Below, piece after piece: positions 1-64,000 of a stretch of DNA of 64,000 bases. The stretch lies in contig JBAYJK010000003.1 in the NCBI GenBank assembly GCA_041665145.1, positions 69,177-133,176 of the forward strand, read 5' to 3'. Position numbers and translations under genes: made by a program. Under the pieces are notes generated by a model. That model ran no database searches, had not been told where the DNA came from, and saw only the letters and a program-made list of their open reading frames with translations. How positions within the stretch are numbered: the stretch's first letter is position 1; every line of letters begins with the position of its first letter. This DNA comes from Patescibacteria group bacterium. GTDB taxonomy: Bacteria; Patescibacteriota; Microgenomatia; UBA1406.

Positions 1-249
1 AAAGAACAGTTGGTTGGTGTTTTTAGTTTGCACGAGCTTTTACTTGCTAACCAAGATGAATTGATTTTTAAGTTTATGAACCAGAATTTGGTTGAAGTAC
101 TACTCACTACCCCGGTGCATATTGCCATACATAAAATGCTCAAATACCACGTCAGTGCGGTTCCCGTAATAGATAATGAGCGCCGCATGGTCGGGTTGCT
201 CACCATAGACGACGTAAGTGAATATATTGAAAAAAAAATCTTTAAATGA
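1..249 (+). CDS. CBS-domain protein, C-terminal fragment (5' end outside window)
   Basis: Frame 1 is open from base 1. The segment ...HVSAVPVIDNERRMVGLLTIDDV... is a typical CBS-pair pattern. The stop TGA overlaps the next start (ATGA at 246-249). Confidence 0.7.
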   Translation, partial: KEQLVGVFSLHELLLANQDELIFKFMNQNLVEVLLTTPVHIAIHKMLKYHVSAVPVIDNERRMVGLLTIDDVSEYIEKKIFK

Positions 250-1511
250 AAAAACTGCCTTTTTTCTGGACTCTTTTCCGTAGACGTGTAGTCTTATTTT
301 TCATGGTGTTCGGACCGGCAACCATTGCTGCAATGGCAGACAACGATGCCTCGGGGGTAGCAACGTATGCTATCGCTGGTGCGAAGCTCGGATATCCGGT
401 GCTCTTTATACTAGGAATAGTCACTGTGCTTTTGGGAGTCACACAAGAAATGGGAATGAGACTGACTCTGGTAACGCGCAAAGGTCTCGGGGACCATATC
501 CGCGAGCAAAAAGGTGTTCTGTTGGCAGTTTTGTTTTTCGTAGGCTTATTCATTGCAAATATGGGCACTATAATAGTAAATATTGCAGCTTTCAAAACCA
601 CCGCCAGTCTACTTCACTTACCCGCGATACCTTTGGTTGTAATACTGGTGTTGGTTGTCTTTGTTTTTGTAATAAAGGGAGATTATAAGCTAACCCAAAA
701 CATAATGTTGTTGTCTTGTTTTCTCTACTTTGCTTATATTTTTTCGGCGTTTAAGTCGCAGCCAAACTGGTTTGAAGCCGTCTCAAATCTCTTTTTCCCA
801 CACGGCGCTGTTCTTACCGGTGAATACGTCCGGAACTACGCTGTAATTGGTCTCGGGGTTCTGGGTACTACCATAACACCATGGGGACAGTTTTTTATCA
901 GTTCGTTTGCGTATGACAAAAAGATTGATAAAGCTAAACTGAAATATTCGCAATTTGAAACGTATGTCGGTGCCTTTTTGACGGATTTCTTTTCTTTTTT
1001 CATGATTGTGGCTACCGCTGCAACGTTGTTTGTAAATAAAATCCCGTTGGTTTCCGGGGAGCAGGCGGCTATGGCAATTAAACCGTTTGCAGGCAATCTT
1101 GCTGCAATGCTGTTTGCTATTGGCATTATGAATGCCGGTTTTATGGGAGTTGTAGTTGTTTCGCTATCAACAGCGTACACATTTGCCGAATTTTTTGGTT
1201 TGTCCGGAAGTTTAGATACCAGCTTCAAAGAAAGTAAAGGGTTTTACACAATTTTTATTGTGCAGCTGTTGTTGGCTTCGTGTATCGCATTGTTACCGTT
1301 CATTTCACTTTTCAAACTTGCAATCGCTTCTCAAATATTTAACGCAATGCTCATGCCGTTTGTATTCTACTTCCTCATAAAATTTACCGACAGTAAAGAA
1401 CTTATGGGTGAATTTACAAATCACGCATGGCAACGCACCATAGCTATAATCGGATCTGTAACTATATCCATAGTATCAGTTGTCGTTCTCATCTTTTCCA
1501 TCTTCTTTTAG
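246..1511 (+). CDS. Nramp/SLC11-related cation transporter with a non-canonical metal site
   Basis: 421 aa and polytopic. The TM1 motif is D-A-S-G-V-A-T-..-AGAKLGY where canonical Nramp has DPGN-x-AT-..-GxxFGY. The TM6 motif is GTTITPWGQFF where canonical Nramp has GAxxMPHNLYLHS. Confidence 0.8.
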   Translation: MKKLPFFWTLFRRRVVLFFMVFGPATIAAMADNDASGVATYAIAGAKLGYPVLFILGIVTVLLGVTQEMGMRLTLVTRKGLGDHIREQKGVLLAVLFFVGLFIANMGTIIVNIAAFKTTASLLHLPAIPLVVILVLVVFVFVIKGDYKLTQNIMLLSCFLYFAYIFSAFKSQPNWFEAVSNLFFPHGAVLTGEYVRNYAVIGLGVLGTTITPWGQFFISSFAYDKKIDKAKLKYSQFETYVGAFLTDFFSFFMIVATAATLFVNKIPLVSGEQAAMAIKPFAGNLAAMLFAIGIMNAGFMGVVVVSLSTAYTFAEFFGLSGSLDTSFKESKGFYTIFIVQLLLASCIALLPFISLFKLAIASQIFNAMLMPFVFYFLIKFTDSKELMGEFTNHAWQRTIAIIGSVTISIVSVVVLIFSIFF

Positions 1512-2254
1512 ATGACCTCCGCTTGAAATGGCAATGGAAACGCGTTTATTGCGTTTACCCGTGCACTATGTGCGGCAATTCCCACCTTTCTACAATAATG
1601 TTCAAAAGCTGAAAGCTTTTGCGAAGTTGCATGCATACACCCCAGTGTTGCGGGGATATCATCCGTAAATAAGTCAATGGTAGGAACCGGGAAACCCATG
1701 AATATCGGAACCGGTGCAGAATTGACATAAAACGGATCTGAGACGTCAAAACCGAACCGTAAAGCCAACTCTCGGAGTCCCGGGGAAGTTGACCCTGCGA
1801 TTTTGTGCGTACTTGTATTCTGTTGCGATTGGAGTTCTAATTGAGTCGTCAGGAGCAATGTGTCGGTGAGAAGAAGCAGTTCGGTCTCAAGGAGTCGTGC
1901 TCTGTTTTTTGATGGAGTGTCCTCGAAAAAAGGCACAAGGTGAATTGAGAAATATGGTTCATGTGCGTCTACCACATGAATGCGGTTCTCTACCCGTGAC
2001 CTAAATCTCTGAGCATGCGCATATATGGTGCGGGCGAGCACTATCGATCCGGCCGGAAATAGCTCGACTTTTTCAAGACCGTCCGAGTACAGATCATAGT
2101 GGTGTTTGATGGTCATTGTGGTCAGCGTGGAATGAATGCGCATGAGTTCGTCAATCGGAGTCAATTCAAGTCTCCGGCGTAACTTTGCAAGAGCAGCTTT
2201 TGTGTGCGGAAGATGAACTTCGCCCTCCCACAGCAAATCTATTTTGGGTGCCAT
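1508..2254 (-). CDS. hypothetical protein (248 aa)
   Basis: Long ORF with TATAAT (reverse complement of 2261-2266) 6 nt upstream of the ATG at 2254. I recognise no motif. Confidence 0.6.
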   Translation of the reverse strand: MAPKIDLLWEGEVHLPHTKAALAKLRRRLELTPIDELMRIHSTLTTMTIKHHYDLYSDGLEKVELFPAGSIVLARTIYAHAQRFRSRVENRIHVVDAHEPYFSIHLVPFFEDTPSKNRARLLETELLLLTDTLLLTTQLELQSQQNTSTHKIAGSTSPGLRELALRFGFDVSDPFYVNSAPVPIFMGFPVPTIDLFTDDIPATLGCMHATSQKLSAFEHYCRKVGIAAHSARVNAINAFPLPFQAEVI

Positions 2255-2382
2255 GAGTATATTATACTATAGGATTTAGTATTATTCATCTTCGGTACTG
2301 CTCACAAAATAATATTAAAACTCTTGACATTAATTATAAATATTCTATTATTTATCCTAATTATTAATTAAATTACTATAAT

Positions 2383-3816
2383 ATGTCAGATACTTCTCTT
2401 CGAACGTTTCTCGAGATTCCGTATGATGAGCTGGAAGCACGTAACGTCTCGGCACGGAAAGCTGCAATAACGGAAACTCAAGAAGCTTTGGAAAAGGAGT
2501 ATCGTGCGTATCTTACCAAGGAAAAACGGATAAAAGCGGTAACGTTGTGTTTTACTGACATCGAAGGACGTTTTCATATGCTTGACTACGACAAGAAATT
2601 TTTTTTGAGTCACTCCGACAATCTGACTTTCGACGGTTCATCCATACGCGGATTTTCCGTTCTTAAGGAGTCGGATTTACGTTTGGAAATCGATTGGGCG
2701 AGTATACGCTGGTTACCTTCAGATATTTTCGGGCCGGGTAAAGTAGTCATGTTCGCATATGTCCAGAACAGAGACAGGAGTCCCTATTTGTCAGATTTCA
2801 GAAGCCGGCTGCGACTGTATACGGAAGAGTTGAAAAAAAAGCAGGGAGTAACGGCTTTTGCTTCAACAGAGATAGAAGGATTCGTTGTGCGGGGAGTTAA
2901 TGCCGAGCAAATGTATACCGAGGAAAAAGGTTTTGAGTTAATCTCGGGCAGCGGGTACTATCACTCCCTTCCTCTTGATGAGCTGCGTGTTTTTATTGAC
3001 CGCTCAGCGGAAGCACAACGGGCAATGGGATTTCAGAACGAGAAAGACCATCCCGAAGTTGCGCCGGCACAGTTTGAATTGAATTTCACGTTCACCGACG
3101 TTCTGACGCTCGCCGATACGATTCAGCTTTATAAATTGGTGTGTCGTCAGGTCGCAAACAATCTGGGAATGACCGCAACATTTTTACCGAAACCTGTTGC
3201 GGGGATAAACGGCAGCGGAATGCACATAAACTTGTCGTTGGGAAAAAACGGAAAGAATATTTTTTATAAAAAGAATGGAGCCGATGGTTTATCAAATGCC
3301 GCATGGGATGCGGTGAGCAAACTGTTGAATCATGCTCCGGAACTGTGCCTCCTTCTCAACCCGAGCGTTAATGCATATCGGAGACTTGATCCGCATTTCG
3401 AAGCACCGAATCAGATAAAAGTTTCTGCAATCGACCGGGGTTCCATGATCCGTATTCCCGTTGCCGACGAACGGAGTGCGCGGATAGAGATCCGGTCCGT
3501 TGCACCGGATGTAAACCCCTACGTTGCTTTATACAGCATATTGAAGATTATCAACGAAGGAAGCGCGCTGCAAAAGGACGAAGAAAAACGTGATCGGGTA
3601 CGTTTTCTTCCCGGAAATATCTATGATGCTATCCGGCTTTTTAAGGCAAGTGATTTTATGGGAAAAATTCTCGGTGAAGACAATCAGGCAAAGTACGCTG
3701 CCTATAAACAGTCGGCTGCGGACAGAAGTCCGAAAGATCTCGGAACAATTGTCAAGAAGTCCGAAATAATCTACCACCACGAAGTGACGAACCAGATGTT
3801 GTGGAATAGATTTTAA
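2383..3816 (+). CDS. glnA: glutamine synthetase
   Basis: 477 aa. It has the GS signature NGSGMHINLSL, PKPVAGINGSG, and the C-terminal region SARIEIRSVAPDVNPY. A TTGACA (2324-2329) N16 TATTAT promoter lies upstream. Confidence 0.9.
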   Translation: MSDTSLRTFLEIPYDELEARNVSARKAAITETQEALEKEYRAYLTKEKRIKAVTLCFTDIEGRFHMLDYDKKFFLSHSDNLTFDGSSIRGFSVLKESDLRLEIDWASIRWLPSDIFGPGKVVMFAYVQNRDRSPYLSDFRSRLRLYTEELKKKQGVTAFASTEIEGFVVRGVNAEQMYTEEKGFELISGSGYYHSLPLDELRVFIDRSAEAQRAMGFQNEKDHPEVAPAQFELNFTFTDVLTLADTIQLYKLVCRQVANNLGMTATFLPKPVAGINGSGMHINLSLGKNGKNIFYKKNGADGLSNAAWDAVSKLLNHAPELCLLLNPSVNAYRRLDPHFEAPNQIKVSAIDRGSMIRIPVADERSARIEIRSVAPDVNPYVALYSILKIINEGSALQKDEEKRDRVRFLPGNIYDAIRLFKASDFMGKILGEDNQAKYAAYKQSAADRSPKDLGTIVKKSEIIYHHEVTNQMLWNRF

Positions 3817-3828
3817 TAGACTAGTCAC

Positions 3829-3884
3829 GAGTCTAAGAGTCTCAATGTCTGAATGTCTAAATGTCTGAATGTCTAAATGTCTAA
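3829..3884. repeat. 7 tandem 8-nt units (GAGTCTMA x2, ATGTCTRA x5)
   Basis: Read directly from the sequence. It fills the spacer between the convergent glnA and nuclease genes, and the nuclease stop codon lies in the last unit. Confidence 0.9.
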
Positions 3885-4747
3885 AGTATAATACTGGTGT
3901 CTTCGATGCTGGAAGATTTGTTGAGAATATACACGTCGTTATCCATACTGTTGACACCGATGAACTCGGCCTTGTGTTGGAGGATAGCCTCCATCGGCTT
4001 ACAGAAACTGCAACCCGTTTTGTGCGGACATTTAAATAAATTCAGCTTTCGTGCAAGCTTAATTTTTTTGGCAATTTCCAATACGGACGCAAACGATTCT
4101 TCTGCATCTGGTAACCGTTGTTCGGCAAGATCATCGGACCGCTCGATATACCAATAACTTGCCCTCTCTACCTTCCGTTTTTGGCAGTTGGTGACTAACA
4201 GATAGTAGATGGGAAGTTGTAACGATTCCGAATCTTCATCGTGTTTTCCGGTCTTAAAGTCTATAATGTGCACGCTGTCGGTTTCGGGAAAATATTCCAG
4301 CCAATCAATTTTGCCGCACAAAATAATGTTTTCTTCCGGTGAAAGAAAAAAATACGGCAAATCCATGCTTATTTTCACGGCTTTATTTTTCAAGGGCCCC
4401 GGATGTTTTTGCACGCGGGAAAGCATGGCTTCAGCACGATTTTTATACTCGAGTTCTGTTTCTTTGTTAGTAAAGCCACCTTTTTTTCCACTTATTTTCG
4501 ACCATACAAAATCAAGCTTAACGGTTAACGGTTCGGCAAATCGCCGTTCGGAAGGAAGAATAGACAAAGATTCGAGAACTTCATGTACTGCACTTCCGAG
4601 AGCAAGCGGCGGACTCATCAGTTTTATTTTGTGCCCTGTCACCGGATCGCGGTACATATTCTTCAGGTAATACGAACGGGGGCATTTCAAAAAATCGCTG
4701 ATTGAACTGTGTGAAACCCACGTGGCGGAATAACGGTCGGCGATCAT
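3881..4747 (-). CDS. PD-(D/E)XK nuclease, RecB/Cas4-like, with a 4-Cys cluster
   Basis: N-terminal SISDFLKCPRSYY, core GKIDWLEY...HIIDFKTGK (D..D/ExK), and C-terminal CPHKTGCSFC. The four Cys are arranged as in AddB/Cas4 Fe-S nucleases. Confidence 0.75.
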   Translation of the reverse strand: MIADRYSATWVSHSSISDFLKCPRSYYLKNMYRDPVTGHKIKLMSPPLALGSAVHEVLESLSILPSERRFAEPLTVKLDFVWSKISGKKGGFTNKETELEYKNRAEAMLSRVQKHPGPLKNKAVKISMDLPYFFLSPEENIILCGKIDWLEYFPETDSVHIIDFKTGKHDEDSESLQLPIYYLLVTNCQKRKVERASYWYIERSDDLAEQRLPDAEESFASVLEIAKKIKLARKLNLFKCPHKTGCSFCKPMEAILQHKAEFIGVNSMDNDVYILNKSSSIEDTSIIL

Positions 4748-4770
4748 AGGGATATTATAACGTATTCAAT

Positions 4771-4820
4771 TACACAAATGACAAATTCACAAATACACAA
4801 ATTAAATTCAAAATTCAAAT
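4771..4820. repeat. 8-nt-phased A-rich repeat (CACAAATN / ATTCAAAN units)
   Basis: tacacaaa tgacaaat tcacaaat acacaaat taaattca aaattcaa, immediately upstream of the nuclease promoter. Confidence 0.8.
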
Positions 4821-4828
4821 GCTTAATC

Positions 4829-6595
4829 TCAAAAGAGTTCAAACTGTTCAAGAAGTTTTTTGTTTCCCTCAATCTGGTAACGCAATAAATCGGAATAGAT
4901 TCCTTTTCGCGTTGAGAGTTCTTTCGGCTTACCGTAATCTACCACCTGACCGTTGTCGATCACGATGACTTTATCTACGTTTTGGATGGTCGAAAAACGG
5001 TGGGCAATGATAATCACCAACTTATCTTTCATCAGGTGCCTCATGCCTTCCTGCACTTCGTTTTCCGAACGGGAGTCAAGGCTTGAAGTTGCTTCGTCCA
5101 GAATCAGAATCGGAGCATTCTTGTAAGATGCGCGCGCAATCTGAATCCGCTGTTTTTGACCCCCCGACAGGCGCACTCCCCGTTCTCCCACTTCGCTGTC
5201 TATACCCTTCGGGAGTTTCATGACGAAGTCATAGGCATTTGCCTGTTTCAGTGACGCAAGAACTTTCTGTTCGTCATACTCCATGCCGTATGATACATTT
5301 TCTTTTATGGTCGTAGAAAATAATTCGTTCTCCTGAAACACGAGCGCAATGGATTCACGTACTGTCCGGTAATCCAAAGTCGAATACTTTTTTCCTGAGA
5401 GAAGCAGTGTTCCTTTCGTCGGTTCGTACAGCTTCAGTATGAGGTTAACAATGGTTGACTTCCCCACTCCACTGTGGCCGACAAGCGCAACCGATTCCTG
5501 TTTTCCGATGTCAAACGAAATGTTTTTTAACACCATGTCAGACGATTCGTATTTGAAAGAAACATTTTTAAACGCGAGCGTCGGGCTTTTTGACGGCTTA
5601 CCCCGTTGAACTTTTGTGTAATCTTCCGTTGAGGGAAGTTTCATGATCTCGAAAAATTCGCGGGAACCACTTTCGGCCATTTGCACACGGGATAAAATGA
5701 AAGACATCGCAAATAACGGCCGTCTGGCAAGATTGACCATTTCGAGAATGAGTACCATTTCACTGATTGAAAGGTTACCCGAAAACGTGTTGTAGAAAAC
5801 AAGGATGCTGACAATACTCAGTATGACAACGAGACTACCGTTCCGGAAAAAATCAACGGTATGATATACGGCACTTTGATGCGCATATATTTTATTACTT
5901 TCGTCTAACTTCTGAGAAACTGTCCGGGCTTCAGTACTTTCATTGAGAAAGCTTTTTACGAGTTTGATGTTGCTGATAACTTCCTGAATCCGACCGCGGG
6001 TGTAATCTTCAATAACATTCTTTTTCTTCTCTTCTTCCCCCCACCATTTTGCCGAGTAGTAACTGAGGATGAGGTAAATCGGAAATAAAAGCGACATAAA
6101 AAAAGCGATCCACACGTTAAAGTAGGCAATAATCGATATGGTCAGTATGCTCTGCAGAATTGAGGGAAGAATGAAGTTGGTTGCCGTATTCATAAAGTCA
6201 TAAATGGTGCTGATTCCCCTGCTGAGTTGATTGAGGATCTTACCCGAGATTTCCGAATCAAAATAACTCTGCGGAAGCGTAAGTACTTTCGAATAGAACA
6301 TATCTGTCAAAAATTTCCGCAGCTTACCGGCGAAATGATCTCCAAGCCGTTCATTCGCAATACTTATTGTCATGCCGAGAAAACTGGCGGCAAAAGCGAT
6401 GACGATGAGTAAAGATACGGCACCGAGGTTGCCGCTCGAACTTTTTATCTGAAGCACGATCTGATCGATGACAAGTTTTGATAAAAGCGGTGCAATCATT
6501 TCCACCACGCCGCCGACGACGATGAGTAATGCAAGTGCCGCGATGAGATGATATAAGGGTTCTGATATTTGAATAATTTTCGCGATATTTTTCAC
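4829..6595 (-). CDS. ABC exporter, fused permease/ATPase (MsbA-like type I exporter)
   Basis: N-terminal 6-TM domain, Walker A GHSGVGKST, signature LSGGQKQR, Walker B ILILDEATS. Confidence 0.9.
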   Translation of the reverse strand: MKNIAKIIQISEPLYHLIAALALLIVVGGVVEMIAPLLSKLVIDQIVLQIKSSSGNLGAVSLLIVIAFAASFLGMTISIANERLGDHFAGKLRKFLTDMFYSKVLTLPQSYFDSEISGKILNQLSRGISTIYDFMNTATNFILPSILQSILTISIIAYFNVWIAFFMSLLFPIYLILSYYSAKWWGEEEKKKNVIEDYTRGRIQEVISNIKLVKSFLNESTEARTVSQKLDESNKIYAHQSAVYHTVDFFRNGSLVVILSIVSILVFYNTFSGNLSISEMVLILEMVNLARRPLFAMSFILSRVQMAESGSREFFEIMKLPSTEDYTKVQRGKPSKSPTLAFKNVSFKYESSDMVLKNISFDIGKQESVALVGHSGVGKSTIVNLILKLYEPTKGTLLLSGKKYSTLDYRTVRESIALVFQENELFSTTIKENVSYGMEYDEQKVLASLKQANAYDFVMKLPKGIDSEVGERGVRLSGGQKQRIQIARASYKNAPILILDEATSSLDSRSENEVQEGMRHLMKDKLVIIIAHRFSTIQNVDKVIVIDNGQVVDYGKPKELSTRKGIYSDLLRYQIEGNKKLLEQFELF

Positions 6596-7555
6596 TTAGC
6601 CATTATATCTAATTCCGTCGATTTTAGCCCGCTCATTTGTGTAGACAAGCCGTTCAACAAGCTTTTGGATATTATAACGAGGAGCTGGTGTTTCCCGAGC
6701 GATTGTAGCAGTTGGAGGCTTGTTGAATACCGCCACATCATTGCAAATTTTTCCGGCATCAATTATTTGCAATGGTGCGTGTGTCGCAACAAGTTGTGGT
6801 ACTGTTGTCTCTGCCGTTGCGCGGACAGGCAATGTTACCACGGCAATCATATCGGTCCCTAAACCTTTGGCTAATTGCCAGAATGATGCTATTGCAGACG
6901 CGTCCATAAGTTTACGTGCTGTATGACCCTTGAGCAAATGAGCGGCTATATGGTCAATGCCGGACGTAATAAGCGGAGCTATGGCGTATGCTCCCCAAAC
7001 AAATGACATGACGTAGGCAAGTTGGTGATCAGTCATATTCACTGTTTCTAATCCGTACATGACTGCGATACCTGTGCGGATAGTATCGTATAAAAAAGCC
7101 ATCAGTTTAAGTTCCCGAAGTGATAATTTTTCAGCAAGATTGAGCGATTCGGAAATAGTTCTATCCGGAAGTCTTTCGAAGCACGGAATTCTGACGTGTA
7201 TAATCCGTGAGTTCCGGTGCTCCAACCCACACAGCCCTCCGGGAACAACCAGCGTCAATTGCCGCGTTTCTTCGGAATTTTGTTTTTCCGAGAGGTGTGC
7301 AATCGCCGGGATAGTACCGTACGTAGGGACAAGTAAGCCATTGTCCAGAGGTGAATATCTCACTACTGGAAAAGAGACTAAGGAAGCATGCGTGCTGGAG
7401 AGTGTTTCTGCCACATGATGCTCGTTAATACGGGATGCGCCTCCGATTCCCCCAAGTCCATGTAAGGTTAAAATAAGAGCTATTGTATCGAGTGTATCCT
7501 TAGGATATTGCACTTCATGTCTGTTTATTTTGTTCGGAAATTCGCTGCTGGCCAT
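6596..7555 (-). CDS. hypothetical protein (about 320 aa)
   Basis: Its stop abuts the ABC start (6595/6596). I prefer the ATG at 7555 (MASSEFPN...) because TATACT sits 5 nt upstream, and the longer 7732 start overlaps the next ORF. No motif recognised. Confidence 0.55.
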   Translation of the reverse strand: MASSEFPNKINRHEVQYPKDTLDTIALILTLHGLGGIGGASRINEHHVAETLSSTHASLVSFPVVRYSPLDNGLLVPTYGTIPAIAHLSEKQNSEETRQLTLVVPGGLCGLEHRNSRIIHVRIPCFERLPDRTISESLNLAEKLSLRELKLMAFLYDTIRTGIAVMYGLETVNMTDHQLAYVMSFVWGAYAIAPLITSGIDHIAAHLLKGHTARKLMDASAIASFWQLAKGLGTDMIAVVTLPVRATAETTVPQLVATHAPLQIIDAGKICNDVAVFNKPPTATIARETPAPRYNIQKLVERLVYTNERAKIDGIRYNG

Positions 7556-7583
7556 TCGATAGTATAACAAACTATAGGATATC

Positions 7584-7772
7584 TTACAAGTGTTTTGGCC
7601 AGTGAATTTGGGGGACACCGAGTGTCGCAATTGCCATTGAAAGAAGTGCTTCTTTGTATCTTCCTTGGATTCCCAGTTCAGCAGCCGCCGTGATAAAACC
7701 GACAGACCATGCACCGAGAGCAAACGTCTCAATTTTGTCCCTCAGCGACAGTCTGCGTTGTTCATTTGACAT
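7584..7772 (-). CDS. small hydrophobic protein (62 aa)
   Basis: TATAAT (reverse complement of 7778-7783) lies 5 nt upstream of the ATG. The central segment FALGAWSVGFITAAAELGI is hydrophobic. Confidence 0.45.
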   Translation of the reverse strand: MSNEQRRLSLRDKIETFALGAWSVGFITAAAELGIQGRYKEALLSMAIATLGVPQIHWPKHL

Positions 7773-7826
7773 AAGGTATTATATCAAAAACATCGATTTA
7801 GCTTTCAGGACGCCTCATACCTTCAC

Positions 7827-8102
7827 TTAATTTTTTCCTGTTTTAGCCTGACCTTCTGTCATGACGAGTAATTTTCCCAATTCCTCAATAAACTTCATGG
7901 CATGCTCCCGGCTCATGCCGAGACGAGAAACAATCCGTACTTGGTTTGTTGTCCCAAGTCGTTGACAAACATCCAAAACTACTCCGAACTGATTGGTGGA
8001 CATCAGGATACTGTCCGTGTACATGATGGGTGTCGTATCCAAGTTGACGTTTAAATTTACCTGTTCTTGCTTTGCCAGATCAGAGCTCTGTTTTGTCGTC
8101 AT
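7827..8102 (-). CDS. DUF3467-like small protein
   Basis: 91 aa. The pattern MYTDSILMSTNQFGVVLDV...VRIVSRLGMSREHAMKFIEELGKLL matches my recollection of DUF3467. Confidence 0.5.
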   Translation of the reverse strand: MTTKQSSDLAKQEQVNLNVNLDTTPIMYTDSILMSTNQFGVVLDVCQRLGTTNQVRIVSRLGMSREHAMKFIEELGKLLVMTEGQAKTGKN

Positions 8103-8161
8103 GAAAATAATGTAAACTAGTAACTACTGAGGTAATTCTAGCTTATTTCCCAAAAAAAAGT

Positions 8162-9133
8162 CTATTTGGTCCTCTGCGCAAGGGAGAGCGCATCTTCGAA
8201 TCGGGAAAAAGTTTGGGAACGGAATGTTGACCAACCAATGTGTCGGTACGGTTGTGGACCGCTGGTTGACGGTTCAATCTTCTCCATTCTTCGCTCAACA
8301 TAATACTGTTGCGGCGACTCTTTGCTTTTAAACACCAAAACCATGATGACGCGATTATCTGCAGTAAACGACCAATGATATACCGGGATATCCAGAGGGT
8401 CGGTAATTTTATTTGCACCTCTTTCTGCTGTTGATAATGATGTATACGTGCGCGATAGATGCGGAATCAAACGCGGGTTCTGAAGACGTTGAACAAGCGC
8501 ATCATAGTGTGTAAAGCAGTTATCTTCACCCAATTTTCCGGTGCCAACAAGGTGATACAGAATTTTAACTGCAAGCTGGCGATCTTTTAATACTTTTTCA
8601 CTAAACCACACCAGTTTATCCGCAAACTCGACAGCAAAGTCCAGGGTGTGTTTTGCATGACCGGCAATTTCTTTTGACCAAAAATCAATAAATATCAGCG
8701 CGTCTCCTTTTGCTTTTTGATCGGGACACGCATTCAGAATTTCAACCACCCCCCGAGGATAGCCGTAATTTAGCGGGTGACCGAGACCGCGCATGCACTG
8801 GCGTTCATCAAATGGTACGGAATCTTCCTCAAATTTGCCGATCGGCTCAAAAGGAAACCGTTTCTCCGGCCTTTCCATAAGGTCAACAAGTTGAGCATTC
8901 GCCGGTCTCATGTTTTCGAGCAGCCAGCGGTACCAAAAGTTTACGGTCGCGTACCGATTGCGCATTTCCAGTGCGCCTCTTTTTAAAATGAGCTCAAGCG
9001 GTATCGGGCAATTATTTCTTTTAGCCATTTCAAGTGCCTGCTCCTCCGGGGAAAGTGAGAGAAAAAAGTGGTCATCAAGCTCTCCAAGGTGCCCGCTTCC
9101 GCGAATCTCCGCTTCGGTAATTTCAGTTGGCAT
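8162..9133 (-). CDS. hypothetical protein (323 aa)
   Basis: Long ORF with TATAAT 5 nt upstream of the ATG at 9133. No motif recognised. Confidence 0.6.
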   Translation of the reverse strand: MPTEITEAEIRGSGHLGELDDHFFLSLSPEEQALEMAKRNNCPIPLELILKRGALEMRNRYATVNFWYRWLLENMRPANAQLVDLMERPEKRFPFEPIGKFEEDSVPFDERQCMRGLGHPLNYGYPRGVVEILNACPDQKAKGDALIFIDFWSKEIAGHAKHTLDFAVEFADKLVWFSEKVLKDRQLAVKILYHLVGTGKLGEDNCFTHYDALVQRLQNPRLIPHLSRTYTSLSTAERGANKITDPLDIPVYHWSFTADNRVIMVLVFKSKESPQQYYVERRMEKIEPSTSGPQPYRHIGWSTFRSQTFSRFEDALSLAQRTK

Positions 9134-9228
9134 GCTCTATTATAGCACTCTGATAAGCTGAAATGATTTTTTTAATAACCGCTTGCTATTTATGCGAATA
9201 TGCAGTATTTAATATAGGTAATAAATTT

Positions 9229-10278
9229 ATGGAAAAAACATTGATCAAACGGAAACGAAAATACACCGTTGCCCTCCTCTACCACTTTGTACCGAAGACC
9301 GAGAAAGTACAGGATGAAGAGCACACTCTGACTGACGGAGAAACAGGTACCCTGATTCCCTATTTCAAACGAGTGTTTGAAAGTCATGATTTTAGGGTTC
9401 AGATTATTAAAATCCGAACAGACAACTACATGGCACTCAAAAAAGTCAAAGCGGATTATATTTTCAATTTGGTGGACAGTACAGAAATGTATTTGCGTAT
9501 CGGGAAAATATTGACCAAGATGAGCATCCCGTTCTCCGGTGCCTCGTTGGTCGGAATGCGCATTTCAAGCAACAAACTGCTTATGAAACGGATGTTCGAT
9601 AAATACAATATTTCGACCCCAAAATACACCATTATTCACATGAAAGACAGGATTACCCGTGACCTCGTGCCGTCAAAGTTTCCGGTAATCGTGAAACCGG
9701 CTTTTGAGCACTGCAGTATCGGTATAACCGTTGATTCGATTGCAACAAACTATCGGAACTTTCGGGCGGTCGTGAAAATGTTGCGGAGTAAATTCAACCA
9801 AACGTTACTCGCGGAAGAATTTATTGCGGGCCGCGAATTTCAAGTGACTGTTCTCGATACCCCCCGACGGACAATTGCGTTTCCGATCGCAGAGATTAAA
9901 TTCCGCTACGGCAAGGGAAACAAATGGAATATTTACGGGTATGACGAAAAGTGGAATAAAAACGTCGAAAGTTATAAATACCGGTATTTTGTCGCCCCTG
10001 CTCCCGGAGTCCCGAAAGATATCATGTATAAAATTAAGAAAGAGTGTATTCGTTCGTTTCATGCGTTCAATATGCGCGATTATGCACGTTTTGATCTCCG
10101 CTATTCTCCGGAACGGAAAATGTGGTATTTTCTGGAAGCAAACGCAACGTGTGATCTGGACCCGAGTCCCAAAGAAGCTACTACCACCTCTGTCCGGGCA
10201 CGCGGCATGACGCTTGATGAGTTCATCATCAGCATTGTGAACGATACGCTTGAAAAACGAGAGCAAACGATGCAATAA
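9229..10278 (+). CDS. ATP-grasp enzyme (D-Ala-D-Ala ligase-like fold)
   Basis: Segments SNKLLMKRMFDKYNISTPKY, FPVIVKPAFEHCSIGI and EEFIAGREFQVTVL form the ATP-grasp pattern. The start is taken at MEKTLIK rather than the upstream ATG at 9163. Confidence 0.7.
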   Translation: MEKTLIKRKRKYTVALLYHFVPKTEKVQDEEHTLTDGETGTLIPYFKRVFESHDFRVQIIKIRTDNYMALKKVKADYIFNLVDSTEMYLRIGKILTKMSIPFSGASLVGMRISSNKLLMKRMFDKYNISTPKYTIIHMKDRITRDLVPSKFPVIVKPAFEHCSIGITVDSIATNYRNFRAVVKMLRSKFNQTLLAEEFIAGREFQVTVLDTPRRTIAFPIAEIKFRYGKGNKWNIYGYDEKWNKNVESYKYRYFVAPAPGVPKDIMYKIKKECIRSFHAFNMRDYARFDLRYSPERKMWYFLEANATCDLDPSPKEATTTSVRARGMTLDEFIISIVNDTLEKREQTMQ

Positions 10279-10285
10279 TGATAGT

Positions 10286-10657
10286 ATGAAAAACTTACTC
10301 CAAAACGTTACTCAACAGGCCAGAGACAATGAATATTTTAGAAGAGTTCTTGCAACCGGAAAGCATACACAGGTAGTTATTATGAGCATCGCGGTCGGTG
10401 AAGACATCGGTGAGGAAACACACGCGGAGAATGACCAGGTACTCTATCTACTTGAAGGTGAAGGCGAAGTTGTTCTGGATGGCGAGCGTTCCCCCTACAA
10501 AGCTGGTGATCTCGTACTTGTTTCTGCCGGTATAAAACATAATTTCATTAATACCGGCGAAGTCCCGTTGAAAATACTTACCACCTATTCTCCTTCCCAT
10601 CATCCTGAAGGAACGGTACATAAAACGAAAGAAGAAGCGGAAAAGGCGGAATATTAG
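10286..10657 (+). CDS. cupin-domain protein
   Basis: GEETHAENDQVLYLLEGEG...GDLVLVSAGIKHNFINTG shows cupin motifs 1 and 2. Confidence 0.8.
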   Translation: MKNLLQNVTQQARDNEYFRRVLATGKHTQVVIMSIAVGEDIGEETHAENDQVLYLLEGEGEVVLDGERSPYKAGDLVLVSAGIKHNFINTGEVPLKILTTYSPSHHPEGTVHKTKEEAEKAEY

Positions 10658-10669
10658 AATTACATTCTA

Positions 10670-10689
10670 GGGCCGGGCATGCCCGGCCC
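10670..10689. repeat. REP-like GC-rich perfect palindrome GGGCCGGGCATGCCCGGCCC (intergenic copy)
   Basis: A 20-nt perfect palindrome (16/20 G+C) in an AT-rich spacer between the convergent cupin and RayT-like genes. It may act as a bidirectional terminator hairpin. Confidence 0.85.
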
Positions 10690-10706
10690 GTACGAATTTA
10701 ACATTT

Positions 10707-11162
10707 TCATTTCCTTGGATTGTATTCAATATAGTTTCTGATTGCGGTTAATTCTTTTTCATTCCTGATGATTCGGTCATAAAATGATCGATGCCATTGA
10801 AAATTAATACCCAACAAATGAATTAATTTCGAAGATGTTGATTTGAATGACCCAATGATTGTCGGTAGTAGGGGCCGGGCATGCCCGGCCCGTGGAACAG
10901 AGAAGTTGTTTATTACAATAATTCCATGCACATGGTCCGGCATTACGATATGCCGGTCAATTGAAACGGATTCAAAATGTTCGGGGATTTGAAACCATGT
11001 TTGGTGCATGGTCGTTCCAATTGGGTTGACACATATGCGTCCATGTTTTATCTCACCGAATATATTTCCGCGTTCTTGTGCGCATATGGTAATAAAATAC
11101 CACGCGTTTGAAGAATAATTGAAGTTTCTGTACATATTGGACTTACGAACAACAAAGACCAC
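10707..11162 (-). CDS. REP-associated tyrosine transposase-like protein (RayT / IS200-type Y1 HUH)
   Basis: HUH motif PDHVHGIIVI and C-terminal QWHRSFYDRIIRNEKELTAIRNYIEYNP, typical of COG1943/RayT. The start is uncertain (GTG at 11162 or ATG at 11135). Confidence 0.8.
   Translation of the reverse strand: MVFVVRKSNMYRNFNYSSNAWYFITICAQERGNIFGEIKHGRICVNPIGTTMHQTWFQIPEHFESVSIDRHIVMPDHVHGIIVINNFSVPRAGHARPLLPTIIGSFKSTSSKLIHLLGINFQWHRSFYDRIIRNEKELTAIRNYIEYNPRK
10872..10891. repeat. Second copy of the REP-like palindrome, embedded in-frame in the RayT-like CDS
   Basis: The same 20-mer with the same TA..GT flanks. It encodes ...PRAGHARPLL... Confidence 0.85.
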
Positions 11163-11210
11163 AAAACAAACTTATTCTAAGTCGAGCCTTATTACAACGG
11201 TTTATAAGCA

Positions 11211-11981
11211 TCATTCTAATTCAAATTCTGCAAAAACAGGATAATGGTCGGTAAGAGCGTCTGACAGGATTTCGCTGTTAATATATTCCATGCCGCGATA
11301 CAAAACGTGATCGTATTTTCTTCCCCTGGGTGTAGTCGAAGTAGTAAGGGGAACTTCAAAAATGCCCTGCTTACTCAACAACGGTGCAAATTGTTCCAAC
11401 GAGTCACTATCAATATTGAAATCTCCGGTAAGAAGGAAATGTGGCGCGCTTTCATGAATTTTTTCGTAAAAATCCTCCCGTAATTTTGCAGCATCTTGCC
11501 CGAACGGGTCGATCCCCAGTTTCCTGAATGGTATGAGGTGTACTGTCTCAATCAACACTTTCCTTTTTTTCAATATATCTATAGTGACTTTGGTGACGCC
11601 CTTGTCGTGCGTAATCCAGGTTTTCCCGCTCATTTTAAAAGACAAATGCGGGTTTTTAAACAACGTGAAAGAATGATCTATTATTGGAAACCGGGATATA
11701 ACACCCTGACTGAGCATCATCTGCGGATCAATGTGGGACTCCCCATAGGCATCGTGTCGCACGTAATGCAACTTTGTCATACTTGACAGTATCTGAAGCT
11801 GATCATATCCGCCCATTTTATGAGACTCCTGAAATGTAACAATATCAACGTTATACTTTTTGATCACCGAAGAAATATATGACAAATCAACCGTGGTGTA
11901 GCTTGCGTATACGGAAGAATCGGCGTTTTCCTCACGAATTCTGCCACCACCAATATTCCATTGTAATACTCGGATCTTCAT
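11211..11981 (-). CDS. endonuclease/exonuclease/phosphatase (EEP) family protein
   Basis: N-terminal MKIRVLQWNIGGG, TFQES, LLTGDFN and C-terminal TDHYPV. Confidence 0.85.
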   Translation of the reverse strand: MKIRVLQWNIGGGRIREENADSSVYASYTTVDLSYISSVIKKYNVDIVTFQESHKMGGYDQLQILSSMTKLHYVRHDAYGESHIDPQMMLSQGVISRFPIIDHSFTLFKNPHLSFKMSGKTWITHDKGVTKVTIDILKKRKVLIETVHLIPFRKLGIDPFGQDAAKLREDFYEKIHESAPHFLLTGDFNIDSDSLEQFAPLLSKQGIFEVPLTTSTTPRGRKYDHVLYRGMEYINSEILSDALTDHYPVFAEFELE

Positions 11982-12002
11982 AAAAAGAGTATATCACCTC
12001 TT

Positions 12003-12485
12003 TTATTCCAGCGGCTTTTTGACCAAACGGTAGTTGGGAACAATCTGGATAATGTTTCCGTTATCGTCTTCGATTGTTCTGGCGCCGGTTTTTTGAACAT
12101 ACTGTTCAAGGTAACCCGAAAGCATCTCATTGGCATGCTTCAACTCTTCACGAAGATTCTTCACTTTGTCTGCGACAGCAACTGTTCCCGGCTGTTGAGC
12201 GATTTTTTCTTTTGCGGCTGTTTTTACTTTTTTAACCTCTTTTTCTTTTTCGGTTGCTTCATGAAAATTGGCATCGTTCTCAAACGCGTCATTAAACATT
12301 GAACGTTGCTCCCTCATTTCTACTTTTAAGCGATTGATGTCACCCATATAACGCTTTATAAGCGTATCAAGCTGAAGCGATTGTTCCACTTCTCCATTGA
12401 CTTCCGGAGTCAAATTTTGTGTCTCAGCAGTCTCCGGAACAATGGTTGCTTCTTCTGGGGTAATGGCAGTTTTGTCGTCATTCAT
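12003..12485 (-). CDS. hypothetical coiled-coil protein (160 aa)
   Basis: ORF with a charged, K/E-rich central region. No motif recognised. Confidence 0.55.
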   Translation of the reverse strand: MNDDKTAITPEEATIVPETAETQNLTPEVNGEVEQSLQLDTLIKRYMGDINRLKVEMREQRSMFNDAFENDANFHEATEKEKEVKKVKTAAKEKIAQQPGTVAVADKVKNLREELKHANEMLSGYLEQYVQKTGARTIEDDNGNIIQIVPNYRLVKKPLE

Positions 12486-12571
12486 AATAATATAATAGAA
12501 CTAATAATGAGAATAATAACTATACTCGAAGAGTGCGGAACAAATCAAGGTGATAATTTCCCGGTAGGCGC

Positions 12572-12588
12572 TTTCAGCTTAATTTCAG
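12572..12588 (+). promoter_or_regulatory. Direct repeat TTTCAG-N5-TTTCAG, candidate operator of the adjacent OmpR-family regulator
   Basis: Two identical hexamers with 11-bp spacing, 9 nt upstream of TATAAT (12598-12603). That box is 7 nt from the ATG at 12611. Confidence 0.55.
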
Positions 12589-12610
12589 TCAAATTGGTAT
12601 AATTGACCCA

Positions 12611-13285
12611 ATGAGAATTCTGGTCGTTGAGGATGAACATCGGATTGCAAATTCAATCAAAACCGGCCTTCAGCAGGAAAAGTACGCTGTCGATATCTGT
12701 TATTCGGGTGATGAAGGCTTTGACTTGGCGTCTACTGAAGAATATGATGCGATTATTCTGGATTTGATGCTTCCCGGAATGGACGGTCTGGCAATTTGCA
12801 GGAACCTTCGAAAATCCCGCATACACACTCCAATTCTTATGTTGACGGCTAAAGGTCAAATTCAAGATAAGGTGACCGGACTGGATGCCGGTGCTGATGA
12901 TTATTTAACAAAACCCTTTTCATTTGAAGAGCTGTTGGCAAGACTGCGGGCGCTTGTTCGACGTCCTCGCGTAGCGCTTGAGACGGTACTATCCGTAGGC
13001 ACGCTGAAGCTTGATCCTAAAGCTTATACGGTTACTAGAAGCGGAAACGCTCTCAGCCTCTCAAGTAAAGAGTTTTCGCTCCTGGAGTACCTCGTGCGAA
13101 ACCAAGGCAAAATTCTGACGAAAGATCAGATTATCAGTCATGTCTGGGATTACGATGCGGATGTTCTACCCAACACCGTTGAAGTTTATATTCGTAATCT
13201 CCGAATTAAAATAGACGAACCGTTTAAAAAAGAAAAACCGCTCATTCGTACCGTGCGGGGTTTCGGTTACCAGATAGAAGAATAA
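12611..13285 (+). CDS. OmpR/PhoB-family response regulator
   Basis: Receiver domain (MRILVVEDE, DAIILDLMLPGMDG, LTAK) plus a winged-helix C-terminus (TVRGFGY). Confidence 0.95.
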   Translation: MRILVVEDEHRIANSIKTGLQQEKYAVDICYSGDEGFDLASTEEYDAIILDLMLPGMDGLAICRNLRKSRIHTPILMLTAKGQIQDKVTGLDAGADDYLTKPFSFEELLARLRALVRRPRVALETVLSVGTLKLDPKAYTVTRSGNALSLSSKEFSLLEYLVRNQGKILTKDQIISHVWDYDADVLPNTVEVYIRNLRIKIDEPFKKEKPLIRTVRGFGYQIEE

Positions 13286-13287
13286 TT

Positions 13288-14310
13288 ATGTTTCATGGAG
13301 CTCGATTAAAACTAACTGCCTGGTATCTGCTTATTGTCATGCTGGTAAGCATGGCATTCAGTGCTGTGATTTACCGGGGGCTCATGAGTGAGGTAGAACG
13401 ATTTGCCCACACACAGGAGCTGCGGATCATGCGGGGTTTCCCGAATGATATTCGTGTTCCGTATCTTTTAATTGATAAAGATTTTATCAATGAAACACGC
13501 AGAAGACTTATTCTGACTCTTGTTTTTATTAACGGATCCATTTTTTTTGTATCGGGAGCACTCGGTTACTTATTATCGGGAAAAACGCTTGAGCCGATCA
13601 AAGAAATGGTGGATGAGCAGAACAGGTTTATAACTGATGCCTCACATGAATTGCGTACTCCGCTTACTGCCCTTAAAAGTTCGATGGAAGTTTATCTGAG
13701 AGGAAAAACTCCTACCCTCACTGAAGCAAAAACGCTTGTAGTTGACAGCATAGCTGATGTCAATAAGCTTCAATCCCTCTCCGAGAGTTTACTTCAACTG
13801 ACACAGTACCAAAATAAGCCACAAGGTATAGTTTTTAAGAACGTATCGGTAGCTGAAATTGTTGAAGCCGCAAAAAAACAGATAAAAGCCGTTGCTGCGA
13901 AACGGGGGCTCACTATTAAAGATGATATTGCTGATATTTCGGTGAACGGTAATTCCGATAGCCTGACTGAATTACTGGTGATACTTTTGGACAACGCAGT
14001 GAAATACAGTTTGCCGGATAGTAAAACTATCCATATTGCGGCAAAGCGACTCGATGGAAATGCAGAAATCTCAGTTACGGATTCGGGAATAGGTATAAGT
14101 AAAAAAGATATTCCGCGAATTTTCGACAGGTTCTACCGTGCAGATGCAGCACGCACACGATCGAATTTCGGAGGCTATGGGCTTGGATTGGCAATTGCGC
14201 AAAAGATAGTCGCTCTGCACAACGGAACGATACGTGTACAGAGTGCTGAAGGAAACGGCAGTAAATTTACCATAACGCTTCCCGCTGCCGTCAGACAATA
14301 TAGGAGCTAA
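13288..14310 (+). CDS. sensor histidine kinase
   Basis: Two TM segments, H-box SHELRTPLT, N box LLDNAVKY, G boxes DSGIGI and GYGLGLAI. Confidence 0.95.
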   Translation: MFHGARLKLTAWYLLIVMLVSMAFSAVIYRGLMSEVERFAHTQELRIMRGFPNDIRVPYLLIDKDFINETRRRLILTLVFINGSIFFVSGALGYLLSGKTLEPIKEMVDEQNRFITDASHELRTPLTALKSSMEVYLRGKTPTLTEAKTLVVDSIADVNKLQSLSESLLQLTQYQNKPQGIVFKNVSVAEIVEAAKKQIKAVAAKRGLTIKDDIADISVNGNSDSLTELLVILLDNAVKYSLPDSKTIHIAAKRLDGNAEISVTDSGIGISKKDIPRIFDRFYRADAARTRSNFGGYGLGLAIAQKIVALHNGTIRVQSAEGNGSKFTITLPAAVRQYRS

Positions 14311-15031
14311 ACCCTTTAGTGAAAATTGCCATTCCGTTTTTATCAATCAGGTAACCTTCAAATCCCGGAAGCTTTTCTATAAACGCAATGCCTTTATACC
14401 CCATGGCAACTGCGGCAGTTGAAAAGCGGTCAGCTTCATACGCATTCGGACCGATGACTGAAAGACTGACAATATCCGTAATCTTTGTCTTCGGCTGTAA
14501 CGGGTTATAAATCTGCTGGTCGCGTATATTTGTCCGTGAAGTTGCCAGAGCACAATCACGTAAAGTGATCACTTTTACCACTTGTTCGTGTTTAAACGGG
14601 TGCCGTATACCGACGTGCCACGGTTTTCCTTTATCGTTTTTACCATGTGCCTCTATATCACTGCCTGCTTCTATGTAAAAGTTTTCAAACCCATCCTCCG
14701 TGAGTAGTATTGAAGCATTGTGAATTGCCCAGCCCTTCACCATACCCGAAGGGTCTAGTTTCTTTCCATTTTGAATATTAAAATAACCCCCCGTTTCGTC
14801 TTTGGTATCTTCACATAAGGCAAGAACAGTACGCATGTCGTCGCTGTAAACCTCCTCCTCCAACTCTCCCCTGTTAATCTGTGACAGCTCGCTGTCTTTC
14901 TCATCGGGATCGAATGTATGATGAACGTAGCTGAAATAATCGAAGATTTTGTCGAAAGTTTTCTGAGTTACTTCGGCGTCATTAACTTCGACAGTAACGG
15001 GTATGTCCACTATAATTCGTGTTTCTTTCAT
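14291..15031 (-). CDS. apbE: FAD:protein FMN transferase (ApbE family)
   Basis: LDPSGMVKGWAI and ALATSRTN resemble the ApbE motifs (DxgGiaKGyA, vATSG). Confidence 0.7.
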   Translation of the reverse strand: MKETRIIVDIPVTVEVNDAEVTQKTFDKIFDYFSYVHHTFDPDEKDSELSQINRGELEEEVYSDDMRTVLALCEDTKDETGGYFNIQNGKKLDPSGMVKGWAIHNASILLTEDGFENFYIEAGSDIEAHGKNDKGKPWHVGIRHPFKHEQVVKVITLRDCALATSRTNIRDQQIYNPLQPKTKITDIVSLSVIGPNAYEADRFSTAAVAMGYKGIAFIEKLPGFEGYLIDKNGMAIFTKGFSSYIV

Positions 15032-15034
15032 GGC

Positions 15035-16297
15035 TTATTTATTCAACACGCCCACGTTTGTGCCGGCCGTTTTAAAAGCACTTACCAGCATTTCGACGTC
15101 GGCAACCGTATGAGAAGCCGAAAGCTGAACACGAAGTTCGTCCCGTCCGGCGGTGACTACCGGGTAACTCAAATTGGTTACCAGGAATTGTCGCTCAAAC
15201 AGATTGTCAGCAAGTGCTCTGCATTTTGCGGCGTCACCTATTAAAACAGGTTGTATCGGGTGAACGGACTCTGCGGCAAATGTGAAGCCTGCCTTTTTCA
15301 TCGCTGTTTTAAACAATTGTGTCATTTCCTGTAAGTGCGCAATCATTTTCTTCCCTGCCTTGCTATCTACAAGATTAATAGATGCCAAAGCCGCGCCGGC
15401 AGTGCCCGGAGAAATTGAATTTGAGTAAATATATGTTGCAGCAGATTCCCTCAAGTAATCGATGACTTTTTTTGAAGCAACAACGTATCCTCCATCGGCT
15501 CCGAACCCTTTGCCAAGTGTTCCGACCAACACGTCTGCTTGTGCAGTGCATAATTCTTCCGTGCCGCGACCGGTAGGACCAAATGCCGCAATTCCATGAC
15601 AATCGTCAACAACCAACAGTACACCGTGTTCGTACTGCTCATCATATTTATCAACAACTTCCCGGATTTTCTTCAGGTCCTGATATTCACCGAGCATGCT
15701 GAATACTCCGTCGGTAACCACGAGGGCTCGCTTGACTGTATTCTTTCTGGCTTCCAATATTTCCTCCAAATGCGCGGCGTCCAAATGTCTGAAAACTTCC
15801 CGATGGTCTTTGGGAAGGTTTGCAACACGAATGCCGTCAATGATGCTGCGGTGGTTTAAGGCGTCCGATACAACAAGCACATCCGGGGTAACGGCGGTAT
15901 CTTTCCGTTGTCCCTGAATTAAACAGAATAATACGGCCATATTGGTAGCAAACGCAGACGAAAAAACCATAGCGGCTTCACGGTTGTGAAATTTTGCTAA
16001 AGCGTTTTCGAGATCTACGTGCACTTTTAATGATCCGGAAATAAACCGCACTGCTCCCGGCCCTGAACCGTACGTTTCCGAAGCTTCATGCTCTGCAGCA
16101 ATAAGGTCCGGGTGATGACGAAGTCCGAGGTAGTCATTGGAATTAAAAATTTTTACTTCCTTGCCACCCATGAGTGCATAGGAATGAGGATACTCCGTAA
16201 ATCCATCAATAACTCTTTCATGACGTTTGGATGTTTTCACGCTGTCGATGGTTGCGACTTCCTTGTCAAGAAGTGCAAAAAAGTTAGTTTTACTCAT
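15035..16297 (-). CDS. kbl: 2-amino-3-ketobutyrate CoA ligase (glycine C-acetyltransferase), PLP-dependent
   Basis: AONS/KBL family pattern with DDCHG and GTLGKGFG (PLP lysine). It overlaps the upstream tdh-like gene by 4 nt. Confidence 0.8.
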   Translation of the reverse strand: MSKTNFFALLDKEVATIDSVKTSKRHERVIDGFTEYPHSYALMGGKEVKIFNSNDYLGLRHHPDLIAAEHEASETYGSGPGAVRFISGSLKVHVDLENALAKFHNREAAMVFSSAFATNMAVLFCLIQGQRKDTAVTPDVLVVSDALNHRSIIDGIRVANLPKDHREVFRHLDAAHLEEILEARKNTVKRALVVTDGVFSMLGEYQDLKKIREVVDKYDEQYEHGVLLVVDDCHGIAAFGPTGRGTEELCTAQADVLVGTLGKGFGADGGYVVASKKVIDYLRESAATYIYSNSISPGTAGAALASINLVDSKAGKKMIAHLQEMTQLFKTAMKKAGFTFAAESVHPIQPVLIGDAAKCRALADNLFERQFLVTNLSYPVVTAGRDELRVQLSASHTVADVEMLVSAFKTAGTNVGVLNK

Positions 16298-17238
16298 GCT
16301 TTTTGAATTTTAATTTTTATATTTTTAAACATATCAATTGCCATTTCGTGGAGTCCGTAGGTATGTTTCCACCCCCAGTCTTTACGCGCCTGACTATCAT
16401 CGATTTTTGTCGGCCAACTGTCCGCAATTGCCTGGTGAAAGTCGGGCTTATACTCACAGGTGAAACCCGGTACGAGTTTTTTGATCTCTGCTACAAGCTC
16501 CTCTGGTGCAAAGCTGAACGCGGCAAAATTATAGCTCGTGCGTACGGTCAAATTTCTGCTGTCTGCATTCATGAGATCTATGGTTCCTTTAATGGCATCC
16601 TCCATATACATCATGGGTAGCGAGGTTCCTTCTTTGAGGAAGCACTCAAAATGTTTGGTTTTTATGGCATCATAAAATATCTGAATGGCGTATTCTGTGG
16701 TGCCGGCTCCCGGAGCGGCTTTGTACCCCAATAAGCCAGGGTATCGCACACTTCGCACATCAACACCATATTTGAGATTGTAGTACTGACATAACAATTC
16801 TCCTGAAACCTTATTCACGCCGTACATGGTGGTCGGTTCAAGCACCGTGTGCTGCGGTGTGTTGTGCTTTGGAGTTGTCGTTCCGAACGCGGCAATGGAG
16901 CTTGGCCAAAATATCTTGAATTTACGGTCTATGGCAAGATCAAGTACATGTTTCAAACTTAAATAATTCACTTCCCACGCTAGCTGCGGATTCTTTTCAC
17001 TGCCGCCGGACAATATTCCTGCAAGATGAAAAACGGTGTCAATCTGATGATCATCGATAATTTTTGCGAGACCCTCCTTGTCTGTGACACTTCCTTTTAC
17101 GAGGATTCCGTCAAACCCCTCGTGGACTACCGAGTGACCGAGACAGATCACATTTTCCCGACCGTATTGTTTTTGGAGTGCTTCCACCAAGTCGGTACCG
17201 ACGAGGCCGAATGCTCCGGTGACAAGTATTTTTTTCAT
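16294..17238 (-). CDS. tdh: L-threonine 3-dehydrogenase, extended-SDR (epimerase-like) type
   Basis: Rossmann motif VTGAFGLVGTDL, catalytic YGVNKVSGE (YxxxK), and operon context with kbl. The start is moved to MKKILVTG because TACAAT lies 6 nt upstream. Confidence 0.7.
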   Translation of the reverse strand: MKKILVTGAFGLVGTDLVEALQKQYGRENVICLGHSVVHEGFDGILVKGSVTDKEGLAKIIDDHQIDTVFHLAGILSGGSEKNPQLAWEVNYLSLKHVLDLAIDRKFKIFWPSSIAAFGTTTPKHNTPQHTVLEPTTMYGVNKVSGELLCQYYNLKYGVDVRSVRYPGLLGYKAAPGAGTTEYAIQIFYDAIKTKHFECFLKEGTSLPMMYMEDAIKGTIDLMNADSRNLTVRTSYNFAAFSFAPEELVAEIKKLVPGFTCEYKPDFHQAIADSWPTKIDDSQARKDWGWKHTYGLHEMAIDMFKNIKIKIQKA

Positions 17239-17256
17239 ATTTCTATTGTACAACTT

Positions 17257-18258
17257 TTAACCGTTTGCCAGTTGACCACATGCGGCTTTTATGTCATCGC
17301 CCATGGTCACCCGGACCGTATGTTGCAACCCGTATTTGCTCAAAATGTTTGAGAATTGACGTACAGCTTGAGGAGTTGAGCGTTGATACGAATTTCCTGC
17401 GACCGGGTTATACGGAATTAGATTTACATGTGTCAGATGGGTTCCGAGCAAATTAACCAATTCTTCAGCATGGTGCGGTGTATCATTCACGGAATCGATC
17501 AAAATGTACTCGAAGCTTACCCGTTTGTTTGTCCGCTGGGCATACTCATGGAATACGTCCAGCAGTTCCGGTAAGGGGAATTTTAATGCGACAGGCATAA
17601 TTTTTTCCCGGAGTTTTTGATTCGGCGCATGCAGGCTTAAAGCGAGACGCCCTTTATATTCCGTCTTTAAAAGCTCTTTAAGATTCGGTGTAATTCCCGA
17701 CGTAGAAATTGTTATGCGCCGCATGCTGAGAGCCAATTTTTCCGGGTCGCAGAATACACGGATAGCTTCCATAACGTTTTGTAAATTTATAAGCGGCTCA
17801 CCCATTCCCATAAATACGATGTTGGTTACTTTTTCTTTGTCTTTTTTAAGAAATCGTTCGAAATACAAAACCTGATCAACAATTTCCCGTCCAGTTAGTT
17901 GCGCTTTAAAACCCATTTTTCCGGTAGCACAGAATGTACATCCGATCGGGCATCCGATCATACAACTTACACAAACGGTGTTTCTGCCGTCCCTGTGTCT
18001 CATAAGTACGGCTTCCAAAAATTGACCGTCTGAAACCCGGCTCAATAACACTTTCACCGTTTTTTTATCTGCTGACTCCAGCTCTTTAACCTTGTTTAGT
18101 GTGGAAAACGGAATTGTGTGAATTAATTTTTCACGCAATGCTTTCGGCCAAGTAGTTACTTCATCAATTGACTCGGCAAAATCAACATAAAAGGCCTGGT
18201 GAAATTGAGAGGCACGGTAAGCGGGTAGGTTATTATCCGTGATAAATTTTCCGATCAT
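17257..18258 (-). CDS. rlmN: 23S rRNA/tRNA (adenine-C2)-methyltransferase, radical SAM
   Basis: CVSCMIGCPIGCTFCATG, GMGEPL, and a C-terminal conserved Cys (DIKAACGQL). The start is set at 18258 because TATAAT lies 6 nt upstream. Confidence 0.9.
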   Translation of the reverse strand: MIGKFITDNNLPAYRASQFHQAFYVDFAESIDEVTTWPKALREKLIHTIPFSTLNKVKELESADKKTVKVLLSRVSDGQFLEAVLMRHRDGRNTVCVSCMIGCPIGCTFCATGKMGFKAQLTGREIVDQVLYFERFLKKDKEKVTNIVFMGMGEPLINLQNVMEAIRVFCDPEKLALSMRRITISTSGITPNLKELLKTEYKGRLALSLHAPNQKLREKIMPVALKFPLPELLDVFHEYAQRTNKRVSFEYILIDSVNDTPHHAEELVNLLGTHLTHVNLIPYNPVAGNSYQRSTPQAVRQFSNILSKYGLQHTVRVTMGDDIKAACGQLANG

Positions 18259-18274
18259 AGGTAAATTATACCAA

Positions 18275-19456
18275 TTAGAATATGTACAGCTCATCAGTTG
18301 CACGGGTAACTGCGGTATACAGCCAGCGTTTCCAATCCGATTCAGTCATCTTTTTAAATCGTTCTTCGAAAAGTACGACGCGCTTTGCCTGACTTCCCTG
18401 CGCTTTGTGCACAGTAAGTGCGTACCCGAAATCAAACAAATCCCCGATTGAAGTTTCTTTGCGATTTTCCGTAAAATTAAAAGGTGTGAGTGCGTCAAAT
18501 TGCGGTTTATACAGAAGACCGGAATAATTTTTATCTTCCCCATCCATCCGGATATCCGCCTCGTACCACATGATGTCTTTACTTTCTATCGTCATGATTG
18601 TTCCGAGCATGCCGTTAAAAATCTGATGTTGGTGATTGTTGCGCAAACAGATAACCCTATCCCCCGCTGAAGGTTCCGGATCTTCAAAACCGAGAGCTGT
18701 CCGAATAAATCGATTTAAGCGACGACGGGTATTGTTGTAACCGCACAATACCAATGTCTCGCTTGTATAGTTAGTCAAGAGTTCTGTCAAGAAATCACCC
18801 GCCTCCGTATCTTCCTTGGCATGTTTAATAACATATTGAGAATATCGTCCCACATCAATTACCCCTTTTGTTCGGGCGGCTATTGAAAGATCAATTATTG
18901 GGTCTCCTGCGGACTGGCGGTGAATCTGTTCCAAAAGAAGATTCGGTTTTTGCATCAGATTAAAATTCCCCGCAATCGGCGGGAGTTGTCCGTGGTCTCC
19001 GACGACGATCATCGGAATTTTGTACGAAACCAAATGATTCCAAATGGTGCTGTCTACCATGGATGCCTCATCGATAATAATAAGTTCTCGATCTATTTTT
19101 TCCTTTTTCTTCCACCCGGTAATTTCCTCCCGTTCGTTGATGACCGGTGTGTAAATAAGCGAGTGAATAGTGCCGATAGTATCTTGCGGGTAAAATGACT
19201 CGCTTTCCTTTATTTTAGTTTGCAATACTCGCGCAGCCTTACCGGTGTAGCTCGCAAAGCCCACCTTCAGTTTCGGATTTTTTTCATGAAGTGTATTTCT
19301 TAAAATAGAAATAAGTGTGGTTTTCCCCGTTCCTGCATAACCGCCGAGCGTTATGAATTGGCGGGTTAAACGCTCTTTTTCAAACCACGCGATGAGTGCG
19401 GAAAGTGCGTTCTCCTGGTCTTTCGATACCAGAAGTTTCTGAGCAGGAGTTGTCAT
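18275..19456 (-). CDS. SF1 RecD/Dda-like DNA helicase
   Basis: Walker A GGYAGTGKTT, IIIDEASM, VGDHGQLPPI, ALTVHKAQGSQ and YTAVTRA. Confidence 0.85.
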   Translation of the reverse strand: MTTPAQKLLVSKDQENALSALIAWFEKERLTRQFITLGGYAGTGKTTLISILRNTLHEKNPKLKVGFASYTGKAARVLQTKIKESESFYPQDTIGTIHSLIYTPVINEREEITGWKKKEKIDRELIIIDEASMVDSTIWNHLVSYKIPMIVVGDHGQLPPIAGNFNLMQKPNLLLEQIHRQSAGDPIIDLSIAARTKGVIDVGRYSQYVIKHAKEDTEAGDFLTELLTNYTSETLVLCGYNNTRRRLNRFIRTALGFEDPEPSAGDRVICLRNNHQHQIFNGMLGTIMTIESKDIMWYEADIRMDGEDKNYSGLLYKPQFDALTPFNFTENRKETSIGDLFDFGYALTVHKAQGSQAKRVVLFEERFKKMTESDWKRWLYTAVTRATDELYIF

Positions 19457-19541
19457 GGACGTAGTCTAGCAAATTATCTGACACATTAGTAAATTAATAT
19501 AGGATATTCATCCTAGTAAGTAGAGGAATCAGTCACCTCCT

Positions 19542-19560
19542 GGCAACTGCCGCAGTTGCC
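19542..19560 (-). terminator. hairpin GGCAACTG-CCG-CAGTTGCC abutting the stop of the DUF2079 gene
   Basis: An 8-bp perfect stem directly after the stop codon, but with no clear T-run. Confidence 0.35.
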
Positions 19561-21039
19561 TCAGGGGGTAATGAAATCTTTTCTTTTGAAGAGGTAGAAT
19601 TTGCCGATGTTACTTACCAGCTCATGCTCAGGGGAAATTGACATGGCTGCCACAATGTCCACATCTATCGGCTGATAGTTTCCCACAATTCTTTCCTCGG
19701 TAAGCACGGCCACAAAATCCGCTGAACTTGTCGCGTCAGGCATGGTGTAAGCGGTGAGCCGGTGAGTAAGATGTGGGCGCACATTACTGGACGCTGTAAT
19801 AGACGCCGATTGCGGAATAGTTTGTAAAACTTTTTCGAAAGCAATGTCATCTGCGTCCGGACGGAACACCCGTTGCCAGGTAGATGGAGTTGAAGGTAAG
19901 GGGCTATGGTGATAGTTTACCCGCACGGCTCCTACAACAGTAAGGAATAGAAACAAATAGAATAAAATATTTCGAATTGCAGATTGTTTAACTAACCTAC
20001 TCAGTATCTTTCGGACTATAAAAACTCCGAATATGGCAGCGATAACTAACGCAGGCGTTACGCCGCTGTCGTAGTGAAAAAAGGTACTGCGCATCTGAGC
20101 ATGTGTGCTGATGATATTAATAATAAGCTCCGGTAAAGCCAAAATAAGAAACGGAAAGCCCACAAGCGGAAGGAAGATAAACGGCTTCAGCAAATTCACA
20201 TAGTATGTCCACACATCAGGAGCTTTTAGAAAGCTGTCCAATAACCGATTGGAAGTGCTGGTGAATATGTCTTTCCCTGAATCGGAAAAGTTGTACCAGG
20301 AAAAAGCCCAATGAGCGTTGTTCGGGCTGAAATGAGGAATTACGATGAACACCGTTACATAAAACCACAGCGCGCCGGCGACAACCGTCAATGCTCCTAT
20401 TTTTTTGTATTGCGAAAAAACTGTTAAATACAGCCCGATCATGACAATGAACAGGGATATTTCCTCTTTGGTTATGAGGGCTAAAAAGACGAATACAGTA
20501 AACCATGTCCACCTTCGTGAATACGCAAAGTAGAAAACAGAAATAAGTAACGGAATTGCCAAAGAAACTGCGTGAAAATCATACATATTCGTCCATTGCA
20601 TTCCCGGATTCAATAAATAAAGTATGACAATTACGACCGCCGGAATTTTTTGCTTTAACACTTTTTGTGCCAAAAGATACGTCGGAATCGCTCCCAGCGC
20701 CAGAATCACCGACTGGGTTATGAGCAACATTCGTACGTTATTCCAGATAAGGTATATCGGTGACAGTAGCGCAAGCATTAAGTCCGCATGAATGGCAAAG
20801 CGTGAAATTACTCCGGAGCCACTCGTCAAACTAAAAAATCTACCGTTCAGGGTGCTCCATACTGTTTGATCCATGTTGGCCAGGTCGTAGTTGGAATTGA
20901 AAGATTCGTGCCGCAAAATAGTGTATTTCGAAAGGACAAGGGCATAGGCAACTATGAGTATTCCCACAACGATGATGTCCCAGTTCTTTTTCAGAAGCGT
21001 CAGAAAACCGTGCAAGGTAAGCGAGTTATTTTTTTTCAT
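19561..21039 (-). CDS. DUF2079-family polytopic membrane protein (putative glycosyl/arabinosyl-transferase-like)
   Basis: 492 aa with many TM segments. The N-terminal motif FNSNYDLANMDQTVWSTLNG is typical of DUF2079. Confidence 0.75.
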   Translation of the reverse strand: MKKNNSLTLHGFLTLLKKNWDIIVVGILIVAYALVLSKYTILRHESFNSNYDLANMDQTVWSTLNGRFFSLTSGSGVISRFAIHADLMLALLSPIYLIWNNVRMLLITQSVILALGAIPTYLLAQKVLKQKIPAVVIVILYLLNPGMQWTNMYDFHAVSLAIPLLISVFYFAYSRRWTWFTVFVFLALITKEEISLFIVMIGLYLTVFSQYKKIGALTVVAGALWFYVTVFIVIPHFSPNNAHWAFSWYNFSDSGKDIFTSTSNRLLDSFLKAPDVWTYYVNLLKPFIFLPLVGFPFLILALPELIINIISTHAQMRSTFFHYDSGVTPALVIAAIFGVFIVRKILSRLVKQSAIRNILFYLFLFLTVVGAVRVNYHHSPLPSTPSTWQRVFRPDADDIAFEKVLQTIPQSASITASSNVRPHLTHRLTAYTMPDATSSADFVAVLTEERIVGNYQPIDVDIVAAMSISPEHELVSNIGKFYLFKRKDFITP

Positions 21040-21979
21040 AATCTACCGGAATGTAATCTTTCATTTTATGTTGCCGAACCATAAGCTCGGCAATCAGTCC
21101 TATCGAAAACAACTGTAAACCCGCAAGCAGTAACAGTATTGATAGCATGAGTAATGGACGGTGTCCGATACTGATTCCCTGAAAATGTAATACGGATAAA
21201 TACGAGCCAAAAAGCACGCCGAACATTATGCTGAGTAAACCGATCGAGCCAAAGAGGTGCATCGGCCTCTCGGAAAAACGGCTCAAGAAACCTGTCGTCA
21301 TGTAATCGAAGAAACCTTGAAAAATTCGCGAACCACCATATTTGCTTTTCCCGTATTTACGTTCGTGGTGAATCACAGGTAGTTCTGTTACGGAAAAACC
21401 TTGTTGAAATGCCAAAAAAGGTATAAAACGGTGAAGTTCTCCATATAAAAACAACTCTGCAGTCACCGGAGTTTTGAACGCCTTCAAACCGGAGTTAAAG
21501 TCATGCAACTGTAAGCCGGAAGTTTTTTGCATAACGGCGTTAAACAACTTCGAGGCAAGCAGTTTGGTAAACGGATCTTTCCGGTTTTTCTTCCATCCAA
21601 CCACCAAATCATACCCTTCTTTGAGTTTGCTTAAAAGTAAAGGAATATTTTCCGGTCCGTCCTGCAAATCACCGTCCATGGTGACCACAATGCTACCGCT
21701 GACACGTTTAAATCCTTCGTTAAGCGCTGTTGATTTTCCCAAGTTTTTTCTGAAACTGACAATTTTGAGACGGAAGCTCTGTGATGAAATCTCCTGCAAA
21801 ATTTTAAGTGTGTTATCCGTCGAACCGTCGTTAATAAAGATCAATTCAAAAGTATATGCATGCAGTTTGGCGATACATTTTTCAGTTAAATACCGCAGAA
21901 GCTCCGGAATACTCCGAGATTCATTGTAAAGCGGAATGACTATCGAAATTAATTGTTTTTTTTGCATTATTCGAATCAT
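21026..21979 (-). CDS. family 2 glycosyltransferase (polyprenol-phosphate sugar transferase, GtrB/DPM1-like)
   Basis: SIVIPLYNE, FINDGSTD, MDGDLQD, plus two C-terminal TM helices. Confidence 0.9.
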   Translation of the reverse strand: MIRIMQKKQLISIVIPLYNESRSIPELLRYLTEKCIAKLHAYTFELIFINDGSTDNTLKILQEISSQSFRLKIVSFRKNLGKSTALNEGFKRVSGSIVVTMDGDLQDGPENIPLLLSKLKEGYDLVVGWKKNRKDPFTKLLASKLFNAVMQKTSGLQLHDFNSGLKAFKTPVTAELFLYGELHRFIPFLAFQQGFSVTELPVIHHERKYGKSKYGGSRIFQGFFDYMTTGFLSRFSERPMHLFGSIGLLSIMFGVLFGSYLSVLHFQGISIGHRPLLMLSILLLLAGLQLFSIGLIAELMVRQHKMKDYIPVDYEKK

Positions 21980-22416
21980 CTGTACTTATTAAAGTACTGC
22001 GAATACACTTTTAAAGTGTATTGAAAACCCGTATGAAGATTTTGAGGTAGATCATCTAGACGAAACCATTTCAGTTCATCTGCTTTTTCGGTCTCATTAA
22101 GTCTCACTTCCTTTGCATTAACTAAAACGAAAAATGGCACAGCTACCCAATGAGTTTTCTTTCCGTCATGTACCCGTAAAATAGAATGTGCGGGAAGTTG
22201 TTCCTGTATTTTTCCTTTACACCCGTACTCTTCCTCGACTTCTCTCAGCACACTTTCTTCGAGTGTCTGCCCGAACTCCAGTTGCCCACTTCCCGGGTCC
22301 CATGCACCATGCTCATCACGGCAATTTTTGCTCCGTTTGTGCAGCACGAAGTTTCCGTTTCCATCATTACAGTAGAACGGAGTGCTCACGCCGATGTAAT
22401 CGATGCCTATTTTCAT
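21976..22416 (-). CDS. NUDIX hydrolase
   Basis: Nudix box GSGQLEFGQTLEESVLREVEEEYG. Confidence 0.9.
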   Translation of the reverse strand: MKIGIDYIGVSTPFYCNDGNGNFVLHKRSKNCRDEHGAWDPGSGQLEFGQTLEESVLREVEEEYGCKGKIQEQLPAHSILRVHDGKKTHWVAVPFFVLVNAKEVRLNETEKADELKWFRLDDLPQNLHTGFQYTLKVYSQYFNKYR

Positions 22417-22422
22417 TTGCTG

Positions 22423-22962
22423 CTATTTTAAACCCTTTATATAACTAAACAATTCTTCCTCATAGCCGATTCTGTTCCACTCGGGTTTTTTGTCCCATAG
22501 AATGATTTGTTCGAGCTCTTCCCTGTCAATAAGTCGGAGCTGGTCTATTTCTTCTTTTTCGAAAGCAATGTTTTCTATGTTGCATTCCCACTGCAATACA
22601 AATAAGCCGATAAACTCGTGAGCATGTGGAGCTTTAAAAACTCCGTATTGTTTGAGATCGCTCCTACTTATTCGCAAACCGAGCTCTTCACGCAGTTCTT
22701 GAGTAGCAGTCTCCGCGTAGCCGTCATGAGGTCCGAGATGGCCTCCGAAAAAAGGTTCCCACTTGCCCGGGCTGGAATCCTTTTGCAAGGAACGCTGTTG
22801 GCACAGTATCTCCTGTTTACCATTCACAATCCACACGTGAGCTGTCCGATGCCAATACCCTTTTTTATGGACAATCTCGCGCTTGAGCGGTTCAATGGGA
22901 TGGTTATTTTCATCAACTACAAAAAGTATTTCGTCTTTATTTATCGTCATGGCTTTCTCCAC
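22423..22962 (-). CDS. NUDIX hydrolase (Idi-like)
   Basis: Nudix box GGHLGPHDGYAETATQELREELGL. The upstream HRTAHVWIVN...CQQRS segment resembles IPP isomerase-type Nudix proteins. Confidence 0.8.
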   Translation of the reverse strand: MEKAMTINKDEILFVVDENNHPIEPLKREIVHKKGYWHRTAHVWIVNGKQEILCQQRSLQKDSSPGKWEPFFGGHLGPHDGYAETATQELREELGLRISRSDLKQYGVFKAPHAHEFIGLFVLQWECNIENIAFEKEEIDQLRLIDREELEQIILWDKKPEWNRIGYEEELFSYIKGLK

Positions 22963-23672
22963 GTACCGAACCCGTAATCTGCGGGGTACAAAACAATTTC
23001 GTTCTCCCGTTTTTCTGCTTTCAGTATCTCAATAAGCTTATTACTTACCCACTCCGGGGTGAAATATGCTGACCCTGCCTTGTTACGCTCTTTTTTTTGC
23101 TCAAGCGTCAGCGCTTCCCCGGTACCGAATGGAGTAAGCGTGCTGCCGAGGGTTATGAGGCAAAATGATGGCTCTCTTTCTTTAAATTCCTCAGCTAAAC
23201 TGAGTGATAAACCACGAAGCGCAAACTTTGTTGAGCAATACAAAGATCTGTTTTTCATGGGAATAACACCCGCGCCTGATCCGATGTTTAAAACAATAGT
23301 TCCAGGATTGCTGAGTAATGGTAAAAGATTTTTCATAAGCACAAACGGTGCGGTAACATTTATGGCAAATGATGTTTCCCATTCTTCAACGGTTGCTTCC
23401 TCAATACTTTTGTAAATCCCAATTCCTGCAATATTAACTAGTACGTCAATTTTTGGAAAATCAGTTTTTATCCTACCAATTAGTTTTGAAAGCTCCTCTT
23501 TATTTGAAAGATCGCATGCATAATTCTTACATTTGTCAGGAAGTGTAGTAGCGATTTTTCTATGAGTAATAAGAATGAGTACAGCACCCTCTTCCAGCAA
23601 TTTAGCAATAAGTGTGCTTCCAATTCCTCCATCTGCACCGGTGACAAGAATTGTTTTTCCTGATAATTCCAC
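22947..23672 (-). CDS. short-chain dehydrogenase/reductase
   Basis: TGADGGIGS, NIAG, and YCSTKFAL (YxxxK). Confidence 0.9.
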   Translation of the reverse strand: MELSGKTILVTGADGGIGSTLIAKLLEEGAVLILITHRKIATTLPDKCKNYACDLSNKEELSKLIGRIKTDFPKIDVLVNIAGIGIYKSIEEATVEEWETSFAINVTAPFVLMKNLLPLLSNPGTIVLNIGSGAGVIPMKNRSLYCSTKFALRGLSLSLAEEFKEREPSFCLITLGSTLTPFGTGEALTLEQKKERNKAGSAYFTPEWVSNKLIEILKAEKRENEIVLYPADYGFGTWRKP

Positions 23673-23710
23673 GAGATTAGTTTAGCAGATTTAAACACCC
23701 GAGTATATAT

Positions 23711-23741
23711 TTGACTTATTGCAAATTATTTGCAATAATAT
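23711..23741 (+). promoter_or_regulatory. zur-znu promoter with a palindromic Fur/Zur-box candidate
   Basis: TTGACT (23711-23716), then the 17-bp perfect inverted repeat TTGCAAAT-T-ATTTGCAA (23719-23735), overlapping the -10 region (TAATAT 23736-23741). Confidence 0.6.
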
Positions 23742-23745
23742 TCAC

Positions 23746-24153
23746 ATGGATATTTCAGAAAACTTGAGAAGGCATGGGTGCAGAGTTACGAAACCTCGTT
23801 TGGAACTATTGAAGGTACTTGCTGACTTCCCACTGACTGTGCAGGAAATTTACGTAAGACTAGAAAAACGAAACAAACACATAGATCTTGCATCTGTTTA
23901 CCGTTCTCTTGAGCTTTTTGCCGATATGGGAATAGTTAACACTATAGACCTTGGAGAAGACAAAAAACGGTATGAATTGGTTGGTAATTCACATCACCAC
24001 CACGTGGTTTGCACTGAATGCAAGTCTATTCAAGATGTTGCTATGGATGAGCAACAGTTACTTGCGAGTGTAAAAATAAAGTCGAAGTTTAAGATAACTT
24101 CGCACAGTCTGGAATTTTTTGGTTTGTGTGAAAATTGTCAACACTCCAATTAA
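23746..24153 (+). CDS. zur: Fur-family metalloregulator, probably Zur
   Basis: Winged HTH, HHHHVVC-x2-C...CENC. It sits directly upstream of znuABC. The ATG at 23746 is preferred over the TTG at 23719, which lies inside the operator. Confidence 0.8.
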   Translation: MDISENLRRHGCRVTKPRLELLKVLADFPLTVQEIYVRLEKRNKHIDLASVYRSLELFADMGIVNTIDLGEDKKRYELVGNSHHHHVVCTECKSIQDVAMDEQQLLASVKIKSKFKITSHSLEFFGLCENCQHSN

Positions 24154-24169
24154 TTGTTTAATCGAATAA

Positions 24170-25060
24170 ATGAAAAGAATATATAAATATGCTGTCTTAT
24201 TTGCTTCAGTAGTAGTGGTTGTGTGTTTCTTGGCATTGTTGACTAATAATGCCAAGCCGCGTGGCCCGTCTGACAAACTGCAAGTTTCAACATCATTCTA
24301 TCCGTTGTATTTTTTTGCCTCCGAAATCGGCGGAAGCAATGCAACGGTGTATAACATAACGCCCGTCGGTGTGGAACCGCACGACTATGAACCAACTGCT
24401 CAGGATATTGCACGAATAGAAAACAACGATCTGTTGATTCTCAACGGAAAAGGATTGGAATCATGGGGAAATAGATTTACCAATTCGGGGTCGACGAAAG
24501 CGCATGTGGCTGTTGTGGGAGAGATTGATGCGACTTCAGATCCTCATGTGTGGTTAGATCCCAATCTTGCACGGATTGAAGTTCAAAAGATTGCTGACGC
24601 GTACACCAAGGTTGACCCGGCATATAGCAACGACTATATTTCCCGTACAGAAAAACTATTATTACAGCTTGACGAGCTTGATAAGGAGTTTACAGACGCG
24701 TTCAAGAATTGCTCACAGAAAAACTTTGTTACTTCACACGAAGCATTCGGATATTTAGCCAAGGCATACGGTTTAAAGCAAGTGCCTATAGCAGGCTTGT
24801 CTCCTGATGCTGAACCGTCGTCGCAACAGTTGGCGCGGGTAGCAAAATTCGCGAAAGATAATAACTTGAAGTTCATATTTTTTGAGAGTCTCGTCAGTCC
24901 GAAATTGGCAGAAACAATAGCACAGGAAGTCGCTGTAAAAACGCTGGTTCTTGACCCGCTTGAGGGAATAAGCGACACTGATAGTGCGGCAGGAAAAAAT
25001 TACTTTACGGTAATGCGGCAAAACCTTTTAAATTTGAGAACGGCGTTATCATGCAAATAG
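24170..25060 (+). CDS. znuA: zinc/manganese ABC transporter substrate-binding protein (TroA/ZnuA cluster 9)
   Basis: N-terminal anchor, EPHDYEP, DPHVWLDP, SHEAFGYL. Confidence 0.85.
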   Translation: MKRIYKYAVLFASVVVVVCFLALLTNNAKPRGPSDKLQVSTSFYPLYFFASEIGGSNATVYNITPVGVEPHDYEPTAQDIARIENNDLLILNGKGLESWGNRFTNSGSTKAHVAVVGEIDATSDPHVWLDPNLARIEVQKIADAYTKVDPAYSNDYISRTEKLLLQLDELDKEFTDAFKNCSQKNFVTSHEAFGYLAKAYGLKQVPIAGLSPDAEPSSQQLARVAKFAKDNNLKFIFFESLVSPKLAETIAQEVAVKTLVLDPLEGISDTDSAAGKNYFTVMRQNLLNLRTALSCK

Positions 25061-25812
25061 ACCATACTACAAACGTTATCGAGCTTAGAGACGTAAGTTT
25101 TTCCTATGGATCTGAAACGGTGCTTGATCATGTTAGTCTTAATGTTCACAAAGGTGATTATGTAGGTGTGATTGGCCCGAACGGCGGTGGGAAAACAACG
25201 CTTATCAAAATTCTGCTCGGTCTGTTGAAGCCGGATTCGGGAAGTGTGCGGCTTTTCGGTTCTGACATAGAAATATTTAAGCAACGTTCAAAGATAGGTT
25301 ATGTTCCTCAGAAGGCCACGAGTTTTGATAATGCATTCCCCGCTTCGGTTTTTGAAGTTGTCTCCATGGGTTTGTATGGTAAAAAAGGCCTGTTCCATGG
25401 TCTTGAAGCTACAGACAGAGAAAAGATTGCACGGGCACTTAGGCAGGTCGAAATGCTCGACTACAAAGACAGAATCATGAGTGATCTTTCCGGTGGACAG
25501 CAGCAGCGGGTGTTTATTGCCCGCGCACTTGCTTCCCACCCTGAAGTAATTATTCTTGATGAGCCGACGGTAGGTGTCGATGCGAAGACCCAGGCTTCGT
25601 TTTACAAACTGCTGAAGAATCTGCATCAGAATTTCGGTTTAACCCTGGTTTTAGTATCACACGATGTTGAGGTTGTCGCTCATGAAACAACAGAACTTGC
25701 ATGCGTAAATAAGACGCTTATTTACGACAGAAATCCGAAAGATTTCCTCGCCACGAACGGCCTTAAACGGATGTACAGCAAAGAAGTTAAATTAGTTTTT
25801 CATAATCACTAA
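25051..25812 (+). CDS. znuC: zinc ABC transporter ATPase
   Basis: Walker A GPNGGGKTT, LSGGQQQR, ILDEPT. Confidence 0.9.
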   Translation: MQIDHTTNVIELRDVSFSYGSETVLDHVSLNVHKGDYVGVIGPNGGGKTTLIKILLGLLKPDSGSVRLFGSDIEIFKQRSKIGYVPQKATSFDNAFPASVFEVVSMGLYGKKGLFHGLEATDREKIARALRQVEMLDYKDRIMSDLSGGQQQRVFIARALASHPEVIILDEPTVGVDAKTQASFYKLLKNLHQNFGLTLVLVSHDVEVVAHETTELACVNKTLIYDRNPKDFLATNGLKRMYSKEVKLVFHNH

Positions 25813-26615
25813 TGTTGGATATATTTCAGTACAGCTTTGTACTTCGCGGGTTTGAAGCGGGAATTATTGTTGCCATTATTGCACCGCTTATCGGAATATT
25901 TCTTGTCCTCAGAAGGTACTCTCTGATCGCAGATACGCTTGCGCATGTTTCGCTCGCCGGCATTGCCGTGGGGCTGCTTTTGAAAATTAATCCCGTGGTA
26001 ACCGCACTCGTCTCATCAGTATTCTCATCATTGATTATAGAACGTCTGCGTATCAGCAAACGAGTCTATGGTGAATCCGCGCTTGCCATTTTTCTTTCCG
26101 GAAGTTTAGCTGTTGCGGTTATTCTGATCAGTCTTGCGAATGGATTCAGTAGTAACATTATGAACTACCTCTTTGGCTCAATTGTGACAGTTACGCAATC
26201 CGATATATATATTATCGCGGGGTTCGGAGCGCTCGTAGTTGCTCTGATTTTTGCATTTTACAAGGAACTTGTTTTTGTCAGCTTTGACGAGGAAGCTGCT
26301 CAAGTTGCCGGCATACCGACAAGATTCATCAATTCTCTGCTTATTGTATTGGCCGCGTTGACAGTTTCTTTAGCAATTCCCATTATCGGGGTTTTACTTA
26401 TATCGGCACTGATGGTTATTCCTGTAGTCAGCGCACTGCAGTTTAAGAAAAGTTTTATCGCAACCATTTTTATTGCAGATGCTATTTCAATTTTTTCGGT
26501 GGTAGCCGGAATAATTCTGTCGTTCTATCTTAACTTGTCTACGGGGGGAACAGTAGTTTTGATAGCTATTGCCATTTTCATTCTTTCCCTTCTCAAAAAT
26601 CAGAAGAGAGGGTAA
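25812..26615 (+). CDS. znuB: zinc ABC transporter permease
   Basis: ABC-3 family polytopic permease in operon context. Confidence 0.85.
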   Translation: MLDIFQYSFVLRGFEAGIIVAIIAPLIGIFLVLRRYSLIADTLAHVSLAGIAVGLLLKINPVVTALVSSVFSSLIIERLRISKRVYGESALAIFLSGSLAVAVILISLANGFSSNIMNYLFGSIVTVTQSDIYIIAGFGALVVALIFAFYKELVFVSFDEEAAQVAGIPTRFINSLLIVLAALTVSLAIPIIGVLLISALMVIPVVSALQFKKSFIATIFIADAISIFSVVAGIILSFYLNLSTGGTVVLIAIAIFILSLLKNQKRG

Positions 26616-27129
26616 TCCAATATCGGCCGGTAGCGGGTTTATTGGGGTCTGACTGGATCGCGTTTTCAAGCATGCCGCCGTTTGCTTCGATAACTTTTTT
26701 CGAAGGTGTGTTCTCTACCGAACAAGTAACAAGCACTTTCTGCAACCCGATCTCTTTCGCTTTTTTCAATGCAAGTTCCAAAAGCTTCTTCCCCAACCCT
26801 TTTCCACGCATTGAAGGACGGATATCGTAACCAACATGACCGCCTTCACGCAATAAATAATCCGTGAGCTCATGACGAATGGCCACTCTGCCGATAATCT
26901 TTTCACCATCTACAAGCCAGAATGTTGATTGCGGAACGCGATCCGGCGGGAGATTCTCTCCCCGTGACTCTTTAAGAAGATGAGTTACATATACTTCAAA
27001 ATCTTTTTCAAGATCTGCTACTTTCAGCTCATAGATATCTCTCCGGTAAGGTGATTCAACGGCTTGATATTCCTTTACGGCATCAATAAACGACTGTTTA
27101 TATCGTACGTTTGGTTCTACGAGTTCCAT
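26593..27129 (-). CDS. GNAT N-acetyltransferase
   Basis: Acetyl-CoA motif RGKGLGKKLLELALKKAKEIG. Confidence 0.85.
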   Translation of the reverse strand: MELVEPNVRYKQSFIDAVKEYQAVESPYRRDIYELKVADLEKDFEVYVTHLLKESRGENLPPDRVPQSTFWLVDGEKIIGRVAIRHELTDYLLREGGHVGYDIRPSMRGKGLGKKLLELALKKAKEIGLQKVLVTCSVENTPSKKVIEANGGMLENAIQSDPNKPATGRYWITLSSDF

Positions 27130-27136
27130 GTGAGAA

Positions 27137-27469
27137 TTATACCACTAAGGGATCAAGGTCTTCCTGTGCCGGACCCTTAATTACCTTACCTTCTTTGGAA
27201 AACTTAGATCCGTGGCAGGGACAAACCCAATTTTTGTCTTTACTGCTCCAGTCGACAACACATCCTAAGTGTGGGCATACGGGTGAAAGCATAACATTCT
27301 CTTTCTCACTTTTCTTATACACAGCAACTTTTTTTCCATTCTGTTGAACAACAGCTCCCTCACCTTGCTTAAGGTCAGCAATAGTCTTGTCTGTTTTTCC
27401 GAATCTGCCTTTTATAAAATTGCCGGGAAAGTTCAAACCTTGCTTAAGAATGTTGGAAATATTTGTCAT
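27137..27469 (-). CDS. Rieske [2Fe-2S] domain protein
   Basis: CPHLGC...CPCHGSKF. Confidence 0.9.
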   Translation of the reverse strand: MTNISNILKQGLNFPGNFIKGRFGKTDKTIADLKQGEGAVVQQNGKKVAVYKKSEKENVMLSPVCPHLGCVVDWSSKDKNWVCPCHGSKFSKEGKVIKGPAQEDLDPLVV

Positions 27470-27542
27470 GTTGCAATTATAGTCTCTTTTTATGTTACAA
27501 GTTCACGTTTGATTTATCGACTTCAATATCCTATAATATTGT

Positions 27543-28175
27543 ATGCCAAAAGAGGTTAATTACCGAGAAGTGAAAGCAGAGAAACTGACGCCTTTATTTA
27601 AAGAAATAGAAATTGGGCATGGTCAGATACTTCCTCCACATTGCTGGGTTGAGTCTTCAGATTTCTACTACTGTGCTCTGCTTGTCGGAACAAATGGAGC
27701 CGGAGAAGTCCGTGTGGCGCACTCTAGCCCGAATGTAGAGCTGTATGATATTATGGCTTTCAGACATTTTACGTTCGGTTTCCCTCCAAACGTATTTCGG
27801 GAGCACCTGCCACAAATCTATCGGACTTTTGCACATATTGCCAAGTGCGATGCACAAGTACCGGGAATAGTTTACGCCTATGCGCGCCACGGAAGGGGTT
27901 ATCTGTGGAACGATCTTGAACTGGCCCGGGATTTAGTTTTTGAGTATCCGGAAAACACTGACTTATATACGGAACTAGGGTGGAACTTAGATTTGTTACG
28001 AAGTGCTCGTTTTACTCATGAGCCAATTGATGGTTCGTGTAAAGTCCCTTTTCATGCTGTTGTAGGCCTACAACAGTTTGGCGAAATGAGGAGATTGATT
28101 ACGAGCGTAACACAACCGGGAAAGCAATTGTACAGACATGTGATGGACTTTAGCTCTGTGATTACGAAAAATTAA
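27543..28175 (+). CDS. hypothetical protein (210 aa)
   Basis: ORF with TATAAT 5 nt upstream of the ATG. No motif recognised. Confidence 0.55.
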   Translation: MPKEVNYREVKAEKLTPLFKEIEIGHGQILPPHCWVESSDFYYCALLVGTNGAGEVRVAHSSPNVELYDIMAFRHFTFGFPPNVFREHLPQIYRTFAHIAKCDAQVPGIVYAYARHGRGYLWNDLELARDLVFEYPENTDLYTELGWNLDLLRSARFTHEPIDGSCKVPFHAVVGLQQFGEMRRLITSVTQPGKQLYRHVMDFSSVITKN

Positions 28176-30840
28176 CCAGTCTCATACGCTCGTTTATTGC
28201 TTTGAAAATATCGGACAGCAGTACGTAAATTAAACCTGCTGTCACGGCAATTATGATCTCAATAATTCCAATAGGGGCAGTCTGAAAGGCTTTGTTAAGT
28301 GGCGTGTAGATAACCAGAAGCGTAATTCCCAGAGAAACAGCTGATGCTAGAAACAAGTATTTATTTACGAACAGCGACCGTGTCAAAACAGGAAACCTGA
28401 ATGACCGGTAGATGAAAGCACCAGCAATTTCAAGGACTATTAGTGTAAATAAAAGTGTAGTGCGTGAAACGTCCGCTGAGTTTCCGAATATATTGAAGGA
28501 GATGTAGTATGCCGCAAGACTCATTGCACCCATGGTCATGCCACTTATTACTAATGAGGCATAGAGCGATCTTGTCAGGATATTGGCGTTACGTCGGGGC
28601 CGGTCACTCATGACATCTTTTGAAGAGTGATTCACGGCAAGCGTAATTGCCGGCAAATCGTCGGTTACCAAATTCATGAACAATATGTGGAGAGATAGAA
28701 GAATTGGTGTCTGCCAGCCTAAAAGCGGTGAAAATATAACGCTAAACAACAGTATCATCAGCTCTGCGTAATTACACGACAACTGGTATGTTACAAATTT
28801 GCGCAGATTATTGAAAATAGTCCTTCCTTCCCGGATAGCTTCGACAATTGTGACAAAATTGTCGTCTTTCAAAGTAAGATCCGCAACAGATCGGGAAACA
28901 TCGGTTCCCGACTTCCCCATCGCGACTCCAATGTTGGCTTCTTTAAGTGCCGGTGCGTCGTTTACCCCGTCACCTGTCATCGTAACCACTTCACCGAGCT
29001 GTTTAAGCGTATTGACGATGCGTAATTTATGCTCGGGACGTACGCGCGCAAAAATAACCGCTTCCTGTAATGCAACCGCCAGTTCGCTGTCGCTCATTGC
29101 ATCAAGTTCGTCTCCCTCGTAGGCTTTGCCGATGAGCCCTATTTGAGTGGCTATTGCGACCGCGGTAGTTTTATGATCGCCGGTAATCATTTTCACTCGA
29201 ATTCCGGCGGCAGTACACACCTCGATAGTCTCCTTCACTCCTTCACGGGGGGGATCTTCAATCCCGACGATACCAAGAAACGTGAGCGGTGCTTTTTCGT
29301 GAGTAGGTTTCAATTCACAATAGGCAAGCGCCAAAGTTCTGTAAGAGTTATCAGATAATTCAGTGGTTTGTGCAAGCAGGGACTCCCGCTCTTTACTGTC
29401 GAGAGCAATCCGTTCATTGCCTTTAAATTGGTATCTTGAGAGCTTTACAATTACTTCCGGAGCGCCTTTGGCGTAAAGGTACGTCCGGCCGTGTATCTCG
29501 ACTTTAGTGAACATGATCTTGGTCTCCGGTGTGAACGGTATTTCTTCGAGTATTCTATGTTGCAGGTCTTCCCGATAAATTTTTGCCTTGGCGGCAAGAA
29601 TCAACAGTGCTACTTCTGTATGTGACCCGAGTGCTTTGTATTCAGTCGGGGTCTCTGTTTTCTGTATGCTCGCACTGTTACATACAACGCAACATCTCAG
29701 AAGTTCTGACAATTGTCTGTTACCCTCAATGGACACGGGCTGATTATTTAACGTGAACTCTCCCTGGTTGGAATAGCCGACTCCCGAAACATCAAGGACC
29801 TTTCCGTCCAGAACGATTTTCTTTACCGTCATTTCCCCTTTTGTGAGCGTGCCCGTTTTGTCCGTGCAGATTACGGTTGTCTCACCGAGAGTTTCGATTA
29901 TGGACATGCGGTTGACGATTGCATTCTTCTTTGCCATCCGAGTCGTCCCGGCGGCAAGCGAAGTCATAAGCACTACCGGAAGGCCTTCCGGGAAGGCGGA
30001 AACGGCAAGGGCGATGGCAAGCACTAATATGTGCGTAAGGGTAGCAGAAGAAAAGTCTTTGGCTTGGAAAAGAAGTACGACCGAAATAAAAATCGAAATA
30101 GAGATTGCCACCACAACCATAATACCGGCGATTGCGTTAACTTTTTTCTGTAACGGAAGCTCTTTGACGGTTTCGGTGATGAGCGTTGATATTTGGCCGA
30201 ATTTTGTGTTCATTCCGGTATGGGTCACCACAAACGTACATTTCCCATTCACAACATAACTTCCCATAAACAGTATGCTTTCATTTTTTGATGTACCGGA
30301 TGCGCTTTTTAACGCACGCTTAGTCTGTTCGGCAGACTCCCCGGTGAGTATGGATTCGTCAACGCGCAAAGCGGTTTCATGAACAATCTTACCGTCAGCC
30401 GGTACGCGATCACCGCTTCTGATTACAACAACATCTCCCGGTACAACTGCTCTGGTTTCGATTTGCTGTTCTCTTCCGTCGCGAATCACCGTACAGGTAA
30501 GTACCATCATATTTTTCAAGGCCTCTATAGCAACATCCGCCTTATACTCCTGGACAAAAGAGATGGTTACGATGAGTGACAGCACCAACATGATTACAAT
30601 TCCGGTTACCAGTTCGCCTACAAGAAGCGATACGACGGCTGCAAACAACAAAAGGTACACAATAAAATTGCTCTTGAGTGTTTTAACAAATCTGACAAGC
30701 GGAGAGGTGTGGTGGCTTTCCGCTATTTCGTTATTTCCCCATTTTTCAAGTCGCTCTTGTGCCTCAAACGTAGTAAGACCGGTTATAAGAGTATCCACAG
30801 TATCAGTATAAAGATCTAACAGAACTTTGACAACCTGCAA
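28162..30840 (-). CDS. P2-type cation-transporting ATPase (Ca2+/Mg2+-ATPase-like)
   Basis: TGES, CTDKTGTLT, MITGD, TGDGVNDAPAL, and 10-TM topology. The apparent start codon is TTG. Confidence 0.9.
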   Translation of the reverse strand: MQVVKVLLDLYTDTVDTLITGLTTFEAQERLEKWGNNEIAESHHTSPLVRFVKTLKSNFIVYLLLFAAVVSLLVGELVTGIVIMLVLSLIVTISFVQEYKADVAIEALKNMMVLTCTVIRDGREQQIETRAVVPGDVVVIRSGDRVPADGKIVHETALRVDESILTGESAEQTKRALKSASGTSKNESILFMGSYVVNGKCTFVVTHTGMNTKFGQISTLITETVKELPLQKKVNAIAGIMVVVAISISIFISVVLLFQAKDFSSATLTHILVLAIALAVSAFPEGLPVVLMTSLAAGTTRMAKKNAIVNRMSIIETLGETTVICTDKTGTLTKGEMTVKKIVLDGKVLDVSGVGYSNQGEFTLNNQPVSIEGNRQLSELLRCCVVCNSASIQKTETPTEYKALGSHTEVALLILAAKAKIYREDLQHRILEEIPFTPETKIMFTKVEIHGRTYLYAKGAPEVIVKLSRYQFKGNERIALDSKERESLLAQTTELSDNSYRTLALAYCELKPTHEKAPLTFLGIVGIEDPPREGVKETIEVCTAAGIRVKMITGDHKTTAVAIATQIGLIGKAYEGDELDAMSDSELAVALQEAVIFARVRPEHKLRIVNTLKQLGEVVTMTGDGVNDAPALKEANIGVAMGKSGTDVSRSVADLTLKDDNFVTIVEAIREGRTIFNNLRKFVTYQLSCNYAELMILLFSVIFSPLLGWQTPILLSLHILFMNLVTDDLPAITLAVNHSSKDVMSDRPRRNANILTRSLYASLVISGMTMGAMSLAAYYISFNIFGNSADVSRTTLLFTLIVLEIAGAFIYRSFRFPVLTRSLFVNKYLFLASAVSLGITLLVIYTPLNKAFQTAPIGIIEIIIAVTAGLIYVLLSDIFKAINERMRLVNFS

Positions 30841-30857
30841 ACTGCTATAATTTACTC

Positions 30858-31244
30858 ATGGTGCTAGAAAAAGAAGATGGTGCTGATAGGCTTGGTGTCT
30901 CTCCGATAGACCAGCTTATATCTATGGCAGAACGTTTGGGTGTCGGCGAAACAATGGAGATGAGAACCGTGCGCGTAGAGGCATTGGCTGCTCTGGATTT
31001 GGTTACTCTGAAAACTCTGATTGTGAGATATCATGAATTGGGCGAATTGATTGTGAATGCCAAACCGGATAATCCGAAAGCTCAGATCGGTTTATCTCTT
31101 TTAATCACTGCCATCTATTTTTCCAAAGGAATGCGTGCCGATTACAAGGCAGGAATTGAAGATGCATTACTGTATGCAGAGCATATTGGTGAAACCGAGC
31201 TTGTGGAGTCTCTTACAAAGTTAATGCATCCTGCGCGGCCTTAA
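30858..31244 (+). CDS. hypothetical protein (128 aa)
   Basis: ORF with TATAAT (30846-30851) 6 nt upstream of the ATG. Confidence 0.5.
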   Translation: MVLEKEDGADRLGVSPIDQLISMAERLGVGETMEMRTVRVEALAALDLVTLKTLIVRYHELGELIVNAKPDNPKAQIGLSLLITAIYFSKGMRADYKAGIEDALLYAEHIGETELVESLTKLMHPARP

Positions 31245-32295
31245 GATGTGTATTGTAAAATAAGGCAAGTTCAAACTCTCTTCGTGCTGCTTCGGGATTT
31301 CCCTGTTTTACAAAAACTTTTCCGCGTAACATATAGAGCTCGGAAAAAGCACGGTTACCATTCTTCAAAACCTGTTCAGTCAAATCTAAAACTTTACTAT
31401 AATTACCCGCTACATAGTAGGACTGTATGGGCTCAATTTGATACCATAATGTCCGGAACGGAAGGTAGGCTTGCACGGTTTCAAACTCTTTAATGGAGCG
31501 CTGATAGTCTCCGGTGTGAAAAAGCGCTACGGAGAGATTGAATCTGGCGTTGTTGTCCCTCGGATCTGCAGTGAGTTCCTGCTCTGCGTTTTTGACGGCA
31601 TCCTGCCACGCCTTATTCTTGTCGGTGTGTTCTTTGAGAATTTCTTTGAGAAGTTCTATTTTGTTTTTCGGAATGAGCACGAGATATTCATAATTGAATT
31701 TCTTCCACAGTTCACTAAACTCCTGAAATGTGTAAGTAAGACCGGCGCCTTGCAGTGAATCATCTTGTATGAATACACCCGTTGTTTCGTCAAAACCCTT
31801 TACAACGCGATAATGGCCTATATCGGTGTCCATTGTTAATAAGGTACGAGTAATTACCGGTAGCTCCTGTGCTATAAACTGTTTCAATATCTCCGGATTT
31901 CCCATCGGGCGGTGGTACGGTATGAGCCCATATTCGCGGGCCTTCTCTCCTAGCTCTTCGAGAGTAACCGACTTATCGTCGTTGTCTCCACTCTGGACTT
32001 GGTACGGGCGGAGAGTAGCTGCTAACTCCTCTTGGCTCGCCGAAATAGCATAGAATTTGAGCGCCATGGATAATGCCGCCGGCCCACAGTTATTGAACGA
32101 CTGAAAAATATGGTAATCCGTAGCAAGAACTTTGCGTATCGGACCCGGTGTTGGCGTAGCAGGTTGTGGCGATTCACTTCGGGTGACTGAATCTGCAGGA
32201 TTTTCATAAACACGTTCCCGCATTACCATACGGAAACCAATTACAAGTAACGTGATGAGAATCACAAACATATTTATTTTGATAAAATTTCTCAT
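31213..32295 (-). CDS. membrane-anchored C39-like cysteine peptidase domain + TPR repeats
   Basis: N-terminal TM, FQSFNNCGPAALSMAL (papain-like C39_2 catalytic Cys context), and C-terminal TPR-like repeats. Confidence 0.6.
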   Translation of the reverse strand: MRNFIKINMFVILITLLVIGFRMVMRERVYENPADSVTRSESPQPATPTPGPIRKVLATDYHIFQSFNNCGPAALSMALKFYAISASQEELAATLRPYQVQSGDNDDKSVTLEELGEKAREYGLIPYHRPMGNPEILKQFIAQELPVITRTLLTMDTDIGHYRVVKGFDETTGVFIQDDSLQGAGLTYTFQEFSELWKKFNYEYLVLIPKNKIELLKEILKEHTDKNKAWQDAVKNAEQELTADPRDNNARFNLSVALFHTGDYQRSIKEFETVQAYLPFRTLWYQIEPIQSYYVAGNYSKVLDLTEQVLKNGNRAFSELYMLRGKVFVKQGNPEAARREFELALFYNTHLKAAQDALTL

Positions 32296-32330
32296 AAAAG
32301 TCGGTTAGTAATTTATTACATTATATAGCA

Positions 32331-33401
32331 ATGCCTTCAGTTCAAAACAAAAAGATGAAAATTGCGGCGGGTGCAATACTAGTCTGCGCATCCCTGATTC
32401 TTGCACTTAGTCTTGTCAGGTCAACTGCGTTCAGAAATACCGGCAGTCCAGTGAGTCGGGTGGCAAAAGAATCACAGATTGAGCCTACACCATTTCCTTT
32501 TCAGGAAATGACAATTCCCTATCTCCGTTCGCGGGAGTACGAGAGTTCTCTTGGGGAGTTACGGCGCGTTACCCAGAACACGGATTATACTTCGTACATT
32601 ACCGACTATGACTCGGACGGTTTGCTGATTCAAGCATACATAACAATTCCAACGGGTGAGAAACCACGTAAGGGCTGGCCGGCTGTTGTGTTCGTACATG
32701 GGTATATTCCTCCCCAAAACTACAGCACTTCCGATAGCTATAGTTCGTATGTAGATTATTTGGCCAGGAATAAATACGTGGTTTTTAAAATTGACTTACG
32801 CGGGCACGGAACCTCACACGGCGAACCTATGGGCGCATATTATTCGTCAGATTATATTATAGATACCCTCAATGCCCGCGCTGCTCTGCAGAGATCTGAC
32901 TTAATCGACCCTCAGCGCATCGGGTTATACGGACACTCTATGGCAGGGAATGTCGTTACCCGAGCAATGGCTGCACGACCCGATATTCCCGCTGTCGCCG
33001 TTTGGGCGGGTGCAGTGTATACCTATGCAGATTTTTCAGAGTTCAGTATCAACGACAATTCATATCGCCCACCGTCGGACGATTCTCCCGGACGGAGACG
33101 AAGAAACGAAATGCTTTCGATGTACGGTGAGTTCAACGCTGAGAGTTTCTTTTGGAAGCTCGTGCCGATGACTAATTTTCTGAAGGACATGCAAGGCGCA
33201 ATTCAGCTGAGCCATTGCGTGGATGACACGGTTGTCAGCGTAGATTACAGCAGGAATCTGAGCGCGCTACTTGATAAGGCCTCGATAGTGCACGAGAGTA
33301 TCGAATACCCGAACGGTGGACACAACTTCACCGGAAAAACTTTTAACGTTGCAATGGACAGAACTATTGCTTTTTTTGATACATACCTTAAGTCTCGCTA
33401 A
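32331..33401 (+). CDS. membrane-anchored alpha/beta hydrolase (S9 prolyl-oligopeptidase/DLH-like), paralog 1
   Basis: N-terminal TM, VFVHGY, nucleophile elbow GHSMAG, and C-terminal GGHNF. Confidence 0.7.
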   Translation: MPSVQNKKMKIAAGAILVCASLILALSLVRSTAFRNTGSPVSRVAKESQIEPTPFPFQEMTIPYLRSREYESSLGELRRVTQNTDYTSYITDYDSDGLLIQAYITIPTGEKPRKGWPAVVFVHGYIPPQNYSTSDSYSSYVDYLARNKYVVFKIDLRGHGTSHGEPMGAYYSSDYIIDTLNARAALQRSDLIDPQRIGLYGHSMAGNVVTRAMAARPDIPAVAVWAGAVYTYADFSEFSINDNSYRPPSDDSPGRRRRNEMLSMYGEFNAESFFWKLVPMTNFLKDMQGAIQLSHCVDDTVVSVDYSRNLSALLDKASIVHESIEYPNGGHNFTGKTFNVAMDRTIAFFDTYLKSR

Positions 33402-33447
33402 TACTCGCTGTGCCATAACAATGTTTCAGTTGTGATATGCGTCACGA

Positions 33448-33464
33448 TTTCAGGAGATTTTCAG
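33448..33464 (+). promoter_or_regulatory. Second TTTCAG-N5-TTTCAG direct repeat (same box as at 12572)
   Basis: TTTCAGgagatTTTCAG lies 10 nt upstream of TATATA (33475-33480), which is 6 nt from the ATG at 33487. A third TTTCAG is at 33424-33429. Confidence 0.5.
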
Positions 33465-33486
33465 GTATGATTGTTATATATATTAT

Positions 33487-34554
33487 ATGAACACACATAT
33501 ATTAAAGTTTGTAACTTTAGTTGCCTTTCTGTCAATCATTGGTTACGGCGCGTACTCGTATTCTACGAGGAATACTACATCTGGAAAATCGTCACTGCTT
33601 AATATAGAAAACCGCAAAAGGCAAAATGATGGTGGACCAGAAAAATTGGAACCCCACCCGCTTTCCATCGAAGCATTAAGAAATGGAGAGTACCCGGGCA
33701 GTGATGTAACCATTGAGCAGGAGTTATCCGACGGGAGTAACTATAAGCGGTATATTGCTTCATATAAATCCGAGGGTCTTAAAATTTATGCACTCCTCAC
33801 CGTGCCGAACGGCCAAAAACCTAAGTCCGGATGGCCGGTTGTTATTTTTAACCACGGCTACATCCCTCCGAGTCAGTATGTTACTACGGAGCGGTACATA
33901 GCATACACTGATGCATTTTCAAGTAAAGGATATATAGTCTTCAGATCCGATTATCGTGGGCATGGAAATTCTGAGGGAGAAGGTAACAGTTACGGGTCAA
34001 ACGGCTATACGATTGATATTCTGAACGCAGTGGCGACTATGAAAAAGTACTCGGAAGCTGACCCGAAAAGAATCGGAATGTGGGGTCATTCGATGGGCGG
34101 ATATATTACGCTGCGGGCAATGGTTGCCAGCAAGGACATTAAGGCCGGCGTTATTTGGGCCGGTGTTGTCGCATCTTATCCGGATCTTCTTGCAAAGTGG
34201 CGCAGAGGAACAGGAAACCCTACTCCGTTCCCCACGACTTCTTCCCGAGGCGGTTGGCGCACGGGGTTGATTAGTGAGTTCGGTACGCCGGAAGAAAACC
34301 CTGAATTCTGGAATTCAATTTCTGCAAATTCATATCTTGCCGATATTTCCGGTCCGCTGCAATTGCATCATGGTACCGCCGACCATTCCGTGCCACACGC
34401 GTTTTCGGAAACTCTGGAGGACCAGATGAAAAAGGCGGGTAAAACAGTTGATTTACATATTTATCCGGGTGACGAGCATGACATCCCGAATAATTTTACT
34501 GTTGCCATGGAAAGATCGGTCGCTTTTTTTGACAAATATGTGAAGTCAAAATAA
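33487..34554 (+). CDS. membrane-anchored alpha/beta hydrolase (S9/DLH-like), paralog 2
   Basis: Same architecture as 32331-33401, with IFNHGY, GHSMGG and GDEHD. Confidence 0.7.
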   Translation: MNTHILKFVTLVAFLSIIGYGAYSYSTRNTTSGKSSLLNIENRKRQNDGGPEKLEPHPLSIEALRNGEYPGSDVTIEQELSDGSNYKRYIASYKSEGLKIYALLTVPNGQKPKSGWPVVIFNHGYIPPSQYVTTERYIAYTDAFSSKGYIVFRSDYRGHGNSEGEGNSYGSNGYTIDILNAVATMKKYSEADPKRIGMWGHSMGGYITLRAMVASKDIKAGVIWAGVVASYPDLLAKWRRGTGNPTPFPTTSSRGGWRTGLISEFGTPEENPEFWNSISANSYLADISGPLQLHHGTADHSVPHAFSETLEDQMKKAGKTVDLHIYPGDEHDIPNNFTVAMERSVAFFDKYVKSK

Positions 34555-34566
34555 GATTGTTAGTAC

Positions 34567-36264
34567 TTATCCGAAAGTAAACGCAAACAGTTCCGCATTG
34601 CTGTCTTCGAACTCGAGTCGGAGAACATGGCGTCCGGGAACCGTAAGATTAATCAGTTTGTAGAGGCGATCTTTATTTACAGTGACCGTACCTTTAACAA
34701 CATCTTCCCCTGAATCTTGTATTTTGTCATCCAGATACACCCGGACTTTTGCCGGATCTCCTGTGGCCCGCATAACCAAAAACACTTCCTGAGAATCAAA
34801 ATTTATCGTCAGAGATGCTCCCTTTTGAGGATTGGCATACTCTTCCATTACGGTCCACTTACCGGCGTAGGCAACCTGATCATACCCCAAGTTTTGAGGA
34901 GCCGTATATGTTTCAAGAGTGTTTTTCTTAATAGTTTCAGGTGAAGCAAAGTTCCGGATTCGCCCGTGTCCCAAGTAAGTTTCGGGAGTTTCTGCGTTAA
35001 CCGTATACGTAGGATTATCTATTTTTTGCGTCACGTCGGAGAGGCCTGTCTCCTTCAGTAATTCCTGAATAATCTTTTCACTATCGTCGTATGCTCCTTC
35101 ACCGAAATGCGTATATCTGATAGTGCCGTCTTTGTCGATAAAATATTTTGCCGGCCAATAACGGTTCTCATACGCATGCCACGTGGAAAAATCGTTATCT
35201 TGGACAATGGGATACGTAAGTTTAAAGTCTTTAATTGCTTGGGCAACATTCTCTTTGTTTTTCTCAAACTCAAACTCCGGAGTATGCACACCGATGATGA
35301 CCAATCCTTTATCCTTATATTTCTCATTCCACTCTCGAAGATACGGGAGGGTTCTTTGACAATTTATGCATGTATATGTCCAGAAATCTATCAGTACAAC
35401 TTTTCCCCTTAGTTCTGCGAGTGTCAAAGGGACGGTGTTAAACCACGCTCCACCCGGAATTATTTCCGGGGCTCGTGGACCTGTCGGTACTTCTTCTTTC
35501 AAATCAGTCCCTGAATTTTTGTCTAATTGATTGCGAATTAACTCGTTATCCTCAAATTTTGTAAGGCCGACGCCGTATTGCGGAAAAGCGTTTAATACAA
35601 ATGTCTGGAATTTTCGATCTATATTAAACATAATGCCGATCGCAGTCATAATCATTAAGATCCCAAACAACTTTTGAAGTGTGCCCAGGTTTGATACCAG
35701 CCACGGTACCCGTCGTAAGGCGTTTTGTCCTCCCAGTATGATTAAAAACATCGGTATGGCAGTTCCAAGTGAATATGCAAGGGTGATGAGGAAGCTGTCA
35801 AAGGTAACGGTTCCCGTTATGGCGAGAGAAATAACCGACGCCAATATCGGGCCGACACAAGGAGTCCAGAGTAGGCCGACGGAAAGACCTATAAGTAACC
35901 CTCCACTAAAACCGGTTCGGTTCTGGTTGTGGGGCATAAAGCCGGCAAACTTGGAAAATATTCGTTCAATCTGCTCCTGAAATTGCGGAATGAGCAACGA
36001 TGTTCCGAAGCCTGCAATCACCAGCACAGACAGTAATCGGAGAGACTCGGACGGAATGCCGCTGAGTCTGACTATCGTTGAAAGAAAAAGTGTAAAAAAA
36101 GTAAAGCTGAGCACGAACCCGATAACTACTCCCACCGGACGGGATTTTCCGGTGTTTACTCCCCCAACACTTGAAGAAAGAATGATCGGAAGTATAGGAA
36201 GAATACACGGTGAGAGTACGGTTATCAGCCCGGCTAAAAATGCAAACGCTATGAGTAAAATCAT
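34567..36264 (-). CDS. DipZ-like protein: CcdA/DsbD membrane domain + TlpA-like thioredoxin + C-terminal beta domain
   Basis: N-terminal LSPCILPILP and WTPCVGPIL (CcdA motifs), then FWTYTCINCQ (thioredoxin CxxC). Confidence 0.75.
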   Translation of the reverse strand: MILLIAFAFLAGLITVLSPCILPILPIILSSSVGGVNTGKSRPVGVVIGFVLSFTFFTLFLSTIVRLSGIPSESLRLLSVLVIAGFGTSLLIPQFQEQIERIFSKFAGFMPHNQNRTGFSGGLLIGLSVGLLWTPCVGPILASVISLAITGTVTFDSFLITLAYSLGTAIPMFLIILGGQNALRRVPWLVSNLGTLQKLFGILMIMTAIGIMFNIDRKFQTFVLNAFPQYGVGLTKFEDNELIRNQLDKNSGTDLKEEVPTGPRAPEIIPGGAWFNTVPLTLAELRGKVVLIDFWTYTCINCQRTLPYLREWNEKYKDKGLVIIGVHTPEFEFEKNKENVAQAIKDFKLTYPIVQDNDFSTWHAYENRYWPAKYFIDKDGTIRYTHFGEGAYDDSEKIIQELLKETGLSDVTQKIDNPTYTVNAETPETYLGHGRIRNFASPETIKKNTLETYTAPQNLGYDQVAYAGKWTVMEEYANPQKGASLTINFDSQEVFLVMRATGDPAKVRVYLDDKIQDSGEDVVKGTVTVNKDRLYKLINLTVPGRHVLRLEFEDSNAELFAFTFG

Positions 36265-36265
36265 G

Positions 36266-36745
36266 TTACTTAAGATTAGAAAGCAATTCGTTTATTTGTC
36301 CGCCGTTCCACTTTGTCACTTCGTTACCGGTACTGTCTATCTGAATAAATGTGTGTTGGTACGTTATGCCATACTTTTGGGCCAAGTCTTTCTCTTCCTG
36401 GTCAGTATCTGGATCGTTATAATTAACTCGGAGAAGCGTTACATCTTCGGGAATCTTCGCGCTGTTTTGTGTAAAGCTCTCATCGGCCGGTCTGCATGTC
36501 GGACACCACGAAGCATAGAAAAACAAGACTCTCCGACCTGTTACAGCTTTCTCGAGGGCGGCGGCTGAATACTCAACATACCGTGAGGTTGCCATCATAT
36601 TGTCCTCCGTTTTTTTCATCATCACCTCCCCTTCTTTTTTCATCATCGAGTCTGGTTCCGAAGGACTCTGAACAAGGGCAAAAGCACCGATTCCGAACAC
36701 TAAAACAGCTGCGGTTATACCGAAAACGATTATTTGTTTTTTCAT
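36266..36745 (-). CDS. membrane-anchored thioredoxin-like protein
   Basis: FFYASWCPTCRP. The start is taken at MKKQIIVFG. Confidence 0.8.
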   Translation of the reverse strand: MKKQIIVFGITAAVLVFGIGAFALVQSPSEPDSMMKKEGEVMMKKTEDNMMATSRYVEYSAAALEKAVTGRRVLFFYASWCPTCRPADESFTQNSAKIPEDVTLLRVNYNDPDTDQEEKDLAQKYGITYQHTFIQIDSTGNEVTKWNGGQINELLSNLK

Positions 36746-36787
36746 ACAAACATCGTAGTAAATCAAAATAAAAATGTCAAGTCGACT

Positions 36788-37141
36788 TTACATTCTGAAG
36801 TGAGAATAGATTCGGGAGAGCAGCTTGGAGAACACCATTGCACACAGCGCGATAACGAGCCACGGATCAATTTCATGTTTGAGTGCTTGCATAATAATTC
36901 CGATAATTAATGTGCCGACCCCCACAAGATATGAGATTCTTCCTGCTGTTAGAATGTGCATCGACTCCCGTTCATCGGAAGATTTTTCTCTGAAAAGATA
37001 TGCCGCGAATGTAAGAAAAGAAACTATGAATCCGACAATGAGCATGGACTGCAGACTATCTGGCATAGTCAAGTTTCCCGGGTTCAAAAACAGTAATGCA
37101 ATTGCGAGTATTGCGATAGCGCTGACGGTTTCGATTATCAT
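36788..37141 (-). CDS. small 4-TM membrane protein (DUF2178-like partner of an HTH regulator)
   Basis: Hydrophobic 117 aa protein directly downstream of the XRE-type HTH gene. Confidence 0.5.
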   Translation of the reverse strand: MIIETVSAIAILAIALLFLNPGNLTMPDSLQSMLIVGFIVSFLTFAAYLFREKSSDERESMHILTAGRISYLVGVGTLIIGIIMQALKHEIDPWLVIALCAMVFSKLLSRIYSHFRM

Positions 37142-37143
37142 AA

Positions 37144-37350
37144 TTACTCCACTATTGTAAACAATTTTTCGACGCTCGTGTCGAAATACTTGGCAATTTT
37201 TAATGCCAATAGAACTGAAGGTGTGTAGTTGCCTTTCTCGATTGCAATAATGGTCTGCCGAGTTACCCCAACGGCCATACCCAGCCCTTCTTGGGTAACT
37301 TTATTCTTGTTACGATAGTCCTGAACAAAATTACCGACGTATTGATTCAT
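37144..37350 (-). CDS. XRE/Cro-family HTH transcriptional regulator
   Basis: [29 protein letters not shown]. Confidence 0.9.
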
Positions 37351-37394
37351 ATGATGATTATATCACCGGACCGGGTATTGACTATCATGATTGT

Positions 37395-38024
37395 TCAATC
37401 CAAGTCGGAGAAATCCCTCAGTTCTTTCCAGTCCGTACGAAAATGTTTCAGGTCCTGTTTGTCGACGAATTTGTCATATTGGGAGTGAGCATTCTTGATT
37501 CTCCGATAATATTTTATCGGACACCAGTACCGTTCTGTTCGCCCTCCGATTTCAGCACTGTAGCGAATGAGATTGTTGACATAACTGCAATAGATGCAGT
37601 TAAATTTTTCCCAGAAATTCAAAAGCGAAAGCAGTTGACGGTCATAAGTGAAATATTGTTTGCGATCAACCAAGGGAATGCCGTAAAGGCGAAAACATAC
37701 ATTATGATAAACCTCAAGACAGACATGCCAGAAAATAGCCGGAAAAATCATAGAATAAATAAACGGAGCGCTCAGAAGATATCGCCAATTTACTGGAATT
37801 TCTAGAGTTTTGCTTTTTATCTTACAGATTTTCAAAGGCTCCTTCGGAACACTGACTTTTTGAGCTAACCCATGCTCCTTAATAAACTCATCGACTTTCT
37901 CGTCTATAGTTCTTTTTACTTCAGTCTGGAGCGATAAGAGCTTCTCCAAAATAGGGTTATTCTTAAACTTTCGCTGTTCCTCCTCGATCCACCTAAGAAT
38001 GTCTGAGTTTTGCATAAGTCCCAT
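37395..38024 (-). CDS. hypothetical membrane-associated protein with a conserved Cys pattern
   Basis: 209 aa with one hydrophobic stretch and the motif CIYCSYVNNLIRYSAEIGGRTERYWCPIKY. Confidence 0.5.
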   Translation of the reverse strand: MGLMQNSDILRWIEEEQRKFKNNPILEKLLSLQTEVKRTIDEKVDEFIKEHGLAQKVSVPKEPLKICKIKSKTLEIPVNWRYLLSAPFIYSMIFPAIFWHVCLEVYHNVCFRLYGIPLVDRKQYFTYDRQLLSLLNFWEKFNCIYCSYVNNLIRYSAEIGGRTERYWCPIKYYRRIKNAHSQYDKFVDKQDLKHFRTDWKELRDFSDLD

Positions 38025-38047
38025 TAAATCAGAAACTGAGGAAATAT

Positions 38048-38082
38048 ACTACTCAAATTAGATCCTTCGGCTAATGAGTAGT
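38048..38082 (-). terminator. hairpin ACTACTCA...TGAGTAGT with an inner TTAG..CTAA stem, downstream of the 38124 gene
   Basis: An 8-bp outer stem plus an inner stem around a CTTCG-type loop. The T-run is weak. Confidence 0.45.
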
Positions 38083-38123
38083 CTGTACTTGGTAGTATTA
38101 ATAGTTTTACTACTCGGGAGGCA

Positions 38124-38576
38124 TCAATTTTCCAGAGCTCTTGCCTTTTTTACCTGTTTTGCGTGAGTGCTTATGTGTCGGGCAATCATACTTAAGAAGT
38201 CAGCTGTTTCATAAGTTCTTCCCCCTTTGCTGTATGTCATTCTTGGGACTTTCTTAATAAGAATGCTCTTACGCAATGATTCGTGAGCTTTGTGCAATCT
38301 CTGTATCAGTTCTTTAATTGAGTATTTTTTCAAAGACATGACTCCGGCTGTGTTTATAGTGGACATTCCTTCAGGGAGCTGCGGATCTTTATGTTGAGCT
38401 AGAGCTTCGTAGTTTGCGGCGTAATTCTCATGCCAAAAGACTATATGGCACAACTCTTCTTTGACGGACCACTCACTTGTCGCCATTAATGTTGACTTTC
38501 TGCTACTTACTTCACTAATAAACGACTCGATGCTGTCGGTTAGTAAAGAAAATAATTTGCTATAACTGTTACTCAT
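38124..38576 (-). CDS. DinB/four-helix-bundle-like protein
   Basis: 150 aa with WSVKEELCHIVFWHENY and a C-terminal H-rich helix. The assignment is weak. Confidence 0.4.
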   Translation of the reverse strand: MSNSYSKLFSLLTDSIESFISEVSSRKSTLMATSEWSVKEELCHIVFWHENYAANYEALAQHKDPQLPEGMSTINTAGVMSLKKYSIKELIQRLHKAHESLRKSILIKKVPRMTYSKGGRTYETADFLSMIARHISTHAKQVKKARALEN

Positions 38577-38644
38577 AGAGTTATTGTATCATTCGCAACT
38601 TAAACTGTGTCGCTTGCAAATAAGTAATCAACGATATAAACTAT

Positions 38645-38953
38645 ATGAATATGAGTTCATATAGTTGCTGTTCGTCATCCACACCTCAATCGAAACAAGT
38701 AGCTTCCCTAACCGGTCTTTTGAAAATGGTTTCCGAAGAAAGCCGCTTGAAACTGATGTGTATTCTCCGTCAAAGAGAACATTGTGTGTGTGAAATCATG
38801 AAACATGTAGATTTGTCTCAGAGTTTGATTTCCCATCACCTCAAAGACCTCAAAGATGCGGGCATAGTATCCGCTGAAAAGAAAGGTCTTCGCGTATATT
38901 ACGCGTTGACAGAAAAAGGTAAACACATTATTAATTCACTATTCAAACTATGA
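38645..38953 (+). CDS. ArsR/SmtB-family metalloregulator
   Basis: RLKLMCIL...EHCVCEI and LSHHLKDLKDAGIV. Confidence 0.9.
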   Translation: MNMSSYSCCSSSTPQSKQVASLTGLLKMVSEESRLKLMCILRQREHCVCEIMKHVDLSQSLISHHLKDLKDAGIVSAEKKGLRVYYALTEKGKHIINSLFKL

Positions 38954-39195
38954 AAATTCAAGTACTTGGAAGCGGTTGTCCTACATGTAAGAAGTTATAT
39001 GAAATTACCCAAAAAGCAGTTACAGAGATCGGGCTGAATGAAAAGGTTGAGTATATAAGCGGAGCTGAAGGAACACGGGCTTTGATTGAAATTGGCTCTA
39101 TGAGTAGCCCAGTTTTGGCGATTGATGGGAAAATAGCAATGACCGGATTCACTCCCGATATCAACAAAATAAAAAGTTTAATAACAGCAAAGTAA
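38950..39195 (+). CDS. thioredoxin-fold redox-active disulfide protein 2 (MTH895/TM0996-like)
   Basis: MKIQVLGSGCPTCKKLYE. Confidence 0.8.
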   Translation: MKIQVLGSGCPTCKKLYEITQKAVTEIGLNEKVEYISGAEGTRALIEIGSMSSPVLAIDGKIAMTGFTPDINKIKSLITAK

Positions 39196-39200
39196 GTACT

Positions 39201-40181
39201 ATGGATGTATTCAAGCCGATTCAGCTATTTGCAGATCTTATTACGTATCAGTGGCTACGGATTACTCCCCTTTCCTATTTGGGAAACGGAGTAAATTTCT
39301 TTGTGTATGATGTCATGAAAATCGGATTGTTACTTATCGTAATCAATTACATGATGGCAATTACGCGTTACTACTTCCCCATGGAAAGAGTACGGGATAT
39401 TTTGACCAAAAGAAGGTGGTTCGGCCTCGATTATCTCTTCGCCGCTCTTCTTGGTGTAGTAACACCGTTCTGTTCCTGCTCTTCTATTCCCTTATTTATC
39501 GGTTTTGTCGGAGCGGGTATTCCGTTGGGTGTTACGTCCGCCTTTCTGATCGCCTCACCGCTGGTGAATGAGTCATCGCTATATCTGTTTCCCGCCATGT
39601 TTGGTTGGAAAGTAACCATAATTTATAACATTCTTGGTATGGCAGTAGCCATACTGGGAGGTATGATTATTCAAAAACTTGGTTTGGAAAAGTACATCAA
39701 ACAAGACCTTTTGAAGTTTAAATCGCGACGTCAGGTTGAAACGGAAAATGGAGGCAATTCCTTGTCTGTAAAAGAGCAATTGAAATATTTTTGGACTGAC
39801 GGTATGAATATTACGAAAACGGTTTTCCCATATGTGGTTCTGGGAGTTGGTGCTGGCGCACTTATTCACGGTTTTGTACCGGCGTCATTTGTCGAAAAAT
39901 ATTTGTCGAGTAAGGCATGGTGGGCAGTTCCGGTTGCAACATTGTTGGGCGCTCCACTTTACGCTAACTCTGTGAGTGTGATTCCCGTTATGGAGGCAAT
40001 GGTCGGCAAGGGTGTTCCGTTGGGAACCGCTCTTTCATTTATGACTGCTATTGTTACCGTCTCTATTCCCGAATCCATGATTTTGAGAAAAGTAATGAAA
40101 TGGCAACTCTTGGCTCTGTTTTTTGGCATCACAATAGCCGGCATCATGCTCATGGGCTACATATTTAATGCAATTTTATAA
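39201..40181 (+). CDS. COG0701-type permease (ArsP-like)
   Basis: Polytopic, with TPFCSCSSIPLF, in the common ArsR/thioredoxin-like/permease arrangement. Confidence 0.75.
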   Translation: MDVFKPIQLFADLITYQWLRITPLSYLGNGVNFFVYDVMKIGLLLIVINYMMAITRYYFPMERVRDILTKRRWFGLDYLFAALLGVVTPFCSCSSIPLFIGFVGAGIPLGVTSAFLIASPLVNESSLYLFPAMFGWKVTIIYNILGMAVAILGGMIIQKLGLEKYIKQDLLKFKSRRQVETENGGNSLSVKEQLKYFWTDGMNITKTVFPYVVLGVGAGALIHGFVPASFVEKYLSSKAWWAVPVATLLGAPLYANSVSVIPVMEAMVGKGVPLGTALSFMTAIVTVSIPESMILRKVMKWQLLALFFGITIAGIMLMGYIFNAIL

Positions 40182-40182
40182 A

Positions 40183-40674
40183 CTAAGATGTGCCCTTCAA
40201 TTTGCCTTCCGTCGTTTCTATTTGCTCAGATAGGGATTTAGAATCAGTAAATAGCAGCGTTGACATCCCTACAGATTGAGCGGCCTTAATATTTTCCTCC
40301 TGGTCATCTATAAACAAAATTTCGTGTGGTCTTTTTCCTAATTTTGTTGCTACAGTATGGTAGGCTTGCGGATCTCTTTTAGCTATATTTAATTCTTCAG
40401 CTGAAAGTATGGTATCGAAAATACCGCTTAGTTCTTTTTGTACCTCAGGCGCATTTTGAATACTTCCGGAAGTAAACATATTCACAGAGAATTTACTTTT
40501 CAATGAATGATACAGTGATAATATTTCTTTATCTAATCTGTAATAGTCCCAGAAATTAAACGGTTTGCCGCTTGATAGTAAATCTTTATACAATCCGTTT
40601 AACGTTCCGCTATAGTGCGGGTCTTTAGGAAAGAGAATTACAAACGAAAAGTCGGAAAGGATAGTAGTGACCAT
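40183..40674 (-). CDS. HAD-superfamily hydrolase
   Basis: The C-terminal ILFIDDQEENIKAAQSVGM is a HAD motif IV context. N-terminal motif I is degenerate (SDFSFVI). Confidence 0.6.
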   Translation of the reverse strand: MVTTILSDFSFVILFPKDPHYSGTLNGLYKDLLSSGKPFNFWDYYRLDKEILSLYHSLKSKFSVNMFTSGSIQNAPEVQKELSGIFDTILSAEELNIAKRDPQAYHTVATKLGKRPHEILFIDDQEENIKAAQSVGMSTLLFTDSKSLSEQIETTEGKLKGTS

Positions 40675-40694
40675 ACGGTGATTATATCACTAGT

Positions 40695-41177
40695 TTATAA
40701 TTGCTTCCTATACCATACGACTTCAAAAGAGTTGCCTCCGCCCTCAGTGTAATATTCTTTTTCTTTCTCCATTTTCACGTATCCATTTTTCTCGTAAAAA
40801 CTTTGTGCCATTTTTTGCTGTGTAGATGTTTTAAGTTGTATTTCGCTAAACTTGCTTTTTCTTGCCGCTTCCTCCAGTTTCTGAATTATCTGTTGTGCGT
40901 AACCTTTTCTTCTATGATCTGGATGAACCCTCATCCTCCGTATTTGCGCTATGTTATGAAGCATTTTTCTATACCCTCCCATAGCCACAATCTTATTATC
41001 AACTAAACCTACTAGGAATTCTCCGCCATTAAAATAATGTCCTTCCATATCGTTAAAATCTGCTTCCCAGGGTCCACTCCTATAGCCGATTTCAGAATGA
41101 ATAGAACTAAGTTTATAAAGATTCCTTACGTTCTCATTGTCTGTATGTCGGTATCTTCTAATAATTAAGCTAGGCAT
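40695..41177 (-). CDS. GNAT N-acetyltransferase
   Basis: HPDHRRKGYAQQIIQKLEEAA. Confidence 0.85.
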   Translation of the reverse strand: MPSLIIRRYRHTDNENVRNLYKLSSIHSEIGYRSGPWEADFNDMEGHYFNGGEFLVGLVDNKIVAMGGYRKMLHNIAQIRRMRVHPDHRRKGYAQQIIQKLEEAARKSKFSEIQLKTSTQQKMAQSFYEKNGYVKMEKEKEYYTEGGGNSFEVVWYRKQL

Positions 41178-41251
41178 ACCTGAAGTATACCAAGTGCAAA
41201 AGAGAACTACCCAGGAAGTTGGGAAATTCTACTTGGTGCTATAATCACTGA

Positions 41252-42127
41252 ATGGAATTGCCTAAAGTGATCAAAAACGTTGGTTTTGAGTTTAGTTGGA
41301 GCGAACCCAAGGTTTGGGCTCTGAATATTTCTACGGAGAAAATGGCCATTAACGAGCTTGTCTGGCATCTTGAAGTTCCATTTTGGTCTTCTGGTAAGGA
41401 GTCCTACAACCTAACTCCCAAGGAAGTGCTTCAAAACCCGAAGTTACATGATGCCGAATTTAAAAGAATATCTGACTCAAATACTTCATATCCTCTGGAT
41501 ATTATGTTTTGGAAGAATAGATGGTTATTGCTTGATGGACTACATCGTTTGGCTAAGCTGTTTAATGAAAACAAAACTGAAGTAAATGTCAGGATTGTCC
41601 CTCATAATAAAATCCCCGAGATTTTAACGAGTCCCGGACAAGCCAACCAGTCTTGGATAAATCCGAAGGCAAAAATACGGGAGTCCCCTATTGCAGGAAA
41701 GGGCTTGTTTGCAAAAGAAGATTTCATGGTTGGTGAGGTGGTAGTCGTGTGGAGCGGTCTTTATACCAATGCTACTGAGGCAGAGAAAGCACGAAAAGCA
41801 GGAAAATTAGTTACGCAATGGGATGAAGATTTATACAGTGTTGAGGATCGGGGCGATGATAGTGGTTACTTTGTGAACCACTCGTGCGATTCCCATTTAT
41901 GGATGGAAGACGCATATACGCTTATTACCAGAAAACCTATTATGGCTGGCGAGGAAATAACAGCTGATTATGCGCTATGGGAAGCTGAAGATTATGTTTC
42001 AACGTGGAAATGCAAATGCGGTTTGCCAGATTGCAGAAAGACAATTACAGGAAAAGATTGGTTGCTCAAGTCTGTTCACAGTAGGTACCTGCACCACTTC
42101 TCTCCACTGATTAATAAAAGAATATAA
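41252..42127 (+). CDS. ParB/Srx-like N-terminal domain fused to a SET-domain methyltransferase
   Basis: The N-terminal LLLDGLHRLAKL is a DGxHR-type ParB-like motif. The C-terminus has GKGLFA, FVNHSCDSHLW, ITADY and a post-SET Cys cluster CKCGLPDC. Confidence 0.7.
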   Translation: MELPKVIKNVGFEFSWSEPKVWALNISTEKMAINELVWHLEVPFWSSGKESYNLTPKEVLQNPKLHDAEFKRISDSNTSYPLDIMFWKNRWLLLDGLHRLAKLFNENKTEVNVRIVPHNKIPEILTSPGQANQSWINPKAKIRESPIAGKGLFAKEDFMVGEVVVVWSGLYTNATEAEKARKAGKLVTQWDEDLYSVEDRGDDSGYFVNHSCDSHLWMEDAYTLITRKPIMAGEEITADYALWEAEDYVSTWKCKCGLPDCRKTITGKDWLLKSVHSRYLHHFSPLINKRI

Positions 42128-42139
42128 CGTCGGTCACTG

Positions 42140-42616
42140 TCACTTTAAGAATTTCCTCATTTCATGTTCGAACACCCTGCAAAACTCTTCCTCATATTTA
42201 TTCAGATGAATTAACATAATTTTACTTGAAAATTGTGATGCAAGGGCAGCTTTGTCAACCGTTGTCGTGTCCGTTATCCATGGCATTTTGGTAACATATC
42301 GACTTGCAGGGATAATATAAGCAATTTCCGAGTACCCTGCCTGAGAGCAGGCGCTCATACACATAAGACAAGGCTCGACAACCGTAACCATTGCAAGTCC
42401 TGGTGTGTAGTTGCTACCCTTCAATTGACCAACCTTTGTTACGAGCATTCTTTCGGAGTGAGCAGACGCATCATGATTAGTAACAACCAGGCTCTCCGCA
42501 GAATCAATCAAAACTCCGTTTTCTAACACTAAACCAGAATTTGCGAGGTTACCTTTTTGAGCAGAGTTCTCCATTAACTCTTTAAGTAGCTCTATTTGGT
42601 CTGAAGTTAACTCCAT
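42140..42616 (-). CDS. cytidine/deoxycytidylate-type zinc deaminase
   Basis: H(S)E...PCLMCMSAC (the HxE / PCxxC deaminase signature). Confidence 0.75.
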   Translation of the reverse strand: MELTSDQIELLKELMENSAQKGNLANSGLVLENGVLIDSAESLVVTNHDASAHSERMLVTKVGQLKGSNYTPGLAMVTVVEPCLMCMSACSQAGYSEIAYIIPASRYVTKMPWITDTTTVDKAALASQFSSKIMLIHLNKYEEEFCRVFEHEMRKFLK

Positions 42617-42655
42617 ACTGAAATTATATCACTAGTCCGAATCCAGGTTGGTGGA
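42617..42655 (-). repeat. Family-2 repeat with promoter cassette, copy D
   Basis: The minus strand reads ccaccaaCCtGGATTCGGACTAGTGATATAATttcagtATG (deaminase start). Confidence 0.8.
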
Positions 42656-42668
42656 ACCTCATATAAAG

Positions 42669-43343
42669 CTATATGGTTTCAGAAGCTAAGAAGTTCTCTA
42701 TTTCTTTCATTACCATATCACAATCTTTTTGTGAAAATCTAAAATTATGCTCCATATTTTCTCCCCTAACCACGAAAGGATTATTCGCACTTGCAACAAT
42801 TTTTTCTGTTTCTTCCTGCGAAATCTGTTTATCTGCCAATGCAATTAAGATCATAATCGGCTTATGCAATTCTTTAACTTCTTTTAAAGCAGAATACTGA
42901 AGTCCGTCCTCTACAAAAGTATAGGGTATTTCAAAATCTCTTATTTCTTGGGTATTTTCAGGTAAATCGCGTTTGGAATGTTTTGGAGCTTTCCCATTCC
43001 ATTTCTTTGCTAAATTCGAGATATCAACCGGAGAGCACAGCGAAACTACTTTTGTTACAGATGCAATTCTATTTCCTGCAATAATTGAAACGAGTCCTCC
43101 CAAGCTATGACCGATGAGTATTACTTCATTTGGTTGCGGAGGCTGATAAAATAAGACTCTCTCCTCAACTTGTTTAAGATAGTTGGTCGTAGAGTAATCC
43201 TTTGTGTTTCCTGTAGCCCAAAGGTTGCACGGATCAATTCTTTCCACAGTGTATCCAAGTTCAATAAGTCTTTTTTCAAACGTTTTGAAGTGAAGATAAT
43301 CTGGCGAGTCCAAGAAGCCAGGAAGCAATAAAGCAAGTTTCAT
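42669..43343 (-). CDS. alpha/beta hydrolase
   Basis: LLPGFLDS and nucleophile elbow GHSLGG. Confidence 0.75.
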   Translation of the reverse strand: MKLALLLPGFLDSPDYLHFKTFEKRLIELGYTVERIDPCNLWATGNTKDYSTTNYLKQVEERVLFYQPPQPNEVILIGHSLGGLVSIIAGNRIASVTKVVSLCSPVDISNLAKKWNGKAPKHSKRDLPENTQEIRDFEIPYTFVEDGLQYSALKEVKELHKPIMILIALADKQISQEETEKIVASANNPFVVRGENMEHNFRFSQKDCDMVMKEIENFLASETI

Positions 43344-43369
43344 ATCTGAAAATTATATCACGAAGAATA

Positions 43370-43421
43370 GTGCTGTGGAAGTAACGGACGTGGACCAGGA
43401 GGGCCTTATAGTGGTGTCTCA
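43370..43421 (+). repeat. Family-1 junction repeat, copy E
   Basis: GTGCTGtGGaAGTAACGGAcGTGGACCaGgAgGGCCTTATAgtGGTGTCTCA. Confidence 0.85.
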
Positions 43422-43439
43422 TATTTTAAGCTCAATTGA

Positions 43440-44417
43440 TTACTTCGTACGAAGTAGCATCAATATTAGTCCAATTGTTCTATCTCTATCTTTAGGAGTA
43501 CTTTCGGAGACAAGTATTGTTAACGCTGTTAGGGCTTCTGGAGTCAATTTTTGAGTATTTAATATATTGGTCTTTTTTAGAAACCAAACAAATACAAAAG
43601 CACCGCTTCTTTTATTTCCGTCCACAAATGGGTGACCTTTAACAATAAGATATAGAAGATTAGCTGCTTTTTCCTCTGCTGTAGGGTACAACTCTTTTCC
43701 ATTGAATGTTTGAAACACAGTTCTAACAATCCCAGTTAGTCTTCCTTCTTCTTTCTCGCGACCGAAAAGGAGACCTGCTTCTTTATCTCCAATTAACTCT
43801 TCCTTTAGATTTACAATTAACTTACTGACTTGGCTGGCTGTAAGCTCAAAAACACTTTTAATCTTACCGGATTTAGGAAGAGAGTCTTTATCGTAGGTAT
43901 CAAGAGAAAGCCATGTTGATGCAAAAGTTTTTATTAACTCAAGTGTGTTTTGTGTAGAAATCTGACTCTCTGGCAGTAACTCCTGCACTTCGTTAAGCAC
44001 CTTAAGGAAAGTGTTATAATTTTTTTCTAAAATTCTTCTGTTGAGAGTGTAACCCTTTATAATATGTTGCTTGAGTGTCTTTGTTGCCCATTGACGGAAT
44101 CTTGTAGCATTTATTGAGTTTACTCGATAACCAATAGAAAGAACAAGGTCCAAGTTATAATACTCAACTTTCCTCAAGATTTTTCTTGTTCCTTCAGTCT
44201 GAACTGTTTCCAAAACGGAAACAGTTGACTCTCTCTCAAGCTCACGAGTTGTAAAAATATTCTTAACATGTTTTGAGATAGCTCCTTTTTGTACGTTAAA
44301 AAGTTGAGCTACTTGCATCTGAGTAAGCAAAATCGTTTCATTAACAGCATCAAGCTGTACCTCTACTGCGCCGTTTTGAGCCTGATAGACCATAATTTGT
44401 TTACTTTCTTTTTCCAT
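43440..44417 (-). CDS. RhuM-like N-terminal domain fused to a Fic/Doc domain
   Basis: YYNLDLVLSIGYRVNS..RFRQWAT (RhuM pattern) and the C-terminal Fic/Doc motif GHPFVDGNKRSGAF. Confidence 0.8.
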   Translation of the reverse strand: MEKESKQIMVYQAQNGAVEVQLDAVNETILLTQMQVAQLFNVQKGAISKHVKNIFTTRELERESTVSVLETVQTEGTRKILRKVEYYNLDLVLSIGYRVNSINATRFRQWATKTLKQHIIKGYTLNRRILEKNYNTFLKVLNEVQELLPESQISTQNTLELIKTFASTWLSLDTYDKDSLPKSGKIKSVFELTASQVSKLIVNLKEELIGDKEAGLLFGREKEEGRLTGIVRTVFQTFNGKELYPTAEEKAANLLYLIVKGHPFVDGNKRSGAFVFVWFLKKTNILNTQKLTPEALTALTILVSESTPKDRDRTIGLILMLLRTK

Positions 44418-44502
44418 GTTTCAAAGTATAACAAAAAAGTGCTCAATCTAGATTAAGCAGTGTAGTTACAGGGATATAATCTGAGCTTACTTCTGAGTTT
44501 GT

Positions 44503-44545
44503 TGTGAGTAACGGATGCGAACCCGGAAGTTCTTATAGTGTTATA
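44503..44545 (+). repeat. Family-1 junction repeat, copy F (most diverged)
   Basis: tgtGAGTAACGGATGcGaACCcGgAaGttCTTATAGtGttata. Confidence 0.7.
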
Positions 44546-44607
44546 GATACAAGCATAACTAAGTAGATTTTTTAAATCCCCGATGAAGTCTTTAGTATAA
44601 TGTGACT

Positions 44608-45258
44608 ATGAAATTGCTATTAACTTCAGCAGGATTAACAAATCCATCAATTAGCCACGCAGCAGAAGAGCTGTTAGGCCAACCGGCTGAAGGAGTAAAG
44701 CTTGCTTTTATCCCGACTGCCGCCAACGTTGAGCCCGGTGACAAAAGTTGGATGATTCAAGACCTGAATAATTTTCAAAACGCAGGTTTTGAAGTAGATA
44801 TTGTTGATATCTCAGCGGTTTCAAAGGATACATGGTTGCCAAGACTGCTGGAATCTAAAATCTTGTTTTTGGGAGGTGGAAATACATTTCATCTGATGCA
44901 CTGGGTTCAAAAGTCAGGTTTACAGGAAGAACTTCCCTCTTTACTGAAAACGAGAGTATATGCCGGTATTAGTGCCGGAAGTTGCATTACGGGGCCTACC
45001 GTTTACAATTCAGTGCAAAACCTATTTGGTGAGAAATATGATCTTCAAATAAAAGCTGGTTTGGGTTTGGTTGGATTCCAATTTATTCCCCATCTGAACT
45101 CGGCATATTTTGACAAGATTCGGGAAGTAAACTTGCGAGAGGCATCTAAGAATCTTAAAGAGCCAGTATATGCTTTAGATGATAACTCTGCACTCAAGAT
45201 TACCGATGATAAGGTGGAAATAATTAGTGAGGGAGAGTATTTGTTATTCAATGCCTGA
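44608..45258 (+). CDS. S51 peptidase (dipeptidase E-like)
   Basis: FIPTAA, GGGNTFHL, GISAGS. The ATG at 44608 is preferred over the GTG at 44602 because TATAAT 44596-44601 lies 6 nt upstream. Confidence 0.75.
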   Translation: MKLLLTSAGLTNPSISHAAEELLGQPAEGVKLAFIPTAANVEPGDKSWMIQDLNNFQNAGFEVDIVDISAVSKDTWLPRLLESKILFLGGGNTFHLMHWVQKSGLQEELPSLLKTRVYAGISAGSCITGPTVYNSVQNLFGEKYDLQIKAGLGLVGFQFIPHLNSAYFDKIREVNLREASKNLKEPVYALDDNSALKITDDKVEIISEGEYLLFNA

Positions 45259-45275
45259 GTCAGTTGCAGTTTGAA

Positions 45276-45328
45276 ATTGTTGTGTCGTTATAACTCTTTC
45301 TACAAGACCAGTGCTGGGTTTTGCTGAT
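45276..45328 (+). repeat. Family-4 repeat, copy G
   Basis: GTCGTTATAActctttcTACAaGACcAGTGCTGGGTTTTGcTGAT. Confidence 0.8.
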
Positions 45329-45330
45329 AA

Positions 45331-45351
45331 AGTTGGAAAATTTTACCAACT
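45331..45351. terminator. hairpin AGTTGG-aaaatttta-CCAACT between convergent genes
   Basis: A 6-bp stem with an A/T loop, abutting the stop of the 45353 gene. Confidence 0.45.
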
Positions 45352-45352
45352 A

Positions 45353-46117
45353 TTATACTAAGCAAGTTCCGATCAACTCTACTATCCTGACAATATTTTT
45401 ATCTATGTCACCATCTCTCATAAAGGCGTGTGGAATTTGCTCATCTTCGATGTATGAACCTTTATTTTTGTCTGGAGTAAAATCAAAAAAAGATTTAACC
45501 ATTAACGTACTCAACCTCGGAAAATAACCAAATTTATCTGAACCCCTGTCAGCAACTGGTAGATACCCGTTCGGTCCATGGTTTCTCAGAAAAGAGTGAA
45601 TCACATCAATTATTACTGAAGAAGAAATTTTTGCTAACTTTTGGCTTATAGTCTCCTTGTTTGGATTATAACTTTCAAATCCGCTCCATGTTTTGGGATT
45701 TAAGCTTTGAGCTTCAGTAATATAATAATCTGCAGGATCTATAAAAACCACTTTCGAGATAAAAGGATCAAATTGTTTATCTAACAGCGCCTCAGTTGTG
45801 CTATACGCACCCATGCTTGTACATAAAATAGCTATTGATGAAAACTTAAGCATAGATTTAGAATACTGCAATATCTCTAGGAGATCCGAAGTTTGTTGGT
45901 TTAGTGTCGGTTGTTTGTTTTCTTCGACGCCGCTGAAGGAAAAAGTGACAACTGGTCTGTTTGTTCGTTTTTGCAGTTCAAGTACTAAAGCGTTAAAAGT
46001 ATTTCTCGTATCTCCACTTCCTCCGACGAATATAACTGCCTCGTTGCTACCACTTAATGGGAAGTAGTTCAGCGAAATAGGTCGCCCTGTAATTCTAGAA
46101 AGTGTCAGTTCTTGCAT
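45353..46117 (-). CDS. alpha/beta-hydrolase-fold protein
   Basis: VIFVGGSGD, elbow-like CTSMGA, and C-terminal PHAF. Confidence 0.55.
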   Translation of the reverse strand: MQELTLSRITGRPISLNYFPLSGSNEAVIFVGGSGDTRNTFNALVLELQKRTNRPVVTFSFSGVEENKQPTLNQQTSDLLEILQYSKSMLKFSSIAILCTSMGAYSTTEALLDKQFDPFISKVVFIDPADYYITEAQSLNPKTWSGFESYNPNKETISQKLAKISSSVIIDVIHSFLRNHGPNGYLPVADRGSDKFGYFPRLSTLMVKSFFDFTPDKNKGSYIEDEQIPHAFMRDGDIDKNIVRIVELIGTCLV

Positions 46118-46181
46118 AGCTAAATTATACTAAAGTCCGAATCCTAGTTGGGTACTGTTGTTACAGGGATATACTGTAAGG
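46118..46181 (-). repeat. Family-2/3 repeat with promoter, copy H
   Basis: The plus strand reads AGTCCGAATCCtaGTTGggtactgTTGTTACAgGGaTAtactGTAAG preceded by the -10 box of the 46117 gene. Confidence 0.8.
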
Positions 46182-46212
46182 CTAAATTTCTTGACAGGGA
46201 TTAGTTGAAAAT

Positions 46213-46282
46213 GGTAGCTAGTCTCGTGTTCAAGTACTGCACAAAACAGTTCTTTTCCTACTTGCTCTCCCCATAAGCTACC
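46213..46282 (-). terminator. 70-nt nested-helix element directly after the stop of the 46289 gene
   Basis: Outer 7-bp stem GGTAGCT/AGCTACC and inner 6-bp stem CAAGTA/TACTTG. On the minus strand it is followed by ATTTT. Confidence 0.4.
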
Positions 46283-46288
46283 GAAATA

Positions 46289-46930
46289 CTATTTAAGATA
46301 TCCTATTTTGTAAGCAAATATTGTTCCTAATACACCTAACGCAGCACTTACTGTAGCTGTTACTAAATTAACGATAATCTGGTCTCCATTTCTCTTAAGA
46401 AAACCCTTCACGTCGTGCCTTTTTGACAAAACTATTTCACTGTGTTTAAACAATCTAATATAAAACACCCAAACCGTCCAGGCTAAGAACAGACAATAGA
46501 AATATAAAACAATCTGAGATATTACTCCATGTAATAATAGCCTGAAGACGAAAAAGCCAATATATCCGACCCATAAAGTGTAATCAGAGTATAGAAAACT
46601 TGGCTTTCGAGTGGTTGTCAAAATTATTCTGTCTAATTTGTAGAACAATCCTGCCCCAAGGTTATTATTTGATCCTACGTATAATCTGGTCCATAATTTA
46701 TGCAGCTCTAAAGTCACGTACGGAGAACTTGAAGAAATTTTAAGATCAGTAATTGACTCATTTTCGTACTTCTTACATAGCTCTTTTACATTTGAGAATT
46801 CCAAACTCTTAGACACAATCTTATATCCGCTTTTTTCGACCAACAATAATTCCTCTATGGCCTCAAGTTGATCTACAAAGACTCTTATTGGTGAATATTT
46901 TCTTAGAAGTGGCTCATTAATTCTTTTCAT
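46289..46930 (-). CDS. hypothetical membrane protein (soluble N-domain + 3-4 TM)
   Basis: 213 aa. It overlaps the upstream gene by ATGA (46927-46930). Confidence 0.6.
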   Translation of the reverse strand: MKRINEPLLRKYSPIRVFVDQLEAIEELLLVEKSGYKIVSKSLEFSNVKELCKKYENESITDLKISSSSPYVTLELHKLWTRLYVGSNNNLGAGLFYKLDRIILTTTRKPSFLYSDYTLWVGYIGFFVFRLLLHGVISQIVLYFYCLFLAWTVWVFYIRLFKHSEIVLSKRHDVKGFLKRNGDQIIVNLVTATVSAALGVLGTIFAYKIGYLK

Positions 46931-47460
46931 TTTTCTTGGCTTACTTTCGTGCCATCAGAAAAAATTGCCTCTAACTTAGTAAAAACATCTGTTGGGTGCT
47001 GATCTTTTTGATCAAAAGAAAGCCTTTTTATTTCTGGTTCAACAAAAATTTGCGTTTTCTCTTTTTTCCCTTTTTCACCAGCATAGACGACAAGACGCAA
47101 ACCAGTTTTTGATTCCATGAGTCTTGAAACAACAAAAAACCTATTGTCTTTCGAAGATACTTTGCTTTCAGCAATAGGAGTTGCTTCGTTATCAATATTA
47201 ATAAAATGCATTGTTTTATAGGTCCTAGAGTTTATCTCCTTTAAGATAAATTGTTTCTCATAGTATACAAATCTAGGAATGGAATATATTTTATTACATT
47301 TCTCACATTGCAACTTCTTACTTGTATATTCGTTATCCGTATAATCGTCTAAATGTAGGTCTAATTCAATATAGTCCCTTGGACACAAGGGAACAGCTCT
47401 CGCGGGGCGCTGCCCTATGATCCACCTTACCCCATCGACAATAAAACCTACTTTTAACAT
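46927..47460 (-). CDS. hypothetical protein with a Zn-ribbon-like CPxx...CxxC
   Basis: 177 aa with LCPRDY...CEKCNK. It is translationally coupled to 46289-46930. Confidence 0.6.
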   Translation of the reverse strand: MLKVGFIVDGVRWIIGQRPARAVPLCPRDYIELDLHLDDYTDNEYTSKKLQCEKCNKIYSIPRFVYYEKQFILKEINSRTYKTMHFINIDNEATPIAESKVSSKDNRFFVVSRLMESKTGLRLVVYAGEKGKKEKTQIFVEPEIKRLSFDQKDQHPTDVFTKLEAIFSDGTKVSQEK

Positions 47461-47461
47461 T

Positions 47462-47513
47462 GTGCTGGGAGTAACGGATGTGGACCTGAAAGGCCTTATA
47501 ACGGTGTCTCACC
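47462..47513 (+). repeat. Family-1 junction repeat, copy I (island boundary)
   Basis: GTGCTGGGAGTAACGGATGTGGACCtGaAaGGCCTTATAacGGTGTCTCAcc. Confidence 0.85.
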
Positions 47514-47561
47514 TTTGAGGCTAAATGGGACATTTGGTACAGTATAAAAAGAAACAACTCA

Positions 47562-47578
47562 TCTTCATAAAATCTTAA
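47562..47578 (+). promoter_or_regulatory. Direct repeat TCTTCA-N5-TCTTAA (island RR box 1)
   Basis: 11-bp phasing, 12 nt upstream of TAGTAT (47591-47596), which is 6 nt from the ATG at 47603. Confidence 0.55.
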
Positions 47579-47602
47579 TTCATGTGGTTGTAGTATTTGA
47601 CT

Positions 47603-47863
47603 ATGTTTTATAAGAAAGAGATAGTTAAACAGCTAAACCTTTCTCAGCATACTGTTACAGATGTTATCAATGAACTTCCATCCGATTACGACTGGAAATT
47701 TCTCTGTCAGAAGATTGAGCTTGCGATAGTTAAACTTAACCGAGCTTCAGAACTGCTACGAATATACCATCTCGAGGTTTGTACCCTGAATAAACAAGAT
47801 AGAACAAAAACCACTTTAGGTTCTCAGACTATCAGTGAAGTTATGAAAGCATATAAATTTTAG
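47603..47863 (+). CDS. small protein with a possible HTH (86 aa)
   Basis: KQLNLSQHTVTDVI looks HTH-like. The ATG at 47603 is preferred over the TTG at 47597. Confidence 0.45.
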   Translation: MFYKKEIVKQLNLSQHTVTDVINELPSDYDWKFLCQKIELAIVKLNRASELLRIYHLEVCTLNKQDRTKTTLGSQTISEVMKAYKF

Positions 47864-47876
47864 CAAGAAGATAAAT

Positions 47877-48371
47877 ATGAGCTCAAAAGTTATAATTACT
47901 CTTTGCGTTTTCTTCGGCGTAATGCTCGGACTTGTTTTCTTTATAACAACTGGTCAAAAGCCGGATCTGGCGTCTATTGTATATTCCGCTCAAGATACTA
48001 ATCGGCCCAAAGTTGAGGCAAATAGCGTATTCAAAAACCTTGGGGAAATCAGCGTGTCCGATGTGAAAAAGCAGGACTTTTCTTTCAAAAATACAGGCAC
48101 CAAGCCTCTTCAGATTCTCGGAATTAGTTCGAGCTGCGGCTGTACAACAGGTCAGCTAATTTACAAAGGTACAACTACAAAACCATACAGTATGCATGCC
48201 CAAAGCGGATTCATTACTAACATAGCGCCAGGTGAAAGTGCCATAGTTCGCCTCGTATACCGCCCCGCGACTATGCCTGTGTACGGTCTCGTTGAGCGCG
48301 AAGTGTATGTAACGACAAACGATCCTCTTAATCAGAAATTGGTGTTTAGCATTAAAGCAAAGGTGAGGTAA
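47877..48371 (+). CDS. DUF1573-domain protein, membrane-anchored
   Basis: N-terminal TM, FKNTGTKPLQI and SSSCGCTTG. Confidence 0.75.
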   Translation: MSSKVIITLCVFFGVMLGLVFFITTGQKPDLASIVYSAQDTNRPKVEANSVFKNLGEISVSDVKKQDFSFKNTGTKPLQILGISSSCGCTTGQLIYKGTTTKPYSMHAQSGFITNIAPGESAIVRLVYRPATMPVYGLVEREVYVTTNDPLNQKLVFSIKAKVR

Positions 48372-48373
48372 AA

Positions 48374-49201
48374 ATGGATTCAAACTTTTTATTTGGCGTC
48401 TCATTGACAGCATCATTTCTCGCGGGAGTACTGGCACTATTTGCCCCGTGTTGTATAACATTTCTGTTCCCTTCATATCTTGGAACAATCTTCAAGGACG
48501 GCAAAAAGGTTATGTATTATACGTTTATCTTTGCGTTCGGCCTGGCCTTCGTCCTAGTTCCGATAGCACTTGGAATTAGGGCTGCTATATTCTTTCTCGA
48601 CACATACCATACACAAGTTTACTATCTCGGTGCGTTGGTTATGATTCTGATGGGTTTTTTAACACTTAAACCCGTACTCCATCTACCTCAGATATTTCAT
48701 GTCTCTAGCCCCCATGGAAAAAAAATTAACACAGGAACGGTTTTTGGATTAGGTCTTATGTCTGGACTAACTTCTGCCTGTTGCGCTCCAGTACTCTTTG
48801 CCGCTGTTACACTTACATCGCTGTCCCCCTCACTTTTACAGGCTTTTATCGTCTCAGCAGCATATATTGTCGGTATCGTCATGCCTTTGTTTATCATGTC
48901 AATGTTTTACGAAAAGGCAACTTCTCGGGTAACAGGAGCAAACAGACAGAAAATTTATCGGATTTTGAAGTTTGCGGGAGCCGCTTTATTTTTTCTTGCA
49001 GGTATACTGATAGCTTTATTCAATTTTTTTGGAAAAATACAGATGAACCAGATGGAACCATACAGCCAAAAAATTAGACTTATTTTTTTTGAAATTTCGA
49101 AATACTTCCAGAATCCGATAATCGACCTGGTAGTTTTTGGGATAGTTCTGCTTGCTTTTTACAAGTTACTACGTTATAAAGGCCATGAAAAAGAAGAATA
49201 A
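48374..49201 (+). CDS. DsbD/CcdA-family (DsbD_2) membrane thiol-disulfide transporter-like protein
   Basis: 6 TM, with LFAPCC in TM1 and TSACCAPV in TM4. Confidence 0.7.
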   Translation: MDSNFLFGVSLTASFLAGVLALFAPCCITFLFPSYLGTIFKDGKKVMYYTFIFAFGLAFVLVPIALGIRAAIFFLDTYHTQVYYLGALVMILMGFLTLKPVLHLPQIFHVSSPHGKKINTGTVFGLGLMSGLTSACCAPVLFAAVTLTSLSPSLLQAFIVSAAYIVGIVMPLFIMSMFYEKATSRVTGANRQKIYRILKFAGAALFFLAGILIALFNFFGKIQMNQMEPYSQKIRLIFFEISKYFQNPIIDLVVFGIVLLAFYKLLRYKGHEKEE

Positions 49202-50123
49202 TCTTTTGCCGGTAGTTATGGTTAGTGTTACTTTTAACGCGATTTTGGCTGCCATACTCATTACTCCCCGCGTCATAAGTTTAAAATCGACCCTTTTTAA
49301 ACCACAGGTATCTCCATCGACAAAAACTGTGGTAACCACCAAAAACAACTTGTTTGATCAAATTAACCCGGTTGCGGGGTATGAAATAAATGCATTGTAT
49401 AGAGATCTTGGCCCGAAACTTATAGCTTCGGGGGCAATAGATCGAGAGAAATTTCAAAGCACATATGAAAGATCTAGCCAACCGATGACAACAGAACAGA
49501 AACAAATTTTATTTAAAGGATCGAGCAAAAGAATAAAAGTAACCAGGGAAAACTCGTACTTTCTTCTTAATTTTTTCTGGGCTGTAGGGCTTGCCAATAA
49601 ATCTAAAATTCTCGACGAAGGAGATATGGTGAAATATGGCGGTAAAAGTGGTGCGGGCAATTTTGCCTCTACCGGAGGGTGGAGTTTGGCAAAAAGTGAG
49701 GCAATGAATTACTATTCAAAGTCGGAACTTATTTCGTTGACTGCAGAACAAGAAGCTCTCGTCGCTCTGGTAGCATCAAATATTTTCAGGCCTTGTTGTG
49801 ACAACTCAACGGCATTCCCGGACTGCAACCATGGGATGGCTTTATTGGGAGTCCTGCAACTTATGGCAGCAAACGGTGCAACTGAAAAAGACATGTATGA
49901 AGCGTCGAAATACTTCAACGCTTTTTGGTTCCCGGGAAACTATTATGATCTTGCATTATATTTTCAAAACAAGGAGGGAAAATCATTTAAAGATGTAGAT
50001 GCAAAGATCTTATTAAGTAAAGATTTCTCATCTGCAACTGCATCTCAAAATATTAAGCAATGGCTTGCTAATAAAGGATTAGTCCAGCAACCACCGAAAC
50101 AAGGTGGCGGATGCGGAGTATAA
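49185..50123 (+). CDS. membrane-anchored hypothetical protein with a PCCDNSTAFPDCNHG motif and a C-terminal GGGCGV
   Basis: 313 aa with an N-terminal TM. The start is at MKKKNN (49185), overlapping the previous gene by 17 nt. Confidence 0.6.
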   Translation: MKKKNNLLPVVMVSVTFNAILAAILITPRVISLKSTLFKPQVSPSTKTVVTTKNNLFDQINPVAGYEINALYRDLGPKLIASGAIDREKFQSTYERSSQPMTTEQKQILFKGSSKRIKVTRENSYFLLNFFWAVGLANKSKILDEGDMVKYGGKSGAGNFASTGGWSLAKSEAMNYYSKSELISLTAEQEALVALVASNIFRPCCDNSTAFPDCNHGMALLGVLQLMAANGATEKDMYEASKYFNAFWFPGNYYDLALYFQNKEGKSFKDVDAKILLSKDFSSATASQNIKQWLANKGLVQQPPKQGGGCGV

Positions 50124-50130
50124 TGCTCTT

Positions 50131-50799
50131 ATGAGGATTCTGATCGTCGAGGATGAACAAAGACTTTCTAATATTGTTCGAAAAGGATTCATTGAGGATG
50201 GTTTTGCTGTAGACCAAGCATTCGACGGTGAAGAGGGACAATACCTTGCTGAAAGTGAAGAGTATGATCTTATTGTGTTGGATATTGCATTACCTAAAGT
50301 CGATGGACTAACTCTCTGTAAAGAACTTCGTAATAAACAAATAAGAACCCCCGTTCTAATTTTAACCGCAAAGTCGAAAACGGAAGATAAAATAGCAGGG
50401 CTTGACTCAGGAGCTGACGACTATATGACAAAACCATTTTCTTTTGCTGAATTTCGCTCCCGTGTACACGCTCTTATCAGAAGAAGCCATCAAAATTCAT
50501 CCCCTGTTTTGGAAATTGAAGGTCTGGAGGTTGATCCATTGAAGCATATTGTGAAGAGAGACAGCAGGACAATAAGTTTGACTCCAAAGGAGTTTGCAAT
50601 TTTAGAGCTATTGATGAGGCATAAGGGTGAAGTGGTAAGCAGAACTATGATTACAGAGCATGTCTGGGATTATAATTTCGAGGGAATGAGTAACGTTGTT
50701 GATGTTTTCGTTACCACATTACGAAAGAAAATTAATCGGGGGTCAAAACACAAGCTCATACAAACGATTCATGGAGTCGGTTATAAGGTTGGAAGCTAA
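50131..50799 (+). CDS. OmpR-family response regulator (CopR/CusR-like by context)
   Basis: MRILIVEDE, LDIALPKVDG, TAK, HGVGYK. TATAAT 50119-50124 lies 6 nt upstream of the ATG. Confidence 0.9.
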   Translation: MRILIVEDEQRLSNIVRKGFIEDGFAVDQAFDGEEGQYLAESEEYDLIVLDIALPKVDGLTLCKELRNKQIRTPVLILTAKSKTEDKIAGLDSGADDYMTKPFSFAEFRSRVHALIRRSHQNSSPVLEIEGLEVDPLKHIVKRDSRTISLTPKEFAILELLMRHKGEVVSRTMITEHVWDYNFEGMSNVVDVFVTTLRKKINRGSKHKLIQTIHGVGYKVGS

Positions 50800-50800
50800 T

Positions 50801-52204
50801 ATGAATACCAAAAGCATACGATTCCGCATAATCTTCTGGTTCAGTCTGGCAATGTTTCTTGCGGCTGCATTTATTTTTTCCAGTTTTTATCTGGTAACAA
50901 CAAGGATACTTTTCAAACAAGTAGATAGCGAACTTTTGACACACGCGACTAAGTTATCACAGATCGTGACACGACAGGGTGTTAGTCTGCATGAGGTATT
51001 ATTGCAACAACAATTATTCACCGAATTCAGCAATATTCCGGGTATGGTTGTAGCCTTACTGGATGAAAATGGTATTGCTGTTAGCAGCTCGCTAAGTATG
51101 GATAGGCCATACGTTTCATATAACTATCTTTTCCAGCTAGCTCGGGGTTCCGCAAAACCAGTCTACTTAAACCAGGAAATTAGCAATGTACCTATGAGAT
51201 TCATTGCCCAGCCAATCAGAAGCGGATCGGATCTTGTAGGTATTGTACTCGTTGCACACCCTATTGATGCTATCCAGAAGTCTCTCAATACTCTTCTTAC
51301 GACCCTCGCGATACTGCTGGGGCTGCTCGTAATTCCAACGGTTCTCGGCGGATTAGTCCTCGCCGGAAAAATCATGCAACCCATATCTCATATAACCAAT
51401 AAAATTGACAAGATAAGTTCCGAACATCTTGAAGAGAGGGTGGATACATCCCGAACAGGGGATGAAATGGAAAAGCTTGGGGTTACCTTTAACAGTCTTC
51501 TAGATCGTCTTCAGGATTCGTTTCAACGGGAACGACAGTTCATCGGTGATGTTGCACATGAATTGAAGACCCCGGTTGCAACTCTTAAGAGCGGAATTGA
51601 ACTCGCGCTTTTAAAAAACAGGACAAACGATGAATACAGACAATTCTTCAAGGAAACTCTTATTGATGTCAATAGATTATCTACAACAATCAAAAATATT
51701 CTTGATCTTGCTTGGCTCGGGGCGGAGAGCTCACAAATTTCTGAGAACAGTTTTAATTTGTCGGTAACGCTTACCGAATTAAGCGAGATTGCAACAAAAC
51801 TAGCAGCTCAAAAACGTATAAGCATAAGAAACAATATTAGGCAAAATATATTTGTTATTGGAGTAGAAGACAAAATAACCAGAGCAATACTCAACATTAT
51901 TGATAACGCGATCAAATACACTCCAGTGGATAAAACTGTCAGTATTACTTTGCACAAAAGAGGCGGTAGCGCTATCCTTGAAATAACTGATACCGGTATC
52001 GGTATTTCGGAAAAAGAGATAGATCATATCTTCGAACGTTTTTATCGTGGCGCAAAAACTGCAAAAACATTAGGCTCAGGTCTCGGACTTGCCATTGCGC
52101 AGGGTATTATAAAAGCCCATCGCGGTGAAATTGATGTGACTAGTAAAGTCGGCAAAGGAACCACAGTTTCTATTACCTTGCCTATCAAAGGCATTCTATC
52201 ATAA
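50801..52204 (+). CDS. sensor histidine kinase (CopS/CusS-like by context)
   Basis: Two TM segments flanking a periplasmic-type domain, HAMP, H-box AHELKTPV, DNAIKYT, DTGIGI and GSGLGLAI. Confidence 0.9.
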   Translation: MNTKSIRFRIIFWFSLAMFLAAAFIFSSFYLVTTRILFKQVDSELLTHATKLSQIVTRQGVSLHEVLLQQQLFTEFSNIPGMVVALLDENGIAVSSSLSMDRPYVSYNYLFQLARGSAKPVYLNQEISNVPMRFIAQPIRSGSDLVGIVLVAHPIDAIQKSLNTLLTTLAILLGLLVIPTVLGGLVLAGKIMQPISHITNKIDKISSEHLEERVDTSRTGDEMEKLGVTFNSLLDRLQDSFQRERQFIGDVAHELKTPVATLKSGIELALLKNRTNDEYRQFFKETLIDVNRLSTTIKNILDLAWLGAESSQISENSFNLSVTLTELSEIATKLAAQKRISIRNNIRQNIFVIGVEDKITRAILNIIDNAIKYTPVDKTVSITLHKRGGSAILEITDTGIGISEKEIDHIFERFYRGAKTAKTLGSGLGLAIAQGIIKAHRGEIDVTSKVGKGTTVSITLPIKGILS

Positions 52205-52207
52205 CCA

Positions 52208-52224
52208 TCTTCACACTTTCCTAA
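52208..52224 (+). promoter_or_regulatory. Direct repeat TCTTCA-N5-TCCTAA (island RR box 3)
   Basis: Same phasing as box 1, 12 nt upstream of TATAGT (52237-52242). Confidence 0.5.
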
Positions 52225-52274
52225 TGCTACTCATTATATAGTTCAAATATATATAGCAATTTAATATAATCAAT

Positions 52275-52481
52275 ATGGAGTACCATGAAGCACCAACGTA
52301 CAACAGCAAAACGAGTGCAGTAATAACGTGGTTCCTTGTTTGTCTGTGTGCAGTTGTTGTTGTGGTTGTGGCGGTTACGGTGTTTAAGGTTAAGCTAAAT
52401 AGCTTGTTGTATGTAGGAATTCTTTTACTATGTCCGCTCATACATTTTGTGATGATGAAAAGCGGCAGCCATAAGCATTAA
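52275..52481 (+). CDS. DUF2933-like small membrane protein
   Basis: 68 aa with the C-terminal LLLCPLIHFVMMKSGSHKH pattern seen next to copper ATPases. Confidence 0.5.
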   Translation: MEYHEAPTYNSKTSAVITWFLVCLCAVVVVVVAVTVFKVKLNSLLYVGILLLCPLIHFVMMKSGSHKH

Positions 52482-52521
52482 CTACGACAAAAAATAAACA
52501 CAAAAGTGTTACGATAAAAGC

Positions 52522-54663
52522 ATGAAAATGAATCATGAAACGATGACTCACGATATGCATGATATGCACAGTCAACATGATATGCATTCAATGAAACCTA
52601 TGTCTGAATTGTCCTTCTGGGAAAAGCTAAAGATGAGTATGGCGATGAGTATGGGTATGGAACACACAGGTCTAGCCGGACGTGAGATGGCCAAACTTAT
52701 GGAACTAGACATAAGAAATAAGTTTTTCTTTTCTTTGTTTCTAACACTACCCATTCTTCTCTACTCCATGGGAAATATGATTTTCAAGTTGAATTTACCG
52801 TCCCCTCTTCCCATTCCCTGGCTTCTGTTTGTACTAACAACCCCCGTCTTTTTTTACGGAGGTTGGTTGTTTCTGTATTCCTCATTTCTTGAATTGCGTA
52901 AACGGCAACTTGGTATGTCCGTTCTGATAGCAATTGGTATTACGGCTGCATATGGGTTCAGCGTTGTGTTGACACTAACCGGAAGCGCTGATTCGTACTA
53001 TGAAGCAGCGGCAATGTTGATTACATTTGTACTTTTTGGGCATTGGATGGAAATGAAATCCAGGCGTGGAACCACTGACGCGCTTCAGGCTTTGTTTAAC
53101 CTCGTTCCTCCTCAGGCACGACTCTGGAAAAACAACGTGGAAACGATAGTATCTACTTCTGAAATCAAACTTGGGGATATCCTTGTACTTAAACCTGGAG
53201 ATAAGGTACCTGTTGATGGTGAAATTATTGAGGGAGAAACGGCAATTGATGAGTCGCTTGTTACGGGTGAATCAATCCCAGTTTTAAAGAAAATGGCCGA
53301 TACCGTGATTGGTGGTTCTATCAACACGTCCGGTTCAGTAAAATTTAAGGCTACTAAAGTCGGAAATGATACGGCGCTTGCGCAAATTGTTAAAATGGTC
53401 GAGACCGCCCAAAACTCTAAGGCTCCCGGACAGAAATTGGCTGATACATTTGCAAAATATCTGGTTATTATTGCCGTAGGAGGTGGGTTATTGACATTCT
53501 TTACCTGGTTTTTTGTTTTAGGTCAACCGCTGGTTGTCGCATTGACATTTGCTATTTCCACCATCGTCATCGCGTGCCCAGATGCACTTGGTTTGGCAAC
53601 ACCTACCGCTGTAGCGGTTGGGACTGGTCTTGGTGCAAAGCACAATATCCTTATAAAGGATGCTCCCACACTTGAACAGGTGTCCAAGATTCAGACAGTT
53701 GTTCTCGATAAGACGGGAACGCTTACCGAGGGAAAGCCAAAAGTTACTGATACAGTAGCTGCCTCAGGTTTTTCTCAAAGCGAAGTTCTCAGACTGACCG
53801 CAGCTGCCGAAACGAAGTCTGGTCACCCTCTCAGCAAGGCTATTCTTGAAGAAGTACATAGACTTACATTAAGCATACCTTCGAATATCGACAAATTTAA
53901 TTCCTTATCAGGTCTTGGGGTTGAGGCGTTTGTCGAAAATAGACATGTACTCGTCGGGACTATAAAACTTATGACCGATCGTAAGGTTGATATTTCTCCG
54001 CTTCAGAAAGATATCGACCGATTATTAGTAGAAGGCAAGACACTCATGATTCTAGCAATAGATAGTAAAATTGCGGGTGTGGTAGCTGCTGCTGACACGG
54101 TTAAACCTACTGCAAAAGACGCCATTACCGCAATGAGGCAATTAGGATTGGAGGTGGCTATGATTACTGGAGACAACAGACAAACAGCTGAGGCTGTTGG
54201 TACATTATTGGGCATTGACAGAATATTTTCCGAGGTACTACCGGCAGATAAAGAAACATACGTTAAAAAGCTTCAGGATGAGGGCAGATTCGTAGCAATG
54301 GTTGGTGATGGTGTCAATGATGCTCCGGCGCTTGCACGGGCAGATATAGGCATTGCCATAGGGGCAGGCACAGATGTTGCTATCGAGACAGCCAAGGTTG
54401 TTCTCATGAAATCGGATCCCGGAGATATTCTTCGTGCTATAAAATTATCAAAAGCAACAGTACGTAAAATGAAGGAAAATCTGGTGTGGGCAAGCATTTA
54501 CAACGTTTTAGCGATTCCTATAGCTGCTGGAGTTCTCTATCCGACTTTTGGTATTACGTTACGACCGGAGTTTTCAGCCCTTCTCATGTCAGCCTCTTCA
54601 ATTATTGTAGCAGTTAATGCTGTGTTGCTCAGAAGATCAGAAAAGGATCTAGTAACACTATAA
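52522..54663 (+). CDS. P1B-type heavy-metal ATPase with a His/Met-rich N-terminus and a CPD TM4 motif
   Basis: N-terminal MNHETMTHDMHDMHSQHDMHSM, TGES, IACPDALGLATP, DKTGTLT, GDGVNDAPAL, and TM6 MSASS. Confidence 0.9.
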   Translation: MKMNHETMTHDMHDMHSQHDMHSMKPMSELSFWEKLKMSMAMSMGMEHTGLAGREMAKLMELDIRNKFFFSLFLTLPILLYSMGNMIFKLNLPSPLPIPWLLFVLTTPVFFYGGWLFLYSSFLELRKRQLGMSVLIAIGITAAYGFSVVLTLTGSADSYYEAAAMLITFVLFGHWMEMKSRRGTTDALQALFNLVPPQARLWKNNVETIVSTSEIKLGDILVLKPGDKVPVDGEIIEGETAIDESLVTGESIPVLKKMADTVIGGSINTSGSVKFKATKVGNDTALAQIVKMVETAQNSKAPGQKLADTFAKYLVIIAVGGGLLTFFTWFFVLGQPLVVALTFAISTIVIACPDALGLATPTAVAVGTGLGAKHNILIKDAPTLEQVSKIQTVVLDKTGTLTEGKPKVTDTVAASGFSQSEVLRLTAAAETKSGHPLSKAILEEVHRLTLSIPSNIDKFNSLSGLGVEAFVENRHVLVGTIKLMTDRKVDISPLQKDIDRLLVEGKTLMILAIDSKIAGVVAAADTVKPTAKDAITAMRQLGLEVAMITGDNRQTAEAVGTLLGIDRIFSEVLPADKETYVKKLQDEGRFVAMVGDGVNDAPALARADIGIAIGAGTDVAIETAKVVLMKSDPGDILRAIKLSKATVRKMKENLVWASIYNVLAIPIAAGVLYPTFGITLRPEFSALLMSASSIIVAVNAVLLRRSEKDLVTL

Positions 54664-54689
54664 TTGCTGTCTTCAACGAAACTCTGAAA

Positions 54690-54706
54690 TCTTCATAAAA
54701 TCTTAA
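54690..54706 (+). promoter_or_regulatory. Direct repeat TCTTCA-N5-TCTTAA (island RR box 2)
   Basis: The 17-mer is identical to box 1. It lies 12 nt upstream of TATGCT (54719-54724), which is 7 nt from the ATG at 54732. An extra TCTTCA at 54669-54674 is 21 nt upstream. Confidence 0.55.
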
Positions 54707-54731
54707 CTGCCTGTCTTGTATGCTGTATTTT

Positions 54732-56579
54732 ATGAAAAAATGTAACATCAATATCAAAGGCATGCACTGCCGATCATGTGAATTGTTAATAGAAGACGAA
54801 TTACAAAAGGTACCCGGTATTGAACGGGTTTCAGTAAGCCACCAAACTGGGGTTGCCGAGTTATTCTACCGACACGGATTTAATGAACAGGCAGTTGCAC
54901 ATGCGATACAGAATGCCGGATACAGTATTGGGGTGAATGAAAAACCTCATATTTTTTCTCGGAACCACTGGGATTATGTTGATGTAGGAATTGCTTTCTT
55001 CATGGTAATGACCGTGTTTCTCCTTGCAAAAACATTCGGATTATTCAATTTGGGAAGTTCAATTTCGGGAAGCTACTCAAGCTTACCCATTGTGTTCATT
55101 GTCGGTCTCACCGCGGGAGTATCAACATGTATGGCAATGGTGGGCGGGTTGGTGCTCGGCGCTGCTGCTCGGTTTTCCGCGCAAAATCCAAATGCCAGCG
55201 CTCTCGAGAAATTCAAACCACATCTATTTTTTAATCTTGGAAGAATCACGTCATACACAGTTTTGGGAGGTGTGGTAGGTTTTGCTGGATCTCTGTTTCA
55301 GCTTTCTACTTCAGTTCTGGGAATTTTGACTGTTACAGTGGGGCTTGTCATGTTGCTTCTCGGAGGCCAACTTATCGAGATATTCCCTGTTTTAAAGCGA
55401 ATATCGTTTACTTTACCCAAAGGGATTTCTCGTATACTTGGTATTAAGGAGCAGACTCAGTCTGAATACAGTGACAAAGGTGCTGCAATTATGGGGGCTT
55501 CGACTTTTTTTCTACCCTGTGGTTTCACTCAGGCAATGCAACTATTTGCCATGAGTACCGGCAGTCCCGTAACAGGCGCGTTAACCATGGGTGTTTTCGC
55601 ACTTGGTACGGCGCCTGGATTGCTCAGTGTTGGTGGTCTTACATCCGTAATTAAAGGTGAGGCTGCGAAGATGTTTTTCAAGGTTGCTGGTGTTGTAGTT
55701 GTTCTGCTCGCCCTATTTAATATTTCAAATGGCCTTAACTTACTCGGGATTGGCCCGAACGTTCTTGGAGCTTTCAATACAAAGGCTGCAACGAATACAA
55801 CAGCTACTGATTCAAATGTCACCATCGCTAATGGGGTTCAGGAAGTTCGGATGACGCAAGATTCTTCCGGTTACACGCCTAATAGCTTTACTATCAAAAA
55901 AGGTACTCCAGTGAAATGGATTGTTACTTCAACTGATGTTAATACCTGTGCAAGTAGCATTGTGTCACAGCAGTTAGGTGTGCGCCAAGCACTGCAGTTA
56001 GGTGAGAACATCATAAATTTTACTCCAACAGAAACCGGTACAATCCGCTTTTCATGCATGATGGGAATGTATAATGGATCGTTTAATGTAGTTGATGAGA
56101 CTGAGACGTCGGCTGTTCCTTCTGTACTTGCCGCAGATGCAACGCCAGCGGGGGTGAGTGCGTTACCACTGCCAAGCACTACGACCACCAATGCAAAGTC
56201 ATCATGTGGCGGTTCTGGTGGAGGTGGTTGTGGATGCGGCTCAAAGCGTGCAGTGCCTACTCCAAACCCTAGCCAACCTATCGCAGAAGCCGTTGTTGAG
56301 AATAATGTACAGGTAATTAAGGCCACGTACACAAGTCTCGGCGATATCTCGCCCAACTTTTTTATCGTTAAAGCAAATCAACCGGTACGTTTCGAAGTTG
56401 ACGCGCAGGATAACGGCGAAGGTTGTATGGGCAGCATCACAGTTCCCAACCTGACAAATAAGGTGGATATTCTCACCAAAGGACAAAAGACGATTTTTGA
56501 ATTTACACCCAGTACTCCGGGTAACTACAATATCACTTGCGGGATGGGAATTCCGAGAGGCCAAATACAAGTTATTTAG
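54732..56579 (+). CDS. HMA domain + TauE/SafE-like membrane domain + two cupredoxin-like domains
   Basis: N-terminal GMHCRSCE, 6-8 TM (FFLPCGFTQAMQLFA), a Cys/Gly linker SSCGGSGGGGCGCGS, and two beta domains ending FSCMMGMYNG and ITCGMGIPRG. Confidence 0.75.
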   Translation: MKKCNINIKGMHCRSCELLIEDELQKVPGIERVSVSHQTGVAELFYRHGFNEQAVAHAIQNAGYSIGVNEKPHIFSRNHWDYVDVGIAFFMVMTVFLLAKTFGLFNLGSSISGSYSSLPIVFIVGLTAGVSTCMAMVGGLVLGAAARFSAQNPNASALEKFKPHLFFNLGRITSYTVLGGVVGFAGSLFQLSTSVLGILTVTVGLVMLLLGGQLIEIFPVLKRISFTLPKGISRILGIKEQTQSEYSDKGAAIMGASTFFLPCGFTQAMQLFAMSTGSPVTGALTMGVFALGTAPGLLSVGGLTSVIKGEAAKMFFKVAGVVVVLLALFNISNGLNLLGIGPNVLGAFNTKAATNTTATDSNVTIANGVQEVRMTQDSSGYTPNSFTIKKGTPVKWIVTSTDVNTCASSIVSQQLGVRQALQLGENIINFTPTETGTIRFSCMMGMYNGSFNVVDETETSAVPSVLAADATPAGVSALPLPSTTTTNAKSSCGGSGGGGCGCGSKRAVPTPNPSQPIAEAVVENNVQVIKATYTSLGDISPNFFIVKANQPVRFEVDAQDNGEGCMGSITVPNLTNKVDILTKGQKTIFEFTPSTPGNYNITCGMGIPRGQIQVI

Positions 56580-56593
56580 TTATTAACAAAACT

Positions 56594-56797
56594 ATGCAAT
56601 CAATGAAACTAACCGGACTTACTTGCAACGCTTGCAAGAAAGTCTCAGAAAAAAGGATCGGAGCAATAAGCGGAGTTCAAAAAGTTGATGTTTCCGTTGA
56701 ATTGGGTGTAGCAGTCATAGATTCCGATAGGCTACTATCAGTATTAGAAGTTAACAAAGTGCTTCAAGACACACCTTATAAAGCACTCGAGAAATAG
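56594..56797 (+). CDS. small HMA-like metallochaperone (CopZ-like)
   Basis: 67 aa with [12 protein letters not shown]. The start is taken at MQSMKL. Confidence 0.65.
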
Positions 56798-56798
56798 T

Positions 56799-59700
56799 AT
56801 GAATAGAATAATTGATCTTAAAATTGAAGGAATGCATTGTCAGTCGTGCGAAATGTTAATCAAAGATGAGCTGTCTTCCCTTTCGGGTGTCAAAGACGTT
56901 AGTACTGACTATAAAACTGGCCGCGGAACAGTCACTTTAACCAATCGGGTTACTTCAGACGCGGCAATTCTTGACTCTGTAAAAAATGCAGGGTATGTGG
57001 CTTCTGTAATTACTTCCAATCATCTGAGTAACAACGTATCACAATTGCCACAAGAAAAGGGAACATTTGCTTTTTTGAATTTCCCAAAGGAAATAGGTCT
57101 TGAAGGAACAATCGGCAAGAATGCAGAAGGACAGGTGACCATTAAAGGTAAGTTACGATTTAATTCTAACGAAAGCGATGAACCTCACCAACTCGCTCAG
57201 CCGAATAACGTTGTCGAAAATAATACTTTTGCTGGTAAAACGGAACGAACTAGTTTGGTCATTATAGGAATGCATTGTTCCTCTTGTGCCGCAATTATTG
57301 AGAGACAGTTAAAAAAGGTGACTGGTGTATCAGAAGCAAAAGTTAATTTCGCTTCTGAAAAAGCATCTGTAGTTTACAATTCGGGCGTAACAAAGACAGA
57401 AGATTTAATAAAAGCAGTTGAAAAATCTGGATACAAAGCTGCTCCCGCTCATACTGAAGACTCACAAGCTCAAGCAAAACGCCAAACATCAGAAATAAAG
57501 CATCAATGGAACAGATTCATTATCAGCATGGTGTTGTCGTCCCCAATGATTTATTTCATGTTTCTTGATTTCTTTAATTTTCTACCGGGAACCAAGCTCA
57601 TACTTCCCTACATTGGAATCATATCGTTTGTATTAGCAACACCCGTACAATTCATCATTGGCTCCAACTTTTACAAAGGAATGATTTCCGCCTTAAAGAT
57701 GCGTACGTTTAACATGGATAGTTTAATAGCTATAGGGACATCCGTTGCCTATTTCTATAGCGCTGCTAACTTTATCCAATACTTTATAACCAACAATTCC
57801 TTAATTGGCCTTGCAGGAGCCAAAATTCCAGATTTGTACTTTGAAACTGCAGCATTCCTTATTACGTTTGTTATTCTAGGAAAATTCCTTGAAGCAAAAG
57901 CCAAAGGAAGGACATCTGAAGCGATTAAGAAACTCATGGGTTTGCAGGCAAAAACAGCACGAGTTATACGAAACGGAGAGACAGTTGATATTCCTGTTGA
58001 CCAGGTTATCAAAAACGATATTATCATGGTTCGACCCGGAGAAAAAGTCCCCGTAGATGGAACGATTACGAAAGGCTCCTCTTCTATCGACGAATCAATG
58101 ATAACCGGTGAGAGTCTTCCTGTTGAAAAACATGTTGAGGACACAGTTATCGGCGGCACAATAAATAAAGTCGGTAGCTTTGAGTTTATGGCAACACGAG
58201 TGGGGTCTGAAACTACGCTCGCCCAAATTATCCGCCTCGTTGAAGACGCACAGGGTTCTAAGGCACCCATTCAAGCTGTTGCCGATAAGATTTCTGCATA
58301 CTTTGTTCCGGGTGTAATAGCACTTGCCGTTTTGACATTTGTTGTCTGGTTTTTCTTTTTAGGGTCAACGCTTTCTTTCGCTCTAATGGCATTTACGGCA
58401 GTTATTGTTATTGCCTGTCCTTGTGCTCTGGGCCTTGCCACCCCGACAGCCATAATGGTTGGAACGGGAGTTGGGGCTGAACATGGCATCTTAATCAAAG
58501 GTGGCGAACCATTGGAAAGTGCAAGTAAAATAAATACGATTGTTTTCGACAAAACAGGAACTATCACAAAAGGAAAGCCCGAAGTAACTGATGTTGAAGA
58601 TGTTGGTTCGCTTGACGATAAAGAAGTGCTTGCTATTTCTGCAAGTCTTGAAAAGCAATCCGAACACCCCCTTGCTGAAGCAATATATTCTTACTCTCAA
58701 GAGGAAGGTGTGACTCTTAAAGAAGTTGAGAAGTTTAGTGCAATTCCAGGCCATGGCGTCAAAGGGACTATTGGAAACAAAGATTACTTTTTCGGAAATC
58801 GCAAGCTTATTACCGAAACGCTTGGTTTGGATATCGGTAAGTTTGAACGGAAGCTCGTACGACTCGAAGAACAGGGAAAAACAGCAATGATCCTATCTTC
58901 AAAAGACGAAGTGCTTGGACTGATTGCTGTTGCTGATACGATAAAAACCACTTCGAGAGAAGCTATTGAAAAACTCAAGAAGATGAAGATTGAAGTATGG
59001 ATGATCACAGGGGACAATACCCGTACGGCTAAGGCAATTGCTGCACAAGTCGGTATTGACAATGTCCTCGCCGAAGTCTTGCCTCAAGATAAGGCCAACG
59101 AAGTAAAAAAACTTCAGGAACAAGGTAAAAAAGTAGCGATGGTAGGAGACGGTATTAATGACGCACCGGCACTTGCACAAGCTGAACTTGGAATTGCAAT
59201 GGGTTCGGGAACTGATGTTGCCATGGAAGCCGGAGGAATCGTCATCATTAAGAATGATCTCAGAGATGTAGTTAATGCACTCGATCTTTCCAAGAGCGCC
59301 GTGCAAAAAATACAACAAAACATGTTCTTTGCTTTGTTCTATAACGTTATCGGCATTCCAATCGCTGCGCGTGTATTTATGTTCGCGGGCCTTGTGTTAA
59401 AGCCGGAACTTGCTGGTCTTGCGATGGCACTTAGTTCAGTTTCTGTAGTAAGCAACTCACTGCTTCTTCGGCGCTACCGTCCGGGAAAAAAGAACTATAT
59501 ATCTATGTTTGCACCGATTGTTATGATGATCGCTTTTACGTTACTGTTTATCGAATTTGCACGGTTTAGTTCCACTATGGCTGCACCAAAGAAGATGGAT
59601 TCGAAAGTAACCAATTCTCGTGCAGTTAGTAATGTGGTAGAAATAAGCGCTCCCACTGGAGTTAAAAAACAGTTCTATATGGTAGGAAACAGTATTCCTA

Positions 59701-59948
59701 CAGAGTTATCAGGTCAGATACAAATGGAGGCATTCAATCCGGTATATATTGCAGGAAAGAAGTATAGTCCGATTTTTATAGGGTATGACGAGGCTCAGGT
59801 TATGATTGAGGAAAAACTATTTTCTAAACCGGGTGATACTATTAAGAACTTTTTTGGTAATGACATTATTGTCTCAGGCGTCTTAGTAAAGACTAATTCA
59901 GTTTTTGATACGTATCATTTTGTCAAGGAAGGGTTCCAATTAAGGTGA
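56799..59948 (+). CDS. copA: Cu+-type P1B ATPase with two N-terminal HMA domains and a ~150 aa C-terminal extension
   Basis: GMHCQSCE and [57 protein letters not shown], then an extra TM plus a soluble domain (59499-59945). Confidence 0.9.
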
Positions 59949-59978
59949 ATGAAATAAGTCTGCTATGAGGCCGATGTG

Positions 59979-60049
59979 CTGGGGGACGTGGATTCGGACC
60001 ACGATAAACAGCTCCAAAGGCTGCTGTCCTACCATTAGACGATCCCCCA
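59979..60049 (-). tRNA. tRNA-Gln (anticodon UUG), no encoded CCA
   Basis: The manual cloverleaf is TGGGGGA/TCCCCCA acceptor stem, GTCT/GGAC D stem, GCAGC-CTTTGGA-GCTGT anticodon arm, and CGTGG-TCCGAAT-CCACG T arm, with discriminator G. The 5' TGGGG.ATCG start resembles the bacterial tRNA-Gln I remember. Confidence 0.85.
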
Positions 60050-60126
60050 ATTGAACAGCAATATTCTAACATACAAATATTATCTTATAAAGGTAAATAA
60101 GATTAGACTAGTGATATACTTTAGTT

Positions 60127-60669
60127 ATGGCAAAGTACGATTTTAAGCCTTACTATTGTGAGTTTCCCAAGTTGTTTAAGGACGAACAACGTCGTCTTCG
60201 AAGTTTCCTTGGAAACAGCCCAGTAATTGAGCACTTCGGGAGCTCTGCTGTCCCTGGTCTTGGAGGAAAGGGGATCATCGATATTTTTGTTGCTGTTCCC
60301 AGAGATCAAATGAAATCGACGTCTGAGCTACTTCTAAAAGCAGGATACGGATATCGAGAAACTGGAGGTGACTCAGAACGATTGTTCCACCAACGTACTG
60401 TTTTGCATAGTGAGAATATCACTCAAATATACCATGTTCACGTTACTTTTCTTGAAAATGAGAATTTCAAGCAAGCAATTCTTTTTAGGAATTACTTACG
60501 AACACATGAGACTGATCGTCTTGAATATGCCCGAGTCAAAGAGATCGGTGCCAAGCTTGTAGAAGGTGTTGAAGACAAGAAATCGAAGAAAGAGCTCTAC
60601 ATGAAGGCTAAAGAGACTACGGTTGCAGCAATTCTTAAAAAAGCAATTGAAAGCAGTAAAAAATCCTGA
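60127..60669 (+). CDS. GrpB-family (UPF0157) nucleotidyltransferase-fold protein
   Basis: IEHFGSSAVPGLGGKGIIDI, HVHV, and FRNYLRTH. Confidence 0.8.
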   Translation: MAKYDFKPYYCEFPKLFKDEQRRLRSFLGNSPVIEHFGSSAVPGLGGKGIIDIFVAVPRDQMKSTSELLLKAGYGYRETGGDSERLFHQRTVLHSENITQIYHVHVTFLENENFKQAILFRNYLRTHETDRLEYARVKEIGAKLVEGVEDKKSKKELYMKAKETTVAAILKKAIESSKKS

Positions 60670-60672
60670 TTT

Positions 60673-61251
60673 TCACTTAAGTAAATTTAACTGCTTTCTT
60701 CTAATAATTAATAAAGTACTTTCAATAATATTGATTAATAAATTTGTTACCGGGTAAAGCCATGTGAGTAGGGAGTAATTTGCCAAAGCCAAAAGCCCCA
60801 AAAAGTTACGTACCGCACCCATCTTCCACGTAAAGAGTGTCTCGGAATGTGGATCTTTCCATGACTTTCGGATGGTGGGCAAGTTCGCAAGGGTGTTTAT
60901 GGTAACGATCAAAACGGTTGAGATAACCGGTTCTTTCGCGAAAATCCACACGCATGTTGCTATGAGTGCGATAATGAAAGTTATCGTATCAAACTTAGTT
61001 ATGTCTTTTTCTCCATTCTTGAGGCCTAAAATGTAAATGGTCAAGCAAAGAATAGCTGTGGCGAGGGTTGTATAGGCACCTGCACCACCTTTTCCTAAAA
61101 TCTGAAGCGCAAAAATGATAAAAGTTACAAATGCCCAGATAAACCAACTGTATATATGGGGTTTAGTTTTGCCTTTTACAGTATCCCAGATGTACGGAGC
61201 ATACCCAATGAAGGTTAAGATTACTGCTAGAGCCCCTAATACGTCTTTCAT
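60673..61251 (-). CDS. hypothetical 6-TM membrane protein
   Basis: 192 aa and hydrophobic. TATAAT lies 6 nt upstream of the ATG at 61251. Confidence 0.6.
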   Translation of the reverse strand: MKDVLGALAVILTFIGYAPYIWDTVKGKTKPHIYSWFIWAFVTFIIFALQILGKGGAGAYTTLATAILCLTIYILGLKNGEKDITKFDTITFIIALIATCVWIFAKEPVISTVLIVTINTLANLPTIRKSWKDPHSETLFTWKMGAVRNFLGLLALANYSLLTWLYPVTNLLINIIESTLLIIRRKQLNLLK

Positions 61252-61300
61252 GCGCTTATTATACTAAAAGCTATTCTCAGGAAGTACGAACGTTATTAGT

Positions 61301-61362
61301 CTTACTCGATACCCATGTAACAAGAACACAACCAGGATTCGGACTAGTGATATAATTTTATA
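61301..61362 (+). repeat. Family-2/3 repeat with promoter cassette, copy L (inverted relative to D and H)
   Basis: CTTACtcgaTAcCCaTGTAACAAgaacacaaCCaGGATTCGGACTAGTGATATAATtttataATG. 29 of 30 nt are identical to copy D across aaattatatcactagtccgaatccNggttg. Confidence 0.85.
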
Positions 61363-61668
61363 ATGACGAAACTATTATCCTTGCTTCTGGCAATTTCCTT
61401 TGTGACTACTCCTAATGTATTTTTTCGTATTGCTAGTTACCTTGATCCACATGGGGGATTTGAAGACTTGGGCTTAGCTGTTTTTGTTTTCGGCTTGTCG
61501 ATTATATTCATAACATTTTATGTATTCGTATTTGCCTATATCTACGTCAGAATATTTAAAAGAAAAGACTTTCAGAATATTTTTAAAGGCTCTGTGCTCT
61601 GGCTACTAGGACTTGCGCTTCTCGGCAATTTGTTTATTTTTCTTAAAAGCCTCTTACTTAAACACTAA
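61363..61668 (+). CDS. small 3-TM membrane protein
   Basis: 101 aa. TATAAT 61351-61356 lies 6 nt upstream of the ATG. Confidence 0.5.
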   Translation: MTKLLSLLLAISFVTTPNVFFRIASYLDPHGGFEDLGLAVFVFGLSIIFITFYVFVFAYIYVRIFKRKDFQNIFKGSVLWLLGLALLGNLFIFLKSLLLKH

Positions 61669-61763
61669 TTGTTTATTGCGAAGCGTAAAATTTCCCGACT
61701 TATTTTCTCGAATAACGATAATAGTATATTGAAAAACGATAAATCGTGGAATATACTGTCAAT

Positions 61764-62240
61764 ATGAAACGAGGTTCCACTTTATTTCTAAAGGTCGTAA
61801 TTTTACTCACTGCCATTAGTGTGCTTACCGCCATGCTTTGGTTCCCTCAAACTGAGGGAAGAGCTGCTAACTTAGATCTAATCAGTATTTATACAGATCC
61901 CGTTATTATTTATATGTATATAGCATCAATTTCTTTCTTCATTGGGCTATATCAGGCATTTAAACTACTAAATCTTATTGACGCTAACAAAGCATTCTCC
62001 CAAGGTGCTGTTAATACACTCAAAAATATGAAGTTTTCCTCACTTACCCTTATCGGATTAATTGCAGTAGCTGAAGGCTATATCCGTTTCTTTGCACACG
62101 GCGACGATCCAGCTGGTCCGACAATGCTTGGTTTTTGTTTAGTAATAGCATTTGCCGTTATTGCCACAGCAGCCAGTGTCTTTCAAAAACTTCTCCAAAA
62201 TGCTGTAGATATAAAATCAGAAATTGATTTAACTGTATAA
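61764..62240 (+). CDS. DUF2975-like membrane protein
   Basis: 4 TM, followed by a YozG-like HTH gene (a known pairing). The ATG at 61764 is preferred because TATACT 61752-61757 lies 6 nt upstream. Confidence 0.6.
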   Translation: MKRGSTLFLKVVILLTAISVLTAMLWFPQTEGRAANLDLISIYTDPVIIYMYIASISFFIGLYQAFKLLNLIDANKAFSQGAVNTLKNMKFSSLTLIGLIAVAEGYIRFFAHGDDPAGPTMLGFCLVIAFAVIATAASVFQKLLQNAVDIKSEIDLTV

Positions 62241-62249
62241 GTCACAAAT

Positions 62250-62474
62250 ATGGCAATAATAATCAACATAGATGTAATGTTAGCTAAGCGAAAGATGAGT
62301 GTTACCGAACTTACTACTGAGGTGGGTATTACAATGGCTAATCTTTCAATTTTGAAGAATGGAAAAGCAAAAGCTATACGCTTCTCAACACTCGAAGCTA
62401 TCTGCAAAGCCTTAGATTGCCAACCTGGAGATATTTTGGAATATAAAGAAACTTATGCGAGCCAAATTACTTAA
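62250..62474 (+). CDS. XRE-family HTH regulator (YozG-like)
   Basis: MLAKRKMSVTELTTEVGITMANLSILKNGKAKAIRFSTLEAICKALDCQPGDIL. Confidence 0.9.
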   Translation: MAIIINIDVMLAKRKMSVTELTTEVGITMANLSILKNGKAKAIRFSTLEAICKALDCQPGDILEYKETYASQIT

Positions 62475-62527
62475 ATAATGAGAATTTCTTTTCATGGTAT
62501 TTGCCCAGAGTAAAATTTCACAGCTTC

Positions 62528-62574
62528 ATCAACAAAACCCAGCACTAGTCCTGTAAAACGAATTATAACGACTC
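62528..62574 (-). repeat. Family-4 repeat, copy M (inverted)
   Basis: The reverse complement reads GTCGTTATAAttcgtttTACAgGACtAGTGCTGGGTTTTGtTGAT. Confidence 0.8.
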
Positions 62575-62600
62575 TGAATAATGTTGTGATATAATAGTTT

Positions 62601-63242
62601 ATGTTTTTAGAGCACTGGAAAAGGCTTTTTGCTGGCGACAGAGATAAGACTCATTTAACGAACGGAGGACTTGACTTGCGTGACGCTGAGCTTTTGGATG
62701 TTGCTGAATCGCGCGTTTTTAGAAAAGGTGGGTCTGTTTTAAAAATTTATGACACTCCTCTTTCAAGGGGAATAATTACTCGCTCCACGCTACAACTATA
62801 CAAAAGGCTCACCGGACAAGTCTCACAAGAACTAACCCAAAGATCTGATGAGTGGTCGTTTTCAGGGCAATGTATTTCTATACACTGGAACGTGGTGGAA
62901 ATAGACAATTTAGGAGAATTGCCTGGAACCGGAGATGCATGGTCTATGAGTAAATACGTGCCGGGAATTAATCTGAGAGATATGTATTACCCGCAGTGGG
63001 CTCGACGACAAGTTATACAACAAGCTGTCCTGAAAGGTCGCGAGGAGCAGATGAGAGGTTTATTGGACCGGGTATCGCTCGAAGTAAATGCACGGCTGAA
63101 TACAGATTTAACAGACATAGATCTTACCAATGTCATCGTAGATGCTTCAAATACAGGCTTATTATTCAATGTAACCGATGTCTGTGGAATAGTTTCAAAG
63201 GTTGATGGTGGTTATGCAAGAGTTCCATTGATGTTTGAGTAA
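62601..63242 (+). CDS. hypothetical protein, possibly an atypical kinase-like fold
   Basis: 213 aa. The pair DIDLTNVIVD ... FNVTDVCG weakly resembles a kinase catalytic loop and DFG. Confidence 0.4.
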   Translation: MFLEHWKRLFAGDRDKTHLTNGGLDLRDAELLDVAESRVFRKGGSVLKIYDTPLSRGIITRSTLQLYKRLTGQVSQELTQRSDEWSFSGQCISIHWNVVEIDNLGELPGTGDAWSMSKYVPGINLRDMYYPQWARRQVIQQAVLKGREEQMRGLLDRVSLEVNARLNTDLTDIDLTNVIVDASNTGLLFNVTDVCGIVSKVDGGYARVPLMFE

Positions 63243-63244
63243 TG

Positions 63245-63282
63245 CTATAAGGCCTTCTTGGTCCACATTCGTTACTCCCAGC
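63245..63282 (-). repeat. Family-1 junction repeat, copy K (inverted)
   Basis: The plus strand reads CTATAAGGCCttcttGGTCCACAttCGTTACTCCCAGCc, the reverse complement of the family consensus. Confidence 0.85.
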
Positions 63283-63332
63283 CAATTCTTCGCTAAAGCT
63301 TCGAAGTCATTTTAATTTGATAAAATATTTTT

Positions 63333-64000
63333 ATGAGAGTTGCATCCTACAATATATTAAGCGGTGGTTTTAATTCTTACAGTTATGATTCACCATTACC
63401 CGAGCGAATAGATATACTCAAAAAAGTAATTAAAAGTATTAATGCTGATTTTATTGGTCTTATAGATACTTTCAGGTGGGATAGTCTATATACCAACAAA
63501 CAACTAGCCGAGCTTTTTTCGTATAAAAGTGCCTATTGTATAAATTTGAATGACCAACGCTTGATAAAGAAAGGTCACAATAACGGAATAACCGTATTAA
63601 CTAATGTACCGGTTGATCATTTTGAAACAGTGAGGATCGAAACACGTAATGCAATTAAATCCACTCTTAAGATAAATAAAAACACTTTAGATATATTTAC
63701 GGTTTATTTGGATGATTTAAGCGAAGATACGAGAATATTGCAATCAAAAAAGTTGTTACAAAATGTCAGTCAGGACAATCCAACTATAGTCATGGGAGAT
63801 CTTAATACGCTCAGTGAACATGATATACCGAAAATTATTCCATTTATTGATCAATTAGCTACTGAAAGTCCTCAAATATATGAAGGCCTCCACTCAGTTT
63901 TAAGTGAAATGAAACGAGGGGAAGTAATAAAAATGTTTGAAGCTTATGGATTAAAAGATGCTGGAAAGAATGAAGGGCCCACTGCGCCTACAAGGTTAGT
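63333..64000 (+). CDS. endonuclease/exonuclease/phosphatase family protein (3' end outside window)
   Basis: This ORF is absent from the ORF track because it has no stop in the window. My own translation is MRVASYNILSGGF...TIVMGDLNTL... The frame stays open to base 64000. TAAAAT lies 6 nt upstream of the ATG. Confidence 0.75.
   Translation, partial: MRVASYNILSGGFNSYSYDSPLPERIDILKKVIKSINADFIGLIDTFRWDSLYTNKQLAELFSYKSAYCINLNDQRLIKKGHNNGITVLTNVPVDHFETVRIETRNAIKSTLKINKNTLDIFTVYLDDLSEDTRILQSKKLLQNVSQDNPTIVMGDLNTLSEHDIPKIIPFIDQLATESPQIYEGLHSVLSEMKRGEVIKMFEAYGLKDAGKNEGPTAPTRL

Follow-up and report, generated by a model that had tools for sequence, protein, structure and literature searches.

A putative copper-type heavy-metal resistance cluster at the 3' end of tRNA-Gln(UUG) in an uncultivated bacterium of the Microgenomates group

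An uncultivated ultra-small CPR bacterium of the Microgenomates group carries a 12.4-kb copper/heavy-metal resistance cluster directly after a tRNA-Gln gene. In the window, by which we mean the whole 64,000-nucleotide stretch of DNA that was analysed, positions 47563-59948 are a self-contained cluster of the copper type, its putative function being read from protein families. The cluster was probably acquired horizontally, and it is most likely accessory DNA in an accessory hot spot at the tRNA-Gln(UUG) 3' end, having entered by insertion or recombination there. Taken as a whole, the explanation that we hold, with moderate confidence, is that of an exchanged metal cluster at a tRNA-Gln hot spot, in which the sequence at 47462, described in an earlier note as a decayed copy of the tRNA end, is a member of a local repeat family (F1) and resembles the tRNA probably by coincidence.

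Gene content and predicted regulation of the cluster

Eleven metal-related genes had been described between the tRNA and its supposed copy, and their descriptions hold when checked by Pfam and by motifs from the translation (Table 1); the CPD and CPC motifs of the two P1B ATPases can be read directly off it. Only a weak hit against the membrane domain of DipZ underlies the label "DsbD-like". This protein is 72% identical to its counterpart in the related locus L047 and 67% in L046, and the CPD-type ATPase is 75-81% identical to those of relatives. BLASTP found no match between the 86-aa ORF and the 88-aa ORF that has the equivalent position in L047. The ORF of the CPC ATPase opens at 56799 and its called start is 56832. 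The metal and redox theme that these genes share is real in the interval but extends beyond it, as Nramp, ZnuABC, a P2 ATPase, DipZ/thioredoxin and ArsR/ArsP are found at 0.2-40 kb, outside the cluster.

The left limit of the cluster falls within the 47461-47602 spacer, and its functional left end can be placed at 47563 because a conserved 15-nt regulator box, CTTCATAAAATCTTAA, starts there. On the right, the stop codon of the CPC ATPase lies 29 nt from the 3' end of tRNA-Gln, which points to the cluster. Two exact copies of the box are present in the window against 0.13 expected, and the identical 15-mer is found upstream of orthologous genes in L001, L004, L047 (twice) and L048; by conservation alone, we take it to be the probable operator for the response regulator that the cluster encodes.

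The protein families suggest how the cluster might work. The histidine kinase would sense metal and phosphorylate the OmpR-type regulator, which would act at the box before two operons. The first would comprise the 86-aa ORF, the DUF1573 protein, the DsbD-like protein, the Cys-motif protein, the regulator and the kinase, and the second the HMA-DsbD_2-cupredoxin protein, the HMA chaperone and the CopA-like CPC ATPase; the CPD-type ATPase, with its His/Met-rich N-terminus, would have a leaderless promoter of its own. The products may export and sequester metal and keep envelope thiols reduced. Our analysis supports this interval as a coherent, self-regulated metal-resistance unit.

Table 1. Features of the cluster, the tRNA and the repeats in the window.
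Feature	Position	Strand	Remarks
F3 promoter-type repeat	42618..42663	-	CAACYnGGATTCGGACTAGTGATATAAT, then 6-8 nt, then ATG
Other F3 copies	37353-37395(-), 40676-40718(-), 46119-46162(-), 60084-60124(+), 61318-61359(+)
F1 copy A	43366..43418	-	upstream of alpha/beta-hydrolase gene 42669-43343
F1 copy B	44495..44544	-	upstream of RhuM-Fic
F2 left copy	45276..45351	-	contains GTGCTGGG
Chance decoy	46323..46347	-	18/25 to terminal tRNA 25-mer; inside coding region of 213-aa gene
F1 copy C (supposed decayed tRNA end)	47456..47508	-	abuts ATG of 177-aa gene 46927-47460
Box CTTCATAAAATCTTAA, copy 1	47563..47578	+	before 86-aa ORF
86-aa ORF	47603..47863	+	no family; first gene past box copy 1
DUF1573 protein	47877..48371	+	Pfam E = 1.5e-14; L047 orthologue 62% identical
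DsbD-like multi-pass membrane protein	48374..49201	+	25% identity to DipZ membrane domain, E = 4e-5
Cys-motif protein	49185..50123	+	without Pfam family; 67% identical to L046, 54% to L047
OmpR-type response regulator	50131..50799	+	Pfam Response_reg + Trans_reg_C; 75-79% identity to relatives
Histidine kinase	50801..52204	+	HAMP, HisKA, HATPase_c (Pfam); start is called gene start
68-aa membrane peptide	52275..52481	+	DUF2933 match sub-threshold (E = 0.014)
P1B-type ATPase, CPD motif	52522..54663	+	His/Met-rich N-terminus; Pfam E1-E2_ATPase, Hydrolase
Box CTTCATAAAATCTTAA, copy 2	54691..54706	+	upstream of HMA-DsbD_2-cupredoxin operon
HMA-DsbD_2-cupredoxin membrane protein	54720..56579	+	Pfam
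HMA metallochaperone	56603..56797	+	64 aa as called; Pfam HMA
CopA-like P1B ATPase, CPC motif	56832..59948	+	two HMA domains; Pfam; 1038 aa as called
tRNA-Gln(UUG)	59978..60049	-	ARAGORN; Rfam RF00005 59979-60049, 58.6 bits
F2 right copy	62508..62600	+	inverted relative to left copy
F1 copy D	63240..63290	+	beyond tRNA, upstream of Exo_endo_phos gene

The cluster in related genomes

Proteins of the cluster are 54-81% identical across several genomic contexts in relatives. L046 has the same cluster, in the same gene order and orientation, against its own tRNA-Gln(UUG), whose sequence is different. In L047 the cluster is elsewhere, adjoining Lon, in L001 and L048 its genes are within larger metal regions, and in L003 and L004 its right half lies in ICE-like DNA that continues into a T4SS, defence genes and a serine recombinase. 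Relatives hold the cluster or its right half in such differing contexts, which shows that it is exchanged among Microgenomates. Close homologues are lacking for the accessory genes that flank the cluster; for GrpB, the best match from beyond this species reaches 47%. The adjacency to tRNA-Gln common to this genome and L046 could reflect vertical inheritance and not repeated insertion.

A comparable arrangement is found in L044 (Levybacteria, GCA_035329765.1), where a 6.2-kb copper island is bounded on one side by tRNA-Gln(CUG) and on the other by an exact 18-nt repeat of the 3' end of this tRNA. As in the window, a cluster of P1B ATPase, HMA and DsbD_2-cupredoxin genes is transcribed towards tRNA-Gln, an HTH-117aa-Trx-DipZ module follows beyond it (window 34567-37350) and an integrase is absent. 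Unlike the window, L044 has a perfect 18/18 repeat and an adjacent GIY-YIG pseudogene, and in the window 10 kb of additional cassettes separate the cluster from the DipZ module. L045 has different DNA at the tRNA-Gln spot used in L044. Direct repeats of 18-23 nt are present at tRNA-Gln in L044, L014 and L015, with no integrases there.

The supposed tRNA copy and the repeat families

The tRNA-Gln(UUG) on the minus strand is confirmed, as ARAGORN and Rfam agree within 1 nt. Both strings quoted in the earlier note (47462-47486 and 59976-60000) are present in the sequence, and their ungapped match is indeed 18/25, or 19/26 with one base more, including the 9-mer TGTGCTGGG, which covers the tRNA end plus flank (3 nt by the ARAGORN end, 4 by that of Rfam). 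The attL/attR geometry built upon them is not supported, since the copy at 47462 belongs to the F1 repeat and its tRNA likeness is too weak to prove an insertion scar. The octamer on which the match was centred also occurs at 45311 (+) and 62538 (-), within the F2 repeat family, and among the F1 copies it is intact solely in that at 47462.

Whether the 18/25 match exceeds chance is borderline. Matches of at least 18/25 to some tRNA window occur at six independent loci; on the other hand, only 0.5-0.8% of shuffled or random 80-mers reach 18/25 against the F1 family, and when 142-nt tiles are ranked by local similarity to the tRNA region, the boundary spacer comes within the top 0.8-2.5%. The empirical p for the tRNA likeness is about 0.005-0.025 (0.005-0.008 against the F1 family) before post-hoc correction. 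No copies of the tRNA 3' 18, 22 or 26 nt were found with up to 4, 6 or 8 mismatches, respectively. Among 49 tRNAs compared with F1, the 3' ends of CPR tRNA-Gln(UUG) scored highest as a group, with 17-18/25 vs 14-17.

F1 is a local 40-50-nt intergenic repeat in four copies. Those at 43370 and 44503, already seen in the earlier note, are genuine members, but their reading as older tandem insertions leaves unexplained the inverted copy D beyond the tRNA and the F2 and F3 repeats that mirror gene orientation. Copy D, inverted relative to A-C, is 89% complementary to copy C over 37 nt. Because the conserved columns of F1 (CTATAAG, GG.TC, CGTTACT) differ from those matching the tRNA, a decayed tRNA end is not demonstrable at 47462; the family also continues for about 25 nt further, without tRNA likeness. 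No RNA structure was found in F1. The 73 kb of this genome and the loci of the relatives contain no further copies, and scanning genome, metagenome and viral collections for its pattern gave no match. The genes downstream of the copies are not paralogous to each other. F1 is most likely duplicated upstream or promoter-proximal DNA, and the rule that it is co-oriented with the following gene is informative in only two of the four copies. Copy C is in direct orientation exactly in the cluster-bounding spacer, the place in which one would expect an attR remnant.

As a rule, genes in this genome have a TATAAT box 6-7 nt ahead of the ATG, and F3 is a leaderless promoter of this kind. On either side of the tRNA, all three families precede accessory genes that are unrelated, tracking gene orientation, and they are limited to the 37-64 kb zone. 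The reported absence of an integrase was borne out, with none among the Pfam-scanned window genes and none called out to 73 kb; a GIY-YIG gene or remnant is likewise lacking within 73 kb. No integration scar is demonstrable, because there is no recombinase, GIY-YIG gene or convincing direct repeat.

The cluster lies within a 28-kb compositionally atypical zone found on both sides of the tRNA. The k-mer comparison that had been proposed set the cluster apart from the core, less strongly than its surroundings: its tetranucleotide distance to the core is 0.20-0.22, where core windows give 0.12-0.17 and the two flanks 0.24-0.35.

Alternative explanations

A tentative alternative, possible and yet rather doubtful, is that the cluster is the newest of serial islands at the tRNA-Gln 3' end, with F1 copy C as the decayed distal att repeat or, in a variant, a half-site that stems from attP and is fused to the short overlap CCCAGCAC. 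Older insertions would be marked by copies B and A, and the integrase would have been lost or act in trans. True tRNA-Gln 3'-end repeats without an integrase in L044, L014 and L015 speak for such a history, as does the same cluster at its own tRNA-Gln in L046; however, the true repeats of relatives are 87-100% identical against 72% for the match at 47462. The 19/26 identity takes in tRNA end and flank, and the nominal p of the likeness is 0.005-0.025. A decoy that equals the 18/25 score is found in coding sequence 1.1 kb off, and no part of F1 is less conserved than the octamer that matches the tRNA. Copy C does lie in direct orientation at the exact cluster boundary; against this, copy D is inverted and upstream of the tRNA, and the F1 copies share derived states not present in the tRNA as well as the 25-nt extension unrelated to it. 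Moreover, in the presumed host flank the 177-aa gene would have its ATG 1 nt past the repeat, too close for a promoter to fit in between, and no integrase or GIY-YIG remnant remains within 73 kb. Serial insertion of this kind would predict a repeat of GAATCCAAGCCCCGCAGC at the distal end of the cluster in L046.

It is unlikely that the cluster and tRNA-Gln are an old vertical arrangement shared with the L046 lineage, with no insertion in the present lineage and with AT-rich single-gene flank cassettes arriving later and bringing F1-F3. L046 matches in gene order, orientation and tRNA-Gln adjacency, but its cluster proteins are 62-75% identical to those studied here, vs just 51-52% for the housekeeping Ddl compared with L046 and L021, and L046 and L021 both have a tRNA-Val/Phe/Gly/Gln array that is missing here. 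The composition of the cluster is nearer to the core than that of the flanks, which are alike (r = 0.958) and have repeats in common; nevertheless, every cluster window is outside the core tetranucleotide-distance range. The cluster is also non-syntenic in L047 and L001, and in L003 and L004 it is in ICE-like DNA.

Very improbable is an unrecognised cassette-capture or shuffling system at tRNA-Gln with F1-F3 as recombination sites and the metal cluster as the largest promoter-bearing cassette: related 40-90-nt elements do part short units whose genes are unrelated (1.1 kb, 2.9 kb and 12.5 kb) on both flanks, and the repeats are restricted to the 37-64 kb zone, but a nearby recombinase, attC-like palindromes and conserved secondary structure are absent, cassette orientations are mixed, the leaderless promoter role fully explains F3 and the arrangement is identical in 4/4 samples.

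Comparison with known systems

Typical tRNA-associated genomic islands bear an integrase and are inserted at tRNA 3' ends. The exchanged cluster that we favor is like them in that accessory cargo of atypical composition abuts a tRNA 3' end and recurs in other contexts of related genomes; unlike them, the window is without integrase, excisionase or a convincing direct repeat, and its atypical zone reaches the upstream side of the tRNA too. Genomic islands have been reported in Patescibacteria (PMC12455944).

In its predicted functions the cluster resembles CopA/CopZ with a CopRS-/CusRS-type system, having a CPC P1B ATPase with N-terminal HMA domains, an HMA chaperone, an OmpR-family regulator with its kinase and a repeated upstream box. 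Beyond these, it has further CPR-specific partners, namely the HMA-DsbD_2-cupredoxin fusion, DUF1573, the Cys-motif protein and the CPD-motif ATPase. The ICE-like T4SS elements of L003 and L004 share orthologous HMA-DsbD_2-cupredoxin, HMA and ATPase genes (62-77% identical), but they also have TrbC-like pilins, a VirB4-like ATPase, an M23 peptidase and Thoeris or CBASS-like genes, and L004 a large serine recombinase and TraG, none of which is in the window.

The near-identical F1 and F3 copies preceding non-homologous genes, and the -10 box of F3, recall putative mobile promoters (Matus-Garcia et al. 2012, PMC3488235), unlike which the window copies are packed in a single 27-kb zone, the promoter role of F1 being putative. 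Short unrelated units, mostly of a single gene and parted by related short elements, are also seen in integron cassette arrays; the window differs in having no attC-type imperfect palindromes or IntI, mixed orientations and a separate promoter for each gene.

A metal cluster at tRNA-Gln is an ordinary type of feature in an unusual lineage. The loci of relatives support the view that tRNA-Gln 3' ends are genuine insertion points in CPR bacteria.

The metal-resistance cluster and its candidate regulon

The eleven genes between about 47563 and 59948 form a genuine and coherent metal-resistance cluster, which was probably acquired horizontally. The metal-related content that the earlier note had read from the sequence was recovered with Pfam, namely a DUF1573 protein, an OmpR-type regulator, a HAMP/HisKA kinase, two P1B ATPases, an HMA-DsbD_2-cupredoxin protein and an HMA chaperone. 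The two pumps have the E1-E2 ATPase and HAD domains of the P1B class (Pfam E-values of 5e-54 and 9e-60), with HMA occurring twice in the 1049-aa protein, and the CPC and CPD motifs and the His/Met-rich N-terminus can be read directly from the translation. The window is part of a Patescibacteria (CPR) genome of the Microgenomates group. The nearest named homologues of the large ATPase are from Gottesman-, Woese- and Daviesbacteria. The metal theme is not confined to this interval, since Nramp, ZnuABC, a P2 ATPase, DipZ/thioredoxin and ArsR/ArsP are also encoded to its left.

The window has exactly two occurrences of a 16-nt box, CTTCATAAAATCTTAA, where 0.13 are expected by chance, and a box of 15-16 nt, (C)TTCATAAAATCTTAA, stands ahead of the orthologous metal-cluster operons of other genomes (Table). 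A regulator/kinase pair accompanied by a repeated candidate cis element before target operons is the organization of an OmpR-family regulon, and judging from sequence the box is a candidate operator at which the OmpR-type regulator of the cluster would act. As the box at 47563 marks the functional left end, copy C of the repeat family F1, described below, lies outside the cluster, where it abuts the ATG of a 177-aa gene (46927-47460).

Positions of the features discussed, in the window unless a locus of another genome (L number) is named
Feature	Position	Strand	Context
tRNA-Gln(UUG)	59978/9-60049	minus	sole tRNA (ARAGORN, Rfam)
Box CTTCATAAAATCTTAA	47563-47578		upstream of 86-aa ORF
Box CTTCATAAAATCTTAA	54691-54706		upstream of HMA-DsbD_2-cupredoxin gene
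Box (C)TTCATAAAATCTTAA	L001:7935; L004:7875; L047:3092 and 7792; L048:7926		ahead of orthologous metal-cluster operons
F1 copy A	43366-43418	minus
F1 copy B	44495-44544	minus
F1 copy C	47456-47508	minus	holds the match at 47462
F1 copy D	63240-63290	plus	far side of tRNA-Gln
F2 repeat	45276-45351		inverted partner at 62508-62600
Example -10 sites	2240-2254; upstream of 8162-9133; 12596-12610; 27529-27542; 37351-37365
RhuM-Fic fusion	43440-44417	minus
DipZ module	34567-37350	minus	L044:8735-11728; L045:8764-11728
Tandem 8-nt units	3831-3886		directly after glutamine synthetase gene
24-nt inverted repeats	10670-10693; 10868-10891		AT-rich surroundings
L047			DUF1573-to-ATPase gene set kept, second ATPase upstream; beside DUF6798/Lon; no tRNA
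L001, L048			right half of cluster within larger metal regions
L003	4944-14746		module, then TrbC-like pilins, VirB4-like ATPase, M23 peptidase, Thoeris genes
L004	13360-23120		module, then TrbC-like pilins, VirB4-like ATPase, M23 peptidase, SMODS/CBASS-like genes, large serine recombinase, TraG-like gene
L046			via one small DUF1653 gene, cluster ends at 3' end of own tRNA-Gln(UUG); relative orientation as in window
L044 tRNA-Gln(CUG)	2343-2414
L044 tRNA 3'-end repeat	8579-8596		perfect, 18 nt
Repeats with GIY-YIG genes or pseudogenes	L014:1461-1912; L015:3662-5421; L044:2343-8596
L044 inverted T-arm copy	2460-2472		13 nt; 46 nt downstream of L044 tRNA

Composition of the surrounding DNA

Tetranucleotide distances were taken to the 1-36 kb core, the windows of which range from 0.12 to 0.17. 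In this comparison, of the kind suggested in the earlier note, the cluster is atypical and distinct in composition (0.20-0.22). The flanks on both sides of the tRNA (38-48 kb and 60-64 kb) deviate even further, with distances of 0.24-0.35. The two flanks are alike in composition (r = 0.958), and core-level values are regained near 64-66 kb. This deviation on both sides indicates an accessory zone of about 28 kb (~37-65 kb) straddling the tRNA, rather than core DNA interrupted by a single block of 12.5 kb.

In a search of the flank genes for defence systems only the RhuM-Fic fusion matched a candidate family, the PADLOC family PDC-S23 (E = 1e-105). Its neighbours are single-gene cassettes for HAD, GNAT, SET, deaminase, PepE and two alpha/beta hydrolases. 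Other repeats of the window are about seven tandem 8-nt units (GTCTGAAT/GTCTAAAT) and two G+C-rich inverted repeats (GGGCCGGGCATGCCCGGCCC...), 174 nt apart and each palindromic.

The tRNA-Gln end and the match at 47462

The tRNA-Gln(UUG) gene lies on the minus strand, as had been noted, and the cluster runs directly to its 3' end, with 29 nt between the ATPase stop codon (59948) and the end of the tRNA (59978). The T-loop (59990-59999) reads TCCGAAT, with C at the usual U55 position (stems read by us). This C variant is found in the tRNA-Gln of many CPR lineages (loci L010-L042); the tRNA-Gln of L044 and L046 has the usual TTCGAAT.

The sequence at 47462-47486 had been taken for a decayed direct copy of this tRNA end. 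Both strings quoted in support are present, and they agree at 18 of 25 positions, or at 19 of 26 with the 9-mer TGTGCTGGG when one base is added. With shuffled tRNAs, or with 80-nt pieces drawn at random from the window, 18/25 against the F1 family was attained in just 0.5-0.8% of trials, and an unbiased local alignment puts the 142-nt spacer at the boundary in the top 0.8-2.5% of tiles for tRNA similarity. The proposed comparison of F1 with tRNA 3' ends, made with the 49 tRNAs of the fetched loci and not with the whole genome, placed the CPR tRNA-Gln(UUG) group highest, at 17-18 against 14-17 for other tRNAs. For the candidate repeat at the distal boundary (47461-47486) the empirical p is 0.005-0.025, with an equal decoy in coding sequence: the terminal 25-mer of the tRNA has two 18/25 matches in 73 kb, F1 copy C and a site at 46323, on the opposite strand within the coding region of a 213-aa gene. 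All 25-nt windows of the tRNA together give six independent 18/25 loci, mostly genic, and no copy of the 3' 18, 22 or 26 nt was found at up to 4, 6 or 8 mismatches, respectively.

The resemblance is borderline against chance. Once post-hoc selection is realistically corrected for, the nominal p-values no longer hold up, yet they are not negligible. A decayed tRNA end cannot be established from a weak match that has a coding decoy and belongs to a local repeat family, and we consider this origin of the 47462 sequence rather doubtful. As had been observed, integrase and excisionase are missing: a Pfam scan of genes in the 64-kb window detected no recombinase domain, and no recombinase was called in the next 9 kb. 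A GIY-YIG remnant was not found in the window either. A Logan contig of the same species (L006, SRR18595301) starts at 60018, 31 nt into the tRNA-Gln; island polymorphism was rejected as its cause, and the break most likely reflects a 5' k-mer common to a second, paralogous tRNA-Gln elsewhere in the genome.

Repeat families and leaderless promoters

The further copies reported at 43370 and 44503 are real, and repeat finding and profile searches join them to the 47462 sequence in a family of 40-55 nt, F1. A fourth copy, absent from the earlier note, lies inverted on the far side of the tRNA and is 89% complementary to the 47462 copy over 37 nt, which conflicts with the proposal that the copies mark older tandem insertions. 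All four have the invariant blocks CTATAAG, GG.TC and CGTTACT, and the part of about 25 nt common to them is without tRNA likeness. The octamer matching the tRNA is intact in copy C alone (CCCAGCCA in D, CCACAGCAC in A and CACAACAA in B), so the columns that define the family differ from the tRNA-like ones. F1 showed no significant RNA fold; it was rejected as a structured RNA (Z-scores of -1.75 to +2, a 4-bp stem as sole consensus, tRNA as the only Rfam match) and, with no attC-type palindrome at the junctions, as attC.

A second family, F2, has two copies, and a third, F3, has six, each with an extended -10 box (TGnTATAAT) 6-8 nt ahead of the start codon of unrelated genes. Throughout the window, first genes as a rule have TATAAT at 6-7 nt before the ATG, and F3 is therefore a leaderless promoter. 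Most first genes of transcription units have such a -10 element at this distance and no Shine-Dalgarno sequence, in core and accessory DNA alike, and these upstream regions suggest that mRNAs of this organism are as a rule leaderless. The repeats and most genes of the left flank point leftwards and those of the right flank rightwards; the repeats thus track gene orientation and not that of the tRNA. The genes downstream of them are not paralogous and encode unrelated proteins. Homologous upstream DNA therefore precedes non-homologous genes (six F3 and four F1 copies), as expected of mobile or reused promoter segments, and the closest phenomenon described is that of promoter segments reused ahead of genes that are not homologous (PMC3488235). 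An integron cassette array does not describe these units, which have no attC palindromes, an unstructured F1, mixed orientations, a -10 of their own for each gene and no IntI.

Profile searches over 73 kb of this genome and roughly 0.5 Mb from the loci of relatives gave no more copies of these repeats. Pattern scans for F1 in genome, metagenome and viral contig collections returned 0 matches, the source genome being evidently absent from those collections. The lone F3 match of a second metagenome scan (L043), for which the pattern covered only the 46119-46162 variant, lies inside coding sequence and was dismissed as chance. The element GGATTCGGAC of F3 was likewise rejected as a tRNA T-arm fragment, as the tRNA has 2 matches of 11 nt in the 73 kb, with about 2.2 expected (our estimate). 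The tRNA-Gln T-arm recurs as a short inverted copy (CCTGGATTCGAAC) in the Levybacterium locus L044. This copy is similar to GGATTCGGAC, the core of the F3 promoters in the window, and each fits the T-loop variant of its own genome; the likeness may be coincidence or common origin.

The cluster and tRNA-Gln in related genomes

Several other Microgenomates genomes encode proteins of the cluster at 54-81% identity, in varied surroundings (Table). The TrbC- and VirB4-like genes of L003 and L004, together with the serine recombinase and TraG-like gene of L004, point to a conjugative-element-like context, and these two loci are ICE-like elements of CPR bacteria with metal resistance and defence as cargo. 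No GIY-YIG or tRNA remnants were found flanking the cluster of L047. In L046 (JBFOMQ010000102.1, GCA_040960215.1) the fetched 10-kb flank stops short of the far end of the cluster. Housekeeping Ddl is only 51% identical to that of L046, which fits horizontal exchange of the cluster without proving it.

The arrangement of the window is 100% identical in all four samples (ERZ27249449 k141_479163, the 918,908-bp JGI contig Ga0376277_0000024 of 3300037810, and two Logan assemblies, SRR18595301 and SRR6484324). Since all contigs are identical, exact-protein look-ups for strain variants showed no empty site among them. No close relative with the flanking genes was found; GrpB, considered as a synteny anchor, has no close homologue, with a best match of 47% outside the species. 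DipZ was rejected as an anchor, because its module is itself mobile and the proteins of this module are 76-87% identical to those of Levybacteria.

Clear insertions at tRNA-Gln are found in relatives. In L044 a 6.2-kb copper island (HMA, DsbD_2-cupredoxin, P1B ATPase, cupredoxin, DUF305, CsoR) lies between the tRNA and a perfect repeat of its 3' end, and L045, from a genome 94% identical, has different DNA at that spot. An 18/18 repeat stands 363 nt downstream of tRNA-Gln in L014, and an imperfect one 1.67 kb downstream in L015 (13 exact nt, ~87% over 23 nt in our own alignment). These repeats span the T-loop GAATCC through the 3' end and, at 87-100% identity, differ from the 18/25 of the window candidate. 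They show that tRNA-Gln 3' ends are real insertion points in CPR genomes, at which real scars are easily seen. Small GIY-YIG genes (PF01541) or pseudogenes accompany all three repeats: the repeat brackets a GIY-YIG gene or, in L044, a GIY-YIG pseudogene and the copper island, and no integrase was found in the bracketed elements of L014, L015 or L044. The bracketed units look like a homing-type element that targets tRNA-Gln. A small GIY-YIG gene beside tRNA-Gln is seen in many CPR genomes, among them also L017, L021, L036, L040 and L041.

After the L044 island comes a module like that of the window (68-aa HTH_3, 117-aa membrane protein, thioredoxin and DipZ), at 85, 87, 57 and 76% identity. It borders variable DNA in the window, L044 and L045, and appears to be either a further module under exchange or a border of the hot spot that has been conserved.

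Origin and meaning of the cluster

The metal-resistance cluster sits at an accessory hot spot linked to tRNA-Gln, and features of this sort are ordinary. A more far-reaching reading is that islands and cassettes accumulate at the tRNA-Gln 3' end of CPR bacteria without a recombinase, with the cluster and the F1-bounded units as older products and F1 as the element-side half of the junction. It draws on the 18-23-nt tRNA-Gln repeats of relatives, which bracket DNA with only a small GIY-YIG gene, or a pseudogene and a copper island; the mechanism would be homing-type or some other. We judge this reading improbable. A short tRNA-end match at the edge of an island is not a scar unless it rises above background and lies outside other repeat families.

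As it stands the result is mainly descriptive: a metal regulon and a candidate operator common to Microgenomates genomes, with evidence that this regulon moves between genomes, including on conjugative-element-like DNA. The interest of the cluster lies mainly in its CPR host and in its relatives, from which the spread of such clusters can be followed. Were the insertion reading true, streamlined, episymbiotic CPR bacteria would gain metal modules at tRNA-Gln without a resident integrase, which would suggest a trans-acting or homing-type mechanism.

Follow-up and report, generated by a model that had tools for sequence, protein, structure and literature searches.

The window, a 64-kb stretch of a ~0.9-Mb Patescibacteria (Microgenomates-like) genome, carries an island of metal-related genes arranged in three units around a two-component system, with a short repeated box ahead of each unit. 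Positions are counted from the first letter of the window, and all of the following features lie on the + strand:

47559-47578, +: box 1, TCATCTTCA-TA-AAATCTTAA, two 9-bp direct repeats with an 11-bp period
47591-47596, +: -10-like hexamer of promoter 1, TAGTAT, 12 nt after box 1 and 6 nt before the ATG at 47603
47603-47863, +: unit 1 gene 1, divergent CsoR/RcnR-family metal-sensor-like protein, 86 aa
47877-48371, +: unit 1, DUF1573 protein (Pfam, gene calls)
48374-49201, +: unit 1, CcdA/DsbD-like membrane protein, 275 aa (Pfam, source names, gene calls)
49185-50123, +: unit 1, Cys-rich protein, 312 aa (gene calls, sequence)
50119-50124, +: TATAAT without a box, 6 nt before the regulator ATG (50131), predicted basal leaderless promoter of the regulator-kinase pair
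50131-50799, +: OmpR/PhoB-family response regulator, 222 aa (Pfam Response_reg and Trans_reg_C)
50801-52204, +: sensor histidine kinase, 467 aa (HAMP, HisKA, HATPase)
52205-52224, +: box 2, CCATCTTCA-CA-CTTTCCTAA, a weaker variant
52237-52242, +: -10-like hexamer of promoter 2, TATAGT, 12 nt after box 2, with a 32-nt leader to the ATG at 52275
52275-54663, +: unit 2, overall extent
52275-52481, +: unit 2, DUF2933-like small membrane protein (DUF2933 detected in orthologues)
52522-54663, +: unit 2, P1B-type ATPase, 713 aa (CPD motif, His/Met-rich N-terminus)
54687-54706, +: box 3, AAATCTTCA-TA-AAATCTTAA
54719-54724, +: -10-like hexamer of promoter 3, TATGCT, 12 nt after box 3 and 7 nt before the ATG at 54732
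54732-56579, +: unit 3, HMA-DsbD_2-cupredoxin membrane protein
56603-56797, +: unit 3, CopZ-like HMA protein
56799-59948, +: unit 3, CopA-like P1B-1 ATPase (CPC motif)

Most gene labels of the first-pass annotation hold; the exception is the first gene of unit 1, called an HTH protein there and assigned here to the CsoR/RcnR family by profile match and PF02583. Its profile, built from six orthologues, matches M. tuberculosis CsoR 2HH7 (E 2.9e-6) as well as 4M1P (E 1.1e-5), PF02583 is detected in four of the six, and the H-x3-C motif has an invariant Cys and a His conserved in five of them. For the first gene of unit 3, the pipeline start (54720) would fall within the -10 hexamer and the ATG at 54732 was taken instead.

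The response regulator is 100% identical to a protein from a Patescibacteria MAG and has more than 120 relatives at 77-84% identity; among NCBIfam models it scores highest with the heavy-metal regulator TIGR01387 (258 bits, under the cut-off of 279). The kinase has two transmembrane segments and an extracytoplasmic domain of ~135 aa before HAMP, and its highest NCBIfam score is with the model for heavy-metal sensor kinases, TIGR01386 (240 bits, under the cut-off of 293); no solved structure, CusS-type ones included, was matched by sequence to its sensor domain. The gene content of the island (copper-type P1B ATPases, HMA/CopZ, cupredoxin, the CsoR-like protein), to which the islands of relatives add multicopper oxidase, YtkA, DUF305 and YHS, points to copper.

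Anatomy of the box and of its promoters

The 17-mer TCTTCATAAAATCTTAA is found exactly at 47562-47578 (box 1) and 54690-54706 (box 3), and a variant, TCTTCACACTTTCCTAA, at 52208-52224 within box 2, which starts 1 nt past the kinase stop codon. These coordinates and the distance of 12 nt from each box to TAGTAT, TATAGT or TATGCT, both noted on first pass, were verified. The consensus, (A/T)nATCTT(C/A)A-TA-AA(A/T)TCTT(A/C)A, consists of 9 bp repeated directly at a period of 11 bp; with its end 11-12 nt ahead of a sub-optimal -10 (TAnnnT), it occupies the place of a -35 element. The distance to the ATG is 24-25 nt for boxes 1 and 3, and leaderless mRNAs are therefore predicted. With the A of the ATG as +1, the 17-mer spans -41 to -25, the position of the PhoB site at pstS (PMC10570014), and this position together with the 11-bp spacing supports the earlier view of the box as a -35 substitute of the OmpR/PhoB type. 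An extra TCTTCA half-site had been placed 21 nt upstream of box 2; none occurs there, and the half-site in fact sits at 54670-75, 20 nt upstream of box 3, out of the 11-bp phase and without conservation in the orthologous promoters.

Ordinary promoters of this genome consist of TGnTATAAT, 6 nt and the ATG, with no -35, and the 32 leaderless promoters of this kind in the window have nothing box-like upstream. The -10 hexamers of the box promoters (TAGTAT, TATGCT, TATAGT) are weaker than these, as expected of activator dependence. The constant distance from box to -10 could also suggest an upstream element recognised by an alternative sigma factor, or a -35 or UP-like element of RNA polymerase peculiar to the lineage, all the more as the promoter rules of Patescibacteria lack experimental characterisation. 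That reading is nevertheless highly improbable: the 32 ordinary promoters do without the box, it was found at metal-related genes only (over the window plus ~0.3 Mb of related loci), a two-fold direct repeat is not expected of a sigma -35, and no sigma-factor gene was found in the islands. Two -10-like elements in the island have no box. The TATAAT at 50119, earlier described as constitutive-looking, is present and conserved: relatives with the same gene order have an equivalent -10 at 5-6 nt from the regulator ATG, and those with an intergenic gap before the regulator have the box there instead. The ATPase gene of unit 2 is preceded by a possible leaderless -10, TACGAT, at 52510-15.

Rarity of the box within the window

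Scans covered the window and ~0.3 Mb of related loci. With at most one mismatch, TCTTCA-N5-TCTTAA occurs at exactly three sites in the 64 kb, which are the three boxes, against an average of 0.65 in shuffled sequences (three were reached in 2 of 100 shuffles), and the full 17-mer with up to three mismatches gives four matches against 0.47 expected, a number that no shuffle reached. A scoring matrix built from other loci only assigns 31.0 bits to box 1 and 30.4 bits to box 3; in 100 simulated windows the top score was 21 and the mean maximum 11.8. Box 2, at 14.7 bits, is at chance level on score alone, and its support is positional because relatives have an orthologous box directly after the kinase stop codon. 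Boxes 1-3 are also the only sites of the window that combine a box with a correctly spaced -10. At promoter 2, the 32-nt leader has no ribosome-binding site and a competing sigma-70-like match, TTCAAA-17-TATAAT, is located just downstream of the box (52242-52270).

Conservation in related genomes

Orthologous promoters were compared in ten related loci (L012, L113, L161, L163, L166, L168 and L170-L173). The 20-mer box is 75-100% identical at these promoters, apart from the box-2 orthologue of L161 (55%), and its flanks are at chance (about 25%), with 16-44% identity over the 45 nt upstream. Box 1 is 80-100% identical to the boxes of its orthologous promoters (flanks 16-38%), box 3 is 75-100% identical to its own, and box 2 shares 80% identity with TAATCTTCATACTTTCTTAA, the box in the same position in L170, L171 and L172. 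The TAnnnT -10 is kept at all orthologous promoters except, again, at the box-2 orthologue of L161; at promoter 3 it reads TATGCT, TATTCT or TATTAT in L170, L163, L166 and L173, 6-7 nt from the ATG.

Across 11 non-redundant loci the boxed promoters outline a coherent regulon; among them are those of the CsoR-like/DUF1573-CcdA and regulator-kinase operons, of the small DUF2933 gene that follows the kinase, of the HMA-DsbD_2-cupredoxin gene, and of ICMT-bPH_2, a cupredoxin gene and YHS-ATPase. Nearly all sites with no or one mismatch in the relatives are on the coding strand ahead of an ATG at orthologous metal genes. Additionally, most relatives carry a box ahead of the regulator gene itself, with its half-sites swapped and their spacing kept, an arrangement that would correspond to classic autoregulation.

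Boxes 1 and 3 are identical across 17 nt, box 2 is not statistically significant alone, and recombinase, relaxase and TrwB genes adjoin related islands, which might suggest a non-regulatory leftover of a duplicated or recombined promoter cassette of a mobile island, with box 2 arising by chance. Against this, the identity of boxes 1 and 3 in the window ends at the box edges, the flanks have drifted to random around a conserved box in the other loci, and better boxes are found at the positional orthologues of box 2. The exchange of half-sites with kept spacing at the regulator promoters indicates selection on the half-sites rather than a copied cassette. This is the least probable explanation of the boxes.

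Association of the box with the regulator

All comparison loci were retrieved via the regulator or its tightly linked CcdA-like gene, so that the co-occurrence of regulator and box is partly by construction. In the 16 loci with a regulator at least 65% identical (262 kb), a box with up to two mismatches combined with TAnnnT at +12 was counted 40 times, every locus being represented, compared with four times in 2052 kb from 157 loci whose OmpR-type regulator is at most 53% identical, an enrichment of ~80-fold per kb; the low-GC loci with distant regulators contain three in 485 kb. Likewise, 9 of 17 close loci and 1 of 158 distant loci have a paired CTT(C/A)A core in the 250 nt ahead of their regulator gene. 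Five loci retrieved via the CcdA-like gene (L179-L183) again have the boxes, together with the regulator (67-73% identity). The reverse search of IMG/VR, unbiased in running from box to neighbourhood, returned one chance-like match.

The box might be real and still serve as a repressor operator for another regulator of the island, CsoR-like or of the ArsR/SmtB type present in some relatives, given that unit 1 begins with a CsoR/RcnR-family gene, that several related islands have ArsR-type genes and that metal islands often combine several regulators. This is very unlikely, if the most credible of the alternatives. CsoR and ArsR proteins bind inverted repeats, and a canonical CsoR palindrome, ATATCCCCCCGTACGGGATATAT, does occur in L181, but at a separate csoR-cupredoxin-ATPase operon that has no box. 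The head-to-tail 11-bp repeat in the -35 place, next to a weak -10, fits an activator, and the box stands ahead of the response-regulator gene in most relatives. L173, L163 and L168 have boxes without a CsoR-like first gene; in L173, which also lacks ArsR and shows neither a DUF1573/CcdA-like operon nor a CsoR-like gene in the 10 kb around the regulator, both partners of the regulator-kinase pair and the boxes are retained.

Comparison with known systems

A close likeness exists to the CopR-CopS system of Corynebacterium glutamicum, a copper-responsive OmpR-type two-component system encoded beside copper-resistance genes (PMC3140484). The CopR site (TGAAGATTTgaTGAAGATTT/TGAAGATTTnnTGAAGATTT), defined by EMSA and mutagenesis, is a perfect 9-bp direct repeat with a 2-bp linker, in which half-site mutations abolish binding and linker mutations do not (PMC3140484). 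Compared at the level of the binding site, its reverse complement, AAATCTTCAnnAAATCTTCA, has one mismatch to box 3 and three to box 1 over the 18 specified positions; with up to three mismatches, boxes 1 and 3 are its only matches in the window. C. glutamicum, however, has a single site, located between divergent genes and 59-78 bp ahead of the copR start codon (PMC3140484), unlike the several boxes described here, each at a constant 12 nt from a -10. The targets also differ: multicopper oxidase and CopB for CopR, CcdA/DUF1573, HMA-DsbD_2-cupredoxin and CopA for the island.

PhoB and PmrA sites consist of hexamer half-sites 5 nt apart (11-bp period), oriented along transcription and replacing the -35 (PMC10570014). 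The pmra-box is XTTAAY-N5-XTTAAY, with CTTAAT/CCTAAG in K. pneumoniae (PMC10570014), and compares with CTTCAT-N5-CTTAAT here and with the CCTAA of box 2. Asn188 and Val192, which contact TAA in PmrA (PMC10570014), are conserved in the recognition helix of the island regulator; both are common to PmrA and CusR, and the helix consequently does not account for the specificity. With 196 and 195 bits, under the cut-offs of 330 and 296, the regulator is no orthologue of PmrA or PhoB; signal and regulon differ, and, unlike in the PhoB/PmrA systems, the promoters are predicted to be leaderless and the ordinary promoters of the genome have no -35.

The heavy-metal regulators CusR, CopR, PcoR and LciR of Proteobacteria recognize a 'copper box', ATTACAAnnTTGTAAT, which is a 7-bp inverted repeat (PMC6989116). 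The models TIGR01387 and TIGR01386 link the island pair to this group, yet under their curated cut-offs; the regulator shares 44% identity with E. coli CusR, and a mobile copper island with its own two-component system is a trait shared with the CusR/LciR group. The short kinases of L012 and L081 (332-335 aa, HAMP from residue 55) resemble LciS (PMC6989116) and leave little room for a sensor domain ahead of HAMP. The box itself is not the proteobacterial CusR/LciR copper box, being a direct repeat with a different half-site; the copper box is absent from the island, and with three mismatches it gives nine matches in the window, none at a promoter, against 7.1 expected.

Proposed mechanism

We infer that the boxes are likely to be the operator of the response regulator of the island (50131-50799), a very probable binding site because related genomes keep the box at the equivalent promoters. 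The putative regulon proposed on first pass gains support from this conservation, from the ~80-fold enrichment and from the likeness to the C. glutamicum CopR site. The membrane kinase (50801-52204) would sense excess copper, possibly silver, outside the cytoplasm and phosphorylate the regulator, a dimer of which would bind the two half-sites head-to-tail and recruit or stabilise RNA polymerase, in the manner of PhoB and PmrA. The result would be activation of unit 1 (the CsoR-like, DUF1573, CcdA-like and Cys-rich genes), whose transcription would run on into the regulator and kinase genes, of unit 2 (DUF2933-like gene, CPD-motif P1B ATPase) and of unit 3 (the HMA-DsbD_2-cupredoxin, CopZ-like and CopA-like genes), units 1 and 3 presumably as leaderless mRNAs. 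The regulator-kinase pair would have only basal expression of its own here, from the TATAAT without a box, whereas most relatives would also autoregulate it via the box. As a regulatory design this would be an ordinary one, found here in a little-studied lineage, the CPR/Patescibacteria.

Direct-repeat boxes in the window

Three 20-bp direct-repeat elements (boxes 1 to 3, at 47559–47578, 52205–52224 and 54687–54706) precede three apparent transcription units of the island (units 1 to 3), which also encodes a two-component pair, hereafter the regulator and the kinase. The 17-mer that the first-pass annotation had described within them is present on the + strand as two copies of TCTTCATAAAATCTTAA, at 47562–47578 and 54690–54706, and as the variant TCTTCACACTTTCCTAA at 52208–52224. 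Each box carries two direct (head-to-tail) half-sites 11 bp apart; boxes 1 and 3 share TCTTCA-N5-TCTTAA, and box 2 has TCTTCA-N5-TCCTAA. The spacing claimed for them is equally exact, with 12 nt between the box end and a TAnnnT hexamer in 3/3 window boxes, and the gap measures 11–12 nt in about 40 sites of relatives. A TATAAT had also been correctly placed before the regulator gene, at 50119–50124, 6 nt 5′ of the ATG at 50131. An extra TCTTCA reported 21 nt 5′ of box 2 is absent there; the copy sits at 54670–54675, 20 nt 5′ of box 3, and was rejected as a third half-site because it is out of the 11-bp phase and unconserved in orthologous promoters.

The -10-like hexamers behind the boxes
47591–47596, + strand: TAGTAT, box 1
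52237–52242, + strand: TATAGT, box 2
54719–54724, + strand: TATGCT, box 3

With at most one mismatch, the TCTTCA-N5-TCTTAA pattern finds only the three boxes in 64 kb (shuffle mean 0.65), a count of 3 sites being reached in 2/100 shuffles, and when as many as 3 mismatches are allowed over its full length, the 17-mer matches the window at 4 places vs 0.47 expected, a number that no shuffle equalled. When scored with a 20-bp matrix trained on sites from other loci only (consensus from 19 independent sites), boxes 1 and 3 reach 31.0 and 30.4 bits and box 2 reaches 14.7; the maximum over 100 simulated windows averaged 11.8 bits and reached 21 at the largest, so that boxes 1 and 3 are far beyond chance, and box 2 is not significant by matrix score alone. 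Relaxed to 2 mismatches, the half-site pattern returns 39 matches in the window vs 32.6 expected, which is noise, and no other 1-mismatch site with a -10 or an ATG at the proper distance was found in the window. Candidate extra boxes at 61087, 6184, 11109 (-), 17667 (-), 31362 and 61641 were discarded, having chance-level scores and lacking the -10/ATG geometry.

Genes of the island

The gene layout was drawn from Pfam, NCBIfam, the public gene calls for the same DNA (public record L174) and direct reading of the sequence.

Genes of the copper island
47603–47863: 86-aa CsoR/RcnR-family protein, divergent, first gene of unit 1
47877–48371: DUF1573 protein
48374–49201: CcdA/DsbD-like membrane protein, 275 aa, named CcdA by several sources
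49185–50123: Cys-rich protein, 312 aa
50131–50799: OmpR-type response regulator
50801–52204: HAMP-HisKA kinase
52275–52481: DUF2933-like protein, 68 aa
52522–54663: P1B ATPase, 713 aa, CPD motif, His/Met-rich N-terminus
54732–56579: HMA-DsbD_2-cupredoxin protein
56603–56797: CopZ-like protein
56799–59948: CopA-like ATPase, CPC motif
59978–60049, minus strand: tRNA-Gln

The two-component pair is linked to metal-efflux or detoxification genes: two copper-type P1B ATPases, HMA/CopZ, a cupredoxin and a CsoR-like protein are present, and the islands of relatives add multicopper oxidase, YtkA, DUF305 and YHS genes. The first gene of unit 1 had been labelled HTH, but its 86-aa product matches CsoR structures (a profile of six orthologues gave E 2.9e-6 with CsoR 2HH7 and E 1.1e-5 with 4M1P) and 4/6 orthologues match PF02583. 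In the H-x3-C ligand pair of this family the Cys is invariant and the His occurs in 5/6 orthologues; the window's protein keeps His-x3-Cys, with its first ligand, Cys35, displaced by roughly a helical turn; most orthologues have His as that ligand. The island may therefore pair the kinase, as a sensor acting outside the cytoplasm, with a Cu(I) sensor of the cytoplasm whose own gene the box controls.

The ATPase at 52522–54663 carries CPD in its transmembrane metal-binding motif, where CPC, CPH or SPC is usual; its His/Met-rich N-terminus (MKMNHETMTHDMHDMHSQHDMHSM...) is without an HMA domain, and relatives have PF19335 (HMBD) at the N-terminal end. Two public start codons were revised: that of the HMA-DsbD_2 gene (54720) falls inside the predicted -10, orthologues favouring 54732, and that of CopA (56832) falls inside the first GMHCxxC motif, 56799 being favoured by orthologues and domain boundaries. 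Start-codon calls in this leaderless genome are unreliable. No convincing terminator was found between the units in the window (10 found vs 11.2 expected), and read-through from one unit into the next may occur. The island ends at the tRNA-Gln gene, the sole match of an Rfam search of the window, and a RhuM-Fic gene (43440–44417) lies on its upstream side. In some relatives (L161 at 1–5700, L170 at 1–5100) genes for a serine recombinase, a TrwB/DUF87-type ATPase and Replic_Relax adjoin the copper island, which indicates a mobile element.

Promoter geometry and predicted leaderless context

A TAnnnT hexamer (mostly TATAAT) stands 5–8 nt, usually 6, before the first ATG in 34/66 non-overlapping window ORFs (background 7.6%), and a Shine-Dalgarno-like tetramer was found in 3/66 (background 9.3%). 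When ordinary promoters of the window are aligned on the -10, an extended -10 emerges (TGnTATAAT), and a -35 signal is absent.

Examples of the arrangement -10, 6 nt, ATG
12611, 30858, 41252, 44608 and 61363, + strand
2254, 4747, 27129, 40674 and 46117, minus strand

By a crude test, related loci of the candidate phyla radiation (CPR) show a similar leaderless tendency and control loci of other phyla do not; a literature search for leaderless mRNAs in CPR bacteria returned nothing specific. Judged from its sequence, the window's genome looks overwhelmingly leaderless. Predicted transcription starts follow the genome-wide spacing of -10, 6 nt and ATG, by which units 1 and 3 would give leaderless mRNAs. 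Counted from the A of the ATG as +1, the 17-mer would occupy -41 to -25. The hexamer 17 bp 5′ of the -10 would be TAAAAT, leaving the promoter without a -35 consensus. At many sites the box ends exactly 24–25 nt before the ATG (most consistently at the CsoR-like/DUF1573 and regulator promoters), a distance made up of 12 nt, the hexamer and 6–7 nt. The -10 hexamers of box promoters are weaker than housekeeping ones, which fits promoters that depend on an activator. The assignment is least secure for promoter 2, which has a weak box and a 32-nt leader without a ribosome-binding site (AGGAGG stands there in relatives), and a competing TTCAAA-17-TATAAT match lies nearby at 52242–52270.

A second shared promoter element was also encountered, the exact 22-mer GGATTCGGACTAGTGATATAAT at 42623–42644 (-) and 61335–61356 (+), with 0 expected; close variants occur at two more leaderless promoters, near 46124 (-) and 60100 (+). 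The genes behind it, of unassigned function, encode a 158-aa protein, a 101-aa protein 5′ of a DUF2975 gene, an alpha/beta hydrolase and GrpB. The element may mark a further small regulon, or it may be a promoter cassette that was copied.

Conservation of the box in related loci

Comparison loci were gathered in three ways: 160 through the regulator in genome and metagenome collections, mostly at or below 53% identity, the higher ones being L012 (67%), L081 (74%) and L113 (65%); L161–L173 through exact regulator orthologues; and L179–L183 through the CcdA-like gene, independently of the regulator. Loci whose regulator is at least 65% identical to that of the window are treated as close, and those at or below 53% as distant. 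At orthologous promoters the 20-mer box is 75–100% identical to the window's box (55% at the weak box-2 orthologue of L161), vs 16–44% for the 45 nt 5′ of the box, which is chance level, and 17–67% for the 12-nt spacer; TAnnnT is kept as the -10 except at that same L161 orthologue.

The half-site pattern TCTTCA-N5-TCTTAA with up to 2 mismatches, followed by TAnnnT at +12, occurs 40 times in 262 kb of the 16 close loci, at least once in 16/16, a co-occurrence of regulator and box that is partly by construction, the loci having been retrieved through the regulator or the linked CcdA-like gene. Among the 157 distant loci (2052 kb) there are 4 such sites, 3 of them in the 485 kb of loci that are similarly AT-rich. 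The comparison shows that metal-gene promoters share a conserved direct repeat whose distance to the -10 is fixed, and that, among loci fetched via the regulator or the linked gene, this element is restricted to those encoding this regulator clade. A box-first search of IMG/VR gave one match, on a phage-like contig without metal genes, which was judged to be chance.

In the close loci the boxed promoters are those of the CsoR-like/DUF1573-CcdA operon, of the small DUF2933 gene directly 3′ of the kinase (the positional orthologue of box 2, TAATCTTCATACTTTCTTAA in L170–L172), of HMA-DsbD_2-cupredoxin, of ICMT-bPH_2, of a cupredoxin gene and of a YHS-ATPase. The regulator-kinase operon is itself boxed in most relatives, with the half-sites swapped (TCTTAAtgattTCTTCA) and TATAAT placed 11 nt beyond the box and 6 nt ahead of the ATG, so that half-site order is interchangeable at regulator promoters. 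The window has no such autoregulatory box; a box-less -10 precedes the regulator, as in L179–L181, with 5–6 nt to the ATG, and in these loci as in the window the regulator gene directly follows a gene of roughly 310 aa. Within 10 kb around the regulator of L173, no DUF1573/CcdA-like operon, CsoR-like gene or ArsR gene was found; boxes are present there at the regulator and HMA-DsbD_2 promoters.

In L181 (16660–16690; also in L182 and L183) a canonical CsoR-type palindrome, ATATCCCCCCGTACGGGATATAT, lies 5′ of a separate csoR-cupredoxin-ATPase operon. In L181 that operon is without the response-regulator box, and two independent copper regulons therefore stand side by side in one island. L012 (CAZIVL010000001.1, labelled uncultured Gammaproteobacteria) and L081 (Ga0075719_106) combine box and leaderless geometry with regulators 67–74% identical to the window's. 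Their short kinases (332–335 aa) have the HAMP domain starting at residue 55, which leaves hardly any space for a sensor domain, and in this they resemble Legionella LciS; two regulators of this type are encoded in L012, and a sortase is under a box in L081. These two loci suggest horizontal spread or mis-binning, plus sensor-domain swapping.

Family placement of the regulator and kinase

The regulator contains the Pfam domains Response_reg and Trans_reg_C (E about 5e-28 each), and the solved structures closest to it are DrrD, PrrA, PhoP, MtrA and BasR; it shares 35% identity with E. coli BasR. The top-ranked NCBIfam families, aligned over the full length, are TIGR01387 for the regulator (258.2 bits, below the curated cut-off of 279.2) and TIGR01386 for the kinase (239.8 bits, below 292.55), and the PmrA model NF007928 gave the regulator 196 bits against a cut-off of 330, hence no PmrA equivalog. 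By NCBIfam cut-offs the regulator is no orthologue of PmrA, PhoB or CusR. The kinase sensor domain (about 135 aa) found no match by sequence among solved CusS-type sensors.

A Legionella-like LciRS island was considered, prompted by a closest genome hit to a 'Gammaproteobacteria' MAG and by the NCBIfam LciS model. The regulator, however, matches a protein of a 'Patescibacteria group bacterium' MAG at 100% identity and has more than 120 relatives at 77–84% identity, named Woesebacteria, Roizmanbacteria, Shapirobacteria or Microgenomates, which places the window in a CPR bacterium. On these grounds, and because the LciR/CusR inverted-repeat box is absent here, a Legionella origin was rejected.

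Comparison with known operators

The proteobacterial copper box ATTACAAnnTTGTAAT is an inverted repeat defined for LciR and common to CusR (PMC6989116). Unlike the CusR, LciR and proteobacterial CopR systems, the island promoters lack it: with 3 mismatches it gives 9 matches in the window vs 7.1 expected, none in an island promoter. The boxes match instead the reverse complement of the Corynebacterium glutamicum CopR site TGAAGATTTgaTGAAGATTT, which was set by EMSA and mutagenesis and takes the form TGAAGATTT-nn-TGAAGATTT, a 9-bp direct repeat with a 2-bp linker (PMC3140484). Searching the 64 kb for this reverse complement, with 3 mismatches tolerated at most, picks out boxes 3 and 1 alone, at 1 and 3 mismatches respectively (0.23 matches expected); actinobacterial loci with regulators of 39–44% identity showed no such box. 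The Synechocystis CopR site is described as two direct repeats.

With its predicted span of -41 to -25, the 17-mer sits exactly where the PhoB site lies at pstS; the pmra-box, too, takes the place of the -35 (PMC10570014). Read as CTTCAT-N5-CTTAAT, the half-sites resemble the pmra-box XTTAAY-N5-XTTAAY, a functional analogy only. Asn188 and Val192 of PmrA contact TAA (PMC10570014) and are common to the regulator, E. coli BasR and CusR; as CusR keeps them too, they leave the box specificity unexplained, and the recognition-helix comparison with BasR and CusR was set aside as uninformative for specificity.

Mechanism and significance

An OmpR/PhoB-type regulator acting in place of the -35 is a textbook mechanism. 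The earlier placement of the box as such a site agrees with the direct repeat, the 12-nt gap and the OmpR/PhoB-family regulator encoded here, and the proposal of a regulon gains support, at the level of sequence, from promoter conservation and from box enrichment in loci with this regulator clade. The box is almost certainly a functional cis-element, and this regulator very probably binds it. Once phosphorylated, the regulator would bind the box as a head-to-tail dimer and, like PhoB and PmrA, activate transcription from the position of the -35. The kinase would respond to excess copper, or silver; copper is probably the inducer. On the whole, it is quite probable that the island holds a metal-responsive regulon of an OmpR/PhoB-family regulator whose direct-repeat operator occupies the -35 position.

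A wider interpretation, about as likely as not, is that box and regulator form a copper-response module that is portable and confined to Patescibacteria and a few other low-GC lineages, with a direct-repeat operator like that of actinobacterial CopR and not the proteobacterial copper box. It would act in a genome that is mostly leaderless and has neither -35 nor Shine-Dalgarno sequences, where the regulator would need to provide all upstream promoter recognition, at a fixed 24–25 nt from the start codon.

The comparison indicates that heavy-metal response regulators may use at least two unrelated operator types, namely the proteobacterial inverted-repeat copper box and the direct-repeat AAATCTT(C/A)A box common to the C. 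glutamicum CopR site. Interest attaches to the CPR lineage, to an operator unlike the proteobacterial copper box and to promoters that are apparently leaderless, -35-less and Shine-Dalgarno-less. To our knowledge, the regulatory networks of Patescibacteria are almost unknown, because most members are uncultivated. The locus offers a compact and testable regulon (one two-component system, a 20-bp operator, three promoters here and five or more promoter classes under the box across relatives) that could be rebuilt in vitro or in a heterologous host. If the portable-module interpretation is true, the candidate phyla radiation would gain its first transcription-factor regulon defined by sequence, and with it a handle on transcription and leaderless translation in uncultivated bacteria.
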